Source: Escherichia coli (GTDB taxonomy: Bacteria > Pseudomonadota > Gammaproteobacteria > Enterobacterales > Enterobacteriaceae). Taken from it: DNA of 64,000 nucleotides. The position numbers and the translations under genes are program-made. The notes under the pieces are model-generated. The model saw only the letters and a list, made by a program, of their open reading frames with translations. It was not told the DNA's origin and ran no database searches. Positions 1 to 64,000 of this stretch are shown here, piece by piece. The stretch's first letter is position 1, and the number at the start of each line of letters is the position of its first letter. The stretch is taken from the NCBI RefSeq assembly GCF_003991155.1, contig NZ_CP031293.1. One strand, given 5' to 3'.

Positions 1-634
1 TGATAAATCCAGAATGGGTGACTTTAGCTGAATCAGGTAGAGACCATGAAATTCAAACAACCCTTAATCCACAACTTGTTCATGAATTAACCATTCCGGA
101 TAAACTATGGGATCAAATTCAGACATCGAAAGGAACTGGCTGGTTTCCGTTAATGGATTAAATATCTATTACTCTCCCGAGAGTAAAACTATCAAACCAA
201 TGAGTAACCGATACAGCCTCACAAATTCTTTCAGATAATTAACCCGTCACTGCGGCACGTTCTCTCGTAAGGCGTGCCTGCAGTGTAATCCAGTATGTAT
301 CCGGCATAGTTGACGGTTTAATAGAACTCAATTCCTCTCCCTGGTTACCTACAACGATATCTTGTATAACACCCCAGGAGATACGACATTACGATGAGAT
401 GCGATATGCTCCTCAGCGCCAATCAACGCCAGGGCTGGGCCAATCTTGAGATCAGACTCATTCCCGGAACTGACTTCAGGCGACATATATCAATGACGTT
501 GGTGCAATAAAAGATAGCCGATGTAATACATCTATTCAAATTTGTGATACATGTCAAAAAATTGGTTGACCAAACTCGTTATTTATATAAGGGCACTTAC
601 GAAGTGCACTCTTTTTTAAAGCGAGGAAGTACCA

Positions 635-736
635 ATGAAAGAGAATAAAGTACAGCAAATCAGTCATAAACTGATTAATATCGTTGTTTTTGTCGCAATT
701 GTAGAATACGCCTATTTATTTCTCCATTTCTATTAA
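635..736 (+). CDS. ykgR: Small hydrophobic protein (33 aa), YkgR-like
   Basis: Read directly: ATG..TAA encoding MKENKVQQISHKLINIVVFVAIVEYAYLFLHFY; below the ORF-track size cutoff; position next to ykgM matches K-12 gene order from memory. Confidence 0.45.
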   Translation: MKENKVQQISHKLINIVVFVAIVEYAYLFLHFY

Positions 737-1070
737 TAACGGCAATAAACTGTTCACTTCAGTGATATTTAAAATATGCATCCTCTCCCTTTTTTGTAAG
801 TAATTATTATATCCGTGGGAGAGGAATATACGCTGTCAGGTAATCAATCAAACTGCGATAAATCATCGGCCAGTAAAGTGGAGATAGCCTCCATTCTCGA
901 AAAATCCATACTCTCAGCGAAACCATCATCAATCACTCATCCAGGCGTTTATGGGAGCGTAGCCAATGGCTGCTAACAATGCCAGACTTCCCCGTTGCGG
1001 AAATTCCACATCCCACAAATAGTCACAGGGATTGGGTGTTGAAATGATCCGGATGAGCATGTATCTTTAT

Positions 1071-1092
1071 GGTTATGTTATAACATAACAGG
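1071..1092. promoter_or_regulatory. Zur-box-like palindrome upstream of ykgM
   Basis: GGTTATGTTATAACATAACAGG, palindromic core TGTTATAACATAACA a few bp upstream of the ykgM start; ykgM-ykgO are known Zur-repressed zinc-independent ribosomal paralogs. Confidence 0.55.
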
Positions 1093-1097
1093 TAAAA

Positions 1098-1364
1098 ATG
1101 ATGAAACCCAATATCCATCCTGAGTATCGTACTGTGGTGTTCCACGACACCATTGTTGATGAGTACTTTAAAATCGGCTCGACTATCAAAACAGACCGTG
1201 AGATTGAGCTGGATGGCGTAACGTATCCGTACGTAACAATTGATGTCTCTTCGAAATCGCACCCGTTCTATACAGGGAAGCTGAGAACAGTGGCATCAGA
1301 AGGAAATGTTGCACGGTTCACCCAACGTTTTGGTCGTTTTGTTAGCACGAAAAAGGGGGCATGA
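1098..1364 (+). CDS. ykgM: Ribosomal protein L31 paralog (type B, zinc-independent)
   Basis: ORF-track 88 aa [17 protein letters not shown]...; recognised as YkgM/RpmE2. Confidence 0.9.
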
Positions 1365-1504
1365 TGAAAGTCCTTAACTCTCTGCGTACCGCAAAAGAAC
1401 GCCATCCAGACTGTCAGATTGTGAAGCGAAAAGGACGGCTGTATGTGATTTGTAAATCTAATCCACGTTTTAAGGCCGTTCAGGGTCGTAAGAAAAAACG
1501 TTGA
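1364..1504 (+). CDS. ykgO: Ribosomal protein L36 paralog
   Basis: Read directly: ATG overlapping ykgM stop (ATGA), 46 aa [46 protein letters not shown]. Confidence 0.85.
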
Positions 1505-2519
1505 TTTAAAATTCGACGAATTAACGATATTTGTCTGATTAATAATCAGACCGGATTAATGTTGGTGTATTTATTACACCAGCATTAATTTTCCTGGGGA
1601 TGTATCTTCCTGTTCATTTAAGGTCAACTGCCTGACGTTTCTCTCCGAATATTCCATTATATTAATGTTGACTTGTTGACCAGCTTCGCCCTGTATGCTG
1701 GCATCAACTCTATTTTAGACTGAACACGTCACTCAGTTTCCTCCCTTTGCGACGCAGCCTGCATTTACACTCAAACTGTTAAGATGATAAATGTGGTAAA
1801 TCTGTTGGTACTGACATAAAAACGTTTACGCCACAGGAACGGCCAGATCCATCGGTAACCCCATCGCCGACGTTCGAGTGCCAGTTAGAGTAACGCGCAC
1901 AGATGACTGAATGCAGTGCCCTGGCAAAGAGGCCATCGTTCCTGTGACAACTGGCAGTCTTCGTTTAACTTCACTTAATTTGGCTCTTAGGGGGCTTACC
2001 GGACATGATGACGCACTTACACCTGTTTAATTTTTCATCACTTATTGGAGTGAACACCCATAACCATTTTGTGCGGCATGTTAACCCATTAAAACACCTT
2101 ACTGATTGGCAAATCATCTTTAATTATGACTCATGATAGTTTTATATTCTATTTCTTATCATTTAAACTTGTTTTTTTACTAGTCCATTACACAACACAT
2201 TAAGACTATTCCTAACACCTCAGGGCAAAGTTCCTGGCTAATATAAAATGCAAGTAAGAATTGAACGTTATATTGCCAATAACCTTATGAAACTGAATGT
2301 CTTTTTCTTCTTATCAAAAAAGCAATATTTTCATTTTTTGTAAATATTGACTTAACCATGGAATTCATTTTCTGTTCACATATTGACACTCATCAGGAAA
2401 AAAACATAAATTTAAACCTAATCGAAATAATTAAAACTTAATCTCGTTTAACCTATATTGATATGTGCTACGTATCTTATTTACTTCCGATTTACTAAAG
2501 AAACTGAATGTACCTGTAA

Positions 2520-3131
<612 letters not shown>

Positions 3132-3205
3132 ACTCCAGGCAAGTTAGTTTTAAAAAATGACTCACCGGGACTTCATGTCCTCAATTCAACTCGGGAAGAA
3201 AAGCA

Positions 3206-3793
3206 ATGAAAAAAAAGGTTCTGGCAATAGCTCTGGTAACGGTGTTTACCGGTACAGGTGTGGCGCAGGCTGCTGACGTAACAGCTCAGGCTGTAGCGAC
3301 CTGGTCAGCAACAGCCAAAAAAGACACCACCAGTAAGCTGGTTGTGACGCCACTCGGTAGCCTGGCGTTCCAGTATGCCGAAGGCATTAAAGGTTTTAAC
3401 TCACAGAAAGGTCTATTTGACGTGGCTATCGAGGGTGACTCAACGGCTACCGCCTTTAAACTGACCTCACGTCTTATCACCAACACCTTAACCCAGTTGG
3501 ATACCTCAGGTTCCACACTGAATGTGGGCGTGGATTATAACGGCGCGGCAGTCGAAAAAACTGGCGATACCGTGATGATCGATACCGCCAACGGCGTACT
3601 GGGCGGCAACCTTAGCCCGCTGGCTAACGGTTACAATGCCAGCAATCGTACCACCGCACAGGATGGTTTCACTTTCTCCATCATCAGCGGCACCACCAAT
3701 GGTACCACCGCAGTAACCGATTACAGCACTCTACCGGAAGGCATCTGGAGCGGCGACGTTAGCGTACAGTTCGACGCGACCTGGACCAGTTAA
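3206..3793 (+). CDS. ecpA: E. coli common pilus major subunit
   Basis: 195 aa with signal peptide [22 protein letters not shown]; recognised as EcpA/MatB. Confidence 0.9.
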
Positions 3794-3808
3794 TCTCTCT
3801 GATGTACC

Positions 3809-3836
3809 AGCAGGGGTAGCCCCCCTGCTTTATTCC
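3809..3836 (+). terminator. Intra-operon hairpin (partial terminator/attenuator) after the pilin gene
   Basis: AGCAGGGGTAGCCCCCCTGCT stem-loop followed by TTATT between ecpA and ecpB. Confidence 0.45.
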
Positions 3837-3850
3837 TGGACGGAATTGTT

Positions 3851-4519
3851 ATGAAAAAGCACCTTCTGCCTCTCGCTTTGCTGTTATCCGGAATATCTCC
3901 GGCCCAGGCGCTGGATGTCGGCGATATATCATCGTTTATGAACAGTGACAGCAGCACGCTGAGCAAAACGATCAAAAACAGTACCGACAGTGGTCGCCTC
4001 ATCAATATCCGTCTCGAACGGCTCTCTTCACCGCTTGACGACGGGCAGGTTATCTCAATGGACAAGCCGGATGAGTTGCTACTCACTCCCGCTAGCTTGC
4101 TGCTACCCGCCCAAGCCAGCGAAGTGATCCGCTTCTTCTATAAGGGACCCGCAGATGAAAAAGAGCGCTACTACCGCATTGTCTGGTTTGATCAGGCCCT
4201 CAGTGATGCGCAGCGCGATAATGCCAACCGCAGCGCTGTGGCCACTGCTTCCGCCCGCATCGGCACCATTCTGGTCGTCGCACCCCGCCAGGCAAACTAC
4301 CACTTTCAGTACGCCAACGGCTCCCTGACAAATACAGGAAATGCGACGCTGCGGATCCTCGCCTACGGCCCCTGCCTGAAAGCCGCCAATGGTAAAGAGT
4401 GTAAAGAGAATTACTACCTGATGCCGGGCAAGTCGCGTCGTTTTACCCGCGTGGACACGGCGGATAACAAAGGACGGGTTGCACTTTGGCAGGGTGATAA
4501 GTTCATTCCCGTGAAATAG
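3851..4519 (+). CDS. ecpB: Pilus chaperone
   Basis: 222 aa with signal peptide; operon position. Confidence 0.85.
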
Positions 4520-4544
4520 ATAGCTGTGCAGATGGATAACGACA

Positions 4545-7070
4545 ATGCCTTTACGACGGTTCTCCCCAGGACTGAAAGCCCAGTTTGCCTTCGGCATGGT
4601 CTTTTTGTTCGTTCAGCCCGATGCCAGCGCTGCTGACATAAGTGCGCAGCAAATAGGTGGGGTGATTATTCCGCAGGCCTTCAGTCAGGCGCTCCAGGAC
4701 GGCATGAGCGTCCCGCTCTATATTCATCTCGCCGGTAGCCAGGGTCGCCAGGACGATCAGCGAATCGGCAGCGCTTTTATCTGGTTGGATGATGGACAGC
4801 TACGCATCCGGAAAATACAGCTGGAAGAGAGTGAAGATAACGCCAGTGTCAGCGAACAAACTCGACAGCAGCTGATGGCTCTGGCGAACGCCCCGTTCAA
4901 TGAGGCCCTTACCATCCCCCTGACTGACAACGCGCAGCTGGATCTCAGCTTGCGCCAACTGCTGCTGCAGCTGGTGGTCAAGCGCGAAGCGCTGGGCACT
5001 GTACTACGCTCACGTAGCGAAGACATCGGGCAGTCCAGTGTTAACACCCTCAGCAGTAATCTGAGCTATAACTTCGGCGTCTATAACAACCAGTTGCGTA
5101 ACGGCGGGAGCAACACATCCAGCTATCTGTCGCTGAATAACGTTACTGCACTGCGCGAACATCATGTGGTGCTCGACGGCTCACTGTACGGGATTGGTAG
5201 CGGTCAACAGGACAGTGAATTATATAAAGCGATGTATGAACGCGATTTTGCTGGTCACCGATTTGCCGGTGGAATGCTCGACACCTGGAACTTGCAGTCC
5301 TTAGGGCCGATGACCGCCATTTCAGCAGGGAAGATTTACGGCCTTTCCTGGGGAAACCAGGCCAGCTCCACCATCTTCGACAGCAGCCAATCGGCCACGC
5401 CAGTGATCGCCTTTTTACCGGCGGCGGGCGAAGTACATCTCACCCGTGATGGGCGACTACTAAGCGTTCAGAACTTCACCATGGGCAATCATGAAGTGGA
5501 TACCCGGGGTCTACCGTACGGTATTTACGATGTGGAAGTTGAGGTAATCGTTAACGGTCGCGTGATCAGCAAACGCACCCAGCGGGTCAATAAGCTGTTT
5601 AGCCGGGGGCGTGGTGTCGGTGCACCGCTGGCGTGGCAGATATGGGGCGGTAGCTTTCATATGGATCGCTGGTCGGAAAACGGGAAAAAGACGCGACCAG
5701 CCAAAGAGAGTTGGCTGGCAGGTGCCTCGACCTCCGGCTCACTGAGTACGTTTAGCTGGGCGGCAACGGGATATGGATACGATAATCAGGCGGTGGGTGA
5801 AACCCGTCTGACGCTGCCGCTTGGGGGGGCGATCAACGTTAACCTGCAAAACATGCTGGCCAGTGACAGCTCATGGAGCAACATCGCCAGCATCAGCGCC
5901 ACTCTACCTGGAGGCTTCAGTTCGCTGTGGGTTAACCAGGAAAAAACCCGCATTGGCAATCAATTGCGACGTAGCGATGCCGACAACCGTGCAATCGGCG
6001 GCACACTCAACCTGAACTCACTGTGGTCGAAGCTGGGTACGTTCAGCATCAGCTACAATGATGACCGCCGCTACAACAGCCATTATTACACGGCAGATTA
6101 CTATCAAAGTGTCTACAGCGGTACCTTTGGTTCGCTTGGCCTGCGGGCCGGTATTCAGCGCTATAACAACGGCGACAGCAGCGCCAATACAGGGAAATAT
6201 ATCGCTCTCGATCTCTCGCTACCACTGGGCAACTGGTTTAGCGCAGGGATGACCCATCAAAACGGCTACACCATGGCAAACCTGTCAGCACGCAAACAGT
6301 TTGATGAAGGAACCATTCGCACTGTTGGTGCCAATCTGTCACGAGCCATCTCCGGCGATACCGGTGATGACAAAACCCTCAGCGGTGGGGCGTATGCACA
6401 GTTCGACGCTCGTTACGCCAGCGGAACGCTGAACGTCAATAGCGCGGCGGACGGCTACATCAATACTAATTTGACCGCCAACGGCAGCGTCGGCTGGCAG
6501 GGTAAAAACATCGCTGCCAGCGGGCGGACCGATGGCAACGCTGGGGTGATATTCGACACTGGCCTGGAGAACGATGGTCAGATCAGCGCCAAAATCAACG
6601 GGCGGATTTTCCCGCTTAACGGCAAGCGTAACTATCTCCCGCTCTCTCCCTATGGAAGATATGAGGTGGAGTTGCAGAACAGCAAAAACTCACTCGACAG
6701 TTACGATATCGTCAGCGGTCGCAAAAGTCATCTGACTCTCTATCCAGGCAATGTCGCTGTCATTGAGCCAGAGGTGAAGCAGATGGTTACCGTCTCCGGT
6801 CGTATCCGTGCGGAAGACGGCACACTGCTGGCTAACGCACGGATTAACAACCATATCGGCCGAACCCGAACCGATGAAAACGGCGAGTTTGTCATGGACG
6901 TGGATAAGAAATACCCCACTATCGATTTTCGCTACAGTGGCAATAAAACCTGCGAAGTGGCACTGGAACTCAACCAGGCGCGCGGTGCCGTCTGGGTCGG
7001 TGATGTGGTCTGCAGCGGCCTCTCATCGTGGGCGGCGGTGACGCAGACAGGAGAAGAGAATGAGAGTTAA
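4545..7070 (+). CDS. ecpC: Outer-membrane usher
   Basis: 841 aa ORF; operon position, size typical of fimbrial usher. Confidence 0.85.
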
Positions 7071-8703
7071 CCTACTGATAGCGATGATAATCTTTGCGCT
7101 AATCTGGCCTGCAACCGCGCTCAGAGCGGCAGTGAGCAAAACAACCTGGGCGGATGCTCCGGCACGCGAGTTTGTGTTTGTCGAAAACAACTCAGACGAC
7201 AACTTTTTCGTCACTCCTGGCGGGGCGCTGGATCCGCGCCTGACCGGTGCCAACCGCTGGACCGGTTTAAAATACAATGGTTCAGGAACCATCTATCAGC
7301 AAAGCCTCGGCTACATTGATAACGGTTACAACACCGGCCTTTATACCAACTGGAAGTTTGATATGTGGCTGGAAAATTCACCAGTTTCATCTCCTTTAAC
7401 TGGCTTGCGCTGCATCAACTGGTACGCAGGGTGTAATATGACCACCAGTCTTATCCTGCCGCAAACCACCGACGCCAGTGGATTTTATGGCGCGACGGTG
7501 ACCAGCGGCGGCGCGAAATGGATGCACGGCATGTTGTCAGACGCGTTTTACCAGTATCTGCAACAAATGCCCGTCGGCAGCAGCTTTACAATGACCATCA
7601 ATGCCTGCCAGACCTCTGTGAACTATGACGCCAGCAGCGGCGCACGCTGTAAGGATCAGGCCTCCGGCAACTGGTATGTTCGCAACGTCACCCATACGAA
7701 AGCAGCAAATCTACGGTTGATAAATACCCACTCGCTGGCGGAAGTATTTATCAACAGCGACGGAGTACCGACTCTGGGCGAAGGGAACGCCGACTGCCGG
7801 ACGCAAACCATCGGCAGCCGTTCAGGATTAAGTTGTAAGATGGTTAACTATACCCTGCAAACAAACGGACTCAGCAACACCTCAATCCATATATTCCCTG
7901 CGATCGCCAACTCGTCGTTAGCCTCGGCCGTCGGGGCGTACGATATGCAGTTCAGTCTGAATGGCAGTTCATGGAAACCGGTGAGCAATACCGCCTATTA
8001 CTACACCTTCAACGAGATGAAGAGCGCAGACTCGATCTATGTTTTCTTCTCGAGCAATTTCTTTAAGCAGATGGTGAACCTCGGGATCAGCGATATCAAT
8101 ACCAAAGATCTGTTCAACTTTCGCTTTCAGAACACCACATCACCGGAGTCTGGCTGGTATGAATTTTCTACCTCCAACACGCTGATTATCAAACCCCGTG
8201 ATTTCAGCATCAGTATTATCTCCGATGAATATACTCAGACACCGTCGCGGGAGGGATATGTTGGCAGCGGCGAGTCGGCACTCGATTTCGGCTATATCGT
8301 AACCACCAGCGGTAAAACAGCTGCTGACGAAGTGCTGATCAAGGTGACCGGACCCGCGCAGGTGATTGGCGGGCGCTCCTATTGTGTCTTCAGCTCCGAT
8401 GACGGTAAGGCGAAAGTACCGTTCCCGGCGACGCTTTCCTTTATTACCCGCAACGGAGCTACAAAAACCTACGATGCCGGGTGCGATGATAGCTGGCGGG
8501 ATATGACCGATGCGCTGTGGCTGACTACACCGTGGACTGATATCTCTGGCGAAGTGGGGCAGATGGATAAGACCACAGTCAAATTTTCGATTCCAATGGA
8601 TAACGCCATTTCGCTGCGTACGGTAGATGATAACGGCTGGTTTGGCGAAGTCAGCGCTTCAGGAGAGATTCATGTTCAGGCGACGTGGCGTAACATTAAC
8701 TAA
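7060..8703 (+). CDS. ecpD: Pilus tip adhesin/polymerised minor subunit
   Basis: 547 aa with signal peptide; overlaps ecpC stop. Confidence 0.85.
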
Positions 8704-9382
8704 GGCCCTGCTGACAGTGGTCTGTATGCTGGCGGCACCTTTGACACAGGCGATTTCGGTCGGCAATCTGACATTTTCGCTGCCGTCCGAGACTGACTTT
8801 GTCAGCAAACGTGTAGTGAATAACAACAAAAGCGCGCGGATATACCGTATTGCCATCAGTGCTATCGATAGCCCGGGCAGCAGTGAATTGCGCACTCGAC
8901 CGGTGGATGGTGAACTGCTTTTCGCCCCCCGCCAGCTGGCGTTGCAGGCTGGTGAGAGCGAGTATTTTAAATTTTACTATCATGGTCCACAGGATAACCG
9001 CGAGCGCTACTACCGGGTCTCATTTCGCGAGGTCCCCACTCGCAACCAGACAAGACGTAGCCCAACCGGCGGCGAGGTCAGCACAGAGCCGGTGGTGGTG
9101 ATGGATACCATTCTGGTAGTACGACCACGTCAGGTTCAGTTTAAATGGTCCTTCGACCAGGTGACAGGAACGGTAAGTAACACCGGCAACACGTGGTTTA
9201 AGCTACTGATTAAACCAGGATGTGATTCGACCGAAGAGGAAGGCGACGCCTGGTATCTACGTCCGGGAGACGTGGTTCATCAGCCTGAGTTACGTCAGCC
9301 GGGGAATCACTATCTGGTCTATAACGACAAATTCATTAAGATTAGCGATTCCTGTCCGGCTAAGCCCCCTTCGGCGGACTAA
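8672..9382 (+). CDS. ecpE: Second pilus chaperone
   Basis: ORF-track frame 8627..9382; likely start at internal ATG 8672 (MFRRRGVTL..., 236 aa) overlapping ecpD end. Confidence 0.8.
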
Positions 9383-9694
9383 GACTTATCCATCAGACGA
9401 GGGAAGAATTCCACCTCAGAGACTCAAAAATCGTTTAAATGATGTGGAAGCGATCGTCAATGTCACCTGTAACGATGAGCTTTCTCATATGCACACCACA
9501 GTGTTCAGGAGACACGGAAAGGTACCAGGCGGCCTGCTAACGAGTGGTTTCTTCACGAATTAGGACGTAAAATCGGTAACGGCTGGAAATCATTCAATAC
9601 TCACACTATCGAAAGTACACCAGCCAACCGCGATACGTCCCTGCATACGACGTACCGCAGTTCTCTTTACGATTTATAGCTGTACTGGTGAATT

Positions 9695-10024
9695 ATGAGC
9701 AATCTGAATCCATGCATGACGTGTGGTGCCTGTTGTGCATTTTTCCGCGTCTCTTTTTACTGGGCCGAAGCCGACGATGCTGGCGGTACCATTCCCGCCA
9801 GGCTCACTGAACAAATATCCCCTTTTCACCGATGCATGAGCGGTACCAATCAGAAAAACCCCCGATGTATTGCCCTTGCAGGAACACCGGGCAAAAATGC
9901 CTGCTGCACGATATATAAAAATCGATCTTCCACGTGCAGAGAATTCGCCATGTCTGGTGAGAACGGAGTCGTCAATGAGGCTTGCAATCGTGCAAGAGCT
10001 AAATACGGGCTGACACCGTTATAA
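9695..10024 (+). CDS. ykgJ: Cys-rich putative Fe-S/zinc-binding protein (UPF0153-like)
   Basis: 109 aa [17 protein letters not shown]... with multiple Cys motifs. Confidence 0.8.
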
Positions 10025-10047
10025 ATATGCAATAATTAATTGCACTG

Positions 10048-10080
10048 CCCCGCCAGCTATAATCGCGGGGCTTCGTTTTT
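10048..10080 (+). terminator. Rho-independent terminator after ykgJ
   Basis: CCCCGCCAGCTATAATCGCGGGG hairpin followed by CTTCGTTTTT. Confidence 0.5.
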
Positions 10081-10273
10081 CAGGGATAACAAAACCCGAA
10101 ACTTCTTCCATCTGCCAGCAACAATGCCTCTTCCTCTATAGTGTTCTCCGGATCTACAGCATCCTGAAGTAGCGCGATGTACTCACTGGCTATCTGCCAT
10201 CAGAAAGTTAAAAACAATGTTTTTAACCTATAAAAATGGCGCTGTATTTGCGCCATTTTTATCATTCAATGCA

Positions 10274-10888
10274 TTATCTGTTTGAGCCTAAAGGGATCTC
10301 AGGGTCTGGCTCATGAGTAATTCTGTTTCGTAAATCTCTGCGAATAATTTCAATGGACCAGAACCAGACTAAATGTCCAAAAATTTCAGAAACATTCTCA
10401 TACCACGGGAGATCAAACAGAGGTGGCGTCAGTCCCATGAGAGGGAATGAAATCATATGAACAAAAAGTTGGGCTAAAGCACCTGCCAGTAAGCCCTGCC
10501 AGAGTTTAATTTTTGGAAATACTTCAGCGACCACACAATAACCGACAGCAAACACTATCGAAAAGATAATGTGCGTAACACCAACCCAGTTAAAGACATG
10601 CCCGGCAAAGGTATAAACAGCCGCATTGGGATCTGTCAGCCCCAGCCAGTCTCGAAGAAAAATATACGGAGGATTGAGAAAATTACGGGAGCAATCAATT
10701 TGCCCAGCAGCCCTGATTAATGATTCCGGACCACACGCTGCATTAAACATATCCACCGGGCTACGTGGCGGCAATGGAACTTCAGCCCCCCACTTCACAA
10801 ATGCGGAAACAACGCCAGCAATCAGCCCAATGAATGCAGCAAGACCATAACGTCTGCGGTTCGGTGGAGTTTGTTCAAATATATTCAT
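10274..10888 (-). CDS. yagU: DUF1440 inner-membrane protein
   Basis: 204 aa [36 protein letters not shown]...; recognised. Confidence 0.85.
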
Positions 10889-11095
10889 ATTTACCCTGTT
10901 TGTTTAATTATGTTGTACACCTCTTCAGGAGTATTCATAAAACAAGACAAATGTAAAGAACTGTATTGTTTTGTATAACCACATGGTTACCTAATCGCCA
11001 ATTAATATAAGCTCCATTATTTCTCCATATTTTTATGTTAGAAGTGACAAGGAGAAATGTAATGTTTCTCTCAGAGAATATAAATCATTCCTTTT

Positions 11096-11121
11096 GCCCA
11101 CCTTAATGGTGGGCTTTTTTA
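11096..11121 (+). terminator. Rho-independent terminator-like hairpin (orphan)
   Basis: GCCCACCTTAATGGTGGGC followed by TTTTTT; no annotated plus-strand gene upstream, possibly ends a short transcript. Confidence 0.4.
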
Positions 11122-11339
11122 TGCAAAACCTGAACGTCCTGTGGTATTCCTCTGGCATAATGATTTTCGCGATTAACCAACAACCAGACCAGCAAAGACG
11201 CCACCACAAGCACAGCAACATCCTTCAGGCTTGCCACACCCCATACGTGCGGCTCAAAGCCGCCATGGCATATTAATCCGCTTGCCATTTTCGAACAGCT
11301 GATTGGTTTAGTCCGGTGTTTCCCTGCTTGCACTTAAAA

Positions 11340-11474
11340 ATGAGCGGATGGGAAACTCTCGAAATGGTTCGTCGATATGCTCACCTTTCAGTCAGGCATT
11401 TCACCGCGCACGCGAGCAAAATCAAAGGCACAAGAGGAGAACGTAGTTTACTGAAATGTGAGGTAACTTATTGA
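11340..11474 (+). pseudogene. 3'-terminal remnant of a tyrosine integrase gene
   Basis: Translates to MSGWETLEMVRRYAHLSVRHFTAHASKIKG...*, a typical integrase C-terminus (RYAHL motif); upstream frame does not continue as integrase. Confidence 0.5.
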
Positions 11475-11480
11475 TTTAAA

Positions 11481-11496
11481 TGGTGCGATAATAGGA
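11481..11496. repeat. Distal att repeat: partial copy of thrW 3' end
   Basis: TGGTGCGATAATAGGA versus thrW 3' end TGGTGCCGATAATAGGAG at 31061-31078, same orientation. Confidence 0.55.
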
Positions 11497-11558
11497 ACAA
11501 TACACATAGGCGATAAGCTTTGTTTTTGTTGCCTTTTTTATTGTTCATTTTTTATAGA

Positions 11559-11578
11559 TACCCCCAAAAGTACCCCCA
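11559..11578. repeat. Arm-type motif TACCCCCAAAAGTACCCCCA near distal att
   Basis: Near-identical copy TACCCCCATAAGTACCCCCA at 30928-30947 near the thrW-proximal att. Confidence 0.4.
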
Positions 11579-11697
11579 TATCTTTTTCCGCCCCTGAAAT
11601 TTGGTTGTTATTCATACAGCATATCAGGCGGTAACGCTCTCCCTTTAACCCACTTATTGTATGATAGTGCTATCCCACAATAAGGAATCAGCCAGCC

Positions 11698-12057
11698 ATG
11701 AGAATGACCAGTCGCAAAAAAGAGATACTTAGCTACTTTGAACCGGATAACCTCGAATGGGTGACTGGTGAGATTGGTGCGCCGCCGTTCGATGTGTCGG
11801 GTGTGGCCTACCTGCTTCATGGCATGGTGTCGTTCGATAAGCGTCACCAGCTCGAATCAACCCGGCGAACACTGGAAAGCATGGTTGCTGGTGGACTGCT
11901 TGAGCGGGTGACAGTGTATGAATCGCGCCAGATACGGCGCGGCGGTGATACTAACGCAACGGTCGTGCGCTACGGTTTACCCGGTCAGTGCGCTGTTATG
12001 CGCGATACTGGCGGCGCTGACAACGCAATATCAGGTGAATACATGCGGGTCAGTTAA
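11698..12057 (+). CDS. Hypothetical protein (119 aa), island cargo
   Basis: ORF-track; convergent and overlapping stop with next gene; no recognised domain. Confidence 0.35.
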   Translation: MRMTSRKKEILSYFEPDNLEWVTGEIGAPPFDVSGVAYLLHGMVSFDKRHQLESTRRTLESMVAGGLLERVTVYESRQIRRGGDTNATVVRYGLPGQCAVMRDTGGADNAISGEYMRVS

Positions 12058-12592
12058 TAGCCTGCAATCTGTCGTTGATGCGGCTCAGGTCGTAAACCCG
12101 GCGTTCAATATCCAGCATCAGGAAATTGTGGATCTCGGCCTGCTCAGGATTATCAGACTCTCTGGCCTGTAATAGCAATTCATTGTAACCATGCAAGCCG
12201 CCTGAGTTTTCCGCCGGGGTGGTGCCTTTCCCACGCAGGCAGCTAATGGGCTGATTACTCGTATCGTGTGTTTGCTTCTCCAGCACAATGACGCAATCCC
12301 ACCAGTCGCCAAAGTCATACGTGTAAACCAGCTTGTCACCCTCATTCTGGAGCGCCGCCCATAGTGGCGTGATTGCCGCGTTACCCATGCTTTCATCCTC
12401 ACCCCATACGCGATACTCGCTACCTGGATCACCTTTACGCCCTTTCTCGAACATATACAGGTGTTCGTCATTCCAGCCAAAAGCTAACTGGATCACGGCA
12501 TGAAGTTTACTAAAGGGGATTTGCTCTGGAACCAGCACACGCCGCCATATAGGTGGTTTGCTGTCTCGGATGGTTATCTTTAGCTGGTACAT
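12050..12592 (-). CDS. pRiA4b ORF-3-like family protein
   Basis: 180 aa with signature MYQLKIT..PPIWRRVLVP...LHAVIQLAFGW...YTYDFGDWWDCVI typical of the plasmid pRiA4b ORF-3-like domain. Confidence 0.6.
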   Translation of the reverse strand: MYQLKITIRDSKPPIWRRVLVPEQIPFSKLHAVIQLAFGWNDEHLYMFEKGRKGDPGSEYRVWGEDESMGNAAITPLWAALQNEGDKLVYTYDFGDWWDCVIVLEKQTHDTSNQPISCLRGKGTTPAENSGGLHGYNELLLQARESDNPEQAEIHNFLMLDIERRVYDLSRINDRLQAIN

Positions 12593-12712
12593 GCAAATCC
12601 TGAATAAATGCGAATCGGAAGGATAACGATACTGACGTACTCACAATTCTGTAAAGGTGAATAAAGGAAATTTGCTTAATACGCATAAGTTACATGTGGA
12701 ATAATCCCATAT

Positions 12713-12898
12713 CTACCTGCGCGGCGCTGGCTTCTTCCACTGGTAGGCAGGTGCTCGCATCATTTCGCGGAACCTGTCGCGCCGGGCTATATCGGCATTA
12801 ACTGATCGTTCTATCTCCCGTTGATCTGCCTGTGTAAGCTGGTGGCCTCCGTGCTCAAGTTTGGCGATGGTCAATAAGGCTATTTCGCGTGGTGTCAT
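12713..12898 (-). CDS. Hypothetical small protein (61 aa)
   Basis: ORF-track only. Confidence 0.25.
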   Translation of the reverse strand: MTPREIALLTIAKLEHGGHQLTQADQREIERSVNADIARRDRFREMMRAPAYQWKKPAPRR

Positions 12899-13195
12899 AC
12901 GTCATACCCTCTGGAAGGATGAAACACGCCCGGATTAAATTTCATTTTTCGCGGGTATAAAAAAACGATGGGGCGGGCAGTCCCGGATAGTCAGGGCTGT
13001 AGAGATTTGACTACCCCCTCCCCACTGGATTCAGGTTACTGCTATTCCGTTAAGCGCTGCTTACGGGGATAGCTGCGTTGTGATTTTGACCATTCAGGTC
13101 GCCGCTATTTCCTCACCGATTGGGTGCTACGCGCGCGCGTACTTGTCCCGAAATACCAGAAACCGCCAGCCAGAGGATGATTTCCCTCTGGTGGT

Positions 13196-13477
13196 CTACC
13201 TTTGCCTCTTGCCGCCATTTAACCGGAAGGCGTTACCGTTCGGTTGCGCTATCCCCATGCGGTGTTGCGTTTCGGTAACAGCTTTATGCAGGTCGCCAAA
13301 TTCCTCAACCTTCACGGGCGGGCGCTTCACGTTCTCCAGACACGTTTCACGGCGGCGCTTTATCCATTCCCGATCATCGTCCTCGGTGCATAACAGCATG
13401 ACTTCCATCCATCGTGCGGCAGCTCTCCGGTATAGCCCTTTTGACTCCAGCTCTTCAGCTTTCCTGTCCCTTATCAT
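13196..13477 (-). CDS. PerC/Pch-family transcriptional activator-like protein
   Basis: 93 aa with ..ELESKGLYRRAAARWMEVM.. resembling the conserved PerC/Pch core. Confidence 0.55.
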   Translation of the reverse strand: MIRDRKAEELESKGLYRRAAARWMEVMLLCTEDDDREWIKRRRETCLENVKRPPVKVEEFGDLHKAVTETQHRMGIAQPNGNAFRLNGGKRQR

Positions 13478-13506
13478 TTCTGCCTCTCAGATTATATAGA
13501 TAAGCA

Positions 13507-13636
13507 AAAAGGTGTTGGTTCAGTTGGTTCAGTTGGTTCAATTTGTAAAGATCGTTGTTTTTATTGTGTTTTTTCTGAAATGTTGAACCAACATCAACTC
13601 ATTTTGAACCAACACAGCCCAGCTCTGAACCAACAA
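13507..13636. repeat. Iteron cluster A (GTTGGTTCA / TGAACCAAC repeats), left inverted repeat
   Basis: 13507-13550 is the exact reverse complement of 21756-21799; followed by AT-rich stretch and further TGAACCAAC-like repeats. Confidence 0.65.
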
Positions 13637-13748
13637 CACAGCGATAGCTTTGTGATTGGTCCGTTATTTTCTGGCTGATATTTGAGCGTATAACAGTGTT
13701 ATACAGTGGTATACTGTATGGATATTACTCACTGATATGGTCTTTGCA

Positions 13749-14192
13749 ATGAGCAAATCTAATCTGATCGCGTTCCGCATCCCATCTGAATTGCAGGATG
13801 AGTTTAATCGGTCTGTTCTCGCTTCTGGAGGGGATAAAACCTCCTGGCTTGTTGATGCGATTCGCATGAAGCTGGGACAGCCGGAAAAGTCTATTGATTC
13901 ACGAATGCTTGGGCTGGTGGAGCGCATGGAAAAAGCCGCTGCGTCGCTTATTGCCGGAAAGCCGAACATCCCACCAAAGCCATATAACGAAACGGCAGTT
14001 ATAAAGATCATTGCCGATACCATCCAACAGGGATTTGATAATGGGCGTGTGATAGCTGAACGGATCAATGAAGCAGGCTATCAAACAAAAGCTGGTAAAG
14101 CGTGGGATAAAGATATTTACAGCGCGTGGAAGCGTCAGGGAAGCAATGCTGAAAAGTTAAAAGCGGTGATTGATTGTAAGGTCAGCGTATAA
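13749..14192 (+). CDS. Putative ribbon-helix-helix DNA-binding protein
   Basis: N-terminus SKSNLIAFRIPSELQDEFNRSVLASGGDKTSWLVDAIRMKL is RHH-like; preceded by inverted repeat ATACAGT-N5-ACTGTAT at about 13700-13725; start 13737 or 13749. Confidence 0.4.
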   Translation: MSKSNLIAFRIPSELQDEFNRSVLASGGDKTSWLVDAIRMKLGQPEKSIDSRMLGLVERMEKAAASLIAGKPNIPPKPYNETAVIKIIADTIQQGFDNGRVIAERINEAGYQTKAGKAWDKDIYSAWKRQGSNAEKLKAVIDCKVSV

Positions 14193-14271
14193 ACATGAGT
14201 GCCCATTGGAAAGCTGCTTGGGCCAATACCTTTATACACCAGCAGGTGGTGACGATAGGTGAGGATTAGGC

Positions 14272-14493
14272 ATGAAAGGCAGAACGCCACACATTGAACA
14301 TCAAGCCAACCACTTCTCGGATGTTCGCAATGAGATGATTGCCATTCGCGGTGATATGCACGGCTTGGAGCGTCGAATTATTGATAAGATTGATGAAAAT
14401 AGAGATAAGGCCAGTGAAAATCAAAAGTGGATCATCGGCCTGTTGATTTTATCAATTCTTATCCCGCTACTTATCGCATTGGTCACAAAATGA
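14272..14493 (+). CDS. XhlA-like small membrane protein (coiled coil plus C-terminal TM)
   Basis: 73 aa; ..LERRIIDKIDENRDKASENQKWIIGLLILSILIPLLIALVTK matches XhlA/holin-like architecture. Confidence 0.4.
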   Translation: MKGRTPHIEHQANHFSDVRNEMIAIRGDMHGLERRIIDKIDENRDKASENQKWIIGLLILSILIPLLIALVTK

Positions 14494-15036
14494 ATATCCA
14501 ATGTGTATGCTGTCGATGCTACGCGCGCGTACTTGTCGCAAAATATCAGGCAAAGGCCAGATTCAGAAATTCGTGATAACCACCAGCACAACATGAGAGG
14601 TCATGTAACGCGATTTATCACACCAGATACATGTGATTGGTGTACCCGCATAAAACATCGTCATAGCGCGTCCTGTGCGCATATACGCCGATAATCAACA
14701 CATCACCACCACTCTGTCTCATGTAGAGAACAGTTTTATGGTACTCCCCTCCATCGTGCGCGTACTGGTCGGACGTAGTTGCAAAATTTTTTGCAACTGA
14801 TACCCCTCGCGCGCGTACTGGTCACGAAATTGGTGTTTTGCTGTGGCAGTGATATCAGAAAAATCTTCCTGTTTCACATAAAGCGGATATGCGCGTAATG
14901 TAACGGCCCCATCAACTGGGAGCGGATTTGAGCCCGAATGTGTAGGCAATGTCACTTAACGTTTGTCGCATACCTTCCAGAAAAAGCGATTCATGAATAA
15001 TAGGGGCATGAATGCCCGGCGTACCGGGCTTATTAG

Positions 15037-15735
15037 TTAATTTGGTGCTTTAGGGTCAACATTAAAAGTTATATCACCTTCTGTATTTTTCCCGGCATAG
15101 CTAGCGGCTATTCTCGCCAACCCTTTGTAATCAGCAATTCCATCAGACTGTTGCGAGACGACTGAGCTACCAACTTTCCATAACATATTAATCTGCCGAT
15201 TATTGAGATAAGCCTTGGCATCAAACGACTGGAGTATCACCCCTGCGCCGTAGAACGTGTCCGTCACAGTTGTGTTATACGCGCCAGTAATTCCATAAGT
15301 AGGCGTATAAACTGTTGTTGCCGTTCCAGTGGTATTAGCTGTACCGTAGCCACCACCATAACTATTGAACGTGGTGTTCGAGTTTCCGTACGTTGTTGCT
15401 GAGCTCACACCAGTTTGCCCGTATATTGGGATGGTTACATTACGAGTATTTGAAATGGCCCCGCTTCTCAAAAAGTTCAAGAGAATTACCTGGTCAGCCA
15501 ATTTTTCATCTTTAACTTGTGTATATCCTTGGCTTGATAAACTGGCGGCTACTACCGTAGCTATTTGAGTGTATTCAATCTGTTTGGTGTTCCAAAGTTC
15601 TTGGCTTGCGGGGATGATCAAGAACTTCTTACCGACAGATTGCCCGGAAGATAAAGCATTGACCGTTACTAACGGTTTTTGTACGCATCCAGCCAATAAT
15701 GACAGGGATAATATTAAAAGAAGATTTTTAATCAT
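15037..15735 (-). CDS. Lipoprotein, unknown function (Thr/Gly/Tyr-rich)
   Basis: Signal peptide with lipobox LLAGC; 232 aa. Confidence 0.6.
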   Translation of the reverse strand: MIKNLLLILSLSLLAGCVQKPLVTVNALSSGQSVGKKFLIIPASQELWNTKQIEYTQIATVVAASLSSQGYTQVKDEKLADQVILLNFLRSGAISNTRNVTIPIYGQTGVSSATTYGNSNTTFNSYGGGYGTANTTGTATTVYTPTYGITGAYNTTVTDTFYGAGVILQSFDAKAYLNNRQINMLWKVGSSVVSQQSDGIADYKGLARIAASYAGKNTEGDITFNVDPKAPN

Positions 15736-15885
15736 GATAATCTCACCTAAGAATTGCGTGGTTATAAATTATCATCACTGTAAGCGAATGTAAGCCACAG
15801 GCTCGTAATGTGATATGGAATTTTGATAGTTGGCTCAATATCAGTATGCCGTCCTTGGCTATTATGGTTTTGTTAGTTAGAGCGT

Positions 15886-18612
15886 CTATTCCCATTCGCT
15901 AACATCTTTCATGCCACTGAGGGTAGCTACAATCCCGGCCCTTGTCAGTTTCACGAATTCTTCAGCCCCAACGGCATCACGAATTGCTTTCATGGCAATT
16001 TTATTGGCCGAAAATCGTTTCTCTGCTGCGGCGATCGCTGCTGGTGATGCCCCTGCGCGCACTGCTTTTGTAGCTTCCTGAACGGCTTTCTCTATCGCAT
16101 ATCGACCACTTCTTGTCGCCCCAATCTTAGCCACAGCATTTCTTAGCGCGCCACCAGCAACCAAACCACTAATCGAACCAATTACACCACCGCCAAAGCC
16201 TCCAGCGATCGCACCTGACTGTTGAACTCCGTTCATAATCACGCCGACGATCTTTGGAAGGCCTGAATCGAGCGTTTTGAGAGCCTCAGTTGTTCTTCCC
16301 GTGCGCTCTACGTATCGCTGCGGTCTGGTACTGGCTTTAGCGAGTACACCGAACTCTTTCATCATTCTACCGAGATCTGGCGCATGACGACTGATGGCGT
16401 TTACATTCTGCTGGGTCATGAGCTTGGCAAAATACTGGATACCTGACTCTTCACCGATTCCTCCCTTCTCTCCCTGCGCCACAGCATGCTGAAGAATAGA
16501 TGCTATTGCAGGTTGGCGTTCTGCTTCCGGCAGCGCGGAGATAAGACGGTGAAAAGCTCCCGTTCCAGTGTTTGCGGATGCCTTAAGCGTATCGGCACCT
16601 TTTCTTACCATAGCGTCTGATGCGAGATCTCGACCAAAAACAGATTCGGCATTTTGTTTGGCGATAATGTAACTTTTAGAGAGATCGTTAGCTTTCTGCC
16701 ATTCTGTGAGGAAGTTTCCTTTTTCAGCCATGATGCGCATGTCATCAGTGATAGCTCTGCGCATTTCTCCGGCAATCCGGGCGGCATTGGCCTTACCTGC
16801 CCGGGTGTTTGCTTGTTCAGCATCAGCAAACTTAGCACGCCATGCCTTCATCCCGTCGAAGGTTATGCCGCCACCTTGGTTGTTGGCAGCCTGAAACTGT
16901 TTCATCTCCGGGCTGAGTGGAACATTGGCTGCTTTTTCTGCTTGGACGACAGCCATCCCATTACTCATTTTCATCCTTTCGCGTGGCATCGTGCTTCGCA
17001 GTTCTGCCCATGCCATATTCTCTGCTGTTTTCATATCACTGAGGCTCGCGATGATGCGCTCTTTAATTGCTGCGCTTTTTTCTGATGCGCTTCCAGACTC
17101 AGCACCGAAATCAGACAACTGCTTATTCAACTTTGAGGATATTTCATTGAAGGCCGTAAGGTGAGCATCCTGAACATTCCCAGGAGTTGATGCCAGAACA
17201 CCTTCTGCTTGGGCAATTCCACGACTACCTGAGCGCATTCCAGGCGTCAGGGTGTTGATATTAATACCAGTGATTTTCGCCGCCTTAGCGACATCATCTC
17301 TGACGTTTGATGCCTGCGATGCGATATGCTCTCGGCCTACGGCAGAACGCGCTGCTTTCGATACATCATTGGCGGTTTCCAGAGTATTTGCTGCCCCTAA
17401 CACATGGCCTGATTGATTTGTATTACTCCGCAATACATCTCGCATTACGTCACTGGCTGTCTGTCCGCTCTTTATTAAAGCGCGTGCTCCTAGCGATCCT
17501 GCTAGGCCAATACCTGTCTCTTTTGCTAGGTCTTCTGGGCTGATCTGCCCGTTCTTTTGGGCGTTCACCAATGTACCTGGCAGGTTTTCTGCCAACATAC
17601 TAGCCACCTTTGTGGCCGCACGTTCAGCACGTGGAGCGTTGGCAACTGAAGAAGCTGCGGTAGCTGCCTTTCCTGCACCTAATCCTGTAATAAGGTAAGG
17701 TGCTAGCTGCTCACCAGCCTGCGCGTATGGATCTGTAGGTTGGTCTACTGGGCGAAAGACAGGTGATATGGGCGTGTATGTGCCATCACCCACACCAAGC
17801 TTCTGAGCTGCCCATGCTCCGGCTGATTGCGCCGCATTGACTACCCCCACGCCTGCGTCCATTACATCAAACGGTATATTAGCAATCCCTCTGGCCATCT
17901 GCTCTGGCGCAGCTTTCAGTCCTGGCGAAAGATATTCCATCTCAGGATTAAGGTTAGACTTGGCTACTTGCTGCTGCGGTTCCCCGGCATTTTCATCGGC
18001 GAGAAACTGAGCTCTTTTCTGCTCCCATGAACTGGCTGTTGGTAGTCCTGCTTCTATGTTCTTAAATTGCTGACGTTTTGCTTCCCATGCAGAAATATCT
18101 CCCACCTGAGAGATTTCTTTATCAAGCTCTGAGTAGTCAGGCTGCTGAAGATTGCGATGTTGACTGGTTTGTGCAAACTGCAAGATTTCACTGTCATCAG
18201 GGATTATTCCGGCATCTGCAAATTTACTTACGTAATTAGCCGTTTCATCTGGCAGTGTAGATTTACCGTTTCTGACGGCATTAATACGAGCATAGCCAGA
18301 ATTATACCCAGCCAATGCCATACCTATATCACCAAATCGCTTCATTCCTTTATTGAGATGGTTTGCTGCGATATCCATTTGCTTTTCAAATGGCAGTGAG
18401 CGCGGATCTGTTCCACGATAACCAGCATCACTCATTACTGAGGGCATCAGTTGAGCAAATCCTCTAGCTCCTTTCGGTGACTCGGCACTTCCGTTACCAC
18501 TAGATTCATTGCCAACTAATGTTTCCATCGTCCCTGATGGGAAACCATATTTTTCATCGAGATGACGGGAATAGGCTTTCTGTTTTTCTGTCAGTTGTGC
18601 CATCATTGCCAT
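15886..18612 (-). CDS. Large Ala-rich protein with N-terminal lytic transglycosylase (SLT) motif; phage internal virion/ejection protein-like
   Basis: 908 aa; N-terminus contains ESSGNG...GFAQLMPS...AGYNSGYARI (family-1 LT ES / GLMQ / AYNxG motifs); rest is long Ala/Gly-rich. Confidence 0.6.
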   Translation of the reverse strand: MAMMAQLTEKQKAYSRHLDEKYGFPSGTMETLVGNESSGNGSAESPKGARGFAQLMPSVMSDAGYRGTDPRSLPFEKQMDIAANHLNKGMKRFGDIGMALAGYNSGYARINAVRNGKSTLPDETANYVSKFADAGIIPDDSEILQFAQTSQHRNLQQPDYSELDKEISQVGDISAWEAKRQQFKNIEAGLPTASSWEQKRAQFLADENAGEPQQQVAKSNLNPEMEYLSPGLKAAPEQMARGIANIPFDVMDAGVGVVNAAQSAGAWAAQKLGVGDGTYTPISPVFRPVDQPTDPYAQAGEQLAPYLITGLGAGKAATAASSVANAPRAERAATKVASMLAENLPGTLVNAQKNGQISPEDLAKETGIGLAGSLGARALIKSGQTASDVMRDVLRSNTNQSGHVLGAANTLETANDVSKAARSAVGREHIASQASNVRDDVAKAAKITGININTLTPGMRSGSRGIAQAEGVLASTPGNVQDAHLTAFNEISSKLNKQLSDFGAESGSASEKSAAIKERIIASLSDMKTAENMAWAELRSTMPRERMKMSNGMAVVQAEKAANVPLSPEMKQFQAANNQGGGITFDGMKAWRAKFADAEQANTRAGKANAARIAGEMRRAITDDMRIMAEKGNFLTEWQKANDLSKSYIIAKQNAESVFGRDLASDAMVRKGADTLKASANTGTGAFHRLISALPEAERQPAIASILQHAVAQGEKGGIGEESGIQYFAKLMTQQNVNAISRHAPDLGRMMKEFGVLAKASTRPQRYVERTGRTTEALKTLDSGLPKIVGVIMNGVQQSGAIAGGFGGGVIGSISGLVAGGALRNAVAKIGATRSGRYAIEKAVQEATKAVRAGASPAAIAAAEKRFSANKIAMKAIRDAVGAEEFVKLTRAGIVATLSGMKDVSEWE

Positions 18613-19922
18613 CCCTTAAGTTTTGCCTGATAGTAACTTTCCGGCAGATAGCCATGTGCGGTCACATAATCCTTAACCAGTGAAGGATCCTGCAACAGCA
18701 TTTTGGTATCAGTTTCTTCGTCCTTAGATTTGGTTACAGGAATACCGAGCCCGGCAATCTGTCGTTTCTGCATTCGAATAATTACGTCCTGCGCTTTATT
18801 CAACTCTCGCAAAAATGCCTCATTGCTGGTTGCTGACTTAATGCCATTTTGAGATTGCATAAGGGCAGCCCTTTCCCCTTCGGTTGGGTTAGAGCCAAAA
18901 GTCCCTTTGAGGCTAGGCAGAATAACCTTTAGGTTGTATTCATCAGCTTTGGCGCGTAGGCTTCGTGTGTCTTCTGCTACATCAGGAAGGAATCCAAACC
19001 CCAGCGTCAGGGGGTTATAGTTCTGCGAGCGGGTAACGGCCGAAGGATGTTTCCCTACAATTCCCGCCAGTTCATGACCCACTTCAAGCGCAGAGTTCAA
19101 GGAGTCGATGTTACCTACAACAGTATTAATTTTATCGTTCATCTTCTCCACTTTCGCCTGCTGTACCTTGCTCAGTTCAGCATTGAGCTTGTCTCTCTCG
19201 ATGTCATTTTGAGCACGTCCAAGTCGTGCTTTCAGAACCATTTCTCTCGTGCGTAGTTGGTTATCGGATAGGACTTTGAACTGCTCCATATCGAGACGTC
19301 GATTACCCTGTTCCGCATTAACCTGAGCATTATATGCGGATGTATCTGCGTTCTGCTGTGCAATGCTCTGCCCTTGCTGCTTCTCTTGAACACTAAAGTA
19401 ACTATTTGGATCAGCATGGAGGTGGATGAGGTCAGTGATTCTGTTGAATTCCTGTGGGTCATTCTGCCAAGACTGATAAACCTCTTCAGCAGGAAGACCA
19501 AATCGCTGTAATACTGGATTTGCCTGCTGAATGGCCTTCTGCATGGTCAGTGGATCTCCAGTTTGTGACGCAAGACGCAGATTCATGGCAGCGTCAGCGG
19601 TCTGTCGATTTTGCTCAGCATCAATGAATCCCATCTGTTTTTGAGAATCAGCCATAAACTGGGGATACTGGGCCATTAACTTCTGCACGCCAACACGATC
19701 ATTATTAGCTACCGCACTACCCAACCGTGCCTGATATTCTTTTAACTGCTGGGAAATTTGCGCCTGCTGATTAATCTCAGCAACGCCTCTTAGCCCCTGT
19801 AGCGCCATTAAACCTACGTTTGGCTGCTGCTGATACTGCACAGGCTGAGGAACGGAAGAACGAGGAGCATTATCATTTTGCGGTGCCATGCTAGGCAGCC
19901 CGCCAAGTTGCCATGTCGCCAT
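18603..19922 (-). CDS. Gln-rich coiled-coil protein, ejection-protein-like
   Basis: 439 aa; overlaps downstream gene start (operon). Confidence 0.45.
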   Translation of the reverse strand: MATWQLGGLPSMAPQNDNAPRSSVPQPVQYQQQPNVGLMALQGLRGVAEINQQAQISQQLKEYQARLGSAVANNDRVGVQKLMAQYPQFMADSQKQMGFIDAEQNRQTADAAMNLRLASQTGDPLTMQKAIQQANPVLQRFGLPAEEVYQSWQNDPQEFNRITDLIHLHADPNSYFSVQEKQQGQSIAQQNADTSAYNAQVNAEQGNRRLDMEQFKVLSDNQLRTREMVLKARLGRAQNDIERDKLNAELSKVQQAKVEKMNDKINTVVGNIDSLNSALEVGHELAGIVGKHPSAVTRSQNYNPLTLGFGFLPDVAEDTRSLRAKADEYNLKVILPSLKGTFGSNPTEGERAALMQSQNGIKSATSNEAFLRELNKAQDVIIRMQKRQIAGLGIPVTKSKDEETDTKMLLQDPSLVKDYVTAHGYLPESYYQAKLKGWQ

Positions 19923-20599
19923 TAGAATCCAAGCCCCCCAACAAGACCAATAAGCCCACCACCAATAGCGCCGGCCGCAGTTCCTATTCCAGGAACAACG
20001 GAACCAAGTTGCGCACCCGCTAAAGCGCCTGATGCTGCCCCACCAATACCACGCGCAAGACTGGATGGCTGCTGCGCCTGACCTGCACGAATAGCGCCAA
20101 GCCCCTGCAAGAGTTGTCCGGTATTATTGGCGTAGTTTTGCCCTGCCGTTGCCTGCCCTGATGCCGCATTCATCCCGACATTTAGCAGGTTTCCATAATT
20201 TTGCATTTGCCCACTAAGCCAATTGTTATAAAGCATGGGCGCAATGGAAGATAACTGGTTACTGGTAGCTGTTGAGCCAAGCCCCCCGGTAGCTTCTGCT
20301 GAGACAAGGTTCTGATAACGGGCCTGATCTGCCTGTGTTTTATATAAACCAGAACCAAAGAAATCATTCGCGGCTTTATTCTGCCCTTCCAGAGTCATCA
20401 GTCCTTGCAGTTGTTGTAAAGCAGGCAATCCGACTTCTGCATACGGCTTGAGATTATTCATCACCGTATTCCACTGCTCGCGCTGCAAATCAATTGCCTG
20501 CTGCTGGGCCTTCGCCTGAGCTTTAGAGGCACCACCATCACCGCCTTTTTCGTATACGGCACGATTGAGATGTTTATGAGCTATATGGGTAATTAACAT
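19922..20599 (-). CDS. Gly/Ala-rich protein with hydrophobic C-terminus, ejection-protein-like
   Basis: 225 aa; C-terminal GxxxG-rich hydrophobic segment; contiguous with neighbours. Confidence 0.45.
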   Translation of the reverse strand: MLITHIAHKHLNRAVYEKGGDGGASKAQAKAQQQAIDLQREQWNTVMNNLKPYAEVGLPALQQLQGLMTLEGQNKAANDFFGSGLYKTQADQARYQNLVSAEATGGLGSTATSNQLSSIAPMLYNNWLSGQMQNYGNLLNVGMNAASGQATAGQNYANNTGQLLQGLGAIRAGQAQQPSSLARGIGGAASGALAGAQLGSVVPGIGTAAGAIGGGLIGLVGGLGF

Positions 20600-21054
20600 T
20601 CGCTGAATTCCTTATATTGTTGCCGAGTTAACTGATAAAGCGTTACGCCGACGGGTTTACCACATCTGATATAAGCATCATCAAGGTGACCAACACGGGT
20701 AGCGCCAAGCAAACGGATAATTGCCCGTCCATATTTTGTGGTGTCAGGAACCATAGTGATGCTGTTAAGGAATGGTGAGTTTTCGAGAAGCCATTTGCAG
20801 AATAATCGATGCCCTTGCAGTGCATATTCACCACGGAATCCGGGGTCGTACACCGCATGGCATTCAACAACGCTATGCCAGAAGTTACGCACTTCATGAA
20901 CGCCAGCCAGCACTAATCCTTCGTAGATGCCGAGATATACCGCATCAGGCTTGATGTAGTACGTGTGCCCCGGCTCAACAATATTTTCGGTATTGCCTGG
21001 CTCGTTAAGAAAGGCCTGTAATCGCACAGGGTTATCAATAAATTTTAGTTCCAT
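20593..21054 (-). CDS. Hypothetical protein (153 aa), first large gene of the module
   Basis: ORF-track; overlaps next gene start. Confidence 0.4.
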   Translation of the reverse strand: MELKFIDNPVRLQAFLNEPGNTENIVEPGHTYYIKPDAVYLGIYEGLVLAGVHEVRNFWHSVVECHAVYDPGFRGEYALQGHRLFCKWLLENSPFLNSITMVPDTTKYGRAIIRLLGATRVGHLDDAYIRCGKPVGVTLYQLTRQQYKEFSEC

Positions 21055-21070
21055 GCGATGCCATCCATTT

Positions 21071-21232
21071 TCACATACAGCCTGCCAGCGCCTTATCTAT
21101 TAACCCTCGTGCAATTTCATGCAGAGTTGGCGCTACTCCAATTCCTGATTTTTTACGCTGCTCTTCCTGAATTTTCTTTATCGCTTCCATTTGCTTCTCA
21201 CTTATCAATACCGGCTTTACTGAAATAGCCAT
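21071..21232 (-). CDS. Small RHH-like protein (about 53 aa)
   Basis: Internal start MAISVKPVLISEKQMEAIKKIQEE... within the 96-aa track ORF; beta-strand plus two helices pattern. Confidence 0.3.
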   Translation of the reverse strand: MAISVKPVLISEKQMEAIKKIQEEQRKKSGIGVAPTLHEIARGLIDKALAGCM

Positions 21233-21685
21233 AACGCCCCCCTTAGAACTGTATAAAACAACAGTTATTATAGTTTCACAAATCGCAATATTCATCATCG
21301 TAATTGCAAAATATGAAACAAATAGCACAAAAAAATGCCACCGCTCAGTAGCTGGTGGCATCGTTCTGTGTGTCAGGTTTTGACAGGTTTTTTATGGACT
21401 CTAAAAACTATATTTATGGTATCGCATTACTCTTCACGGCAGGTGCTTTTCAGTTCTGCCCTTGCTTCTGGCTCCATTGGTAATTTGATTCGCGATCAGC
21501 TATGCGGATGGTTTGCTGAACAGGCATAACAACTTCTCAGAGGCTGTTTTTTGAACTACGAAAATTTCGTAGTGCTCACTTTCAAAAACGTCACGCCCTT
21601 GTACACAGGATTTTACGAAAGTCTCGTAAAACACTCTCTGATGCCAGCCAGGTGTTGTGCGCATCAATTCAGTCACATTGTGTCG

Positions 21686-21799
21686 GTTCAAAATACCGTG
21701 TTGTTGGTTCAGTGTTGGTTCAATAAAAAGAATAAAATCCTTATAAAACAATACACTTTACAAATTGAACCAACTGAACCAACTGAACCAACACCTTTT
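21686..21799. repeat. Iteron cluster B (TGAACCAAC repeats), right inverted repeat
   Basis: Three tandem 9-mers at 21762-21793; degenerate copies at 21686-21722; immediately 3' of the primase gene. Confidence 0.65.
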
Positions 21800-21817
21800 C
21801 TACGCACATGAAGAAGC

Positions 21818-24577
21818 TCATTCTTCAGATGAGTTATAATCTCCTGGCTGGTAATTGAGTACATAAACGTTTATTTGTCGTCCCTGAATACGTGGTGATT
21901 TTCTTTGGTATCCACGACCGCTGTTTGGTGGGGTTAGCATCCCGGCTTTTTTCAACACTTCAGCAAACTGTTTTGCGTTGAAACCACATGCGATCTCCTT
22001 TTCAAATGTGGCCGGGAATGTGTAGAAAATCATTGGGCTTTCGTCATGTTCTCCACGCTGACGGTATCCGGCTAAATCTTTGATGGGCAAATCTGCCGGG
22101 CTGTATGGAAATGGTGCAAAACGGCTAAGCCCATAGGCATTAAGAAATGCCTCCGTTTGTTCAATAATCTGCTGATGCTCTTTGTTACCTGTGCCGAACT
22201 CGCGCAACCATGCGTTATAGCTGTGCTGTATCGCATCACGGCATGTCTGAGCATCCCAGCCTGTTACAACCTCGCCTAACAACAATGCGGCCTCCAGAAT
22301 GGCAAATCGCGCGGCTACACGGTGAACCTGCTCACCATAATCGGATGGGATCAGGCTTCTCCATCTGCTTTCGCAATCACGAACGGTTTTAATAGCCTGT
22401 TGCTGGTGGTGTGCCAGCCATTTAATCCACTCACGCCCGGACGCGCCGTGGTGATGCTGGTAAGCGTCTTTCAGTGCGTCTGCGTGCTGTTTTCCGTTCT
22501 GGTAATCGTGAAAGCGTACTGCTTTACTCAACGGAATATTCAGCAGTCGCACCAGTTGCCCGGCTTTGGTTTTTCGCCCGGAAGTAGCGATAAATGTTTC
22601 TAAATCCATTTCTCCGGTGCTGATTGCCACTGTACGCCAGCGTTTTAGATCCCGGTTTCCACCATCTTTAGCGCCTTGCAGTTTCCCTACACCGTTAAAT
22701 AACGCATAGGCAGACTGTGAAACGCTGACAGGATCAGCGCCCTGACCAACTTCATCAAGCGGCATTAGTCCGTCATTGTGGGCGGCGGCCTCATTTGCCA
22801 GCCCCAGCGCGGTTCCGTACCACGTCAGCCGCAGTAAATCAGGGTTGCCGTATAAGCTGCTCGCCACGTTTGCCGTGGTGGTCTTACCTGCGCTCGACTG
22901 CTCATAGAAATGAATGCCGAACCCGTCAGCGCCCACCAGCCCAATCAATGGCGCTGCCAGTGCTGCGCCGATCCCGGTCATCATTGAATAGTTACCAAAG
23001 GCCAGACGCGCCACGTTATCACGCCAGCTTTTCGCGCTCCCTGAGACGGTATATCCGGCTGCGGCTGAGCTTCTCCCGCTGAACAGCACAGGATTTTCAG
23101 GTGTTCCGATGATTTCCCCATCAGGCATGATGTACGCTCCGCATTGCCAGCCAGTGGCATGAGCAACACGCCACAATTCACGAGAGCCACTGCGTTGTAG
23201 CCAGTCTGCCAGTATTGCTCTGAGGCTGCTTTTGGTCGTGACATTTACCCCACCAGCTTTAAGTGTGCGCCATCCTTCACGTTCACCAATATCAGCCAGT
23301 GGAATGGCAGCGGTTGTCGGCGTTTCAGAACCAAACGACAGCCAGCGAAGAATGAGATACTGGTCTTTATCGTCTCTGCCAGTACCGATAACGCTTAACG
23401 GAGAACATAACCAGCTTTCGTTATTGATGATTTCTCCACTCTGGCTGTCAGCTCTCGGAGATACCCAATAAATACCATCCTCGCGGCTTTCTATTCTTGG
23501 TTTCAGTGGGTCGGTATCCATAACCTTAAAATCGCTTCCCTCAATGGTCTGTGGCTCCTGTTTCACGCCATTACCCTGTGGTTGGTACATTGACTTATTG
23601 AACGCTTCTGTGGCGCATTTAATGCCGTGTTTTTGGTGGTAATCATTCCAGTCTGCTTTGTGATCTGTCGGGGGTAATGCCACCCATCCAGAAACAGATA
23701 AAGCTGCTTTTTCTGCTGCTATTCTCCCCGTGTTTTGTCTTCCTTCGCTGTGGTCGTTATCCGCAGCAATGATGATTTGTGCTGAAGGAAATTTATCCCG
23801 CAGTACCTGGGCGACATATAACAGGTTCCCGGCATCAATCGCCGCCACTGTCAGCGCCTCTGGACGAATTAAATGGGCAGATAATGCCGTTGCCAGACCT
23901 TCTGCGATTAAGATGCTCTGTGTTGTTTCTGGTGCGTTTATGGCGTGATATGCCCCCCGCTTTGCTGAACCTGTCAGGAGTCTTTTTTCACCATGTGAGG
24001 TAATAGTCTGTGCTGCTGTGACTGCGCCGGATTTATCCACCAGCGCCAGCAACAGAGATCCATCGGGCAACACGGGGAATGTAAAATCACCTACCCCTTT
24101 CGCAACCAGATAATCAGATTTGCCGTTTACAGCCTTTCTGCGCATGTCATCAAACTGACGGGAAAACGTATCCCGTCTTTGTTGTTCGTCCTTCTCTGCC
24201 CTTTTCAGGCGCTCCTGTTCGCGTCGCTGGCGCTCGGTTTCCAGTTGTTCCCGTTTCTGGCTGGTGGCTTCTGGTGTTTCCGTTGTCCGGTAATCAATAC
24301 CCAGAACATCAGCGGCAAGAAGCGCCGCCTCTGTTGTGTCGCAGTTATTTACGCGTTTAATTAAATCCAGCCCATCACCAGCGCCGCACTGATTACAGAT
24401 GAAGCTACCGCGCCCGTTGTCATCGAACCGGAATCGATCTTTGCCCCCACATGCAGGGCAGGGAGCATGACGGCGCGGAGAGTCAGGGACATTTATGTTC
24501 AGGCAGCCCAGCACATGAGGCCAGTTGTTTTCAGACGCACTGATAACCTGACGGATAAGATCAATGTTTCGCATCAC
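21818..24577 (-). CDS. P4 alpha-like primase-helicase (zinc finger + toprim + P-loop NTPase)
   Basis: 919 aa; CPACGG..CNQCG zinc-binding motif, toprim-like IIIAADNDH, Walker A SSAGKTTT and Walker B LMPLDEV. Confidence 0.8.
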   Translation of the reverse strand: MMRNIDLIRQVISASENNWPHVLGCLNINVPDSPRRHAPCPACGGKDRFRFDDNGRGSFICNQCGAGDGLDLIKRVNNCDTTEAALLAADVLGIDYRTTETPEATSQKREQLETERQRREQERLKRAEKDEQQRRDTFSRQFDDMRRKAVNGKSDYLVAKGVGDFTFPVLPDGSLLLALVDKSGAVTAAQTITSHGEKRLLTGSAKRGAYHAINAPETTQSILIAEGLATALSAHLIRPEALTVAAIDAGNLLYVAQVLRDKFPSAQIIIAADNDHSEGRQNTGRIAAEKAALSVSGWVALPPTDHKADWNDYHQKHGIKCATEAFNKSMYQPQGNGVKQEPQTIEGSDFKVMDTDPLKPRIESREDGIYWVSPRADSQSGEIINNESWLCSPLSVIGTGRDDKDQYLILRWLSFGSETPTTAAIPLADIGEREGWRTLKAGGVNVTTKSSLRAILADWLQRSGSRELWRVAHATGWQCGAYIMPDGEIIGTPENPVLFSGRSSAAAGYTVSGSAKSWRDNVARLAFGNYSMMTGIGAALAAPLIGLVGADGFGIHFYEQSSAGKTTTANVASSLYGNPDLLRLTWYGTALGLANEAAAHNDGLMPLDEVGQGADPVSVSQSAYALFNGVGKLQGAKDGGNRDLKRWRTVAISTGEMDLETFIATSGRKTKAGQLVRLLNIPLSKAVRFHDYQNGKQHADALKDAYQHHHGASGREWIKWLAHHQQQAIKTVRDCESRWRSLIPSDYGEQVHRVAARFAILEAALLLGEVVTGWDAQTCRDAIQHSYNAWLREFGTGNKEHQQIIEQTEAFLNAYGLSRFAPFPYSPADLPIKDLAGYRQRGEHDESPMIFYTFPATFEKEIACGFNAKQFAEVLKKAGMLTPPNSGRGYQRKSPRIQGRQINVYVLNYQPGDYNSSEE

Positions 24578-24932
24578 CGTACCCCACGTGGTCTATAGCG
24601 TTTGCGATATGGCTAACCAGCATCTGCCACTTGGTTATTCCGTAATCAGTCAGCATGCCATCATTGTTTAGCCACATATCAAATTCAGCGGTTGTCGCAA
24701 GTTTCCACTTATCGCCGTGGACAGTCCTCATTGCTGGGTACATGAATGCGCAAATCAGATCACAAACATCTGACGGCTTCAGAGATGTAGTAATGGTGCG
24801 TCCCTCTGGCGTCTGAATTGCCATTTTCTCTTCACCAGTAGAATGAAGGTTATGAATCCACACAGCACCAGCAATCTTTGCCACCTGCTCTCCGATTGCG
24901 GAGCTAAGCGCCATTTCTGCATTTTCACGCAT
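24561..24932 (-). CDS. Hypothetical protein (123 aa)
   Basis: ORF-track; overlapping stops/starts with neighbours. Confidence 0.35.
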   Translation of the reverse strand: MRENAEMALSSAIGEQVAKIAGAVWIHNLHSTGEEKMAIQTPEGRTITTSLKPSDVCDLICAFMYPAMRTVHGDKWKLATTAEFDMWLNNDGMLTDYGITKWQMLVSHIANAIDHVGYGDAKH

Positions 24933-25266
24933 GAGAACCTCCCGCTACAGTTGCGCCCATGTCATTAACCATGCTTTGCCATATCTCACGCCCGACGTCA
25001 GTCAATCCGTCCTTAGTGACGCAACGTTCAAGAAGCTCGATCCCCACGGTTTCCCACTGCGGGTAGAACACTTTCATGGCTGCCAGTGTGTAGCTATCGA
25101 TCAGGCTGCGAACGCCTTTTACTCCATTGACGATTTCCACACGGACGGCCTCGCCGTCCGCATCAACCATGAAATAGTCCCCGCCGCTGGTGGAGGTAAT
25201 GTGGTTATACAGTGCCGACGCATACTTATTTGCCAGCGCATTCAGTCGGAAATTTTTAGTAATCAT
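24925..25266 (-). CDS. Hypothetical protein (113 aa)
   Basis: ORF-track. Confidence 0.35.
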   Translation of the reverse strand: MITKNFRLNALANKYASALYNHITSTSGGDYFMVDADGEAVRVEIVNGVKGVRSLIDSYTLAAMKVFYPQWETVGIELLERCVTKDGLTDVGREIWQSMVNDMGATVAGGSHA

Positions 25267-25276
25267 GGCTCCATCC

Positions 25277-25879
25277 TCAGTGCGTCACTGGTTCCGCTGG
25301 CATGCCGTTTTCATTCAGTTCAGCTATAAAGCTGTTGTGAAGTTCAGCAAGCGTTTCACGCCCAAATGGAGTCAGTGCTCCTTGTTCCACATCCATCATG
25401 GCTCTGTAGAAAATAATGGCGCGTTCTGTGCCAGACTCGATGCCAAAACGTTCTATCATCGCGCCCTCAATGTTGTTTGCCATAGCGAGGCGCTCTGCTA
25501 CTGGATACAGCGGCATGGCGACGATGCCGTTGGAATAAACAGCCACTTCGGAAGGATTGCCAGTATCATCAATGATGCTGACAGTGCCGTTTTCCTCTCT
25601 CATTTCCAGCATGAATACTGTTGCGATCAGCCATCTCCACATAATGACGTTATGCTGTGATGTGTAATCGAAATATCCCTGGTTACCGCCATCGGCAATA
25701 GCGAGATGTATTGACATACCTTCATCTGGTTTATCGTCATAATCCCCGGCATCCAGACGATTTACGGCATCAATATATGAGATGGCCTCAACGCGTTCTG
25801 TCATGCCATCGTTGCTGCGGTACATGATGTTTACGCCGTCAGGCGTTGCTTCTGCATGGAAAGTTAAGAAATTATTCAT
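25277..25879 (-). CDS. Hypothetical protein (about 200 aa)
   Basis: ORF-track frame 25277..25984; likely start at internal Met (MNNFLTFHAE...). Confidence 0.35.
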   Translation of the reverse strand: MNNFLTFHAEATPDGVNIMYRSNDGMTERVEAISYIDAVNRLDAGDYDDKPDEGMSIHLAIADGGNQGYFDYTSQHNVIMWRWLIATVFMLEMREENGTVSIIDDTGNPSEVAVYSNGIVAMPLYPVAERLAMANNIEGAMIERFGIESGTERAIIFYRAMMDVEQGALTPFGRETLAELHNSFIAELNENGMPAEPVTH

Positions 25880-26093
25880 GTTTCGCCTCGCCTGAATGAT
25901 TCTGTAACTCATATTTGCCCAACAATTCGTCCGCTTCCTGAATAGCTTCTGGTACGCCATTGAGCAGTGACATAACCGCGCCAATCATTAACTTGTCTCT
26001 GTTGCTGGGGCTGGCCCCTTCAAGCCAGAACCCTAAAACAGTCTGAACCTGTTCGATGCGACATTGCGCTTCAATGAGCTGGATGTTGGTCAT
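25872..26093 (-). CDS. Hypothetical small protein (73 aa)
   Basis: ORF-track; 4-nt overlap with upstream gene. Confidence 0.3.
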   Translation of the reverse strand: MTNIQLIEAQCRIEQVQTVLGFWLEGASPSNRDKLMIGAVMSLLNGVPEAIQEADELLGKYELQNHSGEAKHE

Positions 26094-26353
26094 TTCGCAC
26101 TCTCCACATCGATTAAACCGATATCTATCAGGGAGGTAACTTTTTGTAGCCAGCTATTGATTACTGTCGCCTGTTCCCCTCCCACCGAGGGAACAATCTC
26201 ATTCATCACATGAACCAGACCTGTGCGCGCTCTGGTAAGCCGTTCAGTCGCGCAATCTGCGGGAGTGAATGTGTCTGGATATGGCTCTTCACGCCCCAGC
26301 AATGATTCAATTTCCAGCTCACACGGATGACGATAAATTAAGTTGATATTCAT
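26090..26353 (-). CDS. Hypothetical small protein (87 aa)
   Basis: ORF-track; ATGA-type overlaps. Confidence 0.3.
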   Translation of the reverse strand: MNINLIYRHPCELEIESLLGREEPYPDTFTPADCATERLTRARTGLVHVMNEIVPSVGGEQATVINSWLQKVTSLIDIGLIDVESAK

Positions 26354-26544
26354 TTTTCACCCCCAAGAATTACCAGCTCGGCACGGGCATCGTTAACCAA
26401 AGATGAGCACGCTTTAATCGCATCCACGACATCAGCAGCGTCCATTTCTTCAGCCGAAAGACTGACAGCAACCAGGACAGCCGCTGCTTGCTCGATTAAT
26501 TGAAGTGCGGACGTAAGTCGAGGGGCATTAATTGAGTTATTCAT
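26350..26544 (-). CDS. Hypothetical small protein (about 64 aa)
   Basis: Internal start [10 protein letters not shown]... in track ORF 26350..26601. Confidence 0.3.
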   Translation of the reverse strand: MNNSINAPRLTSALQLIEQAAAVLVAVSLSAEEMDAADVVDAIKACSSLVNDARAELVILGGEK

Positions 26545-27604
26545 TGGTTGCCCCCGTTTTTCCTGGCATTTCGCCACCTTCCAGCAGGAAATGAACGTCA
26601 CGAACGGCGAGATCCAATATCGCGAGTAACGCCTTCAGTCTTTCGTCTCGTGAGGGAGAGTTGCTCACCAGAATGTCGTTAATCACTTCTGTCAGTGTGA
26701 TGATCTGGCTTGTGCGTTCGAGGGGATCCATATGCACATCGTAGGTTTTAATCATGAGCCACCTCCATGCGGATACGACCAGCAAAAAAGCAGACGTGAT
26801 CGCGCACCAGAGAACGGCGAGCATCGCGTTCAGACTCGGCAGCAATATGATGAATTTTGGCGGTAATTGTCGAGCAATCGCGGCGAACTGCGGCGATAAT
26901 CCAGATAAATTGCGGTTTTTGGGTAGGGGTAGTAGCCAGCATGTGGCAGCCTCCATTCGATAGCATGTAACGCTACCACCGGAAACGCCAATTTCGCTGG
27001 TGGTAGCCCAGACAGGGTTGGCGTAACCGGCTCGAATGGATACCGGCGCTTCCGAAGAAGCCCCTGCCTGAGCCACCATTGATTGACAAAGGCGCTGGAT
27101 TATACACCAACGCCCAAAAAATGGGTGAGTCAGACCTACGACATAAAAAAAGACGCTCGGCGCGTCATATGTCGCCATTCGATTTACTAGGACGCCAATC
27201 CCGGCACCCGTTTTATGAGGTGCCTTATAACCATAAACCGTGTTGCCGCATAACGGCAAGCTCTTTTTTATGGACTCCGAAAACTCGCTATTGGAAGCAC
27301 CAGATGCACAGTACATCGCGCTCATTTCGTTAACGTCACGCGCGTGGACGAATGTTTTTGTGGAGTCACTACACGAGCGGAAGACATCATCTACGACCAG
27401 AAATTTTCTGGCGCAGCCGCTGACCTTCTCAATGCTAATATCATCGCCCGAGATTTCTGATATGGTTAAGGCATCCGTTCCGACCACCAGCAAATGATAA
27501 ACTTTGCTTGTATCTGCTGTATTAATGCCTGACTTTGCCGTCATATTGCTGGATTTTGGCGACATACCAGCCAGTGAAAATGTCTTCTTCTGGACGGTTA
27601 GCAT
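26537..27604 (-). CDS. Long open frame of uncertain gene structure (possibly a 72-aa gene 26537..26755 plus upstream gene)
   Basis: 355 codons without stop; composition atypical in middle part; start overlaps stop of upstream gene. Confidence 0.25.
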
Positions 27605-27780
27605 TTGTTAACCTCCGCGAACTCCTTCATGAAACGCGCCAGCGGTTGTACGCATGGCGATTGATACCCGTCGCGATAAAACGTCACTCGGTTGTGAGAC
27701 ACGCTTTCGACAGTAACGAGTGCTCCGTGGGCATCTTTGTAGCGTTTTTGTGGTTGTGGTGTTCCTGTTGGCTTAGACAT
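27598..27780 (-). CDS. Hypothetical small protein (about 60 aa)
   Basis: Internal start MSKPTGTPQPQKRYKD... with GGAGGTG Shine-Dalgarno upstream. Confidence 0.3.
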   Translation of the reverse strand: MSKPTGTPQPQKRYKDAHGALVTVESVSHNRVTFYRDGYQSPCVQPLARFMKEFAEVNKC

Positions 27781-28606
27781 TGACCACCTCCAGACGCTTG
27801 GCGAGCCAGCGTTGCGACAGGCGGGTGAGTTCTCCTTTGCGCTGCTCATATTCCATGCCCATATCAATTAACGTGATATTGGTGCTTTCGAGATATGAGA
27901 GGTGCTCAAGCTGTTCTGCGTTCATATGGTCGCGAGGTTCGCCAGAATAGCCATTTATCCGCGCCCACTGCTTAGCAGTTAGCCCACCAAGAACGATACG
28001 AGAAATCATATTGCTCTCGTTTGTGTAGTGGTGTTGCTGCGTCGTTTTACCCATCTCGGCACGGGCCATATTCAGCGCATCGCACATTGGCTTAAAGTTG
28101 TTTGCGGCACTGAGACGGGCTTTTAGCTGGCGACGATAGCGGGCGGCGATTTCAGGCACGCTACGCTGTAATTCTTCCTCGCACTGGATGAAATAACGGC
28201 GGATAGCGCGACCCTGATCATTGCGTTCGATCATTGCCAGTTCTTTCGCCATTCCGACACTTAACAGATAGTCTTTGCCGGGTCTGCCAGAGTGCTTTAT
28301 CTTGCTGTAAGCCGCGCCATTCGGGCTTTTCCCCAAATTTGGGGAAATTGTTTTATGGACTGAGTAATCGTGCCCAATGGTGAAGTCATATTCAGAGATG
28401 CGATCAGTGATCCATGTAGAGAAGTCTTTTCCCACGCCCAACGCTTTGTGTAACGCTTTTGCGCTAACAATATTGGTTTCACGCCCACCGATATGACCAG
28501 GAATAACCGGGACAATTGCGGCAAATTCATTACCGTTAATTGTGCTCAGAGAGGCGTTCAGATGAGGGGCGGCCTCAGAAATTAATCTGCTTTTTTCGAT
28601 GTTCAT
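27773..28606 (-). CDS. Phage antirepressor-like protein (AntA/KilAC-type)
   Basis: 277 aa; N-terminus ..INGNEFAAIVPV.. and ..DYLLSVGMAKELAMIERNDQGRAIRRYFIQCEEE.. resemble antirepressor domains. Confidence 0.5.
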   Translation of the reverse strand: MNIEKSRLISEAAPHLNASLSTINGNEFAAIVPVIPGHIGGRETNIVSAKALHKALGVGKDFSTWITDRISEYDFTIGHDYSVHKTISPNLGKSPNGAAYSKIKHSGRPGKDYLLSVGMAKELAMIERNDQGRAIRRYFIQCEEELQRSVPEIAARYRRQLKARLSAANNFKPMCDALNMARAEMGKTTQQHHYTNESNMISRIVLGGLTAKQWARINGYSGEPRDHMNAEQLEHLSYLESTNITLIDMGMEYEQRKGELTRLSQRWLAKRLEVVNV

Positions 28607-28618
28607 TTTCAGTCTCCG

Positions 28619-29050
28619 TTAGGCGGCGTTAAACGCGTCCGGGTAGAGTTTCAGAATGTCGGCAATTTCCTGCTGAGAAAGTCCGTTGTGATCATTTATG
28701 TTCGCAAGATGGTTAATATGAGTGATCACTTTCAGAACATCACCACGGCAGGAGAAACGGTAGCGAAGGTGTGTTCCGATACCATCAGGATTCTTTTCGT
28801 CGATACGCTCCAGAGTGATTCCAAGCTGGCGTTCTAACTCTGTTGCATAGTTACGACCAGAAGACAGACGGCAGTAGCGAAGAATGTCATTTTCTGTCCA
28901 TCCCTCTATACCAGTACGCAGCATATAGACTCTGGCACGATGCTTTTTCGGTGTGCGCTTTGGTGCTTGAAGGGATTTTGTAAGGGGCGTAACATCAGAT
29001 ACACGAATATCTGAATTAGCCGCCTGTAATGGGCGGTTTTTCTTTTCCAT
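28619..29050 (-). CDS. Hypothetical protein (143 aa)
   Basis: ORF-track; immediately downstream of alpA. Confidence 0.35.
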   Translation of the reverse strand: MEKKNRPLQAANSDIRVSDVTPLTKSLQAPKRTPKKHRARVYMLRTGIEGWTENDILRYCRLSSGRNYATELERQLGITLERIDEKNPDGIGTHLRYRFSCRGDVLKVITHINHLANINDHNGLSQQEIADILKLYPDAFNAA

Positions 29051-29253
29051 CAGGCCACCTCGTCTCTAGATTCTAATATACACTTCTCAATCCATTCATC
29101 TATTTCAGACTCAACAAAAGCAATTGCCCGACTTCCAATTTTTACCTGTTTAGGGAACCTCCCCTGACTAATAAGACGATAAATCCATGCTTTGCTATAA
29201 CCAGTTCGCCTTTGAACTTCAGAGAGACGAATTAATGAATTGTAATTAGCCAT
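29050..29253 (-). CDS. alpA: AlpA-family transcriptional regulator/excisionase-like
   Basis: 67 aa MANYNSLIRLSEVQRRTGYSKAWIYRLISQGRFPKQVKIGSRAIAFVESEIDEWI; classic AlpA HTH. Confidence 0.75.
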   Translation of the reverse strand: MANYNSLIRLSEVQRRTGYSKAWIYRLISQGRFPKQVKIGSRAIAFVESEIDEWIEKCILESRDEVA

Positions 29254-29680
29254 TTATTAATATCCTGTACTAATGACGCAATAACCCCCTCCTGCAACGA
29301 ATGGCGAGAGTTTTATTTGCGTCAAATGTCGAATACGCCAAAGACCACAATATGAAAAACATATTGCGGTCTTTTATAAAAGATAGTCAGATTGTTTTGG
29401 TTTGTTTGCTCCACAAGGGTAGAGCTACCCTGCATTTCGGCAGGATCACGCTATTAGGCGTGACATCCAGTAGTTTTAAAGAACAATTGCGCTTTGTCAG
29501 CGCCAAAGCCTGTTAAAGAACATTCCGCTTTTCAGCAGCGTAGAAGGCTCAATACACCTTCGTTTATAAAAGAGCGATTGCCCTTCTCCAGGGCTAACTG
29601 TTAAATAGCAATCCTCTGTGAGTTTTTATCAATCTACTCCCCTATACTTTAGTAAACCTCTGTATACTTGTCCAGTTGTT

Positions 29681-30895
29681 TCATGCGTGTTTTTCAAACA
29701 CCATATGCACCACATTTCCGCCATGCTCGAGAGAATCCATATAGTCGGCATACCATTGAAGCATCTCCCGCCGTCCATCCAGATATTGCGCATGGTTGTA
29801 TGTGCCACGAATTGAGTTCTTATCAACGTGAGCGAGCTGCGTTTCTATCCACGCGGTGTTATAGCCCTGCTCATGCAAAATCGTGCTCATAGTGTGTCGG
29901 AACCCATGACCAGTTACACGTCCAGCGTAGCCAATGCGCTTAAACACTTGGTTTATGCTGGCCTCACTCATTGTTTTCCTTGGATCATTGCGCCCGGGAA
30001 ACATAAGAGGGTAATTGCCTGTTATTTCTCTAATCTTCCCAATAAGCGAAAGAGCCTGCTCAGACAATGGCACAATATGAGGCCGCCGCATTTTCATACG
30101 TGAAGCGGGTATCTCCCATATAGCCTTGTTGAAATCAATTTCATCCCATAATGCGCCACGTAGTTCGCCAGTTCGCAAGCCGGTGATAATCAGTAGACGA
30201 GCCGCCATAACAACCAATGCGCTTCCTGAGTAACTGGACAATGCCTTGAAAAAATCAGGTAATTCTTTGGTCGTAAGGAAAGGGTAATGATTAGATTCAT
30301 GGCCTTGCATCGCGCTAGTAAGGTCTGGTGCAGGGTTATACTCTGCGCGACCAGTGACTATTGCATAGCGGAAAACTTCCCCGCACCGCTGCCTCACTTT
30401 TTTGGCTTTTTCTGTCGCACCGCGCCCCTCGATGCGCCGCAGCACATTCAGAAGTTCAAGTGGTTTGATTTCGGCGATTGGTTTTTTGCCAATGTAAGGG
30501 AACACATCTTTGTTGAAGGCTTCGAGGATGTCTGAAGCATAACCAGCAGACCATTTTTTTAATTTGCTGCTGTGCCACTCAAGGGCAATATCTTTGAAGG
30601 TGTTGTTTAACTGCGTTTCCCGGGCAATCTTTTCCTCTCGTTTCGCTTCCATCGGATCGATACCACCAGCGATACCTCTTTTCGCATCTTCACGTTTTGC
30701 CCGAGCATCGGCTAGAGTAACCTCAGGATACACACCTAGTGCCAATAGCTTCTCTTTACCAGCTACACGATATTTAAGTCGCCAGTATTTACCTCCATTA
30801 GGTTTTACCAAGAGATACAAACCGCCACCATCGGCCAGCTTGTAAGCCTTCTCTTTTGGCTTGGCTGTGTCTATTTGACGGGCATTGAGTTTCAC
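29681..30895 (-). CDS. P4-type tyrosine integrase, thrW-adjacent
   Basis: 404 aa; N-terminal arm-binding domain (..KLADGGGLYLLVKPNGGKYWRLKYR..) and catalytic HGFRHT...Y motifs; adjacent to tRNA. Confidence 0.85.
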   Translation of the reverse strand: MKLNARQIDTAKPKEKAYKLADGGGLYLLVKPNGGKYWRLKYRVAGKEKLLALGVYPEVTLADARAKREDAKRGIAGGIDPMEAKREEKIARETQLNNTFKDIALEWHSSKLKKWSAGYASDILEAFNKDVFPYIGKKPIAEIKPLELLNVLRRIEGRGATEKAKKVRQRCGEVFRYAIVTGRAEYNPAPDLTSAMQGHESNHYPFLTTKELPDFFKALSSYSGSALVVMAARLLIITGLRTGELRGALWDEIDFNKAIWEIPASRMKMRRPHIVPLSEQALSLIGKIREITGNYPLMFPGRNDPRKTMSEASINQVFKRIGYAGRVTGHGFRHTMSTILHEQGYNTAWIETQLAHVDKNSIRGTYNHAQYLDGRREMLQWYADYMDSLEHGGNVVHMVFEKHA

Positions 30896-30965
30896 TTGGG
30901 GGTACCTCCACTAAACCGAACAGCAAATACCCCCATAAGTACCCCCATCTGACCGTAGATTTTGA

Positions 30966-31043
30966 GGGACTTTAGTAGACGTCAAAAGACGAACGGGGCT
31001 TTAATACGCGGATTATAAGGGGTTTTGAAAGACTTTAGTAGAC
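30966..31043. promoter_or_regulatory. attL arm region with direct repeats GACTTTAGTAGAC x2
   Basis: Copies at 30967-30980 and 31031-31043 between integrase start and thrW; putative arm-type binding sites. Confidence 0.4.
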
Positions 31044-31060
31044 TTGGGGAGATGTTTGAA

Positions 31061-31136
31061 TGGTGCCGATAATAGGAGTCGAACCTACGACCTTCGCATT
31101 ACGAATGCGCTGCTCTACCAACTGAGCTATATCGGC
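31061..31136 (-). tRNA. thrW: tRNA-Thr (anticodon CGU)
   Basis: Reverse complement GCCGATATAGCTCAGTTGGTAGAGCAGCGCATTCGTAATGCG...GGTTCGACTCCTATTATCGGCACCA. Confidence 0.9.
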
Positions 31137-31250
31137 CCTGAAAGGACATATTCACGAACGTGAATCACGGTGGACAAGGTTAAAACTAACCGGGCGATGC
31201 GTCAATGGCCTTGTGAATCAAATGGCTACTTTTGCATCACCCGGTTTTAT

Positions 31251-32504
31251 TTACGCACGAATGGTGTAATCACCGATGCCGATCCACTTGTAAGTGGTCA
31301 GTGCTTCCAGGCCCATCGGGCCACGCGCGTGGAGTTTTTGTGTGCTTACCGCCACTTCCGCTCCCAGACCAAACTGGCCGCCGTCGGTAAAACGCGTAGA
31401 GGCGTTAACGTAAACAGCGGACGAATCCACTTCGTTAACAAAACGCTGGGCGTTGCGCATATCGCGGGTCAGGATCGCATCGGAGTGTTGCGTGCCGTGT
31501 TCACGAATATGGGCGATGGCATCGTCAAGATCGCTGACGATTTTGACGTTCAAATCTAATGACAGAAACTCATCGTCATACTCTTCGGCTTTAACCGCCA
31601 CCACCTTCGCGGGGCCTGTCTGCAACTGCGCCAGCGCAGCAGCATCTGCGTGTAACGTCACGCCGCTTTCCGCCATTTGCTTGCTTAATGCGGGCAGGAA
31701 GCTATCGGCGATGTTTTTATTTACCAGCAAGGTTTCTACCGTATTACATGTGCTCGGTCGCTGAGTTTTCGCGTTGACGATCACTTTTAATGCTTCAGCG
31801 ATCTCTGCGCTTTCATCAACGTAAATATGGCATACGCCTATACCACCAGTGATCACCGGGATTGTCGACTGTTCGCGGCACAGTTTATGCAAACCAGCCC
31901 CGCCGCGCGGGATCAGCATGTCGATGTATTTATCCATACGCAGCATTTCACTGACCAGCGCACGGTCAGGATTATCAATCGCCTGCACGGCACCCGCCGG
32001 TAAGCCACAGGATTTCAGGGCGTCCTGAATCACTGCCACCGTTGCCGCGTTAGTGCGACACGTTTCTTTGCCGCCGCGCAGGATCACTGCGTTACCTGTT
32101 TTCAGGCACAGCGAAGCGACATCAACCGTCACGTTCGGGCGCGCTTCATAAATCACGCCAATAACCCCCAGCGGTACGCGACGACGCTCCAGACGCAGGC
32201 CACTGTCCAGTACGCCGCCATCGATTACCCGCCCCACCGGATCGGCGAGATTGCACACCTGGCGCACATCGTCGGCAATGCCTTTCAGCCGTGCGGGCGT
32301 CAGTGCCAGACGGTCAAGCATCGCTTCGCTAAGGCCATTGGCACGCGCGTCAGCAACATCCTGGGCGTTAGCGTTGAGGATGATTTCGCTTTGTGCTTCC
32401 AGTTCATCGGCGATTTTTTCCAGCACGCGATTTTTTTCGCGGCTGGAGAGTTGCGCTAATTTATAAGAGGCTTGCTTCGCGGCAATGCCCATTTGTTCCA
32501 GCAT
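31251..32504 (-). CDS. proA: Gamma-glutamyl phosphate reductase
   Basis: 417 aa; recognised. Confidence 0.9.
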
Positions 32505-32515
32505 CAGCCTGCTCC

Positions 32516-33619
32516 TTAACGGGTAATCATGTCATCACGGTGAACGGCAACCGGGCCGTATTCATATCCCAGTATTGCATCAATTTCTTGCGAGTGGTGT
32601 CCGGCAATACGGCGTAATGCATCGCTGTTGTAACGACTGACGCCGTGAGCGATATCGCGACCTTCGAGGTTGCAAATGCGGATGACTTCACCACGCGAGA
32701 AGTTGCCAGTCACGCTTTTAATGCCTTTCGGCAACAGGGAGCTGCCGCGTTCGAGAATGGCGGCGGTTGCCCCTTCATCTACCGTGATTTCACCCGCCGG
32801 CGGCGCACCGAAAATCCAGCGTTTGCGGTTTTCAAGCGGAGTCGCCTGGGCATGGAACAACGTACCGACGGAGATGCCTTCCATCACATCACCAATAACG
32901 CCCGGCTTGCTGCCCGCGGCAATAATGGTGTCGATACCCGCACGGCAAGCCACGTCTGCGGCCTGCAATTTGGTACTCATGCCGCCAGTTCCGAGGCCTG
33001 AAACGCTGTCACCGGCAATCGCGCGCAGTGCGTCATCAATGCCGTAAACATCTTTAATCAGTTCTGCCTGCGGATTGCTGCGCGGGTCAGCGGTATACAA
33101 ACCTTTTTGATCGGTCAGCAGCAACAGTTTATCGGCACCCGCCAGAATCGCCGCCAGCGCAGAAAGGTTATCGTTATCGCCGACCTTAATCTCTGCAGTC
33201 GCGACAGCATCGTTCTCATTGATTACCGGAACGATATTGTTATCGAGCAACGCACGCATGGTGTCGCGGGCGTTCAGGAAGCGTTCACGGTCTTCCATAT
33301 CAGCACGGGTCAGCAACATCTGCCCGACATGAATGCCGTAAATTGAAAACAGCTGTTCCCACAGTTGAATCAGTCGACTCTGCCCTACCGCCGCCAGCAG
33401 TTGTTTCGAGGCGATAGTCGCTGGCAGTTCCGGGTAACCCAGGTGCTCACGTCCGGCGGCGATCGCGCCCGACGTCACAATAACAATCCGATGCCCGGCG
33501 GCATGTAACTGCGCGCACTGGCGAACAAGTTCAACGATATGGGCACGGTTCAGGCGGCGCGATCCGCCTGTTAGCACACTGGTGCCGAGTTTTACCACCA
33601 GCGTCTGGCTGTCACTCAT
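32516..33619 (-). CDS. proB: Glutamate 5-kinase
   Basis: Start at [19 protein letters not shown] (367 aa) inside the longer track ORF. Confidence 0.9.
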
Positions 33620-33906
33620 GATTCTCTGCCATTCAATTTTAGGAAAAATGATATCAAACGAACGTTTTAGCAGGACTGTCGTCGGTTGCCAACCATCTGC
33701 AAGCAAAGCATGGCGTTTTGTTGCGCGGGATCAGCAAGCGTAGCGGCAGTTGTTTACGCTTTTATTACAGATTTAATAAATTACCACATTTTAAGAATAT
33801 CATTAATCTGTAATATATCTTTAACAATCTCAGGTTAAAAACTTTCCTGTTTTCAACGGGGCTCTCCCGCTGAATATTCGCGCGTTAATTAAAATCAGGA
33901 ATGAAA

Positions 33907-34962
33907 ATGAAAAAGAGCACTCTGGCATTAGTGGTGATGGGCATTGTGGCATCTGCGTCCGTAAAGGCCGCAGAAATATATAACAAAGACGGTAATAAAC
34001 TGGATGTCTATGGCAAAGTTAAAGCCATGCATTATATGAGTGATAACGACAGTAAAGATGGCGACCAGAGTTATATCCGTTTTGGTTTTAAAGGCGAAAC
34101 ACAAATTAACGATCAACTGACGGGTTATGGTCGTTGGGAAGCAGAGTTTGCCGGTAATAAAGCGGAGAGTGATACTGCACAGCAAAAAACACGTCTCGCT
34201 TTTGCCGGGTTGAAATATAAAGATTTGGGTTCTTTCGATTATGGTCGTAACCTGGGCGCGCTGTATGACGTGGAAGCCTGGACCGATATGTTCCCGGAGT
34301 TTGGTGGCGACTCCTCCGCACAGACCGACAACTTTATGACCAAACGTGCCAGCGGTCTGGCGACGTATAGGAACACCGACTTCTTCGGCGTTATCGATGG
34401 TCTGAACTTAACCCTGCAATATCAAGGGAAAAACGAAAACCGCGACGTTAAAAAGCAAAACGGCGATGGCTTCGGCACGTCATTGACATATGACTTTGGT
34501 GGCAGCGATTTCGCCATCAGTGGAGCCTATACCAACTCTGATCGCACCAACGAGCAGAACCTGCAAAGCCGTGGTACAGGCAAGCGTGCAGAAGCATGGG
34601 CAACAGGTCTGAAATACGATGCCAATAATATTTATCTGGCAACTTTCTATTCTGAAACACGCAAAATGACGCCAATAACTGGCGGCTTTGCCAATAAGAC
34701 ACAGAACTTTGAAGCGGTCGCCCAATACCAGTTTGACTTTGGTCTGCGTCCGTCGCTGGGTTATGTCTTATCGAAAGGGAAAGATATTGAAGGAATCGGT
34801 GATGAAGATCTGGTCAATTATATCGATGTTGGTGCTACGTATTATTTCAACAAAAATATGTCGGCATTTGTTGATTATAAAATAAACCAACTGGATAGCG
34901 ATAATAAGCTGAACATCAATAATGATGATATTGTCGCGGTTGGCATGACCTATCAGTTTTAA
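33907..34962 (+). CDS. phoE: Outer-membrane phosphoporin
   Basis: 351 aa from [19 protein letters not shown]...; ends ..GMTYQF. Confidence 0.9.
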
Positions 34963-35000
34963 TGGATATTGCCGGATGTGATGCATCCGGCACATTTCAC

Positions 35001-35459
<459 letters not shown>

Positions 35460-36704
35460 TTAACACAATCGTTTTTCGATCCAGTCGGTGATTTCCTGAA
35501 GACCTTTGTCAAAATTCCGATACACCGGGTTAAATGGGATCTCTAACAATTTACCGTCAGCAGATGATGAGGTGATTAAGCGTGAGTCCTCTTCCGGGCT
35601 GAACGGATCGTTCTTCCAGTAGCCTGATAACATTGGCGTTGGGCAGCGACGTCCCAGCAATCCTTGCACTTTTAATGAATAGCGATTCAGCTCCACGCGC
35701 AACGCTTCGTCGGAAGCATCATGCATCCCCAAACGGCTCGCCAGAACGTCAAGATACATTTCCGGCACCTGTTGCTGGCACTTAAAATCACTCAACAGGG
35801 TATGAACTACCGGACCAAGACAGGCAACCGCTTTCAGACGCGGCGATTCAAGGTATGCCAGACGCACGGCAACGTTAGCGCCGAAACGGAAACCAAAGGC
35901 CGCGACGCGAGTGTGATCTACCCACGGTACGTTAGGCAGCGCCTTTAAGACGTGCTGATGCAACAGGCTGGAGTCCTGGGTGAGCTTCCATTTTGAAGAA
36001 AAGCCCACCGACGGCATATCAATAGTCAGCATCGCAATGCCGCGCGGCGCAAAATAACGTTCATACAGGCTGTAATAGTCCGTCTGCATCGCATCCAGAC
36101 CACCACACATTAATACTGTCGGGAACGGGCCATCACCTTTCGGCATATGCAAAAAGCCGGTGATGGGCGCACCGCCGGGTACGGTAAACTCCATCTGCCG
36201 CATCGTGCCCGGCAGACGCTGAGCGGCCTCTTCATAGGCGCGGTTTGACAAAGCCTGCGCTTGCTCGGCCAGGTCATCTCCTTTCAGATGAGGATAGGCA
36301 GCAATGTTGTACAACGTAGCCGCATGCAGCCAGTGTCGACCGCTGAGTTGCGGATCTTCTTCCGCACAGGCTTTTTGTTGCCACACCATCGCCTGGGTAG
36401 CCCACTCATAAATCCAGTTGCCGCCGCGGTAGCCAATCACCGTATCGTATAAATCATCGTCGGTACGTTCGGCATCGCTCATCACAATACGCGCCTGGAC
36501 GTCGAGGATTTCACGTGGGTCAATGCCGCGCCAGATCCACATCAGACGGTTAATCATGCGATACCAGTGAGGGATGGTTTTACCATCAAGGGCCGACTGC
36601 ACAGGCGGTTGTGCGCCGTGATTAAAGCGGCGGACTAGCGTCGAGGTTTCAGGATGTTTAAAGCGGGGTTTGAACAGGGTTTCGCTCAGGTTTGCCTGTG
36701 TCAT
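35460..36704 (-). CDS. frsA: Esterase FrsA
   Basis: 414 aa; recognised. Confidence 0.9.
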
Positions 36705-36795
36705 GGATGCAGCCTCCAGAATACTTACTGGAAACTATTGTAACCCGCCTGAAGTTAAAAAGAACAACGCCCGGCAGTGCCAGGCGTTGAAAAGA

Positions 36796-37254
36796 TTAGC
36801 GACCGGAGATTGGCGGGACGAATACGACGCCCATATCCCACGGCTGTTCAATCCAGGTATCTTGCGGGATATCAACAACATAGTCATCAACCAGCGGACG
36901 ACCAGCCGGTTTTGCGAAGATGGTGACAAAGTGCGCTTTTGGATACATTTCACGAATCGCAACCGCAGTACCACCGGTATCCACCAGGTCATCAATAACG
37001 ATGAAGCCTTCGCCATCGCCTTCTGCGCGTTTCAGCACTTTAAGCTCGCGCTGGTTGTCGTGATCGTAGCTGGAAATACAAACGGTATCGACATGACGAA
37101 TACCCAGTTCACGCGCCAGTAACGCACCCGGTACCAGACCGCCACGGCTTACGGCAATAATGCCTTTCCATTGTTCAGAAGGCATCAGTCGGCTTGCGAG
37201 TTTACGTGCATGGATCTGCAACATGTCCCAGGTGACGATGTATTTTTCGCTCAT
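36796..37254 (-). CDS. gpt: Xanthine-guanine phosphoribosyltransferase
   Basis: 152 aa [23 protein letters not shown]... Confidence 0.9.
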
Positions 37255-37514
37255 GTGAAGTGTCCCAGCCTGTTTATCTACGGCTTAAAAAGTGTTCGAG
37301 GGGAAAATAGGTTGCGCGAGATTATAGAGATCTGGCGCACTAAAAACCAGTATTTCACATGAGTCCGCGTCTTTTTACGCACTGCCTCTCCCTGACGCGG
37401 GATAAAGTGGTATTCTCAAACATATCTCGCAAGCCTGTCTTGTGTTGACAACATTTTCTGCTAACCCTGTGACCTGCAATACTGTTTTGCGGGTGATCGA
37501 CAAGGAGACTTAAC

Positions 37515-38972
37515 GTGTCTGAACTGTCTCAATTATCTCCACAGCCGCTGTGGGATATTTTTGCCAAAATCTGTTCTATTCCTCACCCGTCCTATCATGA
37601 AGAGCAACTCGCTGAATACATTGTTGGTTGGGCAAAAGAGAAAGGTTTCCATGTCGAACGCGATCAGGTAGGTAATATCCTGATTCGTAAACCTGCTACC
37701 GCAGGTATGGAAAATCGTAAACCGGTCGTCTTGCAGGCCCACCTCGATATGGTGCCGCAGAAAAATAACGACACCGTGCATGACTTCACTAAAGATCCTA
37801 TCCAGCCTTATATTGATGGCGAATGGGTTAAAGCGCGCGGCACCACGCTGGGTGCGGATAACGGCATTGGTATGGCCTCTGCACTGGCGGTTCTGGCTGA
37901 CGAAAACGTGGTTCACGGCCCGCTGGAAGTGCTGCTGACCATGACCGAAGAAGCCGGTATGGACGGTGCTTTTGGCTTACAGAGCAACTGGTTGCAGGCT
38001 GATATTCTGATTAACACCGACTCCGAAGAAGAAGGTGAAATCTACATGGGTTGTGCGGGGGGTATCGACTTCACCTCCAACCTGCATTTAGATCGTGAAG
38101 CGGTTCCAGCTGGTTTTGAAACCTTCAAGTTAACCTTAAAAGGTCTGAAAGGCGGTCACTCCGGCGGTGAAATCCACGTTGGCCTGGGTAATGCCAACAA
38201 ACTGCTGGTGCGCTTCCTGGCGGGTCATGCGGAAGAGCTGGACCTGCGCCTTATCGATTTCAACGGTGGCACACTGCGTAACGCCATCCCGCGTGAAGCC
38301 TTTGCGACGATTGCTGTCGCAGCTGATAAAGTCGACGCACTGAAATCTCTGGTGAATACCTATCAGGAGATCCTGAAAAACGAGCTGGCAGAGAAAGAGA
38401 AAAATCTGGCATTGCTGCTGGACTCTGTTGCGAACGATAAAGCTGCCCTGATTGCGAAATCTCGCGATACCTTTATTCGTCTGCTGAACGCCACCCCGAA
38501 CGGTGTGATCCGCAACTCCGACGTGGCAAAAGGCGTGGTCGAAACCTCCCTGAACGTCGGTGTGGTGACCATGACTGACAATAACGTAGAAATTCACTGC
38601 CTGATCCGTTCTCTGATCGACAGCGGTAAAGACTACGTGGTGAGCATGCTGGATTCTCTGGGTAAACTGGCTGGCGCGAAAACCGAAGCGAAAGGCGCAT
38701 ATCCTGGCTGGCAGCCGGACGCTAATTCTCCGGTGATGCATCTGGTACGTGAAACCTATCAGCGTCTGTTCAACAAGACGCCGAACATCCAGATTATCCA
38801 CGCGGGCCTGGAATGTGGTCTGTTCAAAAAACCGTATCCGGAAATGGACATGGTTTCTATCGGGCCAACCATTACCGGTCCACACTCTCCGGATGAGCAG
38901 GTTCATATCGAAAGCGTTGGTCATTACTGGACACTGCTGACTGAACTGCTGAAAGAAATTCCGGCGAAGTAA
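37515..38972 (+). CDS. pepD: Cytosol nonspecific dipeptidase (aminoacyl-histidine dipeptidase)
   Basis: 485 aa; recognised. Confidence 0.9.
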   Translation: MSELSQLSPQPLWDIFAKICSIPHPSYHEEQLAEYIVGWAKEKGFHVERDQVGNILIRKPATAGMENRKPVVLQAHLDMVPQKNNDTVHDFTKDPIQPYIDGEWVKARGTTLGADNGIGMASALAVLADENVVHGPLEVLLTMTEEAGMDGAFGLQSNWLQADILINTDSEEEGEIYMGCAGGIDFTSNLHLDREAVPAGFETFKLTLKGLKGGHSGGEIHVGLGNANKLLVRFLAGHAEELDLRLIDFNGGTLRNAIPREAFATIAVAADKVDALKSLVNTYQEILKNELAEKEKNLALLLDSVANDKAALIAKSRDTFIRLLNATPNGVIRNSDVAKGVVETSLNVGVVTMTDNNVEIHCLIRSLIDSGKDYVVSMLDSLGKLAGAKTEAKGAYPGWQPDANSPVMHLVRETYQRLFNKTPNIQIIHAGLECGLFKKPYPEMDMVSIGPTITGPHSPDEQVHIESVGHYWTLLTELLKEIPAK

Positions 38973-39278
38973 TAACGATAACGTCCACGCCTGCGGGCGT
39001 GGACTTCTGTTTGAAGCCAATGGCTATCTATATCGAAATAACAAAACATTATGAAACTCATGAAAAGGTCGCATATTTATATAGCTGCGACCATATTTCA
39101 TGGGGGGAGTTTCTGATCACCAAAGAAAGTTTTGCGCTGGAATCCGTGAAAGAACTTAAGGGTGAAAAGCAGAATTTTTATATGTTCAGAGCCTGGGGCA
39201 AAGTCAGGAAAACATACTTAGCCACGGGAGAATTTCCCCAGGAAACATGTTACGCCGCTTAAAGTCAGAATTATTTTT

Positions 39279-39842
39279 TCATGCATTTACCATTTTGGCA
39301 TTACGCCTGTACCACATGGCAATGGCGGCAACCACTAATGCCAGTTCAAGTAAAAACGACCAGTGTAATAAAAAATTGAGCCACCACGGATGATGTACCG
39401 CCGTAATATGAAAGAGTGCAAAGGGTTGGTTAACGAAAGGCATCAACCACCAGATATCACCGACCAGCGTATCGAGTAATAAATGCACGATACCATTCAG
39501 GCAAAACACCACGCCCAACCACGCCGGAAGTTTATTCTTCGCAATTGCGGCCCAAACTAATGTCGCCGCCAGCAGAGCAAACCATAATAATGGCCAATGA
39601 GACGGGTAAAGATGATGATGGCGTTGCCCGTTATCAACCAGATAGCACCAGAAAAGATCAAAATCGGGCGCAATGGCCCCAACTAAGCCAATAACCATCG
39701 CCCAGCGCGCATGACGAGCAATCAGTGGCAAGCGTTTCACTAAAGTACAAGTTATTAAATAACCAGCCGGAAGATGACCGATAAACATGACGATTCCTTT
39801 CGTTTTGCCCGCCGCTTTCATATAGAAAACGGCGGGAGACAT
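39279..39842 (-). CDS. Polytopic inner-membrane protein, His-rich (metal-dependent hydrolase-like)
   Basis: 187 aa with multiple TM segments and H-rich motifs; family assignment tentative. Confidence 0.45.
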   Translation of the reverse strand: MSPAVFYMKAAGKTKGIVMFIGHLPAGYLITCTLVKRLPLIARHARWAMVIGLVGAIAPDFDLFWCYLVDNGQRHHHLYPSHWPLLWFALLAATLVWAAIAKNKLPAWLGVVFCLNGIVHLLLDTLVGDIWWLMPFVNQPFALFHITAVHHPWWLNFLLHWSFLLELALVVAAIAMWYRRNAKMVNA

Positions 39843-39849
39843 TCCTCAA

Positions 39850-40464
39850 TTACACAGCAACAAAAGCCATCCCTGTAAATGTCCGTCGCGGGTTGCCACG
39901 TTCAATCTGGTGATGGAACATTCGCCGCTGCGATTTCAGCACCGCGCTATTTTCCTGTTGCTGTTGTTCCAGCTTCCATGCAATCAGCAATCGCGCCAGC
40001 CGCTTGTTAGCATGCTGACTACGCTCTGACTGAACCTTCACGCTAATTCCGGTAGCCAAATGCGTGGCGCGTACCGCCGAGTCGGTTTTATTGACATGTT
40101 GACCGCCCGGCCCCGACGAACGCAGCGTCTCATAACGGATCGCGTCGGATTGCTCCTGCTCATCAGCGGTAAAACGCCCAATGCCCAGAAACCAGTTTTT
40201 GCGCCTATGATGAGGCCGATACGGACTCGGACAAATCCACTGAATAGTGCCGCACCAACTTTCGCTTAATGCCCATGCGTTATCGCCATCCAGAGAAACC
40301 AGCGCTGAACGCAGCGTGTCAGAGTAGCGGCCCGTTTCTGTTTCCAGCACCGTTACCGCGACGTCTTGTCGGGTAGCTTCTTTAATCAGCCTGTCCAGCG
40401 CCTTTTTCACTGCCAGGCAACATTCTTCCGGCCCCTGAGCTGAGGAGAGTTGTAGCAAGATCAT
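39850..40464 (-). CDS. prfH: Peptide chain release factor homolog PrfH (full length)
   Basis: [40 protein letters not shown] (GGQ motif); start taken at [11 protein letters not shown]. Confidence 0.7.
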
Positions 40465-41600
40465 CCTTTTTTCCCTCCACTGTTTTTGAGCGTTAGCACC
40501 GGACGCAGTCGCGCGACAGGAATAATTAACCCAGCCTGCACCAGACATTGCACCACGCTTTCAGCCGATTTATAAGCTTGTGGCGCTTCTTCAAAGATGA
40601 GTTGTTTATCGCGACAAATTACCCGGCTGCCAAGTTCAGTACGTGAGAGCTGCGTCGCTGTGTATTTCGCTGCCAGACGCCCTTTACACTCAGTACGTCC
40701 CCATTTGCGCCCTGCCCCATGCGCCAGCGAGTGGAGCGTTTTTTCGTTCGCAACAGGTTTAACCAGCCAGGAGTAATCGCCGCGTGAACCGGGAATAATC
40801 ACCAGACCGTTGTCATCCGGCGTGGCGCCTTTACGATGCAACCAGCCCTGTTGATCGCCGATTTGGCACGCGCTAACAAAGTTATGCGCCACATCCAGAA
40901 CCGGACTTCCGGTGGCCTTAACTTGTTGCATTATGCGCAAAGCGATCAGCTGGCGATTAATACGCGCAAACGCCAGCGCATCATCATGTTCCACAATATA
41001 ACTTAGCGCGTCGTCACTGCCTTCAGGCAAACCATGATGCGAAAACGAGGCAATATGCCGCTGTAAAATAGACTGGCCCAAACCCCGCGAGCCGCTATGA
41101 ACCAGCAGTTGCAGATGCTGCGCATCCAGACCTGTCAGTGCAAACAGTTCAGCGTCGATAATTTGATCAACTTGTTGCAGTTCTGCGAAGTGGTTTCCGC
41201 CACCGATGGAACCCAGCGAGCTGCGCCACGGATGCTGTGCTAACGCTGACGGCAGGTTTTCCTCCAGCCAGCTTTCTTCAGCAACGTCATCCAGCGCAGA
41301 TAATCGCTTTTCAAACTTATCGGCGTTGTATTTGCGCGCGAAAATATCTGTTTGCCATAGCGCCATACCGCAGCCGATATCATTGCCGACCAGTGCCGGG
41401 TAAAAACGGCCTACGGAGAAGAACGCTGCGCCAATCGGATAGCCGCGTCCGGGGTGTAAATCTGGCATCCCTACTACGCGTTGCATGTCGGGTAAATTTG
41501 CCGTGGTGTGTAATTGTTGGATCGCTAAACTCTCGATCCACAGGTCATCAGATGCGATGGTAAATACCGCATCGGATAAGGGACGAATATATTTGCCCAT
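40461..41600 (-). CDS. RtcB-family RNA ligase paralog (prfH-associated)
   Basis: About 380 aa with His/Cys-rich RtcB-like motifs; stop overlaps prfH start. Confidence 0.7.
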
Positions 41601-41790
41601 GTACCATTCCATTTATGAATAAAAATCAGGAAATGGCAGACGAATCCAGGGCAAGAAAAAAAGAATTAATCCTGGAAAGGTCTGCAAAGAGTCATTGATA
41701 AAGGATTTGTCATGATTTACCTCCTTGCAGTTTGTGGAATAAGAAAACGCGCACATACTAGGCGGGCGTTATTTTCTTTGCAAGCTGGAT

Positions 41791-42243
41791 TTAATGTTGC
41801 GGTTTATATCGCATATAAAAATTAGTAAACCACGCTCCCCGGCATTCAACGCGCTGCTGCTTAACTGTCTGAAAACCATAACGTTCAAAAAAGGGTTTTG
41901 CGGTTATGCTGGCATCTACCGTTAGTTCGGATTCAGACTTAATCAAAGGTTTTAACAAAGCGCTGGCAACCCCACGGCGGGTGTATTCAGGGTCAACAAA
42001 TAACATATCGATATAGTGTTCAACGCAGGTAATAAAGCCGACCAGTTTTGCATTAATGACTGCAACCCGCACTTGTGATTTCGCGAGTTTCTCCTTCCAG
42101 CGAGATTCGTCAATCTGCGCCCAGGCGGCAATTTGTTGTGGTGAATAATGCTGACTGGCGGTCATCGTAACCGCTCTAAGGAAAATAGCGCATAGTTGCT
42201 GAAAATCGCCAGGCTGATAGTTTCTTATTTGTATGTTATTCAT
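41791..42243 (-). CDS. yafP: GNAT-family acetyltransferase
   Basis: 150 aa; start codon overlaps dinB stop (ATGA). Confidence 0.8.
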
Positions 42244-43295
42244 AATCCCAGCACCAGTTGTCTTTCCATTTGAGGGTCAAGTAACGTCACATGCAGCCCC
42301 ACCAGACGCACACCGCGCCCGCCACGGCGTTCATTCCAGGTTTTACGCGCGGTGGCGATTAAGTCAGCTTTATTCAGCCGCGGCCAGACGTGCTCCTGAG
42401 TGGTTTGCTGAAAATCATCAAACTTTAATTTCACCCCCTGGCGAGCAATCAGTAAATCAGGTTTTACCTTTGCCAGACGGCGTTCAAGTTCAGGATACAG
42501 CCGCTCAATAATCGCTTCACATTCAGACCAGTGATGAATATCTTCCGCCATCGTGCGTTCCACGCCGACGGATTTTCGCAACCGTTCGCTGTTAACGTCG
42601 CGCTCGTCAATCCCCTGACTACGCTCCCACAAAATGCGTCCAAATTTGCCAAAACGTTTGAGCAGAGTCACCAGATCACACTTTTGCACATCACCGCAGG
42701 TCCGCAGCCCCATCGCTTCCAGTTTTGCCGCCGAGACTTTGCCGACGCCGGGAATTTTTGCCAGCGGTAAGGTTTGCAGAAATGCCGGAACTTCTGCCGG
42801 CGTAATCACAAACTGACCGTTGGGTTTATTCATGTCGGAAGCAATTTTGGCGAGAAACTTTACCGGCGCAACGCCCGCAGATGCCGTCAGTTGCAGCTCG
42901 TTAAAGATCGTCTGGCGGATTTCCTGGGCGATGAGGGTCGCGGAGCCGTGGCAATGCACACTATCGGTGACGTCGAGATAGGCTTCATCCAGTGATAACG
43001 GTTCAATGCGCGAGGTATAGCGCGAGAAAATTTCGCGGATATGATTTGAGGCTTCTTTGTAGGCGTCAAAGCGCCCTGGAAGCAGCGTGAGATGTGGGCA
43101 TAATTTGAGCGCCATCCCTGTCGGCATAGCGCTGCGTACGCCAAATTTACGCGCGGGATAATTGGCGGTGCTGATCACCCCCCGACGTTCGCGGCTGCCG
43201 CCAATAGCAATAGGGATATCGCGCAGGGCAGGATTGTCGCGCATCTCCACCGCTGCGAAAAAGCAGTCCATATCCACATGAATGATTTTACGCAT
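42240..43295 (-). CDS. dinB: DNA polymerase IV
   Basis: 351 aa [22 protein letters not shown]... Confidence 0.9.
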
Positions 43296-43309
43296 TGCTC
43301 ACCTCTCAA

Positions 43310-43329
43310 CACTGGTAAAGTATACAGTG
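43310..43329. promoter_or_regulatory. LexA (SOS) box upstream of dinB
   Basis: CACTGGTAAAGTATACAGTG palindrome (CTG-N10-CAG) about 15 bp upstream of dinB start. Confidence 0.55.
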
Positions 43330-43365
43330 ATTTCAGGGCTTGAGAAATGCGTAAAGATTCAGCAT

Positions 43366-44256
43366 TTAACGCGTTCGCTGTGAAAGCACCTGCTGCTTAT
43401 CCAGCTTTTGCACCAGCGGCTGCACCACTTTATCCCCATGCTGACCAAAGTATTGATACAGCGTATCGGACGCGCTTTTAGTCAGCACCATAATCTCAAT
43501 GCGCCGGTTGCCCGCGCTTTGCGGATTTTTCGCGTCCAGCAGCATCTGGTCCGCCATTGCGCTCACCTGCATCACTTTATCTTCCGGCATTCCTGCCTCT
43601 TCCAGCACCCGACGAGCCGAAAGCGCGCGGTCACCCGAAAGGTTCCAGTTGTTGTAGATATTGTTTTTGTAGGCCATCGCATCGGTATGCCCGGTAATAA
43701 TAATTTTGTTATCGAGCGAGTCGAACACTGGCGCGAGCTCCACCAGCAGCGTTTTAAAGAACGGCATAATCTGCGCGCTGCCACGTTCGAACATATTGCG
43801 ATTCTGGTCGTCTTTAATCAGCACGCGTAATCCCTGCGGGACAATCTCCATCTCCAGATTCGCTTCCATATGCGCATCACGGGCAATGGTGTTGATACTG
43901 GTTGCCAGCTCACCAAGCTCGGTGGCGGATTTCTTCTTCAGCAGCGCCGTTTTCTCGTTGACGTCGCGCGCTTTTTTCTCCGTTTCTTCCGGCACCGCCA
44001 CGGTGGCAGGTTTTGACGGATGAGACGGGCTGATTTTATTTAACGGCGACAGCCCACCACCGTTAAAAATCGACTGCCCGTGCAGCGCGGCGATAATGCT
44101 TTCACGCTCGGATTTACTGACGCTGTTGACAATCAACTTTATCGTCGTCACCAAAGGGGCCGAGCGTATTTCCGAGGTTTCTGCCCGCTTTACCCTGGAC
44201 GCGATGCCCGGCAAGCAGATGGCGATTGACGCCGATCTTAACGCCGGGTTGATCAA
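43366..44256 (-). pseudogene. lafU: Flag-2 remnant: MotB-like LafU fragment (C-terminal OmpA-like domain retained)
   Basis: C-terminal ..IIITGHTDAMAYKNNIYNNWNLSGDRALSARRVLEEAGMP... MotB/OmpA-like; N-terminus lacks the expected TM anchor; frame overlaps lfhA remnant. Confidence 0.55.
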
Positions 44257-45835
44257 TCAGGCGCAGGCGCAGACCCGGCGTAAAGATGTTGCCAGCGAGG
44301 CCGATTTCTACGGCGCGATGGACGGGGCATCGAAGTTTGTGCGCGGGGATGCCATCGCCGGGATGATGATTCTGGCGATCAACCTGATCGGCGGCGTCTG
44401 TATCGGGATCTTCAAATACAACCTGAGCGCCGACGCCGCCTTCCAGCAGTATGTGCTGATGACCATCGGCGACGGGCTGGTGGCGCAGATCCCTTCCCTG
44501 CTGCTCTCCACCGCGGCGGCGATTATCGTCACCCGCGTCAGCGACAACGGCGATATCGCCCATGACGTGCGCCACCAGCTGCTGGCAAGCCCGTCGGTGC
44601 TCTACACCGCCACCGGGATCATGTTTGTGCTGGCGGTGGTGCCGGGGATGCCGCATCTGCCATTTTTGCTGTTCAGCGCCCTGCTTGGCTTTACCGGCTG
44701 GCGGATGAGCAAACGCCCGCAGGCGGCGGAGGCGGAAGAGAAAAGCCTCGAAACACTGACCCGCACCATCACCGAAACCAGCGAGCAACAGGTCAGTTGG
44801 GAAACCATTCCGCTGATCGAGCCTATCAGCTTAAGTCTCGGCTACAAGCTGGTGGCGCTGGTGGACAAAGCGCAGGGGAACCCGCTCACCCAGCGGATTC
44901 GCGGCGTGCGGCAGGTGATATCCGACGGCAACGGCGTGCTGCTACCGGAGATCCGCATTCGGGAAAACTTCCGCCTCAAGCCCAGCCAGTACGCCATTTT
45001 CATCAACGGCATTAAGGCTGATGAAGCGGATATTCCGGCGGATAAACTGATGGCCCTGCCCTCCAGTGAAACCTACGGTGAGATTGACGGCGTGCTGGGG
45101 AACGACCCGGCGTATGGGATGCCGGTCACCTGGATCCAGCCCGCGCAGAAGGCGAAGGCGCTGAATATGGGGTATCAGGTGATCGACAGCGCCAGCGTAA
45201 TTGCCACACATGTGAATAAGATTGTGCGCAGCTATATTCCTGACCTCTTTAACTATGACGATATTACGCAGTTGCATAACCGCCTGTCGTCGATGGCACC
45301 GCGCCTGGCGGAGGATTTGAGCGCGGCGCTCAATTACAGTCAGTTGCTGAAAGTGTACCGGGCGCTGCTGACCGAAGGCGTTTCCCTGCGCGATATCGTC
45401 ACCATCGCCACCGTGCTGGTTGCCAGTAGCGCGGTGACCAAAGATCATATTCTGCTGGCGGCTGATGTGCGCCTGGCGCTGCGGCGCAGCATTACCCATC
45501 CGTTCGTTCGCAAACAGGAGCTGACGGTGTATACGCTGAATAATGAGCTGGAAAATCTGCTGACCAACGTAGTGAATCAGGCGCAACAGGGCGGCAAAGT
45601 GATGCTCGACAGCGTGCCGGTGGACCCGAATATGCTTAACCAGTTCCAGAACACGATGCCGCAGGTGAAGGAGCAGATGAAAGCGGCGGGGAAAGACCCT
45701 GTGCTGCTGGTGCCTCCGCAGTTGCGCCCTTTGCTGGCGCGCTACGCAAGGTTGTTTGCGCCGGGGCTGCATGTGCTGTCGTATAACGAAGTGCCGGACG
45801 AGCTGGAGTTGAAGATTATGGGGGCGTTGATGTAG
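44096..45835 (+). pseudogene. lfhA: Flag-2 remnant: FlhA-like LfhA fragment (N-terminally truncated)
   Basis: 579 aa FlhA-like C-terminal region (..FVRGDAIAGMMILAINLIGG..) without the N-terminal membrane domain. Confidence 0.6.
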
Positions 45836-45945
45836 GTATCCGGCATCTGCGCACAACCGCCGGATGCGGCGTGAACGCCTTATCCGGCCTACCGTTCAGG
45901 CACGATTCGTAGGCTAAGCGTAAGCGCATCCGGCATCGGCGCGCA
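45836..45945. repeat. REP/BIME elements
   Basis: GCCGGATGCGGCGTGAACGCCTTATCCGGCCTAC and related REP palindromes. Confidence 0.6.
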
Positions 45946-45946
45946 A

Positions 45947-46444
45947 TTATACAATGATACGCTCCCCGGCACTAAAATCCGTTACGTCCCCCGCCCAATC
46001 GATGGGATATAACCCCTTCGCGACATCGCGATGAAACGTTGAGAATGGCCAATCACTCACTTGCTTTACCCAGCCATGTTTTACTGGATTTATATAAATA
46101 TAATCAACATGATGGCGATAGTCTTTGGTATTGCGGATGGCGTGCTCCCAAAAACGCGGTTGCCAGATATTTTGCAATCCACAAGCATGGGTGAACTGTT
46201 TTTTAATCTCCCGCCAGCGAGAGGAAAAATCATCATCGCTTTCGGGTAATGTCCAGATACAGTGCATATGCTCCGGCAAAACTACCCAGGCGTTAATTTC
46301 AAAAGGTCTGGCTCGCTTAACGTTAATAATGACTTTACGGAGCATCTGGAACTGAGCGGTCAGAAGATGGCTTCGACGATTTCGTAGGTTAACCGTGAAA
46401 AACCAGGTTCCCCCTTTGATGTAATAACGACGATATTCAGACAT
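45947..46444 (-). CDS. rayT: REP-associated tyrosine transposase
   Basis: 165 aa IS200-like TnpA fold flanked by REP sequences on both sides. Confidence 0.8.
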   Translation of the reverse strand: MSEYRRYYIKGGTWFFTVNLRNRRSHLLTAQFQMLRKVIINVKRARPFEINAWVVLPEHMHCIWTLPESDDDFSSRWREIKKQFTHACGLQNIWQPRFWEHAIRNTKDYRHHVDYIYINPVKHGWVKQVSDWPFSTFHRDVAKGLYPIDWAGDVTDFSAGERIIV

Positions 46445-46539
46445 GGCGACTCCTTTTTCTCAACGGTAAGAAGAAAAGGAAAGGTCGGCAATGAGGTGAT
46501 GGAATAACGGGAAAGCGGCTCGCATAAACGCACAGATTT

Positions 46540-46620
46540 GTAGGCATGATAAGACGCGCCAGCGTCGCATCAGGCATCGGTGCACAATTGCCGAATCCGG
46601 CGTGAACGCCCTCTCCGTCC
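46540..46620. repeat. REP elements
   Basis: GCATCAGGCATCGGTGCACAATTGCCGAATCCGGCGTGAACGCC REP-type palindromes. Confidence 0.55.
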
Positions 46621-47369
46621 TACAAAATCGTCTCTTCCGTCAAAATCCGCCGCGCGCCTAAAAAATGATCCTGCCAGAAAGGTTCAGCTAACCGGCTTAT
46701 CCGAATGGTTTCGCCGGTACGTGGTGACTCGATAAACTGACCGTCTCCCAGATACACCCCCATATGATCGGCTATCTCGCGGCTGTGAATATGGAAAAAC
46801 AGCAAATCTCCCCGGCGCAGGTCGTTGTTCGCCACAATCGTTGCCCGATGGTAGTGATACATCTCATTGGCTGTGCGCGGGAGCTTCGCCTCAAGGATCT
46901 TGTTGTAGGCATAAAAAACCAACCCGCTACAGTCGAAGCCTTTATCGGGCCGCGTGCCGCCCCAGACATAAGGCTTGCCAAGCTGCTGCTCCAGGCGGTG
47001 AATCGCCACTTCGGTGATGTTATGCAGGTGATCGCTGCTTAAAAAGTGGTTGTTTTCCGCCAGCGCCTGCCAGCGTCTGTCACTCGCCTTGAGCGGCGCA
47101 GGAAACCATTCTGGATGCTGTTTTATCTGCTCCCGGTTGTGCTGGCGTAGCGCCCTTCTGCTTTCGGCATTGCCTTCCACAATATAGCTGGCCTGTTTTT
47201 TCAGATGGGTTTGGTACTGTTTTAATAAACGCGCACGGTTTTGCATCCGCTGGCGGGCGGCGTAGCTGAAAGAGATATGTGATGTGGTGGCGCTGGCAAA
47301 TGAAGAAAACGGCAAGCAAAGCAACAGTAATCCCGACAACACAAAAGAGGGAATCGACGGCAAAGACAT
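46620..47369 (-). CDS. yafL: NlpC/P60-family lipoprotein peptidase
   Basis: ..GKPYVWGGTRPDKGFDCSGLV.. NlpC/P60 catalytic Cys motif; start taken at MSLPSIPSFVL. Confidence 0.8.
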   Translation of the reverse strand: MSLPSIPSFVLSGLLLLCLPFSSFASATTSHISFSYAARQRMQNRARLLKQYQTHLKKQASYIVEGNAESRRALRQHNREQIKQHPEWFPAPLKASDRRWQALAENNHFLSSDHLHNITEVAIHRLEQQLGKPYVWGGTRPDKGFDCSGLVFYAYNKILEAKLPRTANEMYHYHRATIVANNDLRRGDLLFFHIHSREIADHMGVYLGDGQFIESPRTGETIRISRLAEPFWQDHFLGARRILTEETIL

Positions 47370-47546
47370 TCTCAATAATGGCTGGTCATGCATTGATGTT
47401 GCAGTGTATCCCGGCCCGTACCTGAACAAACTTAATAAACCATTATTATAAAATTAATAAATATATTTCAGTTAATTATGTAAAAACATCCGTTTATTAA
47501 ATTACTCATGGATTGTCGCTGTTGCTCATTTGAGCTACAATTCAAG

Positions 47547-47562
47547 CTGAATAAATATACAG
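47547..47562. promoter_or_regulatory. LexA-box-like site upstream of dinJ
   Basis: CTGAATAAATATACAG (CTG-N10-CAG) about 17 bp upstream of dinJ start. Confidence 0.45.
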
Positions 47563-47578
47563 CACAGGAGATATCCCA

Positions 47579-47839
47579 ATGGCTGCTAACGCGTTTGTTC
47601 GCGCCCGAATCGATGAAGATCTGAAGAATCAGGCGGCGGACGTACTGGCCGGGATGGGGCTGACCATCTCTGACCTGGTTCGCATAACCCTCACAAAGGT
47701 CGCGCGTGAAAAGGCATTGCCGTTTGATTTACGCGAGCCTAATCAATTAACTATTCAATCAATCAAAAACAGCGAAGCTGGCGTTGGTATTCATAAGGCC
47801 AAAGACGCCGATGATTTATTTGATAAATTAGGAATTTAA
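47579..47839 (+). CDS. dinJ: DinJ antitoxin
   Basis: 86 aa MAANAFVRARIDEDLKNQAADVLAGMGLTISDLVRITL... Confidence 0.85.
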   Translation: MAANAFVRARIDEDLKNQAADVLAGMGLTISDLVRITLTKVAREKALPFDLREPNQLTIQSIKNSEAGVGIHKAKDADDLFDKLGI

Positions 47840-47841
47840 AT

Positions 47842-48118
47842 ATGATTCAAAGGGATATTGAATACTCGGGACAATTTTCAAAGGATGTAAAACTTGCACA
47901 AAAGCGTCATAAGGATATGAATAAATTGAAATATCTTATGACGCTCTTATCAATAATACTTTACTGCTTCCAGCTGTTTATAAAGACCACCCGCTGCAAG
48001 GTTCATGGAAAGGTTATCGCGATGCTCATGTCGAACCGGACTGGATCCTGATTTACAAACTTACCGATAAACTTTTACGATTTGAGAGAACTGGAACTCA
48101 CGCGGCGCTATTTGGGTA
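47842..48118 (+). pseudogene. yafQ: YafQ toxin gene with apparent 1-bp frameshift
   Basis: Frame 1 gives MIQRDIEYSGQFSKDVKLAQKRHKDMNKLKYLMTLL then aberrant tail to stop at 48048; +1 frame from about 47951 gives NNTL.LPAVYKDHPLQGSWKGYRDAHVEPDWILIYKLTDKLLRFERTGTHAALFG* ending 48118. Confidence 0.6.
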
Positions 48119-48274
48119 AAGCCCGCTGCCGATGAAATTTGTAAACCCTGCGCCGACAGGCTTGCGTAAAACTCTTTTGGTGATAATGTGAGCCTTCCAA
48201 ATCCAGACTATTCCGATTTGGGATCCATTTTGCCGTCCTGGCGTGTGTAACCGTTTTATCAAGGAATAAGCAGT

Positions 48275-49015
48275 ATGCGTAAAATCGCATTAATTCTTGC
48301 GATGTTGTTGATCCCGTGCGTTTCGTTTGCCGGTTTGCTGGGCAGCAGTAGCTCGACCACGCCAGTGAGCAAAGAGTATAAGCAGCAGTTGATGGGATCC
48401 CCTGTCTACATCCAGATCTTCAAGGAAGAACGTACGCTCGATCTCTACGTCAAAATGGGCGAGCAATATCAACTGCTCGACAGCTATAAAATCTGTAAAT
48501 ATTCCGGCGGCTTAGGGCCAAAACAGCGTCAGGGCGATTTCAAAAGCCCGGAAGGGTTTTATAGCGTCCAGCGTAATCAGTTAAAACCAGACAGCCGTTA
48601 CTACAAAGCGATTAATATTGGATTCCCCAATGCCTATGACCGTGCGCATGGTTATGAAGGGAAATATCTGATGATCCACGGCGATTGTGTTTCCATCGGC
48701 TGCTACGCGATGACCAATCAGGGTATTGATGAGATCTTCCAGTTCGTTACTGGTGCGCTGGTGTTTGGTCAGCCGAGCGTGCAAGTGAGTATTTACCCGT
48801 TCCGCATGACCGACGCCAATATGAAGCGCCATAAATATTCCAACTTTAAGGACTTCTGGGAGCAACTGAAGCCGGGCTACGACTACTTTGAGCAAACCCG
48901 TAAGCCACCGACCGTTTCTGTGGTCAATGGCCGTTACGTGGTCAGCAAGCCGTTAAGCCACGAAGTTGTGCAGCCACAGCTGGCATCAAACTACACGCTC
49001 CCCGAGGCAAAATAA
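48275..49015 (+). CDS. yafK: L,D-transpeptidase-fold periplasmic protein
   Basis: 246 aa with signal peptide; YkuD-like HGDCVSIGC catalytic motif. Confidence 0.85.
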
Positions 49016-49753
49016 GCGCCATTCGCCTGGCATAATCTTTTGCCAGGTTTCATTGCCCGTCAGCGGCTGTGTTGCAATCACCGTGACCACATCATTCGGT
49101 GTGGTCTGCGAGCTGAAGTCGATTTCCACATCCTGATCCAGCAACGTTGCCACGCCAAACGGCGCGCGGCGGGTGATCCAGTGTAAATTAGTCGAGCAAT
49201 ACGCCATTACATAGCGTCCGTCAGAAAGCAGCATGTTGAAAACGCCCTTCTGCCGCAGTTCATCCGCCAGTGAGGCGATATATTTAAACACTGCCGCCAT
49301 ATTGCCCGGTGTGCGCGGGTAACGCTGCGTTAATTTATGCAGGAGCCAGCAGAAGGCTTTTTCGCTGTCGGTTTCACCGACCGGGCGGAAGTTGCCGGTT
49401 TCCAGTGATTTGTACCCCGTCAGTTGCCCGTTATGGGCATAAGTCCAGTTACGTCCCCATAACTCGCGGGTAAACGGGTGAGTATTTTCCAGCGCCACCT
49501 CGCCCCGATTGGCCTGGCGAATATGAGCCACAACCGAACAGGATTTTATCGGGTAGTCCTGGACAAGTTTGGCGATGGGGGAATTAAAGCTGGGTTGTGG
49601 ATCTTTAAATGTGCGACAGCCTTTACCTTCGTAAAAGGTGATGCCCCAGCCATCTTTATGTGGCCCGGTTCCACCACCACGCTGTACAAGCCCGGTGAAA
49701 CTAAAGCAGATATCAGTAGGGACGTTGGCGCTCATCCCGAGCAATTCGCACAT
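48986..49753 (-). CDS. yafJ: Class II glutamine amidotransferase-like protein
   Basis: Start at [19 protein letters not shown] (N-terminal Cys nucleophile). Confidence 0.85.
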
Positions 49754-49868
49754 GGGTAACCTCCACAACAGCGGGAGCGCATGGCCCCCGGCGAAGATTG
49801 ATTAAAAAGTACAAAGGTGCAGGCTGTTACCCTCACCCCGGCCCTCTCCCTGAAAGGGAGAAAAGACC

Positions 49869-50447
49869 TTACTTAACCATCTCTTTTTCAATTAACTGGA
49901 TCAGGATATGGATCACTTTAATGTGGATCTCCTGAATGCGGTCGGCATAACCAAAGTGCGGAACGCGAATTTCAATATCCGCCGTGCCAGCCATTTTGCC
50001 GCCATCTTTACCGGTCAGGGTGATCACTTTCATCCCCTTCTCACGCGCCGCTGCGATCGCTTTGATCACGTTTGCAGAGTTACCGGAGGTAGAGATCCCC
50101 AGCAGTACATCGCCTTCGCGACCTACCGCTTCAACGTAACGGGAGAAAATATCATTGAAACCAAAATCGTTACCGACGCAGGAAATATGACTAACGTCAG
50201 AAATGGCAATCGCCGGGTAGCCCGGACGGTTTTCACGGTAGCGCCCCGTCAACTCTTCAGCAAAGTGCATAGCGTCGCAATGGGAGCCGCCGTTGCCGCA
50301 AGAAAGCACTTTGCCACCGCCTTTAAAGCTGTCTGCTAACAGGACCGCCGCGCGCTGAATGGCGTGAATATTGGCGTCATCTTTTAAAAAATTAGCCAGC
50401 GTTTCCGCCGCTTCGTTCAGTTCGTTACAAATAAGATCCTGGTACAT
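49869..50447 (-). CDS. gmhA: Phosphoheptose isomerase
   Basis: 192 aa from [20 protein letters not shown]...; SIS domain. Confidence 0.9.
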
Positions 50448-50686
50448 GAGGATATCCTTCAGCATAAATGTAATAGACAAAATGCAGTGTACCGGATACC
50501 GCCAAAAGCGAGAAGTACGGGCAGATGCTATGACCAGGACTTTTTGACCTGAAGTGCGGATAAAAACAGCAACAATGTGAGCTTCGTTGTAATTATATTG
50601 TAAACACATTGCTAAATGTTTTTACATCCACTACAACCATATCATCACAAGTGGTCAGACCTCCTACAAGTAAGGGGCTTTTCGTT

Positions 50687-53131
50687 ATGATGATTTTGAG
50701 TATTCTCGCTACGGTTGTCCTGCTCGGCGCGTTGTTCTATCACCGCGTGAGCTTATTTATCAGCAGTCTGATTTTGCTCGCCTGGACAGCCGCACTCGGC
50801 GTTGCTGGTCTGTGGTCGGCGTGGGTACTGGTGCCTCTGGCCATTATCCTCGTGCCATTTAACTTTGCGCCTATGCGTAAGTCGATGATTTCCGCGCCGG
50901 TATTTCGCGGTTTCCGTAAGGTAATGCCGCCGATGTCGCGCACTGAGAAAGAAGCGATTGATGCGGGCACCACCTGGTGGGAGGGCGACTTGTTCCAGGG
51001 CAAGCCGGACTGGAAAAAGCTGCATAACTATCCGCAGCCGCGCCTGACCGCTGAAGAGCAAGCGTTTCTCGACGGTCCGGTAGAAGAAGCCTGCCGGATG
51101 GCGAATGATTTCCAGATTACCCATGAGCTGGCGGATTTGCCGCCGGAGCTGTGGGCGTATCTTAAAGAGCATCGCTTCTTCGCGATGATCATCAAAAAAG
51201 AGTACGGCGGGCTGGAGTTCTCGGCTTATGCCCAGTCTCGCGTGCTGCAAAAACTCTCCGGCGTGAGCGGGATCCTGGCGATTACCGTCGGCGTGCCAAA
51301 CTCATTAGGCCCGGGTGAGCTACTGCAACATTACGGCACTGACGAGCAGAAAGATCACTATCTGCCGCGTCTGGCGCGTGGTCAGGAGATCCCTTGCTTT
51401 GCACTGACCAGCCCCGAAGCGGGTTCCGATGCGGGCGCGATTCCGGATACCGGGATTGTTTGCATGGGCGAGTGGCAGGGCCAGCAGGTGCTGGGGATGC
51501 GACTGACCTGGAACAAACGTTACATTACGCTGGCACCGATTGCGACCGTGCTTGGTCTGGCGTTTAAACTCTCCGACCCGGAAAAACTGCTGGGTGGCGC
51601 AGAAGATTTAGGTATTACCTGTGCGCTGATCCCGACCACCACGCCGGGCGTGGAAATTGGTCGTCGCCACTTCCCGCTGAACGTACCGTTCCAGAACGGA
51701 CCGACGCGCGGTAAAGATGTCTTCGTGCCGATCGATTACATCATCGGCGGGCCGAAAATGGCCGGGCAAGGCTGGCGGATGCTGGTGGAGTGCCTCTCGG
51801 TAGGCCGCGGTATCACCCTGCCTTCCAACTCAACCGGCGGCGTGAAATCGGTAGCGCTGGCAACGGGTGCGTATGCGCACATCCGCCGTCAGTTCAAAAT
51901 CTCTATTGGTAAGATGGAAGGGATTGAAGAGCCGCTGGCGCGTATTGCCGGAAACGCTTATGTAATGGATGCTGCGGCATCGCTGATTACCTACGGCATT
52001 ATGCTCGGTGAAAAACCTGCCGTGCTGTCGGCTATCGTTAAGTATCACTGTACCCACCGTGGGCAGCAGTCGATTATTGATGCGATGGATATCACTGGTG
52101 GCAAAGGCATTATGCTCGGGCAAAGCAACTTCCTGGCCCGTGCTTACCAGGGCGCACCGATTGCCATCACCGTTGAAGGGGCTAACATTCTGACCCGCAG
52201 CATGATGATCTTCGGACAAGGAGCGATTCGTTGCCATCCGTACGTGCTGGAAGAGATGGAAGCGGCGAAGAACAATGACGTAAATGCGTTCGATAAACTG
52301 CTGTTCAAACATATCGGTCACGTCGGTAGCAACAAAGTTCGCAGCTTCTGGCTGGGCCTGACGCGCGGTTTAACCAGCAGCACGCCAACCGGCGATGCCA
52401 CTAAACGCTACTATCAGCACCTGAACCGCCTGAGCGCCAACCTCGCCCTGCTTTCTGATGTCTCGATGGCGGTGCTGGGCGGCAGCCTGAAACGTCGCGA
52501 GCGTATCTCGGCCCGTCTGGGGGATATTTTAAGTCAGCTTTACCTCGCCTCTGCCGTTCTGAAGCGTTATGACGACGAAGGCCGTAATGAAGCCGACCTG
52601 CCGCTGGTGCACTGGGGCGTACAGGATGCGCTGTATCAGGCTGAACAGGCGATGGATGATTTACTGCAAAACTTCCCGAGCCGCGTGGTTGCCGGGCTGC
52701 TGAATGTGGTGATCTTCCCGACCGGACGTCATTATCTGGCACCTTCTGATAAGCTGGATCATAAGGTGGCGAAGATTTTACAAGTGCCGAACGCCACCCG
52801 TTCACGTATTGGTCGCGGTCAGTACCTGACGCCGAGCGAGCATAACCCGGTTGGTTTACTGGAAGAGGCGCTGGTGGATGTGATTGCCGCCGACCCAATT
52901 CATCAGCGGATCTGTAAAGAGCTGGGTAAAAACCTGCCGTTTACCCGTCTGGATGAACTGGCGCATAACGCGCTGGCGAAGGGGCTGATTGATAAAGATG
53001 AAGCCGCTATTCTTGTGAAAGCTGAAGAAAGCCGTCTGCGCAGTATTAATGTTGATGACTTTGATCCGGAAGAGCTTGCGACGAAGCCGGTAAAGTTGCC
53101 GGAGAAAGTGCGAAAAGTTGAAGCCGCGTAA
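50687..53131 (+). CDS. fadE: Acyl-CoA dehydrogenase
   Basis: 814 aa from [20 protein letters not shown]... Confidence 0.9.
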
Positions 53132-53140
53132 TTGAATAAC

Positions 53141-53166
53141 GGAGCCGAAAGGCTCCGTTTCTTTAT
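53141..53166. terminator. Bidirectional rho-independent terminator (fadE/ivy)
   Basis: GGAGCCGAAAGGCTCC hairpin followed by GTTTCTTT. Confidence 0.6.
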
Positions 53167-53173
53167 CCGCTAA

Positions 53174-53647
53174 TTATTTAAAATTAAAGCCATCCGGATG
53201 GTTTTCCAGGCTGCCGGTCAACGCCGCGAACAGCACCGTTTTACCATCAATAGAAAGCGCATCGTTCACATTCAACCAGGTGAGTTTCTCTTGCGACGTT
53301 TTCTCATCAATGGTCGAGAACAGCCCCGTCATCTGATTAGATTTCTCGGACCACATCACAGCGATACGTTGCGAGCCACAGTCATGCGGTTTGCACGCGC
53401 TCATCACCTGATACGTCTCATCTCCCAACGTTACGGTTTGTGCAGGGGTATAAGTACCGCCTTTCATCACCCAGGCAGGCAGCTTATGCCCTTGCACCAT
53501 CTGATTAAACGCAGCTTTGGTGGTTTCGCCCTTTGCAAGGCTGCTAATGGTTAAATCATCCTGCGCCATTGCACTGGTGGCGATGACCAGAGCGGCGACT
53601 GTCGTTATTGCCTTAAACATCATTCCTCCCGAGCTTATCCTGCCCAT
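53174..53647 (-). CDS. ivy: Inhibitor of vertebrate lysozyme
   Basis: 157 aa with signal peptide and CKPHDCG loop. Confidence 0.85.
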   Translation of the reverse strand: MGRISSGGMMFKAITTVAALVIATSAMAQDDLTISSLAKGETTKAAFNQMVQGHKLPAWVMKGGTYTPAQTVTLGDETYQVMSACKPHDCGSQRIAVMWSEKSNQMTGLFSTIDEKTSQEKLTWLNVNDALSIDGKTVLFAALTGSLENHPDGFNFK

Positions 53648-53800
53648 GTTATTAACCTCCTAAAGCCTGGCGATAACACGATAATTTGCAAATCAGATAT
53701 TTCCAATATCAGCATTTGTTATCAATTTATTCTGCGCTAAGGCAACTGCCTGATAAGGTGTTAGAGTTATAAAACCCTTCGCATAAAGGAGTTGTACACC

Positions 53801-54571
53801 GTGCCTGGTTTGAAGATTACGCTTTTGCAGCAACCACTGGTGTGGATGGATGGCCCTGCCAACCTGCGCCATTTTGATCGTCAACTGGAAGGTATTACCG
53901 GGCGCGATGTGATCGTTCTACCGGAGATGTTTACCAGCGGCTTTGCCATGGAAGCGGCAGCTTCGTCGCTAGCACAAAATGACGTAGTGAACTGGATGAC
54001 AGCTAAGGCGCAGCAGTGCAATGCGCTGATTGCAGGCAGTGTTGCATTACAAACGGAGTCTGGTTCGGTTAACCGCTTTTTGCTGGTTGAGCCGGGCGGC
54101 ACGGTACATTTTTATGATAAGCGTCATCTGTTCCGCATGGCAGATGAGCATCTGCATTATAAAGCGGGCAATGCGCGAGTGATTGTGGAATGGCGCGGCT
54201 GGCGTATTTTGCCGCTGGTGTGCTACGACTTACGTTTTCCTGTGTGGTCGCGCAATCTCAACGATTATGACCTCGCCCTGTACGTCGCCAACTGGCCTGC
54301 TCCGCGCTCTCTGCACTGGCAGGCATTGCTGACAGCCCGCGCGATTGAGAATCAGGCGTATGTGGCGGGATGCAATCGCGTCGGCAGCGATGGCAACGGC
54401 TGCCATTATCGTGGTGACAGCAGGGTGATTAATCCACAGGGCGAGATTATCGCTACTGCCGACGCGCATCAGGCAACGCGCATTGATGCGGAGCTGTCGA
54501 TGGTGGCATTGCGGGAATATAGAGAAAAGTTTCCGGCATGGCGGGATGCGGATGAATTCACATTTCGTTAG
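53801..54571 (+). CDS. yafV: Nitrilase-superfamily omega-amidase
   Basis: Probable GTG start (PGLKITLLQQPLVWMDG...); nitrilase-like fold. Confidence 0.75.
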   Translation: MPGLKITLLQQPLVWMDGPANLRHFDRQLEGITGRDVIVLPEMFTSGFAMEAAASSLAQNDVVNWMTAKAQQCNALIAGSVALQTESGSVNRFLLVEPGGTVHFYDKRHLFRMADEHLHYKAGNARVIVEWRGWRILPLVCYDLRFPVWSRNLNDYDLALYVANWPAPRSLHWQALLTARAIENQAYVAGCNRVGSDGNGCHYRGDSRVINPQGEIIATADAHQATRIDAELSMVALREYREKFPAWRDADEFTFR

Positions 54572-54633
54572 AGGGTGAATATGGCTACGAGATAAGTTTC
54601 GTGGCTATTTTTCTCTGGAACTTAAACGACGAA

Positions 54634-54668
54634 AGCCCGAATCAGTAATGATTCGGGCTTTCTGAATA
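54634..54668. terminator. Hairpin terminator between yafV and aspV
   Basis: AAAGCCCGAATCAGTAATGATTCGGGCTTT followed by CTGAATATT. Confidence 0.5.
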
Positions 54669-54669
54669 T

Positions 54670-54746
54670 TGGCGGAACGGACGGGACTCGAACCCGCGAC
54701 CCCCTGCGTGACAGGCAGGTATTCTAACCGACTGAACTACCGCTCC
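54670..54746 (-). tRNA. aspV: tRNA-Asp (GUC)
   Basis: Reverse complement GGAGCGGTAGTTCAGTCGGTTAGAATACCTGCCTGTCACGCAGGGGGTCGCGGGTTCGAGTCCCGTCCGTTCCGCCA. Confidence 0.9.
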
Positions 54747-54878
54747 GCGTTGTGTTCCGTTGGGAACGAGGCGAATATTACGGATTGCCTCACCCTTCGT
54801 CAACGGTTTTTCTCATCTTTTGAATCGTTTGCTGCAAAAATCGCCCAAGTCGCTATTTTTAGCGCCTTTTACAGGTAT

Positions 54879-55610
54879 TTATGCCCGCCAGAGGCAGCTT
54901 CCGCCTTTCTTCTGCACCAGATCGAGACGGGCTTCATGTGCCGCAAGCTCTTCATCTGTCGCAAAAACAACGCGTAACTTACTTGCCTGACGCACAATGC
55001 GCTGAATTGTTGCTTCACCTTGTTGCTGTTGTGTCTCTCCTTCCATCGCAAAAGCCATCGACGTTTGACCACCGGTCATCGCCAGATAAACTTCCGCAAG
55101 GATCTGTGCATCGAGTAATGCCCCGTGTAGCGTTCGTTTACTGTTATCTATTTCGTAGCGGGCACATAACGCATCGAGGCTGTTGCGCTTACCAGGAAAC
55201 ATTTTCCTCGCCACCGCAAGGCTATCGGTGACCTTACAGAAGGTATTGGTCTTCGGAATATCGCGCTTAAGCAACGAAAACTCGTAGTCCATAAAGCCGA
55301 TATCGAACGCTGCGTTATGGATCACCAACTCCGCGCCGCGGATATAGTCCATGAACTCATCGGCTACCTCGGCAAACGTGGGCTTATCGAGCAAAAATTC
55401 ATCGGCAATACCATGTACGCCAAAGGCTTCCGGATCCACCAGCCGATCGGGTTTGAGATAAACATGGAAGTTATTGCCCGTCAGGCGACGGTTCACCACT
55501 TCAACGGCACCAATCTCAATGATCTTGTGGCCTTCATAGTGCGCACCAATCTGGTTCATACCGGTGGTTTCGGTATCGAGAACGATCTGGCGTGTAATTG
55601 CAGTGCTCAT
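54879..55610 (-). CDS. dnaQ: DNA polymerase III epsilon subunit (proofreading exonuclease)
   Basis: 243 aa from [17 protein letters not shown]... Confidence 0.9.
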
Positions 55611-55674
55611 AGCGGTCATTTATGTCAGACTTGTCGTTTTACAGTTCGATTCAATTACAGGAAGTCTACCAGAG

Positions 55675-56142
55675 ATGCTTAAACAGGTAGAAATTTTCAC
55701 CGATGGTTCGTGTCTGGGTAATCCTGGACCTGGGGGTTACGGCGCTATTTTACGCTATCGCGGACGCGAGAAAACCTTTAGCGCAGGCTACACCCGCACC
55801 ACCAACAACCGTATGGAGTTGATGGCCGCTATTGTCGCGCTGGAGGCGTTAAAAGAACATTGCGAAGTCATTTTGAGTACCGACAGCCAGTATGTCCGCC
55901 AGGGGATCACTCAGTGGATCCATAACTGGAAAAAACGTGGCTGGAAAACAGCAGACAAAAAACCAGTAAAAAATGTCGATCTCTGGCAACGTCTTGATGC
56001 TGCATTGGGGCAGCATCAAATCAAATGGGAATGGGTTAAAGGCCATGCCGGACACCCGGAAAACGAACGTTGCGATGAACTGGCTCGTGCCGCAGCGATG
56101 AATCCCACACTGGAAGATACGGGCTATCAAGTCGAAGTTTAA
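55675..56142 (+). CDS. rnhA: Ribonuclease HI
   Basis: 155 aa [26 protein letters not shown]...; divergent from dnaQ. Confidence 0.9.
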
Positions 56143-56861
56143 GCCTGTGGTTTACGACATTGCCGGGTGGCTCCAACCGCCTGGCGAATTCGTGGCTTGT
56201 TTTTACTCTGTTTCATCGGGTTTAGCGTTAAAGGAATAGTCCGTTTCCGGGCAACAATAAGTTGTAAGCAACCAAGCGCAGGAATATGCGCATTCAATAG
56301 TTTTCCTCCGTGTTTGTTCCACGGGAGAACGTGGAAACGGCTGGCGTGCAGCACTTCAAAATTCAACAAAGAGAGCCAGTCCAGTTGCCGCATCAGAGTA
56401 AACATCCGGCTGTTATAGGGCGAGGTTTTTCGCAATACCGGCACAAGTTTGCGTAATCCCATTAAACTGATGGGATTGAAGCCACTAATCACCAGCCAGC
56501 CATCATCAATCAGTACCCGATCGGCTTCACGCAATAAACGATGCGGATCGGTGCACCACGGCAAGGTATGTGCCAGTAGACAAACATCAACGGATTTATC
56601 GGCAAAAGGAAGATGAAGTGGATCTGCCTGCACCTGGACGGGCATTCCTTGCGCAGAAACATTCACTTGATGAGAAACCGCGCACGCTTCGCAATTGATT
56701 TCTGCGCTTAAATTGCCAATCTTAAGCAGATGAAAACCATACATTTTAGTGAACCACGGGTTGAGCTGGCGCTCCAGCGCCTTGCGATAAAGCTCTCCCC
56801 AGGGCAAATCGCCCCAGCAATCAGGAGCCACGACAGTTTGAGGGACTCTTGCCGGTTTCAT
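56139..56861 (-). CDS. yafS: SAM-dependent methyltransferase
   Basis: ORF-track; start taken at MKPARVP. Confidence 0.8.
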
Positions 56862-56891
56862 CACAACCTTCCGTTTCACACTGAGAGGTAA

Positions 56892-57650
<759 letters not shown>

Positions 57651-57721
57651 TAAAACTTTCTTGTCATCGGCTCCGTTCGCCGTTATGATCGGTCGTCTTT
57701 TAAGCAACTATTGACACACAC

Positions 57722-59080
57722 ATGAAGGCAAAAGCGATATTACTCGCCTCTGTCCTGCTCGTGGGTTGCCAGAGTACCGGCAACGTTCAACAGCACGCAC
57801 AGAGCCTTTCTGCAGCTGGTCAAGGGGAAGCAGCAAAGTTTACAAGTCAGGCACGATGGATGGACGATGGGACGTCTATCGCGCCAGATGGTGACTTGTG
57901 GGCTTTCATTGGCGACGAGCTAAAGATGGGAATTCCGGAAAATGACCGGATTCGCGAACAGAAACAGAAATATTTACGCAATAAGAGCTATCTCCACGAT
58001 GTAACTTTACGGGCAGAGCCGTATATGTACTGGATAGCAGGGCAAGTTAAAAAACGTAACATGCCTATGGAACTGGTACTACTACCCATAGTGGAGAGCG
58101 CTTTTGATCCTCACGCAACGTCTGGCGCCAATGCCGCAGGCATCTGGCAGATCATTCCGAGCACGGGGCGCAATTATGGTTTGAAACAGACCCGCAATTA
58201 TGACGCGCGTCGCGATGTTGTTGCTTCAACAACTGCCGCGCTGAATATGATGCAGCGTCTGAACAAAATGTTTGACGGCGACTGGCTTCTGACCGTAGCG
58301 GCTTATAACAGCGGCGAAGGTCGGGTCATGAAGGCAATTAAAACGAACAAAGCGCGTGGGAAATCCACGGACTTCTGGTCGTTACCGTTGCCGCAGGAAA
58401 CGAAGCAGTACGTGCCTAAAATGCTGGCATTGAGTGATATTCTCAAAAACAGCAAGCGTTATGGCGTACGTCTGCCAACGACCGATGAAAGCCGTGCTCT
58501 GGCGCGTGTGCACCTGAGTAGCCCGGTTGAAATGGCGAAGGTTGCAGATATGGCGGGGATTTCCGTCAGCAAGCTGAAGACATTCAACGCTGGCGTGAAA
58601 GGCTCCACGCTGGGCGCAAGTGGGCCGCAGTACGTGATGGTGCCAAAGAAGCATGCAGATCAACTGCGTGAATCTCTGGCTTCAGGCGAAATTGCTGCTG
58701 TACAGTCGACGCTGGTTGCCGACAATACGCCGCTTAACAGCCGTGTTTACACCGTACGCTCTGGCGACACGCTTTCAAGTATCGCTTCACGTCTCGGCGT
58801 AAGCACCAAAGATTTGCAGCAGTGGAACAAACTGCGCGGATCTAAGCTGAAGCCAGGCCAAAGTTTGACGATTGGCGCAGGCAGTAGCGCACAGCGACTG
58901 GCAAACAACAGCGATAGCATTACTTATCGTGTGCGCAAAGGCGATTCGCTTTCAAGCATTGCTAAACGCCACGGCGTGAACATCAAAGATGTGATGCGCT
59001 GGAACAGCGACACTGCGAATCTGCAACCAGGCGATAAGCTGACGTTGTTTGTGAAAAACAACAACATGCCAGATTCCTGA
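57722..59080 (+). CDS. mltD: Membrane-bound lytic murein transglycosylase D
   Basis: 452 aa lipoprotein with LT domain and C-terminal LysM repeats. Confidence 0.85.
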   Translation: MKAKAILLASVLLVGCQSTGNVQQHAQSLSAAGQGEAAKFTSQARWMDDGTSIAPDGDLWAFIGDELKMGIPENDRIREQKQKYLRNKSYLHDVTLRAEPYMYWIAGQVKKRNMPMELVLLPIVESAFDPHATSGANAAGIWQIIPSTGRNYGLKQTRNYDARRDVVASTTAALNMMQRLNKMFDGDWLLTVAAYNSGEGRVMKAIKTNKARGKSTDFWSLPLPQETKQYVPKMLALSDILKNSKRYGVRLPTTDESRALARVHLSSPVEMAKVADMAGISVSKLKTFNAGVKGSTLGASGPQYVMVPKKHADQLRESLASGEIAAVQSTLVADNTPLNSRVYTVRSGDTLSSIASRLGVSTKDLQQWNKLRGSKLKPGQSLTIGAGSSAQRLANNSDSITYRVRKGDSLSSIAKRHGVNIKDVMRWNSDTANLQPGDKLTLFVKNNNMPDS

Positions 59081-59097
59081 CAAATCAGATAATCAAA

Positions 59098-59127
59098 AGG
59101 CACCGATTCCCCCGGTGCCTTTTTTAT
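59098..59127. terminator. Bidirectional rho-independent terminator (mltD/yafE)
   Basis: AGGCACCGATTCCCCCGGTGCCT hairpin followed by TTTTTTATTT. Confidence 0.6.
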
Positions 59128-59898
59128 TTATGCCGCTTTATGTGCTTCTACCATGATGATATCACTGGTGAAAGAGCCGTCATTCTGCAAGGCAAAATAC
59201 GTTCTCACCTCTGTCGATGCGCTCTGTTGGTAAATGCGAATAGCGTCTACTAACGCTTCTGGCGTACGCATTCTCGCGACCCATGAAGAAAATTCCAGCG
59301 GTAACTTATCTGTAATTAAATTATCAACTATCAGATTGGCTTCATTGATTAACGTCAACCACTCACCGCTGGCGTAGTTTCGTACGTGAGAGGTATCGCG
59401 TAATGCTTCTACCGTCTGTAACCAGACGTCGCGCACTGGGTGACCCGGAGACATTACGTCCATCACAATCAGCCTACCGCCAGGTTTCAATATCCTATTC
59501 ACTTCTCGCAGTGCTGCACCAACATCATGCCAGTGATGGGCAGAATAACGGCTGATAACAATATCAAATGCGTTATCGGCAAATGGCAGACTTTCGGCAT
59601 ATCCCTGGCGGGTGGCGATATTTTTCAGGTGCCCGGCTTCGGCAGCTTGTGCCACGACATCCAGCATTTGGGCAGATAAGTCATACGCCACCACCGCGCT
59701 CACGTTTTGCGCAGCGACAAAGCTGGCATGCCCTGCTCCGCAGCCCATATCAAGTACGCTTGCATCAGGATAATCAGCCAGACGCACCGCCAGGCGCTGT
59801 AAATCTCGCCCGGATGCATGTACGGTACTGGTTAAATACTCACTGGCCTGCGAGCTAAACTGCTTTTCTACGTGGTCATGGTGGGATTGTGTTGTCAT
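59128..59898 (-). CDS. yafE: UbiE/COQ5-type SAM-dependent methyltransferase
   Basis: 256 aa with ..VLDMGCGAGH.. SAM-binding motif. Confidence 0.75.
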   Translation of the reverse strand: MTTQSHHDHVEKQFSSQASEYLTSTVHASGRDLQRLAVRLADYPDASVLDMGCGAGHASFVAAQNVSAVVAYDLSAQMLDVVAQAAEAGHLKNIATRQGYAESLPFADNAFDIVISRYSAHHWHDVGAALREVNRILKPGGRLIVMDVMSPGHPVRDVWLQTVEALRDTSHVRNYASGEWLTLINEANLIVDNLITDKLPLEFSSWVARMRTPEALVDAIRIYQQSASTEVRTYFALQNDGSFTSDIIMVEAHKAA

Positions 59899-59974
59899 TG
59901 CGCTGTCCTTTTATTGTTTGATTAAAAAGGGCAGCGCCAAACGTTGGTCTGCCCTGTGGCAGACTTGACATACC

Positions 59975-60826
<852 letters not shown>

Positions 60827-61015
60827 CTACTGTTATAGGGATTTTAGCTCACTCTTTCAACGAGCAATTGTATATTGCTATGTAAGCAAGTGCTTACACC
60901 GGTCAGAAATTTGCTCATTATTGAGAACATTAAATCGGATGACATATCTCGCATCCTGATGGTTTAATGACAATTAAATTCAAAATATCTCTTCTATTTT
61001 GCAACAGGAGCAAAA

Positions 61016-61930
61016 ATGAAAGCCACGTCGGAAGAACTCGCCATTTTTGTTTCAGTCGTCGAAAGCGGCAGCTTTAGCCGGGCAGCGGAACAATTAGGGC
61101 AAGCAAACTCAGCGGTAAGCCGGGCGGTGAAAAAGCTGGAGATGAAACTTGGCGTTAGCCTGCTTAATCGGACCACGCGGCAACTTAGCCTGACGGAAGA
61201 AGGCGAGCGTTATTTTCGTCGCGTACAGTCAATTTTGCAGGAGATGGCAGCGGCAGAATCAGAAATTATGGAGACGCGTAATACACCGCGTGGACTGTTA
61301 CGGATCGATGCCGCAACTCCAGTGGTGCTGCACTTTCTGATGCCGTTGATTAAGCCTTTTCGTGAACGCTATCCGGAAGTCACTTTATCGCTAGTCTCCT
61401 CCGAAACGATTATTAATTTGATCGAAAGAAAAGTGGATGTCGCGATACGCGCCGGTACGTTAACGGATTCCAGCTTACGTGCCAGGCCGTTATTTAACAG
61501 TTATCGAAAAATTATCGCCTCCCCCGATTATATTTCCCGCTACGGGAAGCCAGAAACGATCGACGATTTAAAGCAACATATTTGCCTGGGATTCACTGAA
61601 CCCGCTTCCCTCAATACCTGGCCGATAGCCTGTAGCGATGGACAATTACATGAGGTGAAGTACGGTTTGTCATCCAATAGTGGGGAAACACTGAAACAGC
61701 TTTGCCTGAGTGGCAACGGGATTGCGTGTTTGTCCGACTACATGATCGACAGAGAAATCGCTCGCGGAGAATTGGTGGAGTTAATGGCAGATAAAGTATT
61801 GCCAGTGGAAATGCCATTCAGTGCCGTATATTACAGCGACCGTGCGGTAAGTACACGCATCCGGGCTTTTATCGATTTCCTTAGCGAGCATGTAAAAACA
61901 GCTCCCGGAGGAGCTGTCAGAGAGGCTTAA
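61016..61930 (+). CDS. yafC: LysR-family transcriptional regulator
   Basis: 304 aa with N-terminal HTH (..[23 protein letters not shown]..); divergent from dkgB. Confidence 0.8.
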
Positions 61931-62730
61931 TCCCATTCAGGAGCCAGACCTTCCGGGCTAACCAGGCGGTCGTTGCAATCCAGTGCGGCGATCGCTTTTT
62001 TATCTTCGGCATCAAGCTGTAAATTTTGTGCCTTAAGATTACTTTCCAGGTTTTTACGTTTAGTAGAAGAAGGAATTACGGAGTAACCTTCCCCCATAGC
62101 CCACGCCAGAATCACTTGTGCCGGAGTCGCATTGTGTTTAGCTGCGATACGAGCAATAACCTCATCTTTCAGGGCCTTACCATACGCCAGCGTCATATAG
62201 GAAGTAATATGGATGCCGTGCTGTTTAGCCCAGGCGACCACTTTACGGTTTTGCAGATAAGGTGAGAGTTCAATCTGGTTAGTAGCGATGTTTTCAGCGC
62301 CAACAGCAGCAATCGCCTTTTCCATCAATGGGATCGTGAAGTTGGAAATACCGATCTCACGCGTCAGCCCTTGTTTTTTGGCTTCCAGCAGCGCCTGCAT
62401 AAACTCTTCAACAGAGACTTCATCGTTTGGTGACGGCCAGTGGATTAGCGTCAGATCAACATAATCGATACGCAATTTTTGCAGGCTCTCTTTCAGACTC
62501 GGGATCAATTTGTCTTTGCTGAGATTTTCAATCCAGATTTTAGTGGTGATGTAGAGTTCATGACGTGGCACGCCACTTTCTGCAATCGCCTGACCTACTG
62601 CGGCTTCGTTATCATAGATTTGTGCGGTATCAATTACGCGATAACCAAGTTCAAGCGCCGTTTTCACAGATGAAATAACAACGTCGTCTTTCAGACGGAA
62701 AGTACCTAAACCAAATGCAGGGATAGCCAT
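61927..62730 (-). CDS. dkgB: 2,5-diketo-D-gluconate reductase B (aldo-keto reductase)
   Basis: 267 aa [22 protein letters not shown]... Confidence 0.85.
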
Positions 62731-62851
62731 AATATGCCTCTTTTAATGCTATTTTCGTTAACTGAAGTGATTATGGGCTTTAGAATGTTGCGGAAAAAGG
62801 GCGTAAAACGCAGAGGATTTTTGCGATTTAAGCAATAATAGAAATATAGAC

Positions 62852-62885
62852 GAAAAAAAACCTCGAGCGTTAACTCGAGGCTTCT
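62852..62885 (-). terminator. rrn operon terminator after aspU
   Basis: On minus strand: CCTCGAGTTAACGCTCGAGG hairpin followed by TTTTTTTT. Confidence 0.55.
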
Positions 62886-62892
62886 TAATAAG

Positions 62893-62969
62893 TGGCGGAA
62901 CGGACGGGACTCGAACCCGCGACCCCCTGCGTGACAGGCAGGTATTCTAACCGACTGAACTACCGCTCC
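62893..62969 (-). tRNA. aspU: tRNA-Asp (GUC), distal gene of an rrn operon
   Basis: Identical tRNA-Asp sequence to the copy at 54670-54746; lies just downstream of 5S rRNA. Confidence 0.9.
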
Positions 62970-63021
62970 ACCGAATTCTTTTACAACCACCGGTTTTATG
63001 ACCGGCTTACTGCTTAATTTG

Positions 63022-63141
63022 ATGCCTGGCAGTTCCCTACTCTCGCATGGGGAGACCCCACACTACCATCGGCGCTACGGCGTTTCACTTCTGAGTTCGG
63101 CATGGGGTCAGGTGGGACCACCGCGCTAAGGCCGCCAGGCA
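63022..63141 (-). rRNA. rrfH: 5S ribosomal RNA
   Basis: Reverse complement matches 5S rRNA (TGCCTGGCGGCC...GGGAACTGCCAGGCAT), 120 nt. Confidence 0.9.
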
Positions 63142-63240
63142 AATTCTGTTTTATCAACACGTCCTGTTCTGACCTGTCGATTTAATCTGTATCAAGCTTA
63201 CTTGTCGATGTCTCTTCCGCCAAAACACCTTCGGCGTTGT

Positions 63241-64000
<760 letters not shown>

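Follow-up and report, generated by a model that had tools for sequence, protein, structure and literature searches.

A Flag-2 deletion scar of Escherichia coli with lfhA and lafU remnants in open reading frames

Positions 43366 to 45835 of the window (the whole stretch of 64,000 nucleotides of E. coli DNA that was analysed) form the Flag-2 deletion scar of E. coli, known from K-12 as the pseudogene pair lfhA'/lafU' (fhiA/mbhA). The explanation given here for the feature as a whole, with one deletion, functionless stumps, frames refreshed by intact alleles and an inherited junction, is very probably correct. The scar itself is an already described, textbook remnant. The lfhA and lafU pseudogenes, named fhiA and mbhA respectively, have been reported as the two terminal Flag-2 remnants in K-12 and B (PMC3032704), and passages of PMC6993521, citing Ren et al. 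2005, describe an en bloc lfhA-lafU deletion with short direct repeats at its ends.

Two open reading frames were present in this region, one on the plus strand (44096..45835, 579 aa, ATG start) and one on the minus strand (44256..43366, 296 aa, TTG start). The plus-strand frame matched the Pfam FHIPEP family with an E value of 2.5e-189 over profile positions 99-656 of 657, and the minus-strand frame matched the Pfam OmpA domain with an E value of 1.3e-14, so neither is a chance ORF. Positions and Pfam matches agree with the sequence-only reading, which had described a truncated FlhA-like frame on the plus strand and a MotB-like frame on the minus strand in divergent orientation. The RefSeq labels for the identical sequence in E. 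coli 2016C-3878 are 'flagellar biosynthesis protein FlhA, incomplete, missing N-terminus' and 'lafU'. According to the ORF list and the annotation, the left chromosomal flank of the Flag-2 site is dinB (42240..43295, minus strand), and the right flank is rayT (yafM; 45947..46444, minus strand), which encodes a REP-associated tyrosine transposase. REP/BIME-like palindromic repeats, found at a median of 32 places per genome, occupy positions 45838..45946 between the lfhA' stop codon and rayT. In the annotations of 2016C-3878, K-12 and EC974 this site between dinB and rayT/yafL is where Flag-2-positive strains hold the complete cluster.

In EC974 the intact locus, flanked by rayT and dinB, has lfhA (697 aa) and lafU (307 aa) at its two ends. 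Strains with an intact locus have about 37 kb of lateral-flagellar genes between dinB and rayT, with the terminal lafU reading outward to dinB and the terminal lfhA to rayT. The earlier reading had suggested E. coli 042 as an intact reference; EC974 was used in its place, together with six other intact alleles. By blastn and junction alignment the window differed from EC974 by a single deletion of 37,317 bp. The junction could be mapped, both frames were collinear with the ends of the cluster, and both stumps mapped to its terminal genes, in keeping with the earlier interpretation of the region as a Flag-2 remnant. A single illegitimate recombination event with an overlap of 2-3 nt, in this case ATC, took out all that lies between LafU codon 52 and LfhA codon 131. 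It left two 3' stumps back to back, without operon promoters, start codons or N-terminal membrane segments.

The lafU' remnant (43366..44134, minus strand) comprises LafU codons 53-307 and the stop codon (43366-43368), and its ungapped blastn match to EC974 lafU ends at 44134-44137. What remains of this MotB-type stator is its periplasmic linker and its OmpA-like peptidoglycan-binding domain. The deletion took the first 52 codons, with the cytoplasmic tail, the TM helix and most of the MotB_plug domain, and Pfam detected OmpA alone in the remnant as opposed to MotB_plug (19-70) and OmpA in intact LafU. The lfhA' remnant (44132..45835, plus strand), delimited by blastn to EC974 lfhA, comprises LfhA codons 131-697 (567 codons) and the stop codon. 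It spans mid-TM4, the FHIPEP loop, TM5-8 and the cytoplasmic domain with the native 3' end, and the first 130 codons, i.e. TM1-3 and half of TM4, were deleted; in the intact protein the FHIPEP match covered profile positions 1-656. In the EC974 annotation the promoters of the Flag-2 operons fall within the deleted DNA. A promoter consensus scan of the scar gave only weak 9/12 matches, one with a -10 hexamer overlapping the ATG at 44096, and an Rfam search found nothing in the scar itself.

The deletion junction was placed at 44132..44134 by a three-way alignment with the intact lafU and lfhA sides, the 3-nt overlap ATC being common to both parental sites. It joins LafU W52|I53 (antisense) to LfhA I130|I131 and sits within an imperfect 9/13 direct repeat (CTGnTGAnnATC). 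Apart from this in-register match, no extended homology was found at the breakpoints. The microhomology is ordinary, as 3,287 other pairs of lafU and lfhA positions are as good or better, and exact repeats of 9-11 nt occur elsewhere. Inspection by eye, without statistics, showed a palindrome of 10 bp (GATGATCATC) on the lfhA side and, on the lafU side, an imperfect inverted repeat of 6 bp; both are probably chance features.

A contiguous scar was present in 4071 of 5426 complete E. coli genomes and a full-length lfhA in roughly 1280 others; 43 genomes had no lfhA match. The junction and the 40 bp upstream of it were identical in nine of nine scar alleles from across the identity range of E. 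coli (K-12, BL21, O157, 536 and five more). Although the microhomology is unremarkable and many sites are equal or better, essentially a single junction type exists in E. coli, which argues for a single origin of the junction. Scar and intact alleles were interspersed, with mosaic haplotypes and zero fixed differences between the two classes. On the lfhA side K-12 (scar) and E1620 (intact) differed by a single nucleotide in 1704, and on the lafU side BL21 (scar) was nearly equal to E1620. The Hudson-Kaplan minimum number of recombination events (Rm) among 16 alleles was 56, and all four combinations of junction state with the SNP at 44143, 9 bp from the junction, occurred. No hitch-hiking footprint was seen at the junction, K-12 and the window differing 9 bp to its right and 116 bp to its left.

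Whether scar alleles were compared with each other, intact alleles with each other or one class with the other, the dN/dS ratio was about 0.03. For the window against K-12 it was 0.037 for lfhA' and 0.046 for lafU', at dS values of 0.1-0.2. There were no stops or indels in nine sequenced scar alleles and no net indel in lfhA' in 44 evenly sampled scar genomes. Private variants in the scar alleles of the 16-allele sample were 23 synonymous and 1 nonsynonymous, although singletons in this sample are not usable as young mutations, because only 7 of the roughly 1280 intact alleles were included. The window allele belongs to a clonal group of 41 complete genomes, including 2016C-3878. All 41 genomes at 99% identity or more were 100% identical to the window over 2470 bp, and a test for selection on young mutations in this scar-only clone gave no result because there was no variation to score. 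Decayed alleles also exist. A deletion of 22 bp shifts the frame in the scar of the E. albertii type strain, truncated E. coli-type lfhA' variants of 455-564 aa occur, and some metagenomic scar alleles are frameshifted. Two of the metagenomic alleles carry 5-bp deletions that were found in none of the 5426 complete genomes; these two are rare or artefactual, and metagenomic frameshifts gauge decay only in part. Another metagenomic allele (L044, coverage 0.78) was rejected as evidence of decay and attributed to sequencing noise. A simple pseudogene model would predict more damage to the frames than the scar alleles show, and this counts against the best explanation.

The same junction was found in E. 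coli, E. albertii, another Escherichia lineage, Citrobacter, Kluyvera and Atlantibacter, and further in an H16N7-like lineage, a metagenomic lineage and Enterobacter sp. Ap-916 (Cedecea-like). At least nine enterobacterial lineages carry it, each within native flanking sequence, and LfhA identity goes down to 70%. The remnant pair was found by the present scans in Escherichia, Citrobacter, Kluyvera, Atlantibacter and Cedecea-like lineages, and passages of De Maayer et al. 2020 (PMC6993521) give an en bloc lfhA-lafU deletion in 531 of 4028 Enterobacterales strains. Scar and intact alleles differed at 6 of 1704 positions in the H16N7-like pair and at 16 of 1704 in the Atlantibacter pair, mostly at synonymous sites. 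No close intact Kluyvera allele was found in a protein database clustered at 90% identity, in which one could be hidden. Between genera dN/dS was 0.02-0.04 at saturated dS, and the 567-codon frame was open in Kluyvera, Citrobacter, Atlantibacter and two more lineages. The start codon of lfhA' is not conserved: relative to the junction, it is an ATG at 12 codons upstream in E. coli, a GTG at 4 codons downstream in Citrobacter and a TTG at 107 codons upstream in Kluyvera. No zone of raised between-genus similarity was detected near the junction, and third-position identity was flat outward from it. The lafU-side DNA beside the junction differed between lineages (gctgttgacaATC versus accgcccccataATT), and the Citrobacter locus had no rayT.

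The best reading of these data is an old junction, identical by descent and refreshed through allelic recombination with intact alleles. The stumps would do nothing, and their well-preserved frames would reflect no function of their own. Scar and intact locus would be alleles of one chromosomal site that recombine freely, and the scar flanks would have been overwritten repeatedly by sequence evolved under selection in intact flagellar clusters. Equal dN/dS in both classes, the lack of fixed differences, the mosaic haplotypes and the Rm of 56 point to gene flow rather than function. The junction would have been inherited by descent, possibly also through transfer between species. With native flanks in at least nine lineages, identity by descent needs a presence/absence polymorphism that has persisted for a very long time, or else inter-genus transfer with the donor flanks fully erased.

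It is unlikely, but possible, that the junction arose instead by recurrent precise excision, in which the cluster of about 37 kb was lost repeatedly, always from LafU W52|I53 to LfhA I130|I131, with separate losses in Escherichia, Citrobacter, Kluyvera, Atlantibacter and Cedecea-like bacteria. A site-specific or hot-spot process could be responsible, each scar allele then being a young derivative of the local intact allele. This would account for open frames and low dN/dS without function, and it fits the occurrence of the same junction in the nine listed lineages, each in its own sequence, the flat between-genus similarity around the junction and the near-identity of scar and intact alleles up to the junction within lineages (1, 6 and 16 differences in 1704 for K-12/E1620, the H16N7-like pair and Atlantibacter, respectively). 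The overlap, however, is just 2-3 nt and statistically ordinary, and the pervasive allelic recombination (Rm of 56) would suffice to make the flanks of scar and intact alleles similar. Since the lafU-side DNA at the junction is not conserved between lineages, a sequence-specific recombinase would have had no conserved site to recognise, and no recombinase gene is annotated within the intact cluster of EC974. On these grounds (no cluster recombinase, the 2-3-nt overlap and the unconserved lafU-side DNA) the scar does not fit a site-specifically excised element of the skin/nifD type or an integrase-borne island, although a recombinase encoded at another place in the genome may have acted. rayT was ruled out as the deletion agent because the Citrobacter scar locus lacks it, and this absence also speaks against recurrent excision.

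Domestication of the truncated genes under purifying selection, as an N-truncated FlhA-like membrane/cytoplasmic protein and a periplasmic OmpA-like domain of LafU, is improbable. The dN/dS ratios of 0.037 and 0.046 between the window and K-12 and of 0.02-0.04 between genera, with the 567-codon frame open, count in its favour, and the sampled complete E. coli genomes were free of disruptions, while the neighbouring rayT had internal stops in two of them. But dN/dS is equally low in intact alleles, with which the scar alleles are interspersed, and the constraint may thus be borrowed from them. The start codon of the lfhA frame differs between genera, the native operon promoters are deleted, and TM1-3 and half of TM4 of FlhA as well as the TM helix and plug of MotB are missing. 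LafU' has no evident export signal, as judged by reading the sequence without a predictor. Frameshifted and truncated scar alleles exist, and the 43 of 5426 genomes without an lfhA match also argue against a selected function.

The sequence-only reading had reported an overlap of about 160 bp (44096-44256) between the two frames. The overlap holds for the ORFs, where it measures 161 bp, but not for the gene remnants: homology to lafU stops at 44134 and homology to lfhA starts at 44132, so the remnants only abut. The ORFs overlap because each frame continues across the junction into the antisense strand of the other stump until it meets a stop. The lfhA frame runs through 44096..44131 (plus strand), 12 codons (MLSRSDLLTLLT) that are the antisense of lafU codons; its ATG at 44096 arises incidentally from lafU Ser-Ile codons, and the scars of Citrobacter and Kluyvera have no ATG there. 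The 579-codon frame of K-12 also begins with MLSRSDLLTLLT. The lafU frame runs through 44135..44256 (minus strand), about 41 codons of lfhA antisense, and NCBI PGAP places the lafU start at a GTG at 44151.

A genuine pair of overlapping divergent genes is almost certainly the wrong description, even though both the window and K-12 have the 161-bp overlap of two long ORFs and some overlapping-gene catalogues treat <fhiA, mbhA> in this way, PMC1940028 listing the pair as conserved overlapping genes in E. coli and Shigella: the shared segments are antisense of the partner stump without homology of their own, PGAP starts differ and cut the overlap to 35 bp, and the first stop sets the length, the lfhA frame being open upstream for 12 codons in E. 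coli, 18 in Citrobacter, 84 in E. albertii and 124 in Kluyvera. A true overlapping pair was rejected, as the shared parts are not conserved coding sequence and their lengths and start codons vary between genera.

The feature of the window matters little in itself, since three quarters of E. coli genomes carry this remnant. For annotation, it should be entered as two pseudogene fragments and not as overlapping genes. It also calls for caution in pseudogene detection: a dN/dS of about 0.03 with intact frames is not proof of function if the allele recombines with an intact, selected copy. One junction in at least nine lineages, with flanks diverged to saturation, points either to a balanced presence/absence polymorphism of a whole flagellar system that is very old or to precise excision, and either origin would be informative on how bacteria gain and lose costly, immunogenic organelles. 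Recurrent excision, if true, would mean that the scar is no one-off accident inherited within E. coli, and it would explain the lineage-own sequence and the open frames.

K-12 lfhA' (fhiA, b0229) and lafU' (mbhA, b0230) lie, as in the window, between dinB and rayT. The K-12 MG1655 scar matches the window nucleotide for nucleotide at the junction and over 40 bp upstream, and it has frames of 579 and 296 codons; the 579 codons given for the K-12 lfhA fragment in the sequence-only reading proved right, MG1655 having the identical 579-codon frame. The window and K-12 alleles are 95.1% (lfhA') and 97.3% (lafU') identical, and the differences are nearly all synonymous. The neighbourhoods differ in that the window lacks the yafNO pair, has intact rtcB and prfH genes and carries a frameshift in yafQ. 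The intact Flag-2 locus of E. coli (for example in 042, W and EC974) shares its flanking genes with the window, and the stumps align collinearly with the 3' parts of its terminal genes lafU and lfhA. About 37.3 kb of the intact locus are absent from the window, namely lfhA codons 1-130, lfhB, lfiRQPNM, lafK, lfiE-J, cargo genes, lfgN-L, lafW, lafZ, lafA-T and lafU codons 1-52. A functional FlhA/FHIPEP export gate has a complete N-terminal transmembrane region, with the profile matched from position 1, whereas lfhA' is without that region. A functional MotB/LafU stator subunit has an N-terminal TM helix and plug, whereas lafU' begins at residue 53 and MotB_plug was undetected in it. Because these N-terminal membrane parts are missing, neither stump can be filed as a functional member of the FlhA or MotB/LafU family. 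The deletions in the passages of De Maayer et al. 2020 (PMC6993521) left the same kind of remnant pair, chiefly in taxa that also hold complete Flag-2 loci; the same-codon junction across genera and the open frames at a dN/dS of about 0.03 are absent from those passages and are established by the present comparisons.

The ORF listing placed a 579-aa frame with an ATG start on the plus strand (lfhA', 44096..45835) and a 296-aa frame with a TTG start on the minus strand (lafU', 44256..43366); the two are divergently oriented and have 161 bp in common. In Pfam the lfhA' ORF matched FHIPEP (E=2.5e-189), beginning only at profile position 99 of 657, and the lafU' ORF contained an OmpA-like domain alone (E=1.3e-14), as the sequence-only reading had placed and described them. 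By megablast against 5,426 complete E. coli genomes, strain 2016C-3878 matched the window at 100% and K-12 at about 95.7% identity; 41 complete genomes were 100% identical to the window across 43366-45835. The RefSeq gene order of 2016C-3878 and K-12, in window orientation (the reverse complement of the usual K-12 orientation), is pepD ... dinB(-) lafU(-), an incomplete FlhA missing its N-terminus (+), rayT(-) yafL(-) dinJ yafQ dpaA.

In E. coli EC974, the reference for the intact locus, a complete lateral-flagellar (Flag-2) cluster is annotated at the same chromosomal site, in the order rayT, lfhA (697 aa), lfhB, lfiRQPNM, a sigma-54 activator gene, lfiE-J, cargo genes, lfgN-L, lafA-T, lafU (307 aa) and dinB. 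Aligned to this locus by blastn, the window gave two collinear blocks, the dinB/lafU end matching window 43000-44137 and the lfhA/rayT end 44123-45948. As both stumps are collinear with the ends of the intact locus, their earlier interpretation as a Flag-2 deletion scar was correct, and this identification is made with very high confidence. In a three-way alignment the last lafU-side match was at 44134 and the first lfhA-side match at 44132; the overlap, ATC, is common to both sides and lies within an imperfect 9/13 direct repeat. The junction fuses LafU W52|I53 (antisense) to LfhA I130|I131 at the protein level, and 37,317 bp of the EC974 locus are absent from the scar. The LfhA remnant comprises 567 codons, beginning mid-TM4, and the LafU remnant 255 codons, its first residue lying just past the TM helix. 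Intact LfhA matches FHIPEP at 1-656 and intact LafU carries MotB_plug and OmpA (Pfam); the stumps lack these N-terminal parts.

The gene overlap is artefactual, produced by calling ORFs over the deletion junction. The 579-codon frame opens with 12 codons (MLSRSDLLTLLT) that are lafU codons in antisense, the ATG at 44096 being derived from lafU Ser-Ile codons, and the 296-codon frame opens with 41 codons that are lfhA codons in antisense. How far the lfhA frame is open upstream of the junction varies by lineage: 12, 18, 84 or 124 codons. The Citrobacter and Kluyvera scars have no ATG at the position equivalent to 44096, and PGAP (NCBI) starts lafU at GTG 44151 and the FlhA fragment at 44117. 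The antisense run-through, the lineage-dependent frame length and the differing PGAP starts indicate that the "overlapping genes" are run-through across the junction. Overlapping-gene listings for E. coli and Shigella nonetheless include the pair, which is named fhiA/mbhA in K-12 (PMC1940028).

The scar of K-12 is identical at the junction and over the 40 bp upstream of it, and its two frames likewise have 579 and 296 codons, in agreement with the K-12 length of 579 codons given in the sequence-only reading. The junction was common to all nine scar alleles compared (window, K-12, BL21, O157:H7 JEONG-1266, 536, TB354, HCM-24C-3, MS1494 and T309), and a contiguous scar was present in 4071 of the 5426 complete genomes (75%). 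A full-length lfhA query was covered to at least 80% in 5352 of these genomes and had no match in 43, so that about 1280 genomes carry a full-length lfhA. The scar is real and already known. Ren et al. in 2005 reportedly described fhiA-mbhA as "adjacent, divergent, promoterless" remnants of a 44-gene cluster. The terminal Flag-2 remnants in K-12 and B are fhiA and mbhA (PMC3032704), and a further paper (PMC6993521) gives the lfhA-lafU deletion, bounded by short direct repeats, for 76 of 76 Flag-2-negative strains among 100 E. coli and for 531 of 4028 Enterobacterales.

Both stumps look selected, an unexpected property. Between window and K-12, lfhA' had a dS of 0.20, a dN of 0.007 and a dN/dS of 0.037, and lafU' a dN/dS of 0.046, comparable to dinB and yafL. 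No stop or indel was found over 1704 nt in any of the nine scar alleles, at divergences up to 6%, and none of the 44 scar rows from an evenly spaced genome sample had a net indel (query span equal to subject span). When the nine scar alleles were compared with seven intact alleles, the two classes were interspersed in the tree, and dN/dS was equal within and between them (scar-scar 0.030, intact-intact 0.029, mixed 0.028). Zero sites were fixed between the classes, and the haplotypes were mosaic. On the lfhA side K-12 differed from the intact allele of strain E1620 at 1 of 1704 nt, and on the lafU side BL21 was nearly identical to E1620. At least 56 recombination events were required, and all four combinations of junction state with a SNP 9 bp from the junction (44143) were found. 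The interspersion, equal dN/dS, mosaics and recombination indicate that scar and intact locus are alleles of one site with freely recombining flanks. The constraint on the stumps is thus probably borrowed, the variation seen there having been filtered in intact clusters. This pseudogene-that-looks-selected effect is of residual interest and was not found stated in the literature examined.

Broken alleles do occur. The scar of the E. albertii type strain carries a 22-bp frameshifting deletion, metagenomic scar contigs carry 1-bp and 5-bp deletions, and E. coli-type variants cut short at 455-564 aa are numerous in the protein database. Both 5-bp deletions were absent from all complete E. coli genomes, which suggests that decay is rare. 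Some E. coli-type scar ORFs had in-frame internal duplications (626 and 597 aa versus 579). LfhA variants of the intact type, shortened to 573-671 aa, were also present in the protein database, so intact loci decay too. In a scar contig from a brown-bear metagenome, lafU' homology broke off some 19 bp short of the junction on its left side (window equivalent 44113); the lafU stump has thus been replaced or lost in a second event.

A wobble-tolerant, junction-spanning pattern, applied to one genome per species, found the same junction in E. albertii (91% identity), a second Escherichia lineage, Kluyvera ascorbata (79%) and Citrobacter sp. MGH106 (80%); a metagenome scan added more Kluyvera-like and Citrobacter-like copies. 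The 567-codon frame is open in the Kluyvera and Citrobacter scars, with a dN/dS of 0.02-0.04 against E. coli and saturated dS. Protein searches and inspection of the corresponding contigs revealed the fusion in four further lineages: Atlantibacter subterranea, an H16N7-like lineage, a metagenomic lineage (74% aa identity) and Enterobacter sp. Ap-916 (Cedecea-like, 70% aa). All four have the form "...antisense LafU | I-N-F-(I/V)-V-V-T-K-G", with LafU' starting at the I53 equivalent and an overlap of ATC or ATT. Each non-E. coli scar is embedded in its own lineage's sequence, with partly different neighbouring genes. Scar and intact alleles differed at 6 of 1704 nt in the H16N7-like lineage (5 in synonymous codons) and at 16 of 1704 nt in Atlantibacter (13 in synonymous codons), and no zone of raised similarity was seen near the junction between genera. 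This junction common to several genera is also of residual interest and was not found stated in the literature examined. E. coli-type scars with about 95% identity to the window, on two contigs from MAGs labelled Clostridiales and Collinsella, are most likely E. coli contamination.

The best reading, held with moderate confidence, is a population-level account of descent plus homogenisation. The junction would be identical by descent, as an old presence/absence polymorphism whose spread interspecies transfer may have aided, and recombination with intact alleles would homogenise the scar flanks within each species. Each non-E. coli scar is embedded in its own lineage's sequence, with partly different neighbouring genes. 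Scar and intact alleles differed at 6 of 1704 nt in the H16N7-like lineage (5 in synonymous codons) and at 16 of 1704 nt in Atlantibacter (13 in synonymous codons), and no zone of raised similarity was seen near the junction between genera. Production of the junction by precise recurrent excision is considered unlikely. A DNA-sequence-specific recombinase is disfavoured by the very different lafU-side junction DNA of the lineages; none is annotated within the EC974 cluster, and the Citrobacter scar locus, which lacks rayT, also counts against it. A function for the stumps is disfavoured by the lack of a conserved start codon, the lost N-terminal parts, the broken alleles and the equal constraint on intact alleles. 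Chance recurrence is excluded, as nothing sets the microhomology apart: of 1.93 million lafU x lfhA position pairs, 3,287 do equally well or better, and there are exact repeats of 9-11 nt elsewhere.

The interval from lfhA' to rayT (45838-45946) holds REP/BIME-like palindromic repeats, which account for the many extra BLAST places per genome. Between rayT and yafL an Rfam naRNA4 (RF02564) match at 46543-46620 scored 60.4 bits, barely over the gathering score. The rayT gene beside the scar has internal stops in O157:H7 JEONG-1266 and MS1494 and is wholly missing in HCM-24C-3 and T309; the adjoining scar "pseudogene" frames of these four strains are open. Synonymous divergence between window and K-12 was 0.20-0.29 in dinB, lfhA', rayT and yafL (42240-47429) and 0.075-0.09 in dpaA and yafJ a few kb off (48275-49753), a contrast that marks the surroundings of the Flag-2 site as a local block of mosaic polymorphism of unusual depth. 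The antitoxin gene dinJ (47579-47839) is intact; yafQ (47842-48119), the toxin gene, is frameshifted, its ORF ending after 69 aa. On the other side, dinB (42240-43295, minus strand) is directly followed by yafP (41791-42243, minus strand), which overlaps it by 4 nt. In K-12 the yafN-yafO toxin-antitoxin pair lies between the two; it is missing in the window and EC974. An RtcB-family RNA ligase gene (40461-41600) and prfH (39850-40464), both on the minus strand, are intact in the window strain, whereas K-12 and EC974 have them only as truncated fragments.

What the first reader, a model, noticed from the sequence alone, without database searches (positions are those of the whole stretch)
47842..48118. 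dinJ-yafQ module with the toxin gene apparently frameshifted while the antitoxin is intact
The yafQ reading frame switches after codon 36 (..KYLMTLL). The conserved RelE-like C-terminal half (..AVYKDHPLQGSWKGYRDAHVEPDWILIYKL..) is in the +1 frame and terminates at 48118, consistent with a single-base deletion near 47950. dinJ (86 aa) and its LexA-like box are intact.
Basis: partly seen in the sequence, partly recalled or inferred. Interest (0 to 1): 0.45.

Follow-up and report, generated by a model that had tools for sequence, protein, structure and literature searches.

The report
Frameshifted yafQ toxin, intact dinJ antitoxin
This E. coli chromosome carries a dinJ-yafQ toxin-antitoxin pair whose toxin gene was inactivated by loss of one base; the change is real, is shared by 157 complete genomes, is already flagged as a pseudogene in RefSeq, and is ordinary gene decay rather than something new.

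Summary
Compared with E. coli K-12, yafQ (window 47842-48119) lacks one T between 47944 and 47945 (codon 35; ACG CTT CTT ATC becomes ACG CTC TTA TCA). Frame 1 gives a 69-aa product: 36 YafQ residues, then 33 out-of-frame residues, with a stop at 48049-48051. The rest of YafQ, including catalytic residues H50, H63, D67 and H87, is undamaged but lies in the -1 frame and has no ATG, GTG or TTG to restart from. dinJ (47579-47839), its ribosome-binding site, its promoter-like hexamers and the LexA-type box (47547-47562) are intact.

It is not a sequencing error. A junction-specific search finds the identical deletion in 157 of 5,426 complete E. coli genomes, and the site is not a homopolymer. RefSeq already marks the gene "frameshifted" in SMS-3-5. 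The nearest intact allele found is in strain CE10.

The allele marks a sub-clade; SMS-3-5, ST648 and CE10 are phylogroup F by my own knowledge. Within the clade dinJ is identical in 157 genomes and the pseudogene in 156. An intact antitoxin here is therefore not evidence of selection.

yafQ carries other lesions in other lineages, and about 2,100 genomes lack the module.

Verdict: a real, lineage-fixed toxin pseudogene with a leftover antitoxin. Already known; low interest.

The parts
47513..47541 (+). Promoter-like -35 (TTGTCG) and -10 (TACAAT) hexamers upstream of dinJ
   Evidence: Consensus scan only. The sequence is identical to K-12. Function is inferred from K-12.
47547..47562 (+). LexA-type box CTGAATAAATATACAG
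   Evidence: Pattern match. The pattern alone is barely enriched in the window (23 matches against 14 expected). The site is identical to K-12, where LexA binding to the dinJ promoter is reported (PMC4996492, introduction).
47566..47570 (+). Shine-Dalgarno AGGAG for dinJ
   Evidence: Read directly from the sequence. One C-to-T difference from K-12 lies 3 nt downstream, at 47573.
47579..47839 (+). dinJ, intact antitoxin and repressor gene (86 aa)
   Evidence: ORF. NCBIfam TIGR02384 RelB_DinJ scores 83.7 bits against a cut-off of 45.65. PDB 4ML0_A and 4Q2U_A match at E about 7e-50. The allele is perfectly identical in 157 genomes.
47842..48119 (+). yafQ pseudogene (whole former reading frame, 278 nt instead of 279)
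   Evidence: Alignment to K-12 and CE10. PGAP marks it 'frameshifted' in SMS-3-5. The pseudogene is perfectly identical in 156 genomes.
47944..47945 (+). Site of the 1-nt (T) deletion, codon 35
   Evidence: A junction-specific 51-mer is found in 157 of 5,426 genomes.
47842..48051 (+). Frame-1 ORF actually encoded: 69 aa (36 YafQ residues plus 33 out-of-frame residues)
   Evidence: It scores 27 bits against a cut-off of 87.25 on the YafQ model, and only residues 3-36 match.
47949..48119 (+). Undamaged coding remnant for YafQ residues 37-92 (including H50, H63, D67, H87) in the -1 frame
   Evidence: There is no ATG, GTG or TTG in this frame after the stop at 47922.
48275..49015 (+). dpaA (yafK), the downstream neighbour, possibly co-transcribed with the module
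   Evidence: Annotation of the identical sequence. The co-transcription suggestion comes from the table in PMC5120126.

Best explanation
This is the chromosomal dinJ-yafQ type II toxin-antitoxin operon of E. coli with the toxin gene inactivated by loss of one T in codon 35. Translation from the normal yafQ start gives a 69-residue product that keeps only the first 36 residues of the RelE-fold RNase and lacks all four catalytic residues, so the ribosome-dependent mRNA-cleaving activity is gone. This is inferred from the sequence and from published structure-function work; it was not assayed here. The mutation arose once, in an ancestor of a sub-clade that includes SMS-3-5 and the strain named ST648, and was inherited by all 157 carriers among complete genomes. 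dinJ, its promoter and its LexA box are untouched. DinJ is therefore presumably still made and still represses its own promoter, and it may keep its reported side role of repressing cspE and so lowering RpoS. That persistence could simply reflect too little elapsed time for decay, and nothing here shows that dinJ is kept by selection.
For: Shown here:
- Exactly one missing base relative to K-12 and CE10.
- The truncated product fails the YafQ family cut-off (27 against 87.25 bits), while the T-restored protein passes (115.3 bits) and differs from crystallised YafQ at 2 of 92 residues.
- H50, H63, D67 and H87 are encoded only in the -1 frame, and no canonical start codon serves that frame.
- The identical junction is present in 157 of 5,426 complete genomes, always once and always chromosomal.
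- PGAP already calls it frameshifted.
- CE10 carries the nearest intact allele found, sharing Y12F and P42L.
- dinJ is perfect in 157 genomes and yafQ' in 156.
- Outside recombination patches the flanks of the window, SMS-3-5 and CE10 are almost identical, so this lack of variation is expected.

From the literature:
- Catalytic residues, the DinJ ribbon-helix-helix repressor, absence of conditional cooperativity, LexA binding, and cspE/RpoS control (PMC4996492).
- dinJ-yafQ occurs only in phylogroup F within the F/G/B2 lineage (PMC6896753).
- Orphan antitoxins are abundant in E. coli (PMC10790755).
Against: There is no expression or toxicity data for this allele. The 69-aa product could in principle retain some DinJ-binding or other activity. 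Continued DinJ function is inferred from K-12 work; the window's DinJ differs from K-12 at three adjacent residues (I68V, D69G, V70I), and the effect of these changes is unknown. The first two are also present in strains with intact yafQ (CE10, W21).
Confidence: 0.9

Rival explanations
1. The missing base is a sequencing or assembly error, and the strain really has an intact yafQ.
For: Single-base indels are the commonest assembly error, and no reads are available for this window.
Against: The identical junction occurs in 157 complete genomes. Judging by the spread of accession series and submitters, these come from many laboratories and sequencing eras, from SMS-3-5 to recent assemblies. The 278-nt pseudogene is perfectly identical in 156 of them. 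The site (GC-TCTT) is not a homopolymer run. The deletion count (157) equals the count of one specific dinJ allele carrying V70I, as expected for an inherited haplotype.
Confidence: 0.01
2. The frameshift is compensated during expression by programmed -1 ribosomal frameshifting or transcriptional slippage, so full-length active YafQ is still made at a low, regulated level.
For: The downstream coding sequence is completely undamaged and identical in 156 genomes. That is what a recoded gene would look like. It is also what a young pseudogene looks like.
Against: There is no X XXY YYZ slippery heptamer anywhere in the zero frame of the 69-codon ORF, and no homopolymer of 4 or more within about 40 nt of the lesion. 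dinJ is equally invariant and the clonal-frame flanks are nearly identical, so conservation of the downstream half carries no signal. The intact relatives need no recoding.
Confidence: 0.02
3. Loss of YafQ was adaptive and DinJ has been kept as a stand-alone factor. It might act as an autoregulated repressor tuning cspE/RpoS, or as an anti-addiction protein neutralising incoming plasmid-borne YafQ-family toxins.
For: yafQ carries different lesions in several lineages while dinJ stays intact. In QEC11-421, yafQ has a 9-nt deletion, a nonsense codon and two missense changes, but dinJ has only two synonymous changes; about 220 genomes share the 9-nt deletion. O157:H7 genomes carry a 2-nt deletion (295 genomes), and in Sakai dinJ is still transcribed and induced at stationary phase (PMC2241611). 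In K-12, YafQ slows growth at 18 C when DinJ is absent, and DinJ lowers RpoS (PMC4996492). dinJ-yafQ relatives exist on enterobacterial plasmids at about 68-85% nucleotide identity.
Against: In the window's own clade neither gene shows any variation, so selection on dinJ cannot be detected. Toxin-first decay is expected under neutrality, because antitoxin-first loss is lethal. The counts from other lineages are very small. The O157 allele may not be a null, since an alternative TTG start gives an 86-aa protein. Near-identical plasmid copies appear to be F-prime-type episomes or mislabelled chromosomes rather than natural plasmids. Cross-neutralisation at about 70% identity is untested, and non-cognate crosstalk is described as rare (PMC12301738 abstract).
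Confidence: 0.15
4. The 69-aa hybrid product is itself functional, for example as a DinJ-binding decoy or co-repressor or as a small hydrophobic peptide.
For: The ORF keeps its start codon immediately after the dinJ stop, so it is probably translated. The new tail (SIILYCFQLFIKTTRCKVHGKVIAMLMSNRTGS) is partly hydrophobic.
Against: Only residues 3-36 resemble YafQ, which is about a third of a single-domain fold and unlikely to fold stably. The tail is simply the out-of-frame reading of yafQ; the same peptide appears in the off-frame translation of the intact CE10 and K-12 genes, so it was not shaped by selection.
Confidence: 0.03

Closest known systems
E. coli K-12 dinJ-yafQ type II toxin-antitoxin operon (b0226-b0225; structures 4ML0, 4Q2U, 4ML2)
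   Same: Same chromosomal site between yafL and dpaA(yafK). Same promoter region and LexA box, and the same 2-nt gap between the genes. About 98.6% nucleotide identity over 791 nt. DinJ differs from K-12 at 3 of 86 residues. The T-restored YafQ differs at 2 of 92 residues.
   Different: One T is missing in codon 35, so no full-length YafQ is encoded and the toxin half is a pseudogene.
yafQ pseudogene allele annotated in E. coli SMS-3-5 (ECSMS35_RS01180, 'frameshifted') and 156 other complete genomes
   Same: 100% identical over the 791-nt locus in the listed hits, with the same deletion.
   Different: Nothing at the locus itself. The flanks differ: SMS-3-5 keeps a full Flag-2 flagellar cluster and is about 1.35% divergent over 19.9 kb, in recombination patches.
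Intact dinJ-yafQ of E. coli CE10 (WP_000729709 / WP_000615978)
   Same: Nearest intact allele found. Its YafQ equals the T-restored window protein (Y12F, P42L). Its DinJ differs from the window's only at V70I.
   Different: CE10 keeps the T and so encodes the full 92-aa toxin.
Orphan antitoxins and decaying chromosomal TA modules in E. coli generally
   Same: The toxin is lost first and the antitoxin persists. This is reported as abundant across E. coli lineages (PMC10790755).
   Different: Here the toxin remnant is still fully recognisable and is one base away from restoration.

Membership tests
RelB/DinJ family antitoxin (type II TA) | Full-length match to the family profile above the curated cut-off | tested here: met
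   TIGR02384 scores 83.7 bits against a cut-off of 45.65, covering residues 1-84.
RelB/DinJ family antitoxin (type II TA) | N-terminal ribbon-helix-helix DNA-binding region and C-terminal toxin-binding region as in crystallised DinJ | tested here: met
   The window DinJ differs from 4ML0_A at only 2 of 86 residues, positions 69 and 70. Residues 1-67 are identical to K-12. The domain roles are taken from PMC4996492.
YafQ family toxin (RelE/ParE superfamily RNase) | Full-length match of the encoded protein to the YafQ profile above the curated cut-off | tested here: not met
   The actual 69-aa product scores 27 bits against a cut-off of 87.25, and only residues 3-36 align. The hypothetical T-restored protein scores 115.3 bits.
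YafQ family toxin (RelE/ParE superfamily RNase) | Catalytic residues H50, H63, D67 and H87 present in the translated product | tested here: not met
   All four are encoded only in the -1 frame downstream of the deletion, and no canonical start codon serves that frame. The residue list is from PMC4996492, citing PMC4652777.
Functional type II toxin-antitoxin module | Antitoxin-toxin bicistronic operon with an autoregulated promoter | tested here: met
   dinJ is followed 2 nt later by the yafQ start. The upstream region is identical to K-12 apart from one base near the ribosome-binding site.
Functional type II toxin-antitoxin module | The toxin arrests growth and the antitoxin neutralises it | not testable with these tools
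   This needs a cloning and induction assay. The sequence predicts no toxicity.
Programmed -1 frameshift (recoded) gene | Slippery heptamer X XXY YYZ, or a homopolymer slippage tract, at the frame junction | tested here: not met
   There is no heptamer in the zero frame of 47842-48051, and no run of 4 or more within about 40 nt of 47944.

The most novel reading that the evidence does not exclude
yafQ has acquired different disabling or potentially disabling lesions in several successful E. coli lineages: this clade (157 genomes), a lineage with a 9-nt deletion (about 220 genomes; a nonsense codon was confirmed in the one genome examined), and O157:H7 (295 genomes). dinJ stays intact in all of them. 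This could mean that toxin loss is selectively favoured and that DinJ has been domesticated as a free-standing stress regulator (cspE/RpoS) or as an anti-addiction factor, rather than being a leftover that has not yet decayed.
Probability: 0.15. Interest if true: 0.35.

Novelty: already known. Interest (0 to 1): 0.1.

Why it matters
It matters little. The practical lesson is that presence/absence surveys and transcriptome studies that count dinJ-yafQ as a working toxin-antitoxin system will be wrong for this clade, and possibly for O157:H7 and another lineage. One O157:H7 transcriptome paper treats the locus as functional (PMC2241611). The locus is also a natural example of the first step of TA decay: the toxin is dead, the antitoxin is intact, and one base would restore the toxin. 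A strain carrying it could be used to ask whether DinJ has a toxin-independent role.

Tried and rejected
1. Test for selection on dinJ inside the clade. I counted perfect matches using E-value cut-offs that sit between a perfect match and a single mismatch. dinJ gave 157 and yafQ' gave 156, so there is essentially no variation and the test is uninformative.

2. The identical 1-kb segment between the window and SMS-3-5, despite 1.35% divergence over 19.9 kb, briefly suggested that the dead allele had spread by recombination. A 500-bp binned three-way comparison with CE10 showed that the divergence sits in imported patches, on an otherwise near-identical clonal frame. I dropped the idea.

3. Plasmid-borne copies, for the anti-addiction idea. 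The hits at 95% identity or more appear to be F-prime-type episomes (100-400 kb, laboratory or cell-culture sources) or megabase-sized records that look like mislabelled chromosomes. True plasmid relatives are only about 68-85% identical. This neither supports nor excludes the idea.

4. Recoding signals. None were found.

5. Literature searches for a description of this frameshift. I found no paper describing it, only the RefSeq annotation flag.

6. I first counted the O157:H7 2-nt deletion as a clear independent null. I withdrew that after seeing that an alternative TTG start gives an 86-aa protein with the catalytic residues, which is annotated as a CDS in Sakai.

7. I assumed LWY24 was collinear with the whole window. 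That was wrong: it matches from 31,063 onward, and at 361-11,496 with an offset, but carries a different island next to tRNA-Thr.

Full report
**What is there.** The window is E. coli chromosome, in the order flhA remnant, rayT, yafL, dinJ, yafQ, dpaA (yafK), yafJ, lpcA, fadE.
- dinJ occupies 47579-47839 and encodes an intact 86-aa protein.
- An ATG two bases after its stop, at 47842, opens a reading frame. It follows YafQ for 36 residues (…KYLMTLL), continues with 33 unrelated residues, and ends at a TGA at 48049-48051.
- The rest of YafQ, INNTLLLPAVYKDHPLQG…THAALFG, is read without interruption in the frame of 47844 and ends at TAA 48117-48119.

**The lesion.** Alignment with K-12 MG1655 shows one gap in the whole 791-nt locus: a T of the K-12 sequence ACG CTT CTT ATC is missing, giving ACG CTC TTA TCA.
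- The deletion lies between window 47944 and 47945, in codon 35.
- The protein reads correctly through codon 36 only because CTC TTA still encodes Leu-Leu.
The C-terminal half is in the -1 (+2) frame rather than +1, the lesion is 5 nt upstream of "near 47950", and the gene ends at 48119 rather than 48118.

**Real or artefact.** The 791-nt locus is 100% identical, deletion included, to at least 30 complete genomes.
- I designed a 51-nt query centred on the junction, with both flanks shorter than the 28-nt megablast seed, so that only genomes carrying the deletion can match.
- It hit 157 of 5,426 complete E. coli genomes, each once, always on the chromosome, and all at 100%.
- The corresponding K-12 junction hit 3,139 genomes.
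- The carriers come from humans, poultry, cattle, dogs, wild birds, a dolphin and wastewater.
- The site is not a homopolymer.
- RefSeq/PGAP already annotates the gene as "frameshifted" in SMS-3-5.
- A sequencing error is therefore excluded for practical purposes.

**Consequence for the toxin.**
- The 69-aa product scores 27 bits on the NCBIfam YafQ model against a cut-off of 87.25, with only residues 3-36 aligned.
- Restoring the T gives 115.3 bits and a protein that differs from crystallised YafQ (4ML2, 4ML0_B, 4Q2U_B) at 2 of 92 positions.
- The residues reported to carry out acid-base catalysis, H50, H63, D67 and H87 (PMC4996492 citing PMC4652777), are all encoded downstream of the shift.
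- In that frame there is no ATG, GTG or TTG after the stop at 47922, so I see no way to translate the C-terminal half independently.
- There is no slippery heptamer in the zero frame and no homopolymer tract near the lesion, so there is no sequence basis for recoding.
- I conclude that the toxin is inactive. This is an inference from sequence and published structure-function data, not an assay.

**The antitoxin and control region.**
- DinJ passes the RelB/DinJ model (83.7 bits against a cut-off of 45.65) and matches 4ML0_A and 4Q2U_A at E about 7e-50.
- It differs from K-12 at I68V, D69G and V70I. The first two changes also occur in strains with intact yafQ (CE10, W21), so they are not a consequence of toxin loss. 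V70I was seen only in the deletion carriers among the eight sequences compared (window plus seven reference genomes).
- The 99 nt upstream of dinJ are identical to K-12 except for one base next to the Shine-Dalgarno sequence. They include promoter-like hexamers at 47513-47541 and the CTG-N10-CAG box at 47547-47562.
- In K-12, DinJ represses its own promoter without conditional cooperativity, LexA binds the promoter, and DinJ also represses cspE and thereby lowers RpoS (PMC4996492).
- It is therefore reasonable, but not shown, that this locus still produces an autoregulated DinJ.

**Where the allele sits in the species.**
- dinJ-yafQ is reported in all genomes of the E/B1/A lineage and, within the F/G/B2 lineage, only in phylogroup F (PMC6896753).
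- SMS-3-5, ST648 strains and CE10 are phylogroup F by my own knowledge.
- CE10 carries the nearest intact allele found: its YafQ equals the T-restored window protein.
- The window's dinJ allele is at least 99% identical in 179 genomes and perfectly identical in 157, the same number that carry the deletion. The pseudogene is perfectly identical in 156.
- The deletion therefore marks a sub-clade and has a single origin.
- The window and SMS-3-5 differ by 1.35% over 19.9 kb, which at first seemed at odds with zero differences at the locus.
- A binned three-way comparison with CE10 shows that the differences lie in recombination patches, on an almost identical clonal frame. The lack of variation is therefore expected.
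- Consequently, the intact state of dinJ in this clade says nothing about selection, because the pseudogene has not decayed further either.

**Wider pattern, seen in passing.** About 3,324 genomes carry the module and about 2,100 lack it entirely. In genomes that lack it, similarity to the window begins at 48135, 16 nt after the yafQ stop. yafQ carries other lesions elsewhere:
- **9-nt deletion.** An in-frame deletion of INN37-39 is present in about 220 genomes. In QEC11-421 it is accompanied by K48stop and two missense changes, while dinJ shows only two synonymous changes.
- **O157:H7.** A 2-nt deletion at nt 21-22 is present in 295 genomes.
- **Strain 10153.** A 6-nt deletion removes the start codon.

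The O157 case is ambiguous. PGAP calls it frameshifted, but Sakai's own annotation uses an alternative TTG start that yields an 86-aa protein with all catalytic residues. A 2007 transcriptome study of Sakai treats the locus as a working TA system, and shows dinJ induced at entry to stationary phase (PMC2241611). Toxin-first decay with a persisting antitoxin is the expected order, because losing the antitoxin first is lethal, and orphan antitoxins are reported as abundant in E. coli (PMC10790755). Whether DinJ is retained for a function of its own remains open.

**Anti-addiction idea.** Most plasmid records with 95% identity or more to the module are 100-400-kb plasmids from laboratory or cell-culture E. 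coli, which I take to be F-prime-type episomes carrying chromosomal DNA, or megabase-sized records that look like mislabelled chromosomes. Natural plasmid relatives are about 68-85% identical. Non-cognate crosstalk is described as rare (PMC12301738 abstract). This reading is not excluded, but it has no positive support.

**Verdict.** The observation and the interpretation are both correct. The feature is a lineage-fixed, already annotated toxin pseudogene in a well-studied TA operon. It is ordinary gene decay and of low interest.

Noticed in passing
L005 1363-1639; L011 (Sakai) 11930-12190; not in the window: O157:H7 genomes (295 complete genomes) carry a different yafQ lesion, a 2-nt deletion at nt 21-22. 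PGAP calls it 'frameshifted', but Sakai's own annotation calls an 86-aa CDS from an alternative TTG start that keeps all catalytic residues. A transcriptome paper treats the locus as a working TA system. Its functional status is unresolved.
   Followed up: partly
L007 1363-1632 (QEC11-421); not in the window: About 220 complete genomes share a 9-nt in-frame deletion in yafQ (INN37-39). In QEC11-421 it comes with K48stop, K24N and an Ile-to-Leu change, while dinJ has only two synonymous changes. This is a weak hint of purifying selection on an orphan dinJ. I confirmed the stop codon in only one genome.
   Followed up: partly
L006 1348-1635 (strain 10153); not in the window: A 6-nt deletion removes the yafQ ATG. 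PGAP instead annotates a 95-aa CDS that starts inside dinJ.
   Followed up: no
window 48135 (right boundary); L008 2330-2640: About 2,100 of 5,426 complete genomes (for example SaT040) lack dinJ-yafQ altogether. Similarity to the window starts sharply at 48135, 16 nt after the yafQ stop, and unrelated sequence replaces the module and the yafL-proximal spacer.
   Followed up: partly
window about 41791-43295: dinB and yafP are adjacent with no yafN-yafO between them, judged by collinearity with LWY24 (31063-44615, one mismatch). A second K-12 toxin-antitoxin module is therefore absent from this neighbourhood. The dinB LexA box (CTGTATACTTTACCAG on the - strand) is at 43312-43327.
   Followed up: partly
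window about 43366-46000: The Flag-2 lateral flagellar cluster is reduced to lafU plus a truncated flhA, as in K-12 and CE10. SMS-3-5, which carries the identical yafQ lesion, keeps the full cluster. The Flag-2 deletion and the yafQ frameshift are therefore independent events.
   Followed up: partly
window about 11497-31062: A 19.6-kb island lies next to tRNA-Thr. It encodes an integrase, a TOPRIM/DUF927 primase, a phage DNA ejection protein, a lytic transglycosylase and an antirepressor. It differs from the 13.5-kb capsid-encoding island at the same site in the otherwise identical strain LWY24. At least 80% of it is covered in 51 complete genomes.
   Followed up: partly
window 47000-47500 and 45000-45500: These are short patches of high divergence (17 and about 32-36 differences per 500 bp) between the window and both SMS-3-5 and CE10, which are nearly identical to each other there. 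They are likely recombination imports into the yafL 5' region and near rayT/flhA.
   Followed up: no

Follow-up and report, generated by a model that had tools for sequence, protein, structure and literature searches.

Organisation of the aspV locus

The locus studied here belongs to a stretch of 64,000 nucleotides of the Escherichia coli chromosome (hereafter the window), in which this segment runs in reverse orientation relative to K-12. Along the window, fadE (50609-53131, plus strand), ivy (53174-53647, minus strand) and yafV (53801-54571, plus strand) precede aspV, an intact gene for tRNA-Asp(GUC) located at 54670-54746 on the minus strand by ARAGORN, with Rfam in agreement. The yafV gene, which bears this name in the annotation of near-identical genomes, has 256 codons and encodes a 2-oxoglutaramate amidase. 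On the 5′ side of aspV the conserved core neighbour is dnaQ (54879-55610, minus strand), encoding the epsilon subunit of DNA polymerase III, at a distance of 132 bp and across a spacer collinear with that of K-12. Past dnaQ, the ORFs together with the annotation of a near-identical genome gave the order rnhA, yafS, gloB, mltD and aspU, the latter being a second tRNA-Asp gene (62893-62969) that is followed by 5S and 23S rRNA genes. The stop codon of yafV (TAG, 54569-54571) ends at position 54571, and the 3′ end of aspV is found 98 bp past it; positions 54572-54878 correspond exactly to this 98-bp yafV-aspV spacer, the tRNA gene and the 132-bp aspV-dnaQ spacer. No substantial ORF was present in the ORF list for this interval, where the sole frames overlap the tRNA gene. 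The tRNA results and the ORFs bear out the claim of an earlier note on this DNA that aspV lies directly between yafV and dnaQ, with no intervening island. The presence of extra RNA genes at the locus was considered and rejected, as a scan of the whole window at the Rfam gathering thresholds returned just the tRNA here.

The same note had stated that only a terminator hairpin separates yafV from aspV. It was right in that the spacer contains hairpins and no accessory ORF, but the hairpins are two rather than one. The first, on the yafV side, was detected in the terminator scan on the plus strand and consists of a stem of 12 pairs with a 4-nt loop (54581-54608) followed by TTTTTCTCTGG, whose T-run extends to 54618. 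This element (54581-54618) conforms to the terminator rule and would terminate yafV transcription. The second hairpin (54631-54662, minus strand) starts 7 nt beyond the CCA end of aspV and has a perfect 14-bp stem with a 4-nt loop. On the aspV strand this stem is followed by GUCGUUUA, with 4 U in 8 nt, and the terminator scan made no call; the hairpin is probably either the aspV terminator or a stem that stabilises or protects the 3′ end of the tRNA transcript. The predicted fold of the 98-nt spacer reached −29 kcal/mol, in comparison with −13.0 ± 2.9 kcal/mol for shuffled sequences (z = −5.6). In the aspV-dnaQ spacer, upstream of aspV, a sigma-70-like promoter match (TTGACG, 17 nt, TAATAT) was identified on the minus strand at 54775-54803.

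Traces of a former element were searched for at the junction. The 3′-terminal 20 nt of aspV had copies just in aspV and aspU, even when 3 mismatches were allowed, so no partial tRNA copy was found; the two tRNA-Asp genes are the same over these 20 nt, the part to which their direct comparison was limited. The spacer showed no notable direct repeats, no att-like duplicates and neither an integrase nor an IS fragment; that is, no scar of a former element was observed in it.

Other mobile or degenerate loci were observed elsewhere in the window. The thrW hotspot (tRNA-Thr CGU, 31061-31136, minus strand) is occupied, unlike that of aspV, by an element of about 20 kb (approximately 11300-31136) that, according to the annotation of near-identical genomes, carries a tyrosine integrase beside the tRNA gene, a P4-like TOPRIM/DUF927 primase, phage DNA-ejection proteins, a PerC-type regulator and SocA/Abi-type genes. 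Rfam matches to the C4 antisense RNA (26996-27083) and to isrK (27146-27223) fall inside this element. The genome WP2-W18-ESBL-08, 99.5% identical elsewhere, differs over the distal part of the element (approximately 11300-19760), which is therefore mosaic as a whole. Close to its distal edge, a full-length Rfam match to the IS009 RNA (191.7 bits; 10067-10268, minus strand) is placed between ykgJ and yagU by correspondence with the annotation of EcE.ESBL.COL. By correspondence with the closest genome, the region around 43400-45900 contains a remnant of the Flag-2 (lateral flagella) cluster, made up of lafU and an N-terminally truncated lfhA/flhA pseudogene, as in K-12. The yafQ gene of the dinJ-yafQ pair is frameshifted according to the annotation of that same closest genome, and a match to naRNA4, a REP-derived nucleoid-associated RNA, was found near rayT (46543-46620; 60.4 bits, with a gathering threshold of 59.5).

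Comparison with K-12 and with occupied sites

The order of genes in the MG1655 record is dnaQ, aspV, yafT, ykfM, yafU (pseudogene), yafF (pseudogene), yafV, ivy and fadE, with yafT, ykfM, yafU and yafF contained in an aspV-yafV gap of 2,411 bp, in agreement with what the earlier note had stated of K-12. BLAST comparison of the window with K-12, the check that the note had proposed, showed that the organisation of the two is not identical. The flanks (dnaQ-aspV and, at the opposite end, yafV-ivy-fadE) are shared as two collinear blocks with 98.4% and 97.6% identity. These blocks end at window position 54663 (K-12 237014), 7 nt past the CCA, and at window position 54558 (K-12 239432), 13 nt within yafV, and the intervening sequence amounts to 104 bp in the window (54559-54662) vs 2,417 bp in K-12 (237015-239431). 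The final 13 nt of yafV (54559-54571) thus belong to the empty-site allele alone. Although the breakpoint on the side of the island falls within the gene, the protein keeps its length, with the YafV C-terminus reading DADEFTFR* in the window and DADEFRLW* in K-12. The stem-loop after aspV also differs, K-12 having its own aspV terminator. Since the 104-bp segment cannot be aligned to K-12 and both the yafV end and the stem-loop are different, the window carries a distinct allele and not the K-12 arrangement minus four genes.

The possibility that the spacer retains part of the K-12 cluster was also considered and rejected; the best local alignment of the 104-bp segment to the K-12 insert, on both strands, covered 27 nt with 5 mismatches, which is at chance level. 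The left arm of the hairpin shares 11 nt, ACGAAAGCCCG, with occupied alleles at their yafV-proximal end. This identity may be left over from the hairpin, although with such a length no argument can be built on it.

The K-12 cluster is itself a minority state and looks like what is left of a larger island. The exact K-12 yafU/yafF/yafV junction was present in 374 of 5,426 complete E. coli genomes, against 756 for the empty site, while the aspV-yafT-ykfM-yafU arrangement was present in 2,976 genomes. The K-12 aspV-yafT segment matched that of the O157:H7 strain F3113 at 99.1%, and yafF is, by annotation elsewhere, a remnant of an ISAs1-family transposase, of which many genomes have one beside yafV. 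Because a yafT-like gene adjoins aspV in the O157 and AH19E045 islands, and an ISAs1 remnant lies beside yafV in other genomes, we infer that the K-12 cluster corresponds to the two ends of a type VI secretion system (T6SS) island whose middle part has been deleted.

Inspection of occupied genomes revealed two types of junction. In O157:H7 F6667 and in the bloodstream isolate AH19E045, a T6SS island begins 7 nt after the tRNA gene, with a cluster that runs from tssF through tssM, includes Hcp and closes with a yafT-like gene of about 0.8 kb adjoining aspV. In CP52E, the one member examined among 89 hairpin-retaining genomes, AAACGACG and the hairpin are kept beside aspV and are followed by a different T6SS/VgrG/Rhs island of about 35 kb and an IS256; the yafV end of this strain is of the K-12 type. 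The corresponding breakpoints fall at 54662/54663 for the O157/K-12 type and at 54623/54624 for the CP52E type. The C-terminal tripeptide of YafV was observed to track the state of the hotspot, with TFR in genomes whose site is empty and RLW in K-12 and CP52E, the occupied genomes examined for it.

Published genomes are in agreement with these observations. T6SS islands immediately 3′ of aspV have been described in APEC O78-9 (Island 2, 32.8 kb; PMC4313913), in EHEC EDL933 (37 kb; PMC5363993), in EAEC 042 (a region of about 23 kb, Ec042-0210-0226; PMC2808357) and in LF82, whose 35-kb PAI I has 29 ORFs, 26 of them with homologues in 536, UTI89, S88 and APEC O1 (PMC2941450). Of these same 29 ORFs, three are found in MG1655 and none in E2348/69, a strain that has no T6SS (PMC2941450). 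In Salmonella, another genus in which, according to the literature, the site is occupied, the same tRNA gene is targeted by the different T6SS islands SPI-6 and SPI-20, and it is described as a known hotspot at which direct repeats are not obvious (PMC2907695). In comparison with the E. coli islands at this site (EDL933, LF82/UTI89/536, APEC O78-9 and 042), which comprise 23-37 kb with genes for T6SS, Hcp/VgrG and Rhs, the window contains none of this material: no T6SS core genes (tssA-M, hcp, vgrG) were found between its aspV and yafV, an interval of 98 bp. The proposal of the earlier note that the hotspot is unoccupied in this strain is thus supported by the lack of an island and of scars and by the presence of islands in the same interval of other strains.

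Distribution and ancestry of the empty site

To quantify the empty site, a 651-bp junction query was considered contiguous when at least 80% of it was covered in one place. On this basis the empty junction was contiguous in 756 of 5,426 complete E. coli genomes (13.9%, about one in seven), and some 86% of complete genomes were without it, frequencies that refer to a biased set of sequenced genomes and not to natural abundance. In a separate measurement, a 111-bp spacer query was also found full-length in 756 of 5,426 genomes, always as one contiguous place, and this is the count for the 104-bp allele-specific segment (54559-54662). In nearly all other genomes the match to the 651-bp query begins at query position 364-365, equivalent to window 54663-54664, and the hairpin alone, contained in the aspV-proximal 46 nt of the spacer, was detected in 89 further genomes. 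Among 35 full-length matches taken at even spacing, about 10 showed 100% identity with the window and about 25 had one difference, which in the ST131 genome examined falls at position 54635. The empty state is therefore not rare, a refinement of the earlier note.

Carriers of the empty site include EPEC O127:H6 E2348/69 and O25b:H4-ST131. Both share with the window the order fadE, ivy, yafV, tRNA-Asp, dnaQ, rnhA and the 98-bp spacer, and over the 111-bp spacer query E2348/69 is 100% identical and ST131 is one base off. Their core flanks show just 97.6% identity to the window over 10.8 kb (about 2.4% different), which places the window in a different deep lineage. These differences reach position 54543 on one side of the spacer and begin again beyond it at 54768 or 54898. 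With differences running so close up to the spacer, the empty allele sits in at least two deeply separated backgrounds, without a recent shared import tract. The nearest genome found, WP2-W18-ESBL-08, has 1 difference from the window in 12,111 bases around the locus; its site is likewise empty, with yafV, tRNA-Asp and dnaQ annotated. As a close occupied relative with which to date a gain or loss, AH19E045 was tried and discarded, its identity being 99.3% on 288 bp, yet 98.1% over 9.3 kb.

We scanned species-representative genomes with a pattern requiring the exact stem and leaving the loop free. Three Kluyvera species matched, the other matches being in unrelated phyla; no Escherichia representative matched, the pattern being too strict, given that ST131 itself is mismatched at 54635. 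In all of these Kluyvera genomes the dnaQ-linked tRNA-Asp gene has the hairpin directly on its 3′ side, and AAACGACG, the stem and the CTGAA that follows are identical to those of the window. Kluyvera georgiana shows the empty arrangement in full (dnaQ, aspV, hairpin, yafV with 81% amino-acid identity, fadE), with about 100 bp between the tRNA gene and yafV and a yafV stop codon that aligns with that of the window. It differs in its loop, TTGC vs the GTAA of the window, and in the stretch from the yafV stop to the hairpin, which shows no conservation and falls 10 nt short of that of the window; no match to ivy was found in the K. georgiana locus sequence compared. The outgroup is not uniform, since K. 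ascorbata and K. sichuanensis carry, between yafV and the hairpin, a 1.6-kb insert coding for a LysR-like protein. As the hairpin stem and the gene order are common to the outgroup K. georgiana, the allele of the window would be the ancestral-type, pre-insertion form rather than a new deletion junction or a deletion of the K-12 cluster.

The loop of the aspV-side hairpin (54645-54648) was found to vary, reading GTAA in the window, TTAC in CP52E and TTGC in Kluyvera. The spacer of E2348/69 has no difference from that of the window, and the single ST131 difference falls in the stem, outside the loop. The window and CP52E loops, GTAA and TTAC, are exact reverse complements of each other, as though the loop had been inverted once inside a perfect palindrome rather than substituted twice. 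Both forms of the loop are present among the hairpin-only genomes, as rows with 100% and 95.7% identity.

Origin and significance of the unoccupied hotspot

The organisation of the locus, its breakpoints, the population frequency of the junction, the absent scars and the conservation in Kluyvera are very probably explained by a site that corresponds to the unoccupied, ancestral-type form of the E. coli aspV island hotspot. An alternative that we consider unlikely is that the ancestor of the window strain had an aspV island, lost afterwards by exchange with an empty-site donor or by clean excision. Some of the evidence is compatible with such a loss: empty and occupied sites are intermixed among related strains, with both present within B2 (PMC2941450), K-12 shows that internal deletions of the island do occur, and the spacer has 0-1 differences from the B2 strains vs 22-23 of 771 sites in yafV. 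However, about 2.8 differences would be expected over the 98 bp, and finding none is just weakly unexpected (P ~0.06). Furthermore, the flanks remain divergent until some 30 bp before the spacer, on the side of yafV, and again from some 20 bp past aspV, so close that this argues against a recent import tract from B2 empty-site donors. As for excision, a de novo deletion would not recreate a Kluyvera-like hairpin together with the native yafV end, and no scar was found. It has to be noted that B2 is mixed, with 536, UTI89 and S88 occupied and E2348/69 empty (PMC2941450), and the history of the site therefore involves several gains, losses or allelic exchanges.

It is far less probable that aspV owes its hotspot character to the hairpin itself, as the target of recombination, with both hairpin edges serving as entry points for islands and the empty allele representing the intact recombination site. 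Both classes of E. coli island break at the hairpin edges, the LysR insertion of Kluyvera ends about 8 nt from the stem, the loop exists in two mutually inverted forms, and E. coli and Kluyvera have the same stem in an otherwise diverged spacer, all of which would fit this proposal. Nevertheless, ordinary selection on a unit formed by the tRNA gene and its terminator gives the same pattern, no integrase, direct repeats or hairpin-specific recombinase were observed at the junctions, and direct repeats are also missing at SPI-20 (PMC2907695). Finally, an assembly or sampling artefact, in which a real island had been collapsed or dropped from the sequence, is practically discarded by the occurrence of the same junction in 756 independently finished genomes, one of them at 1 difference in 12,111 bases, and by its structure, a coherent pair of terminators and not a chimeric join.

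Under the preferred reading of an unoccupied, ancestral-type hotspot, aspV would be transcribed from its own promoter in the dnaQ-aspV spacer, and its transcript would probably stop at, or be shielded by, the strong conserved hairpin 7 nt past the CCA. The yafV gene, converging on aspV, would stop at its own hairpin and T-run. In most E. coli strains the interval has been filled by T6SS islands of 20-37 kb or by their remnants, the majority of genomes without the empty site having an island of roughly 33-37 kb. One class of island replaces the hairpin and all that follows, up to and including the final 13 nt of yafV, and brings a new aspV terminator, GCCGCAAGATTTTTAATTTTGCGGTTTTTTT in the K-12/O157 type. 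A second class lies just beyond the hairpin. We suggest that aspV and its hairpin are conserved together, as a unit, so that insertions may survive either beyond the hairpin, as those of the CP52E type and the LysR gene of Kluyvera would have done, or by putting a terminator of their own in its place. Selection on such a unit would suffice to produce junctions at the edges of the stem. In this scheme, based on sequence comparison, the action of the hairpins as terminators and the ancestral status of the allele, as opposed to a fresh deletion junction, are the parts that we infer.

The difference described here is an ordinary strain polymorphism of a kind already known, as aspV is a published hotspot (PMC2907695) and strains without the island have been tabulated (PMC2941450), and it has little importance beyond annotation. 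In this regard, K-12, the usual reference, is not in the empty state and would represent a collapsed remnant of an island. The locus of the window provides a clean pre-insertion reference, which helps to delimit island boundaries in other genomes and to type the hotspot by PCR. The strain itself has no T6SS island at aspV, in contrast to the majority of E. coli, and this fits a lineage-level trait common to ST131 and E2348/69.
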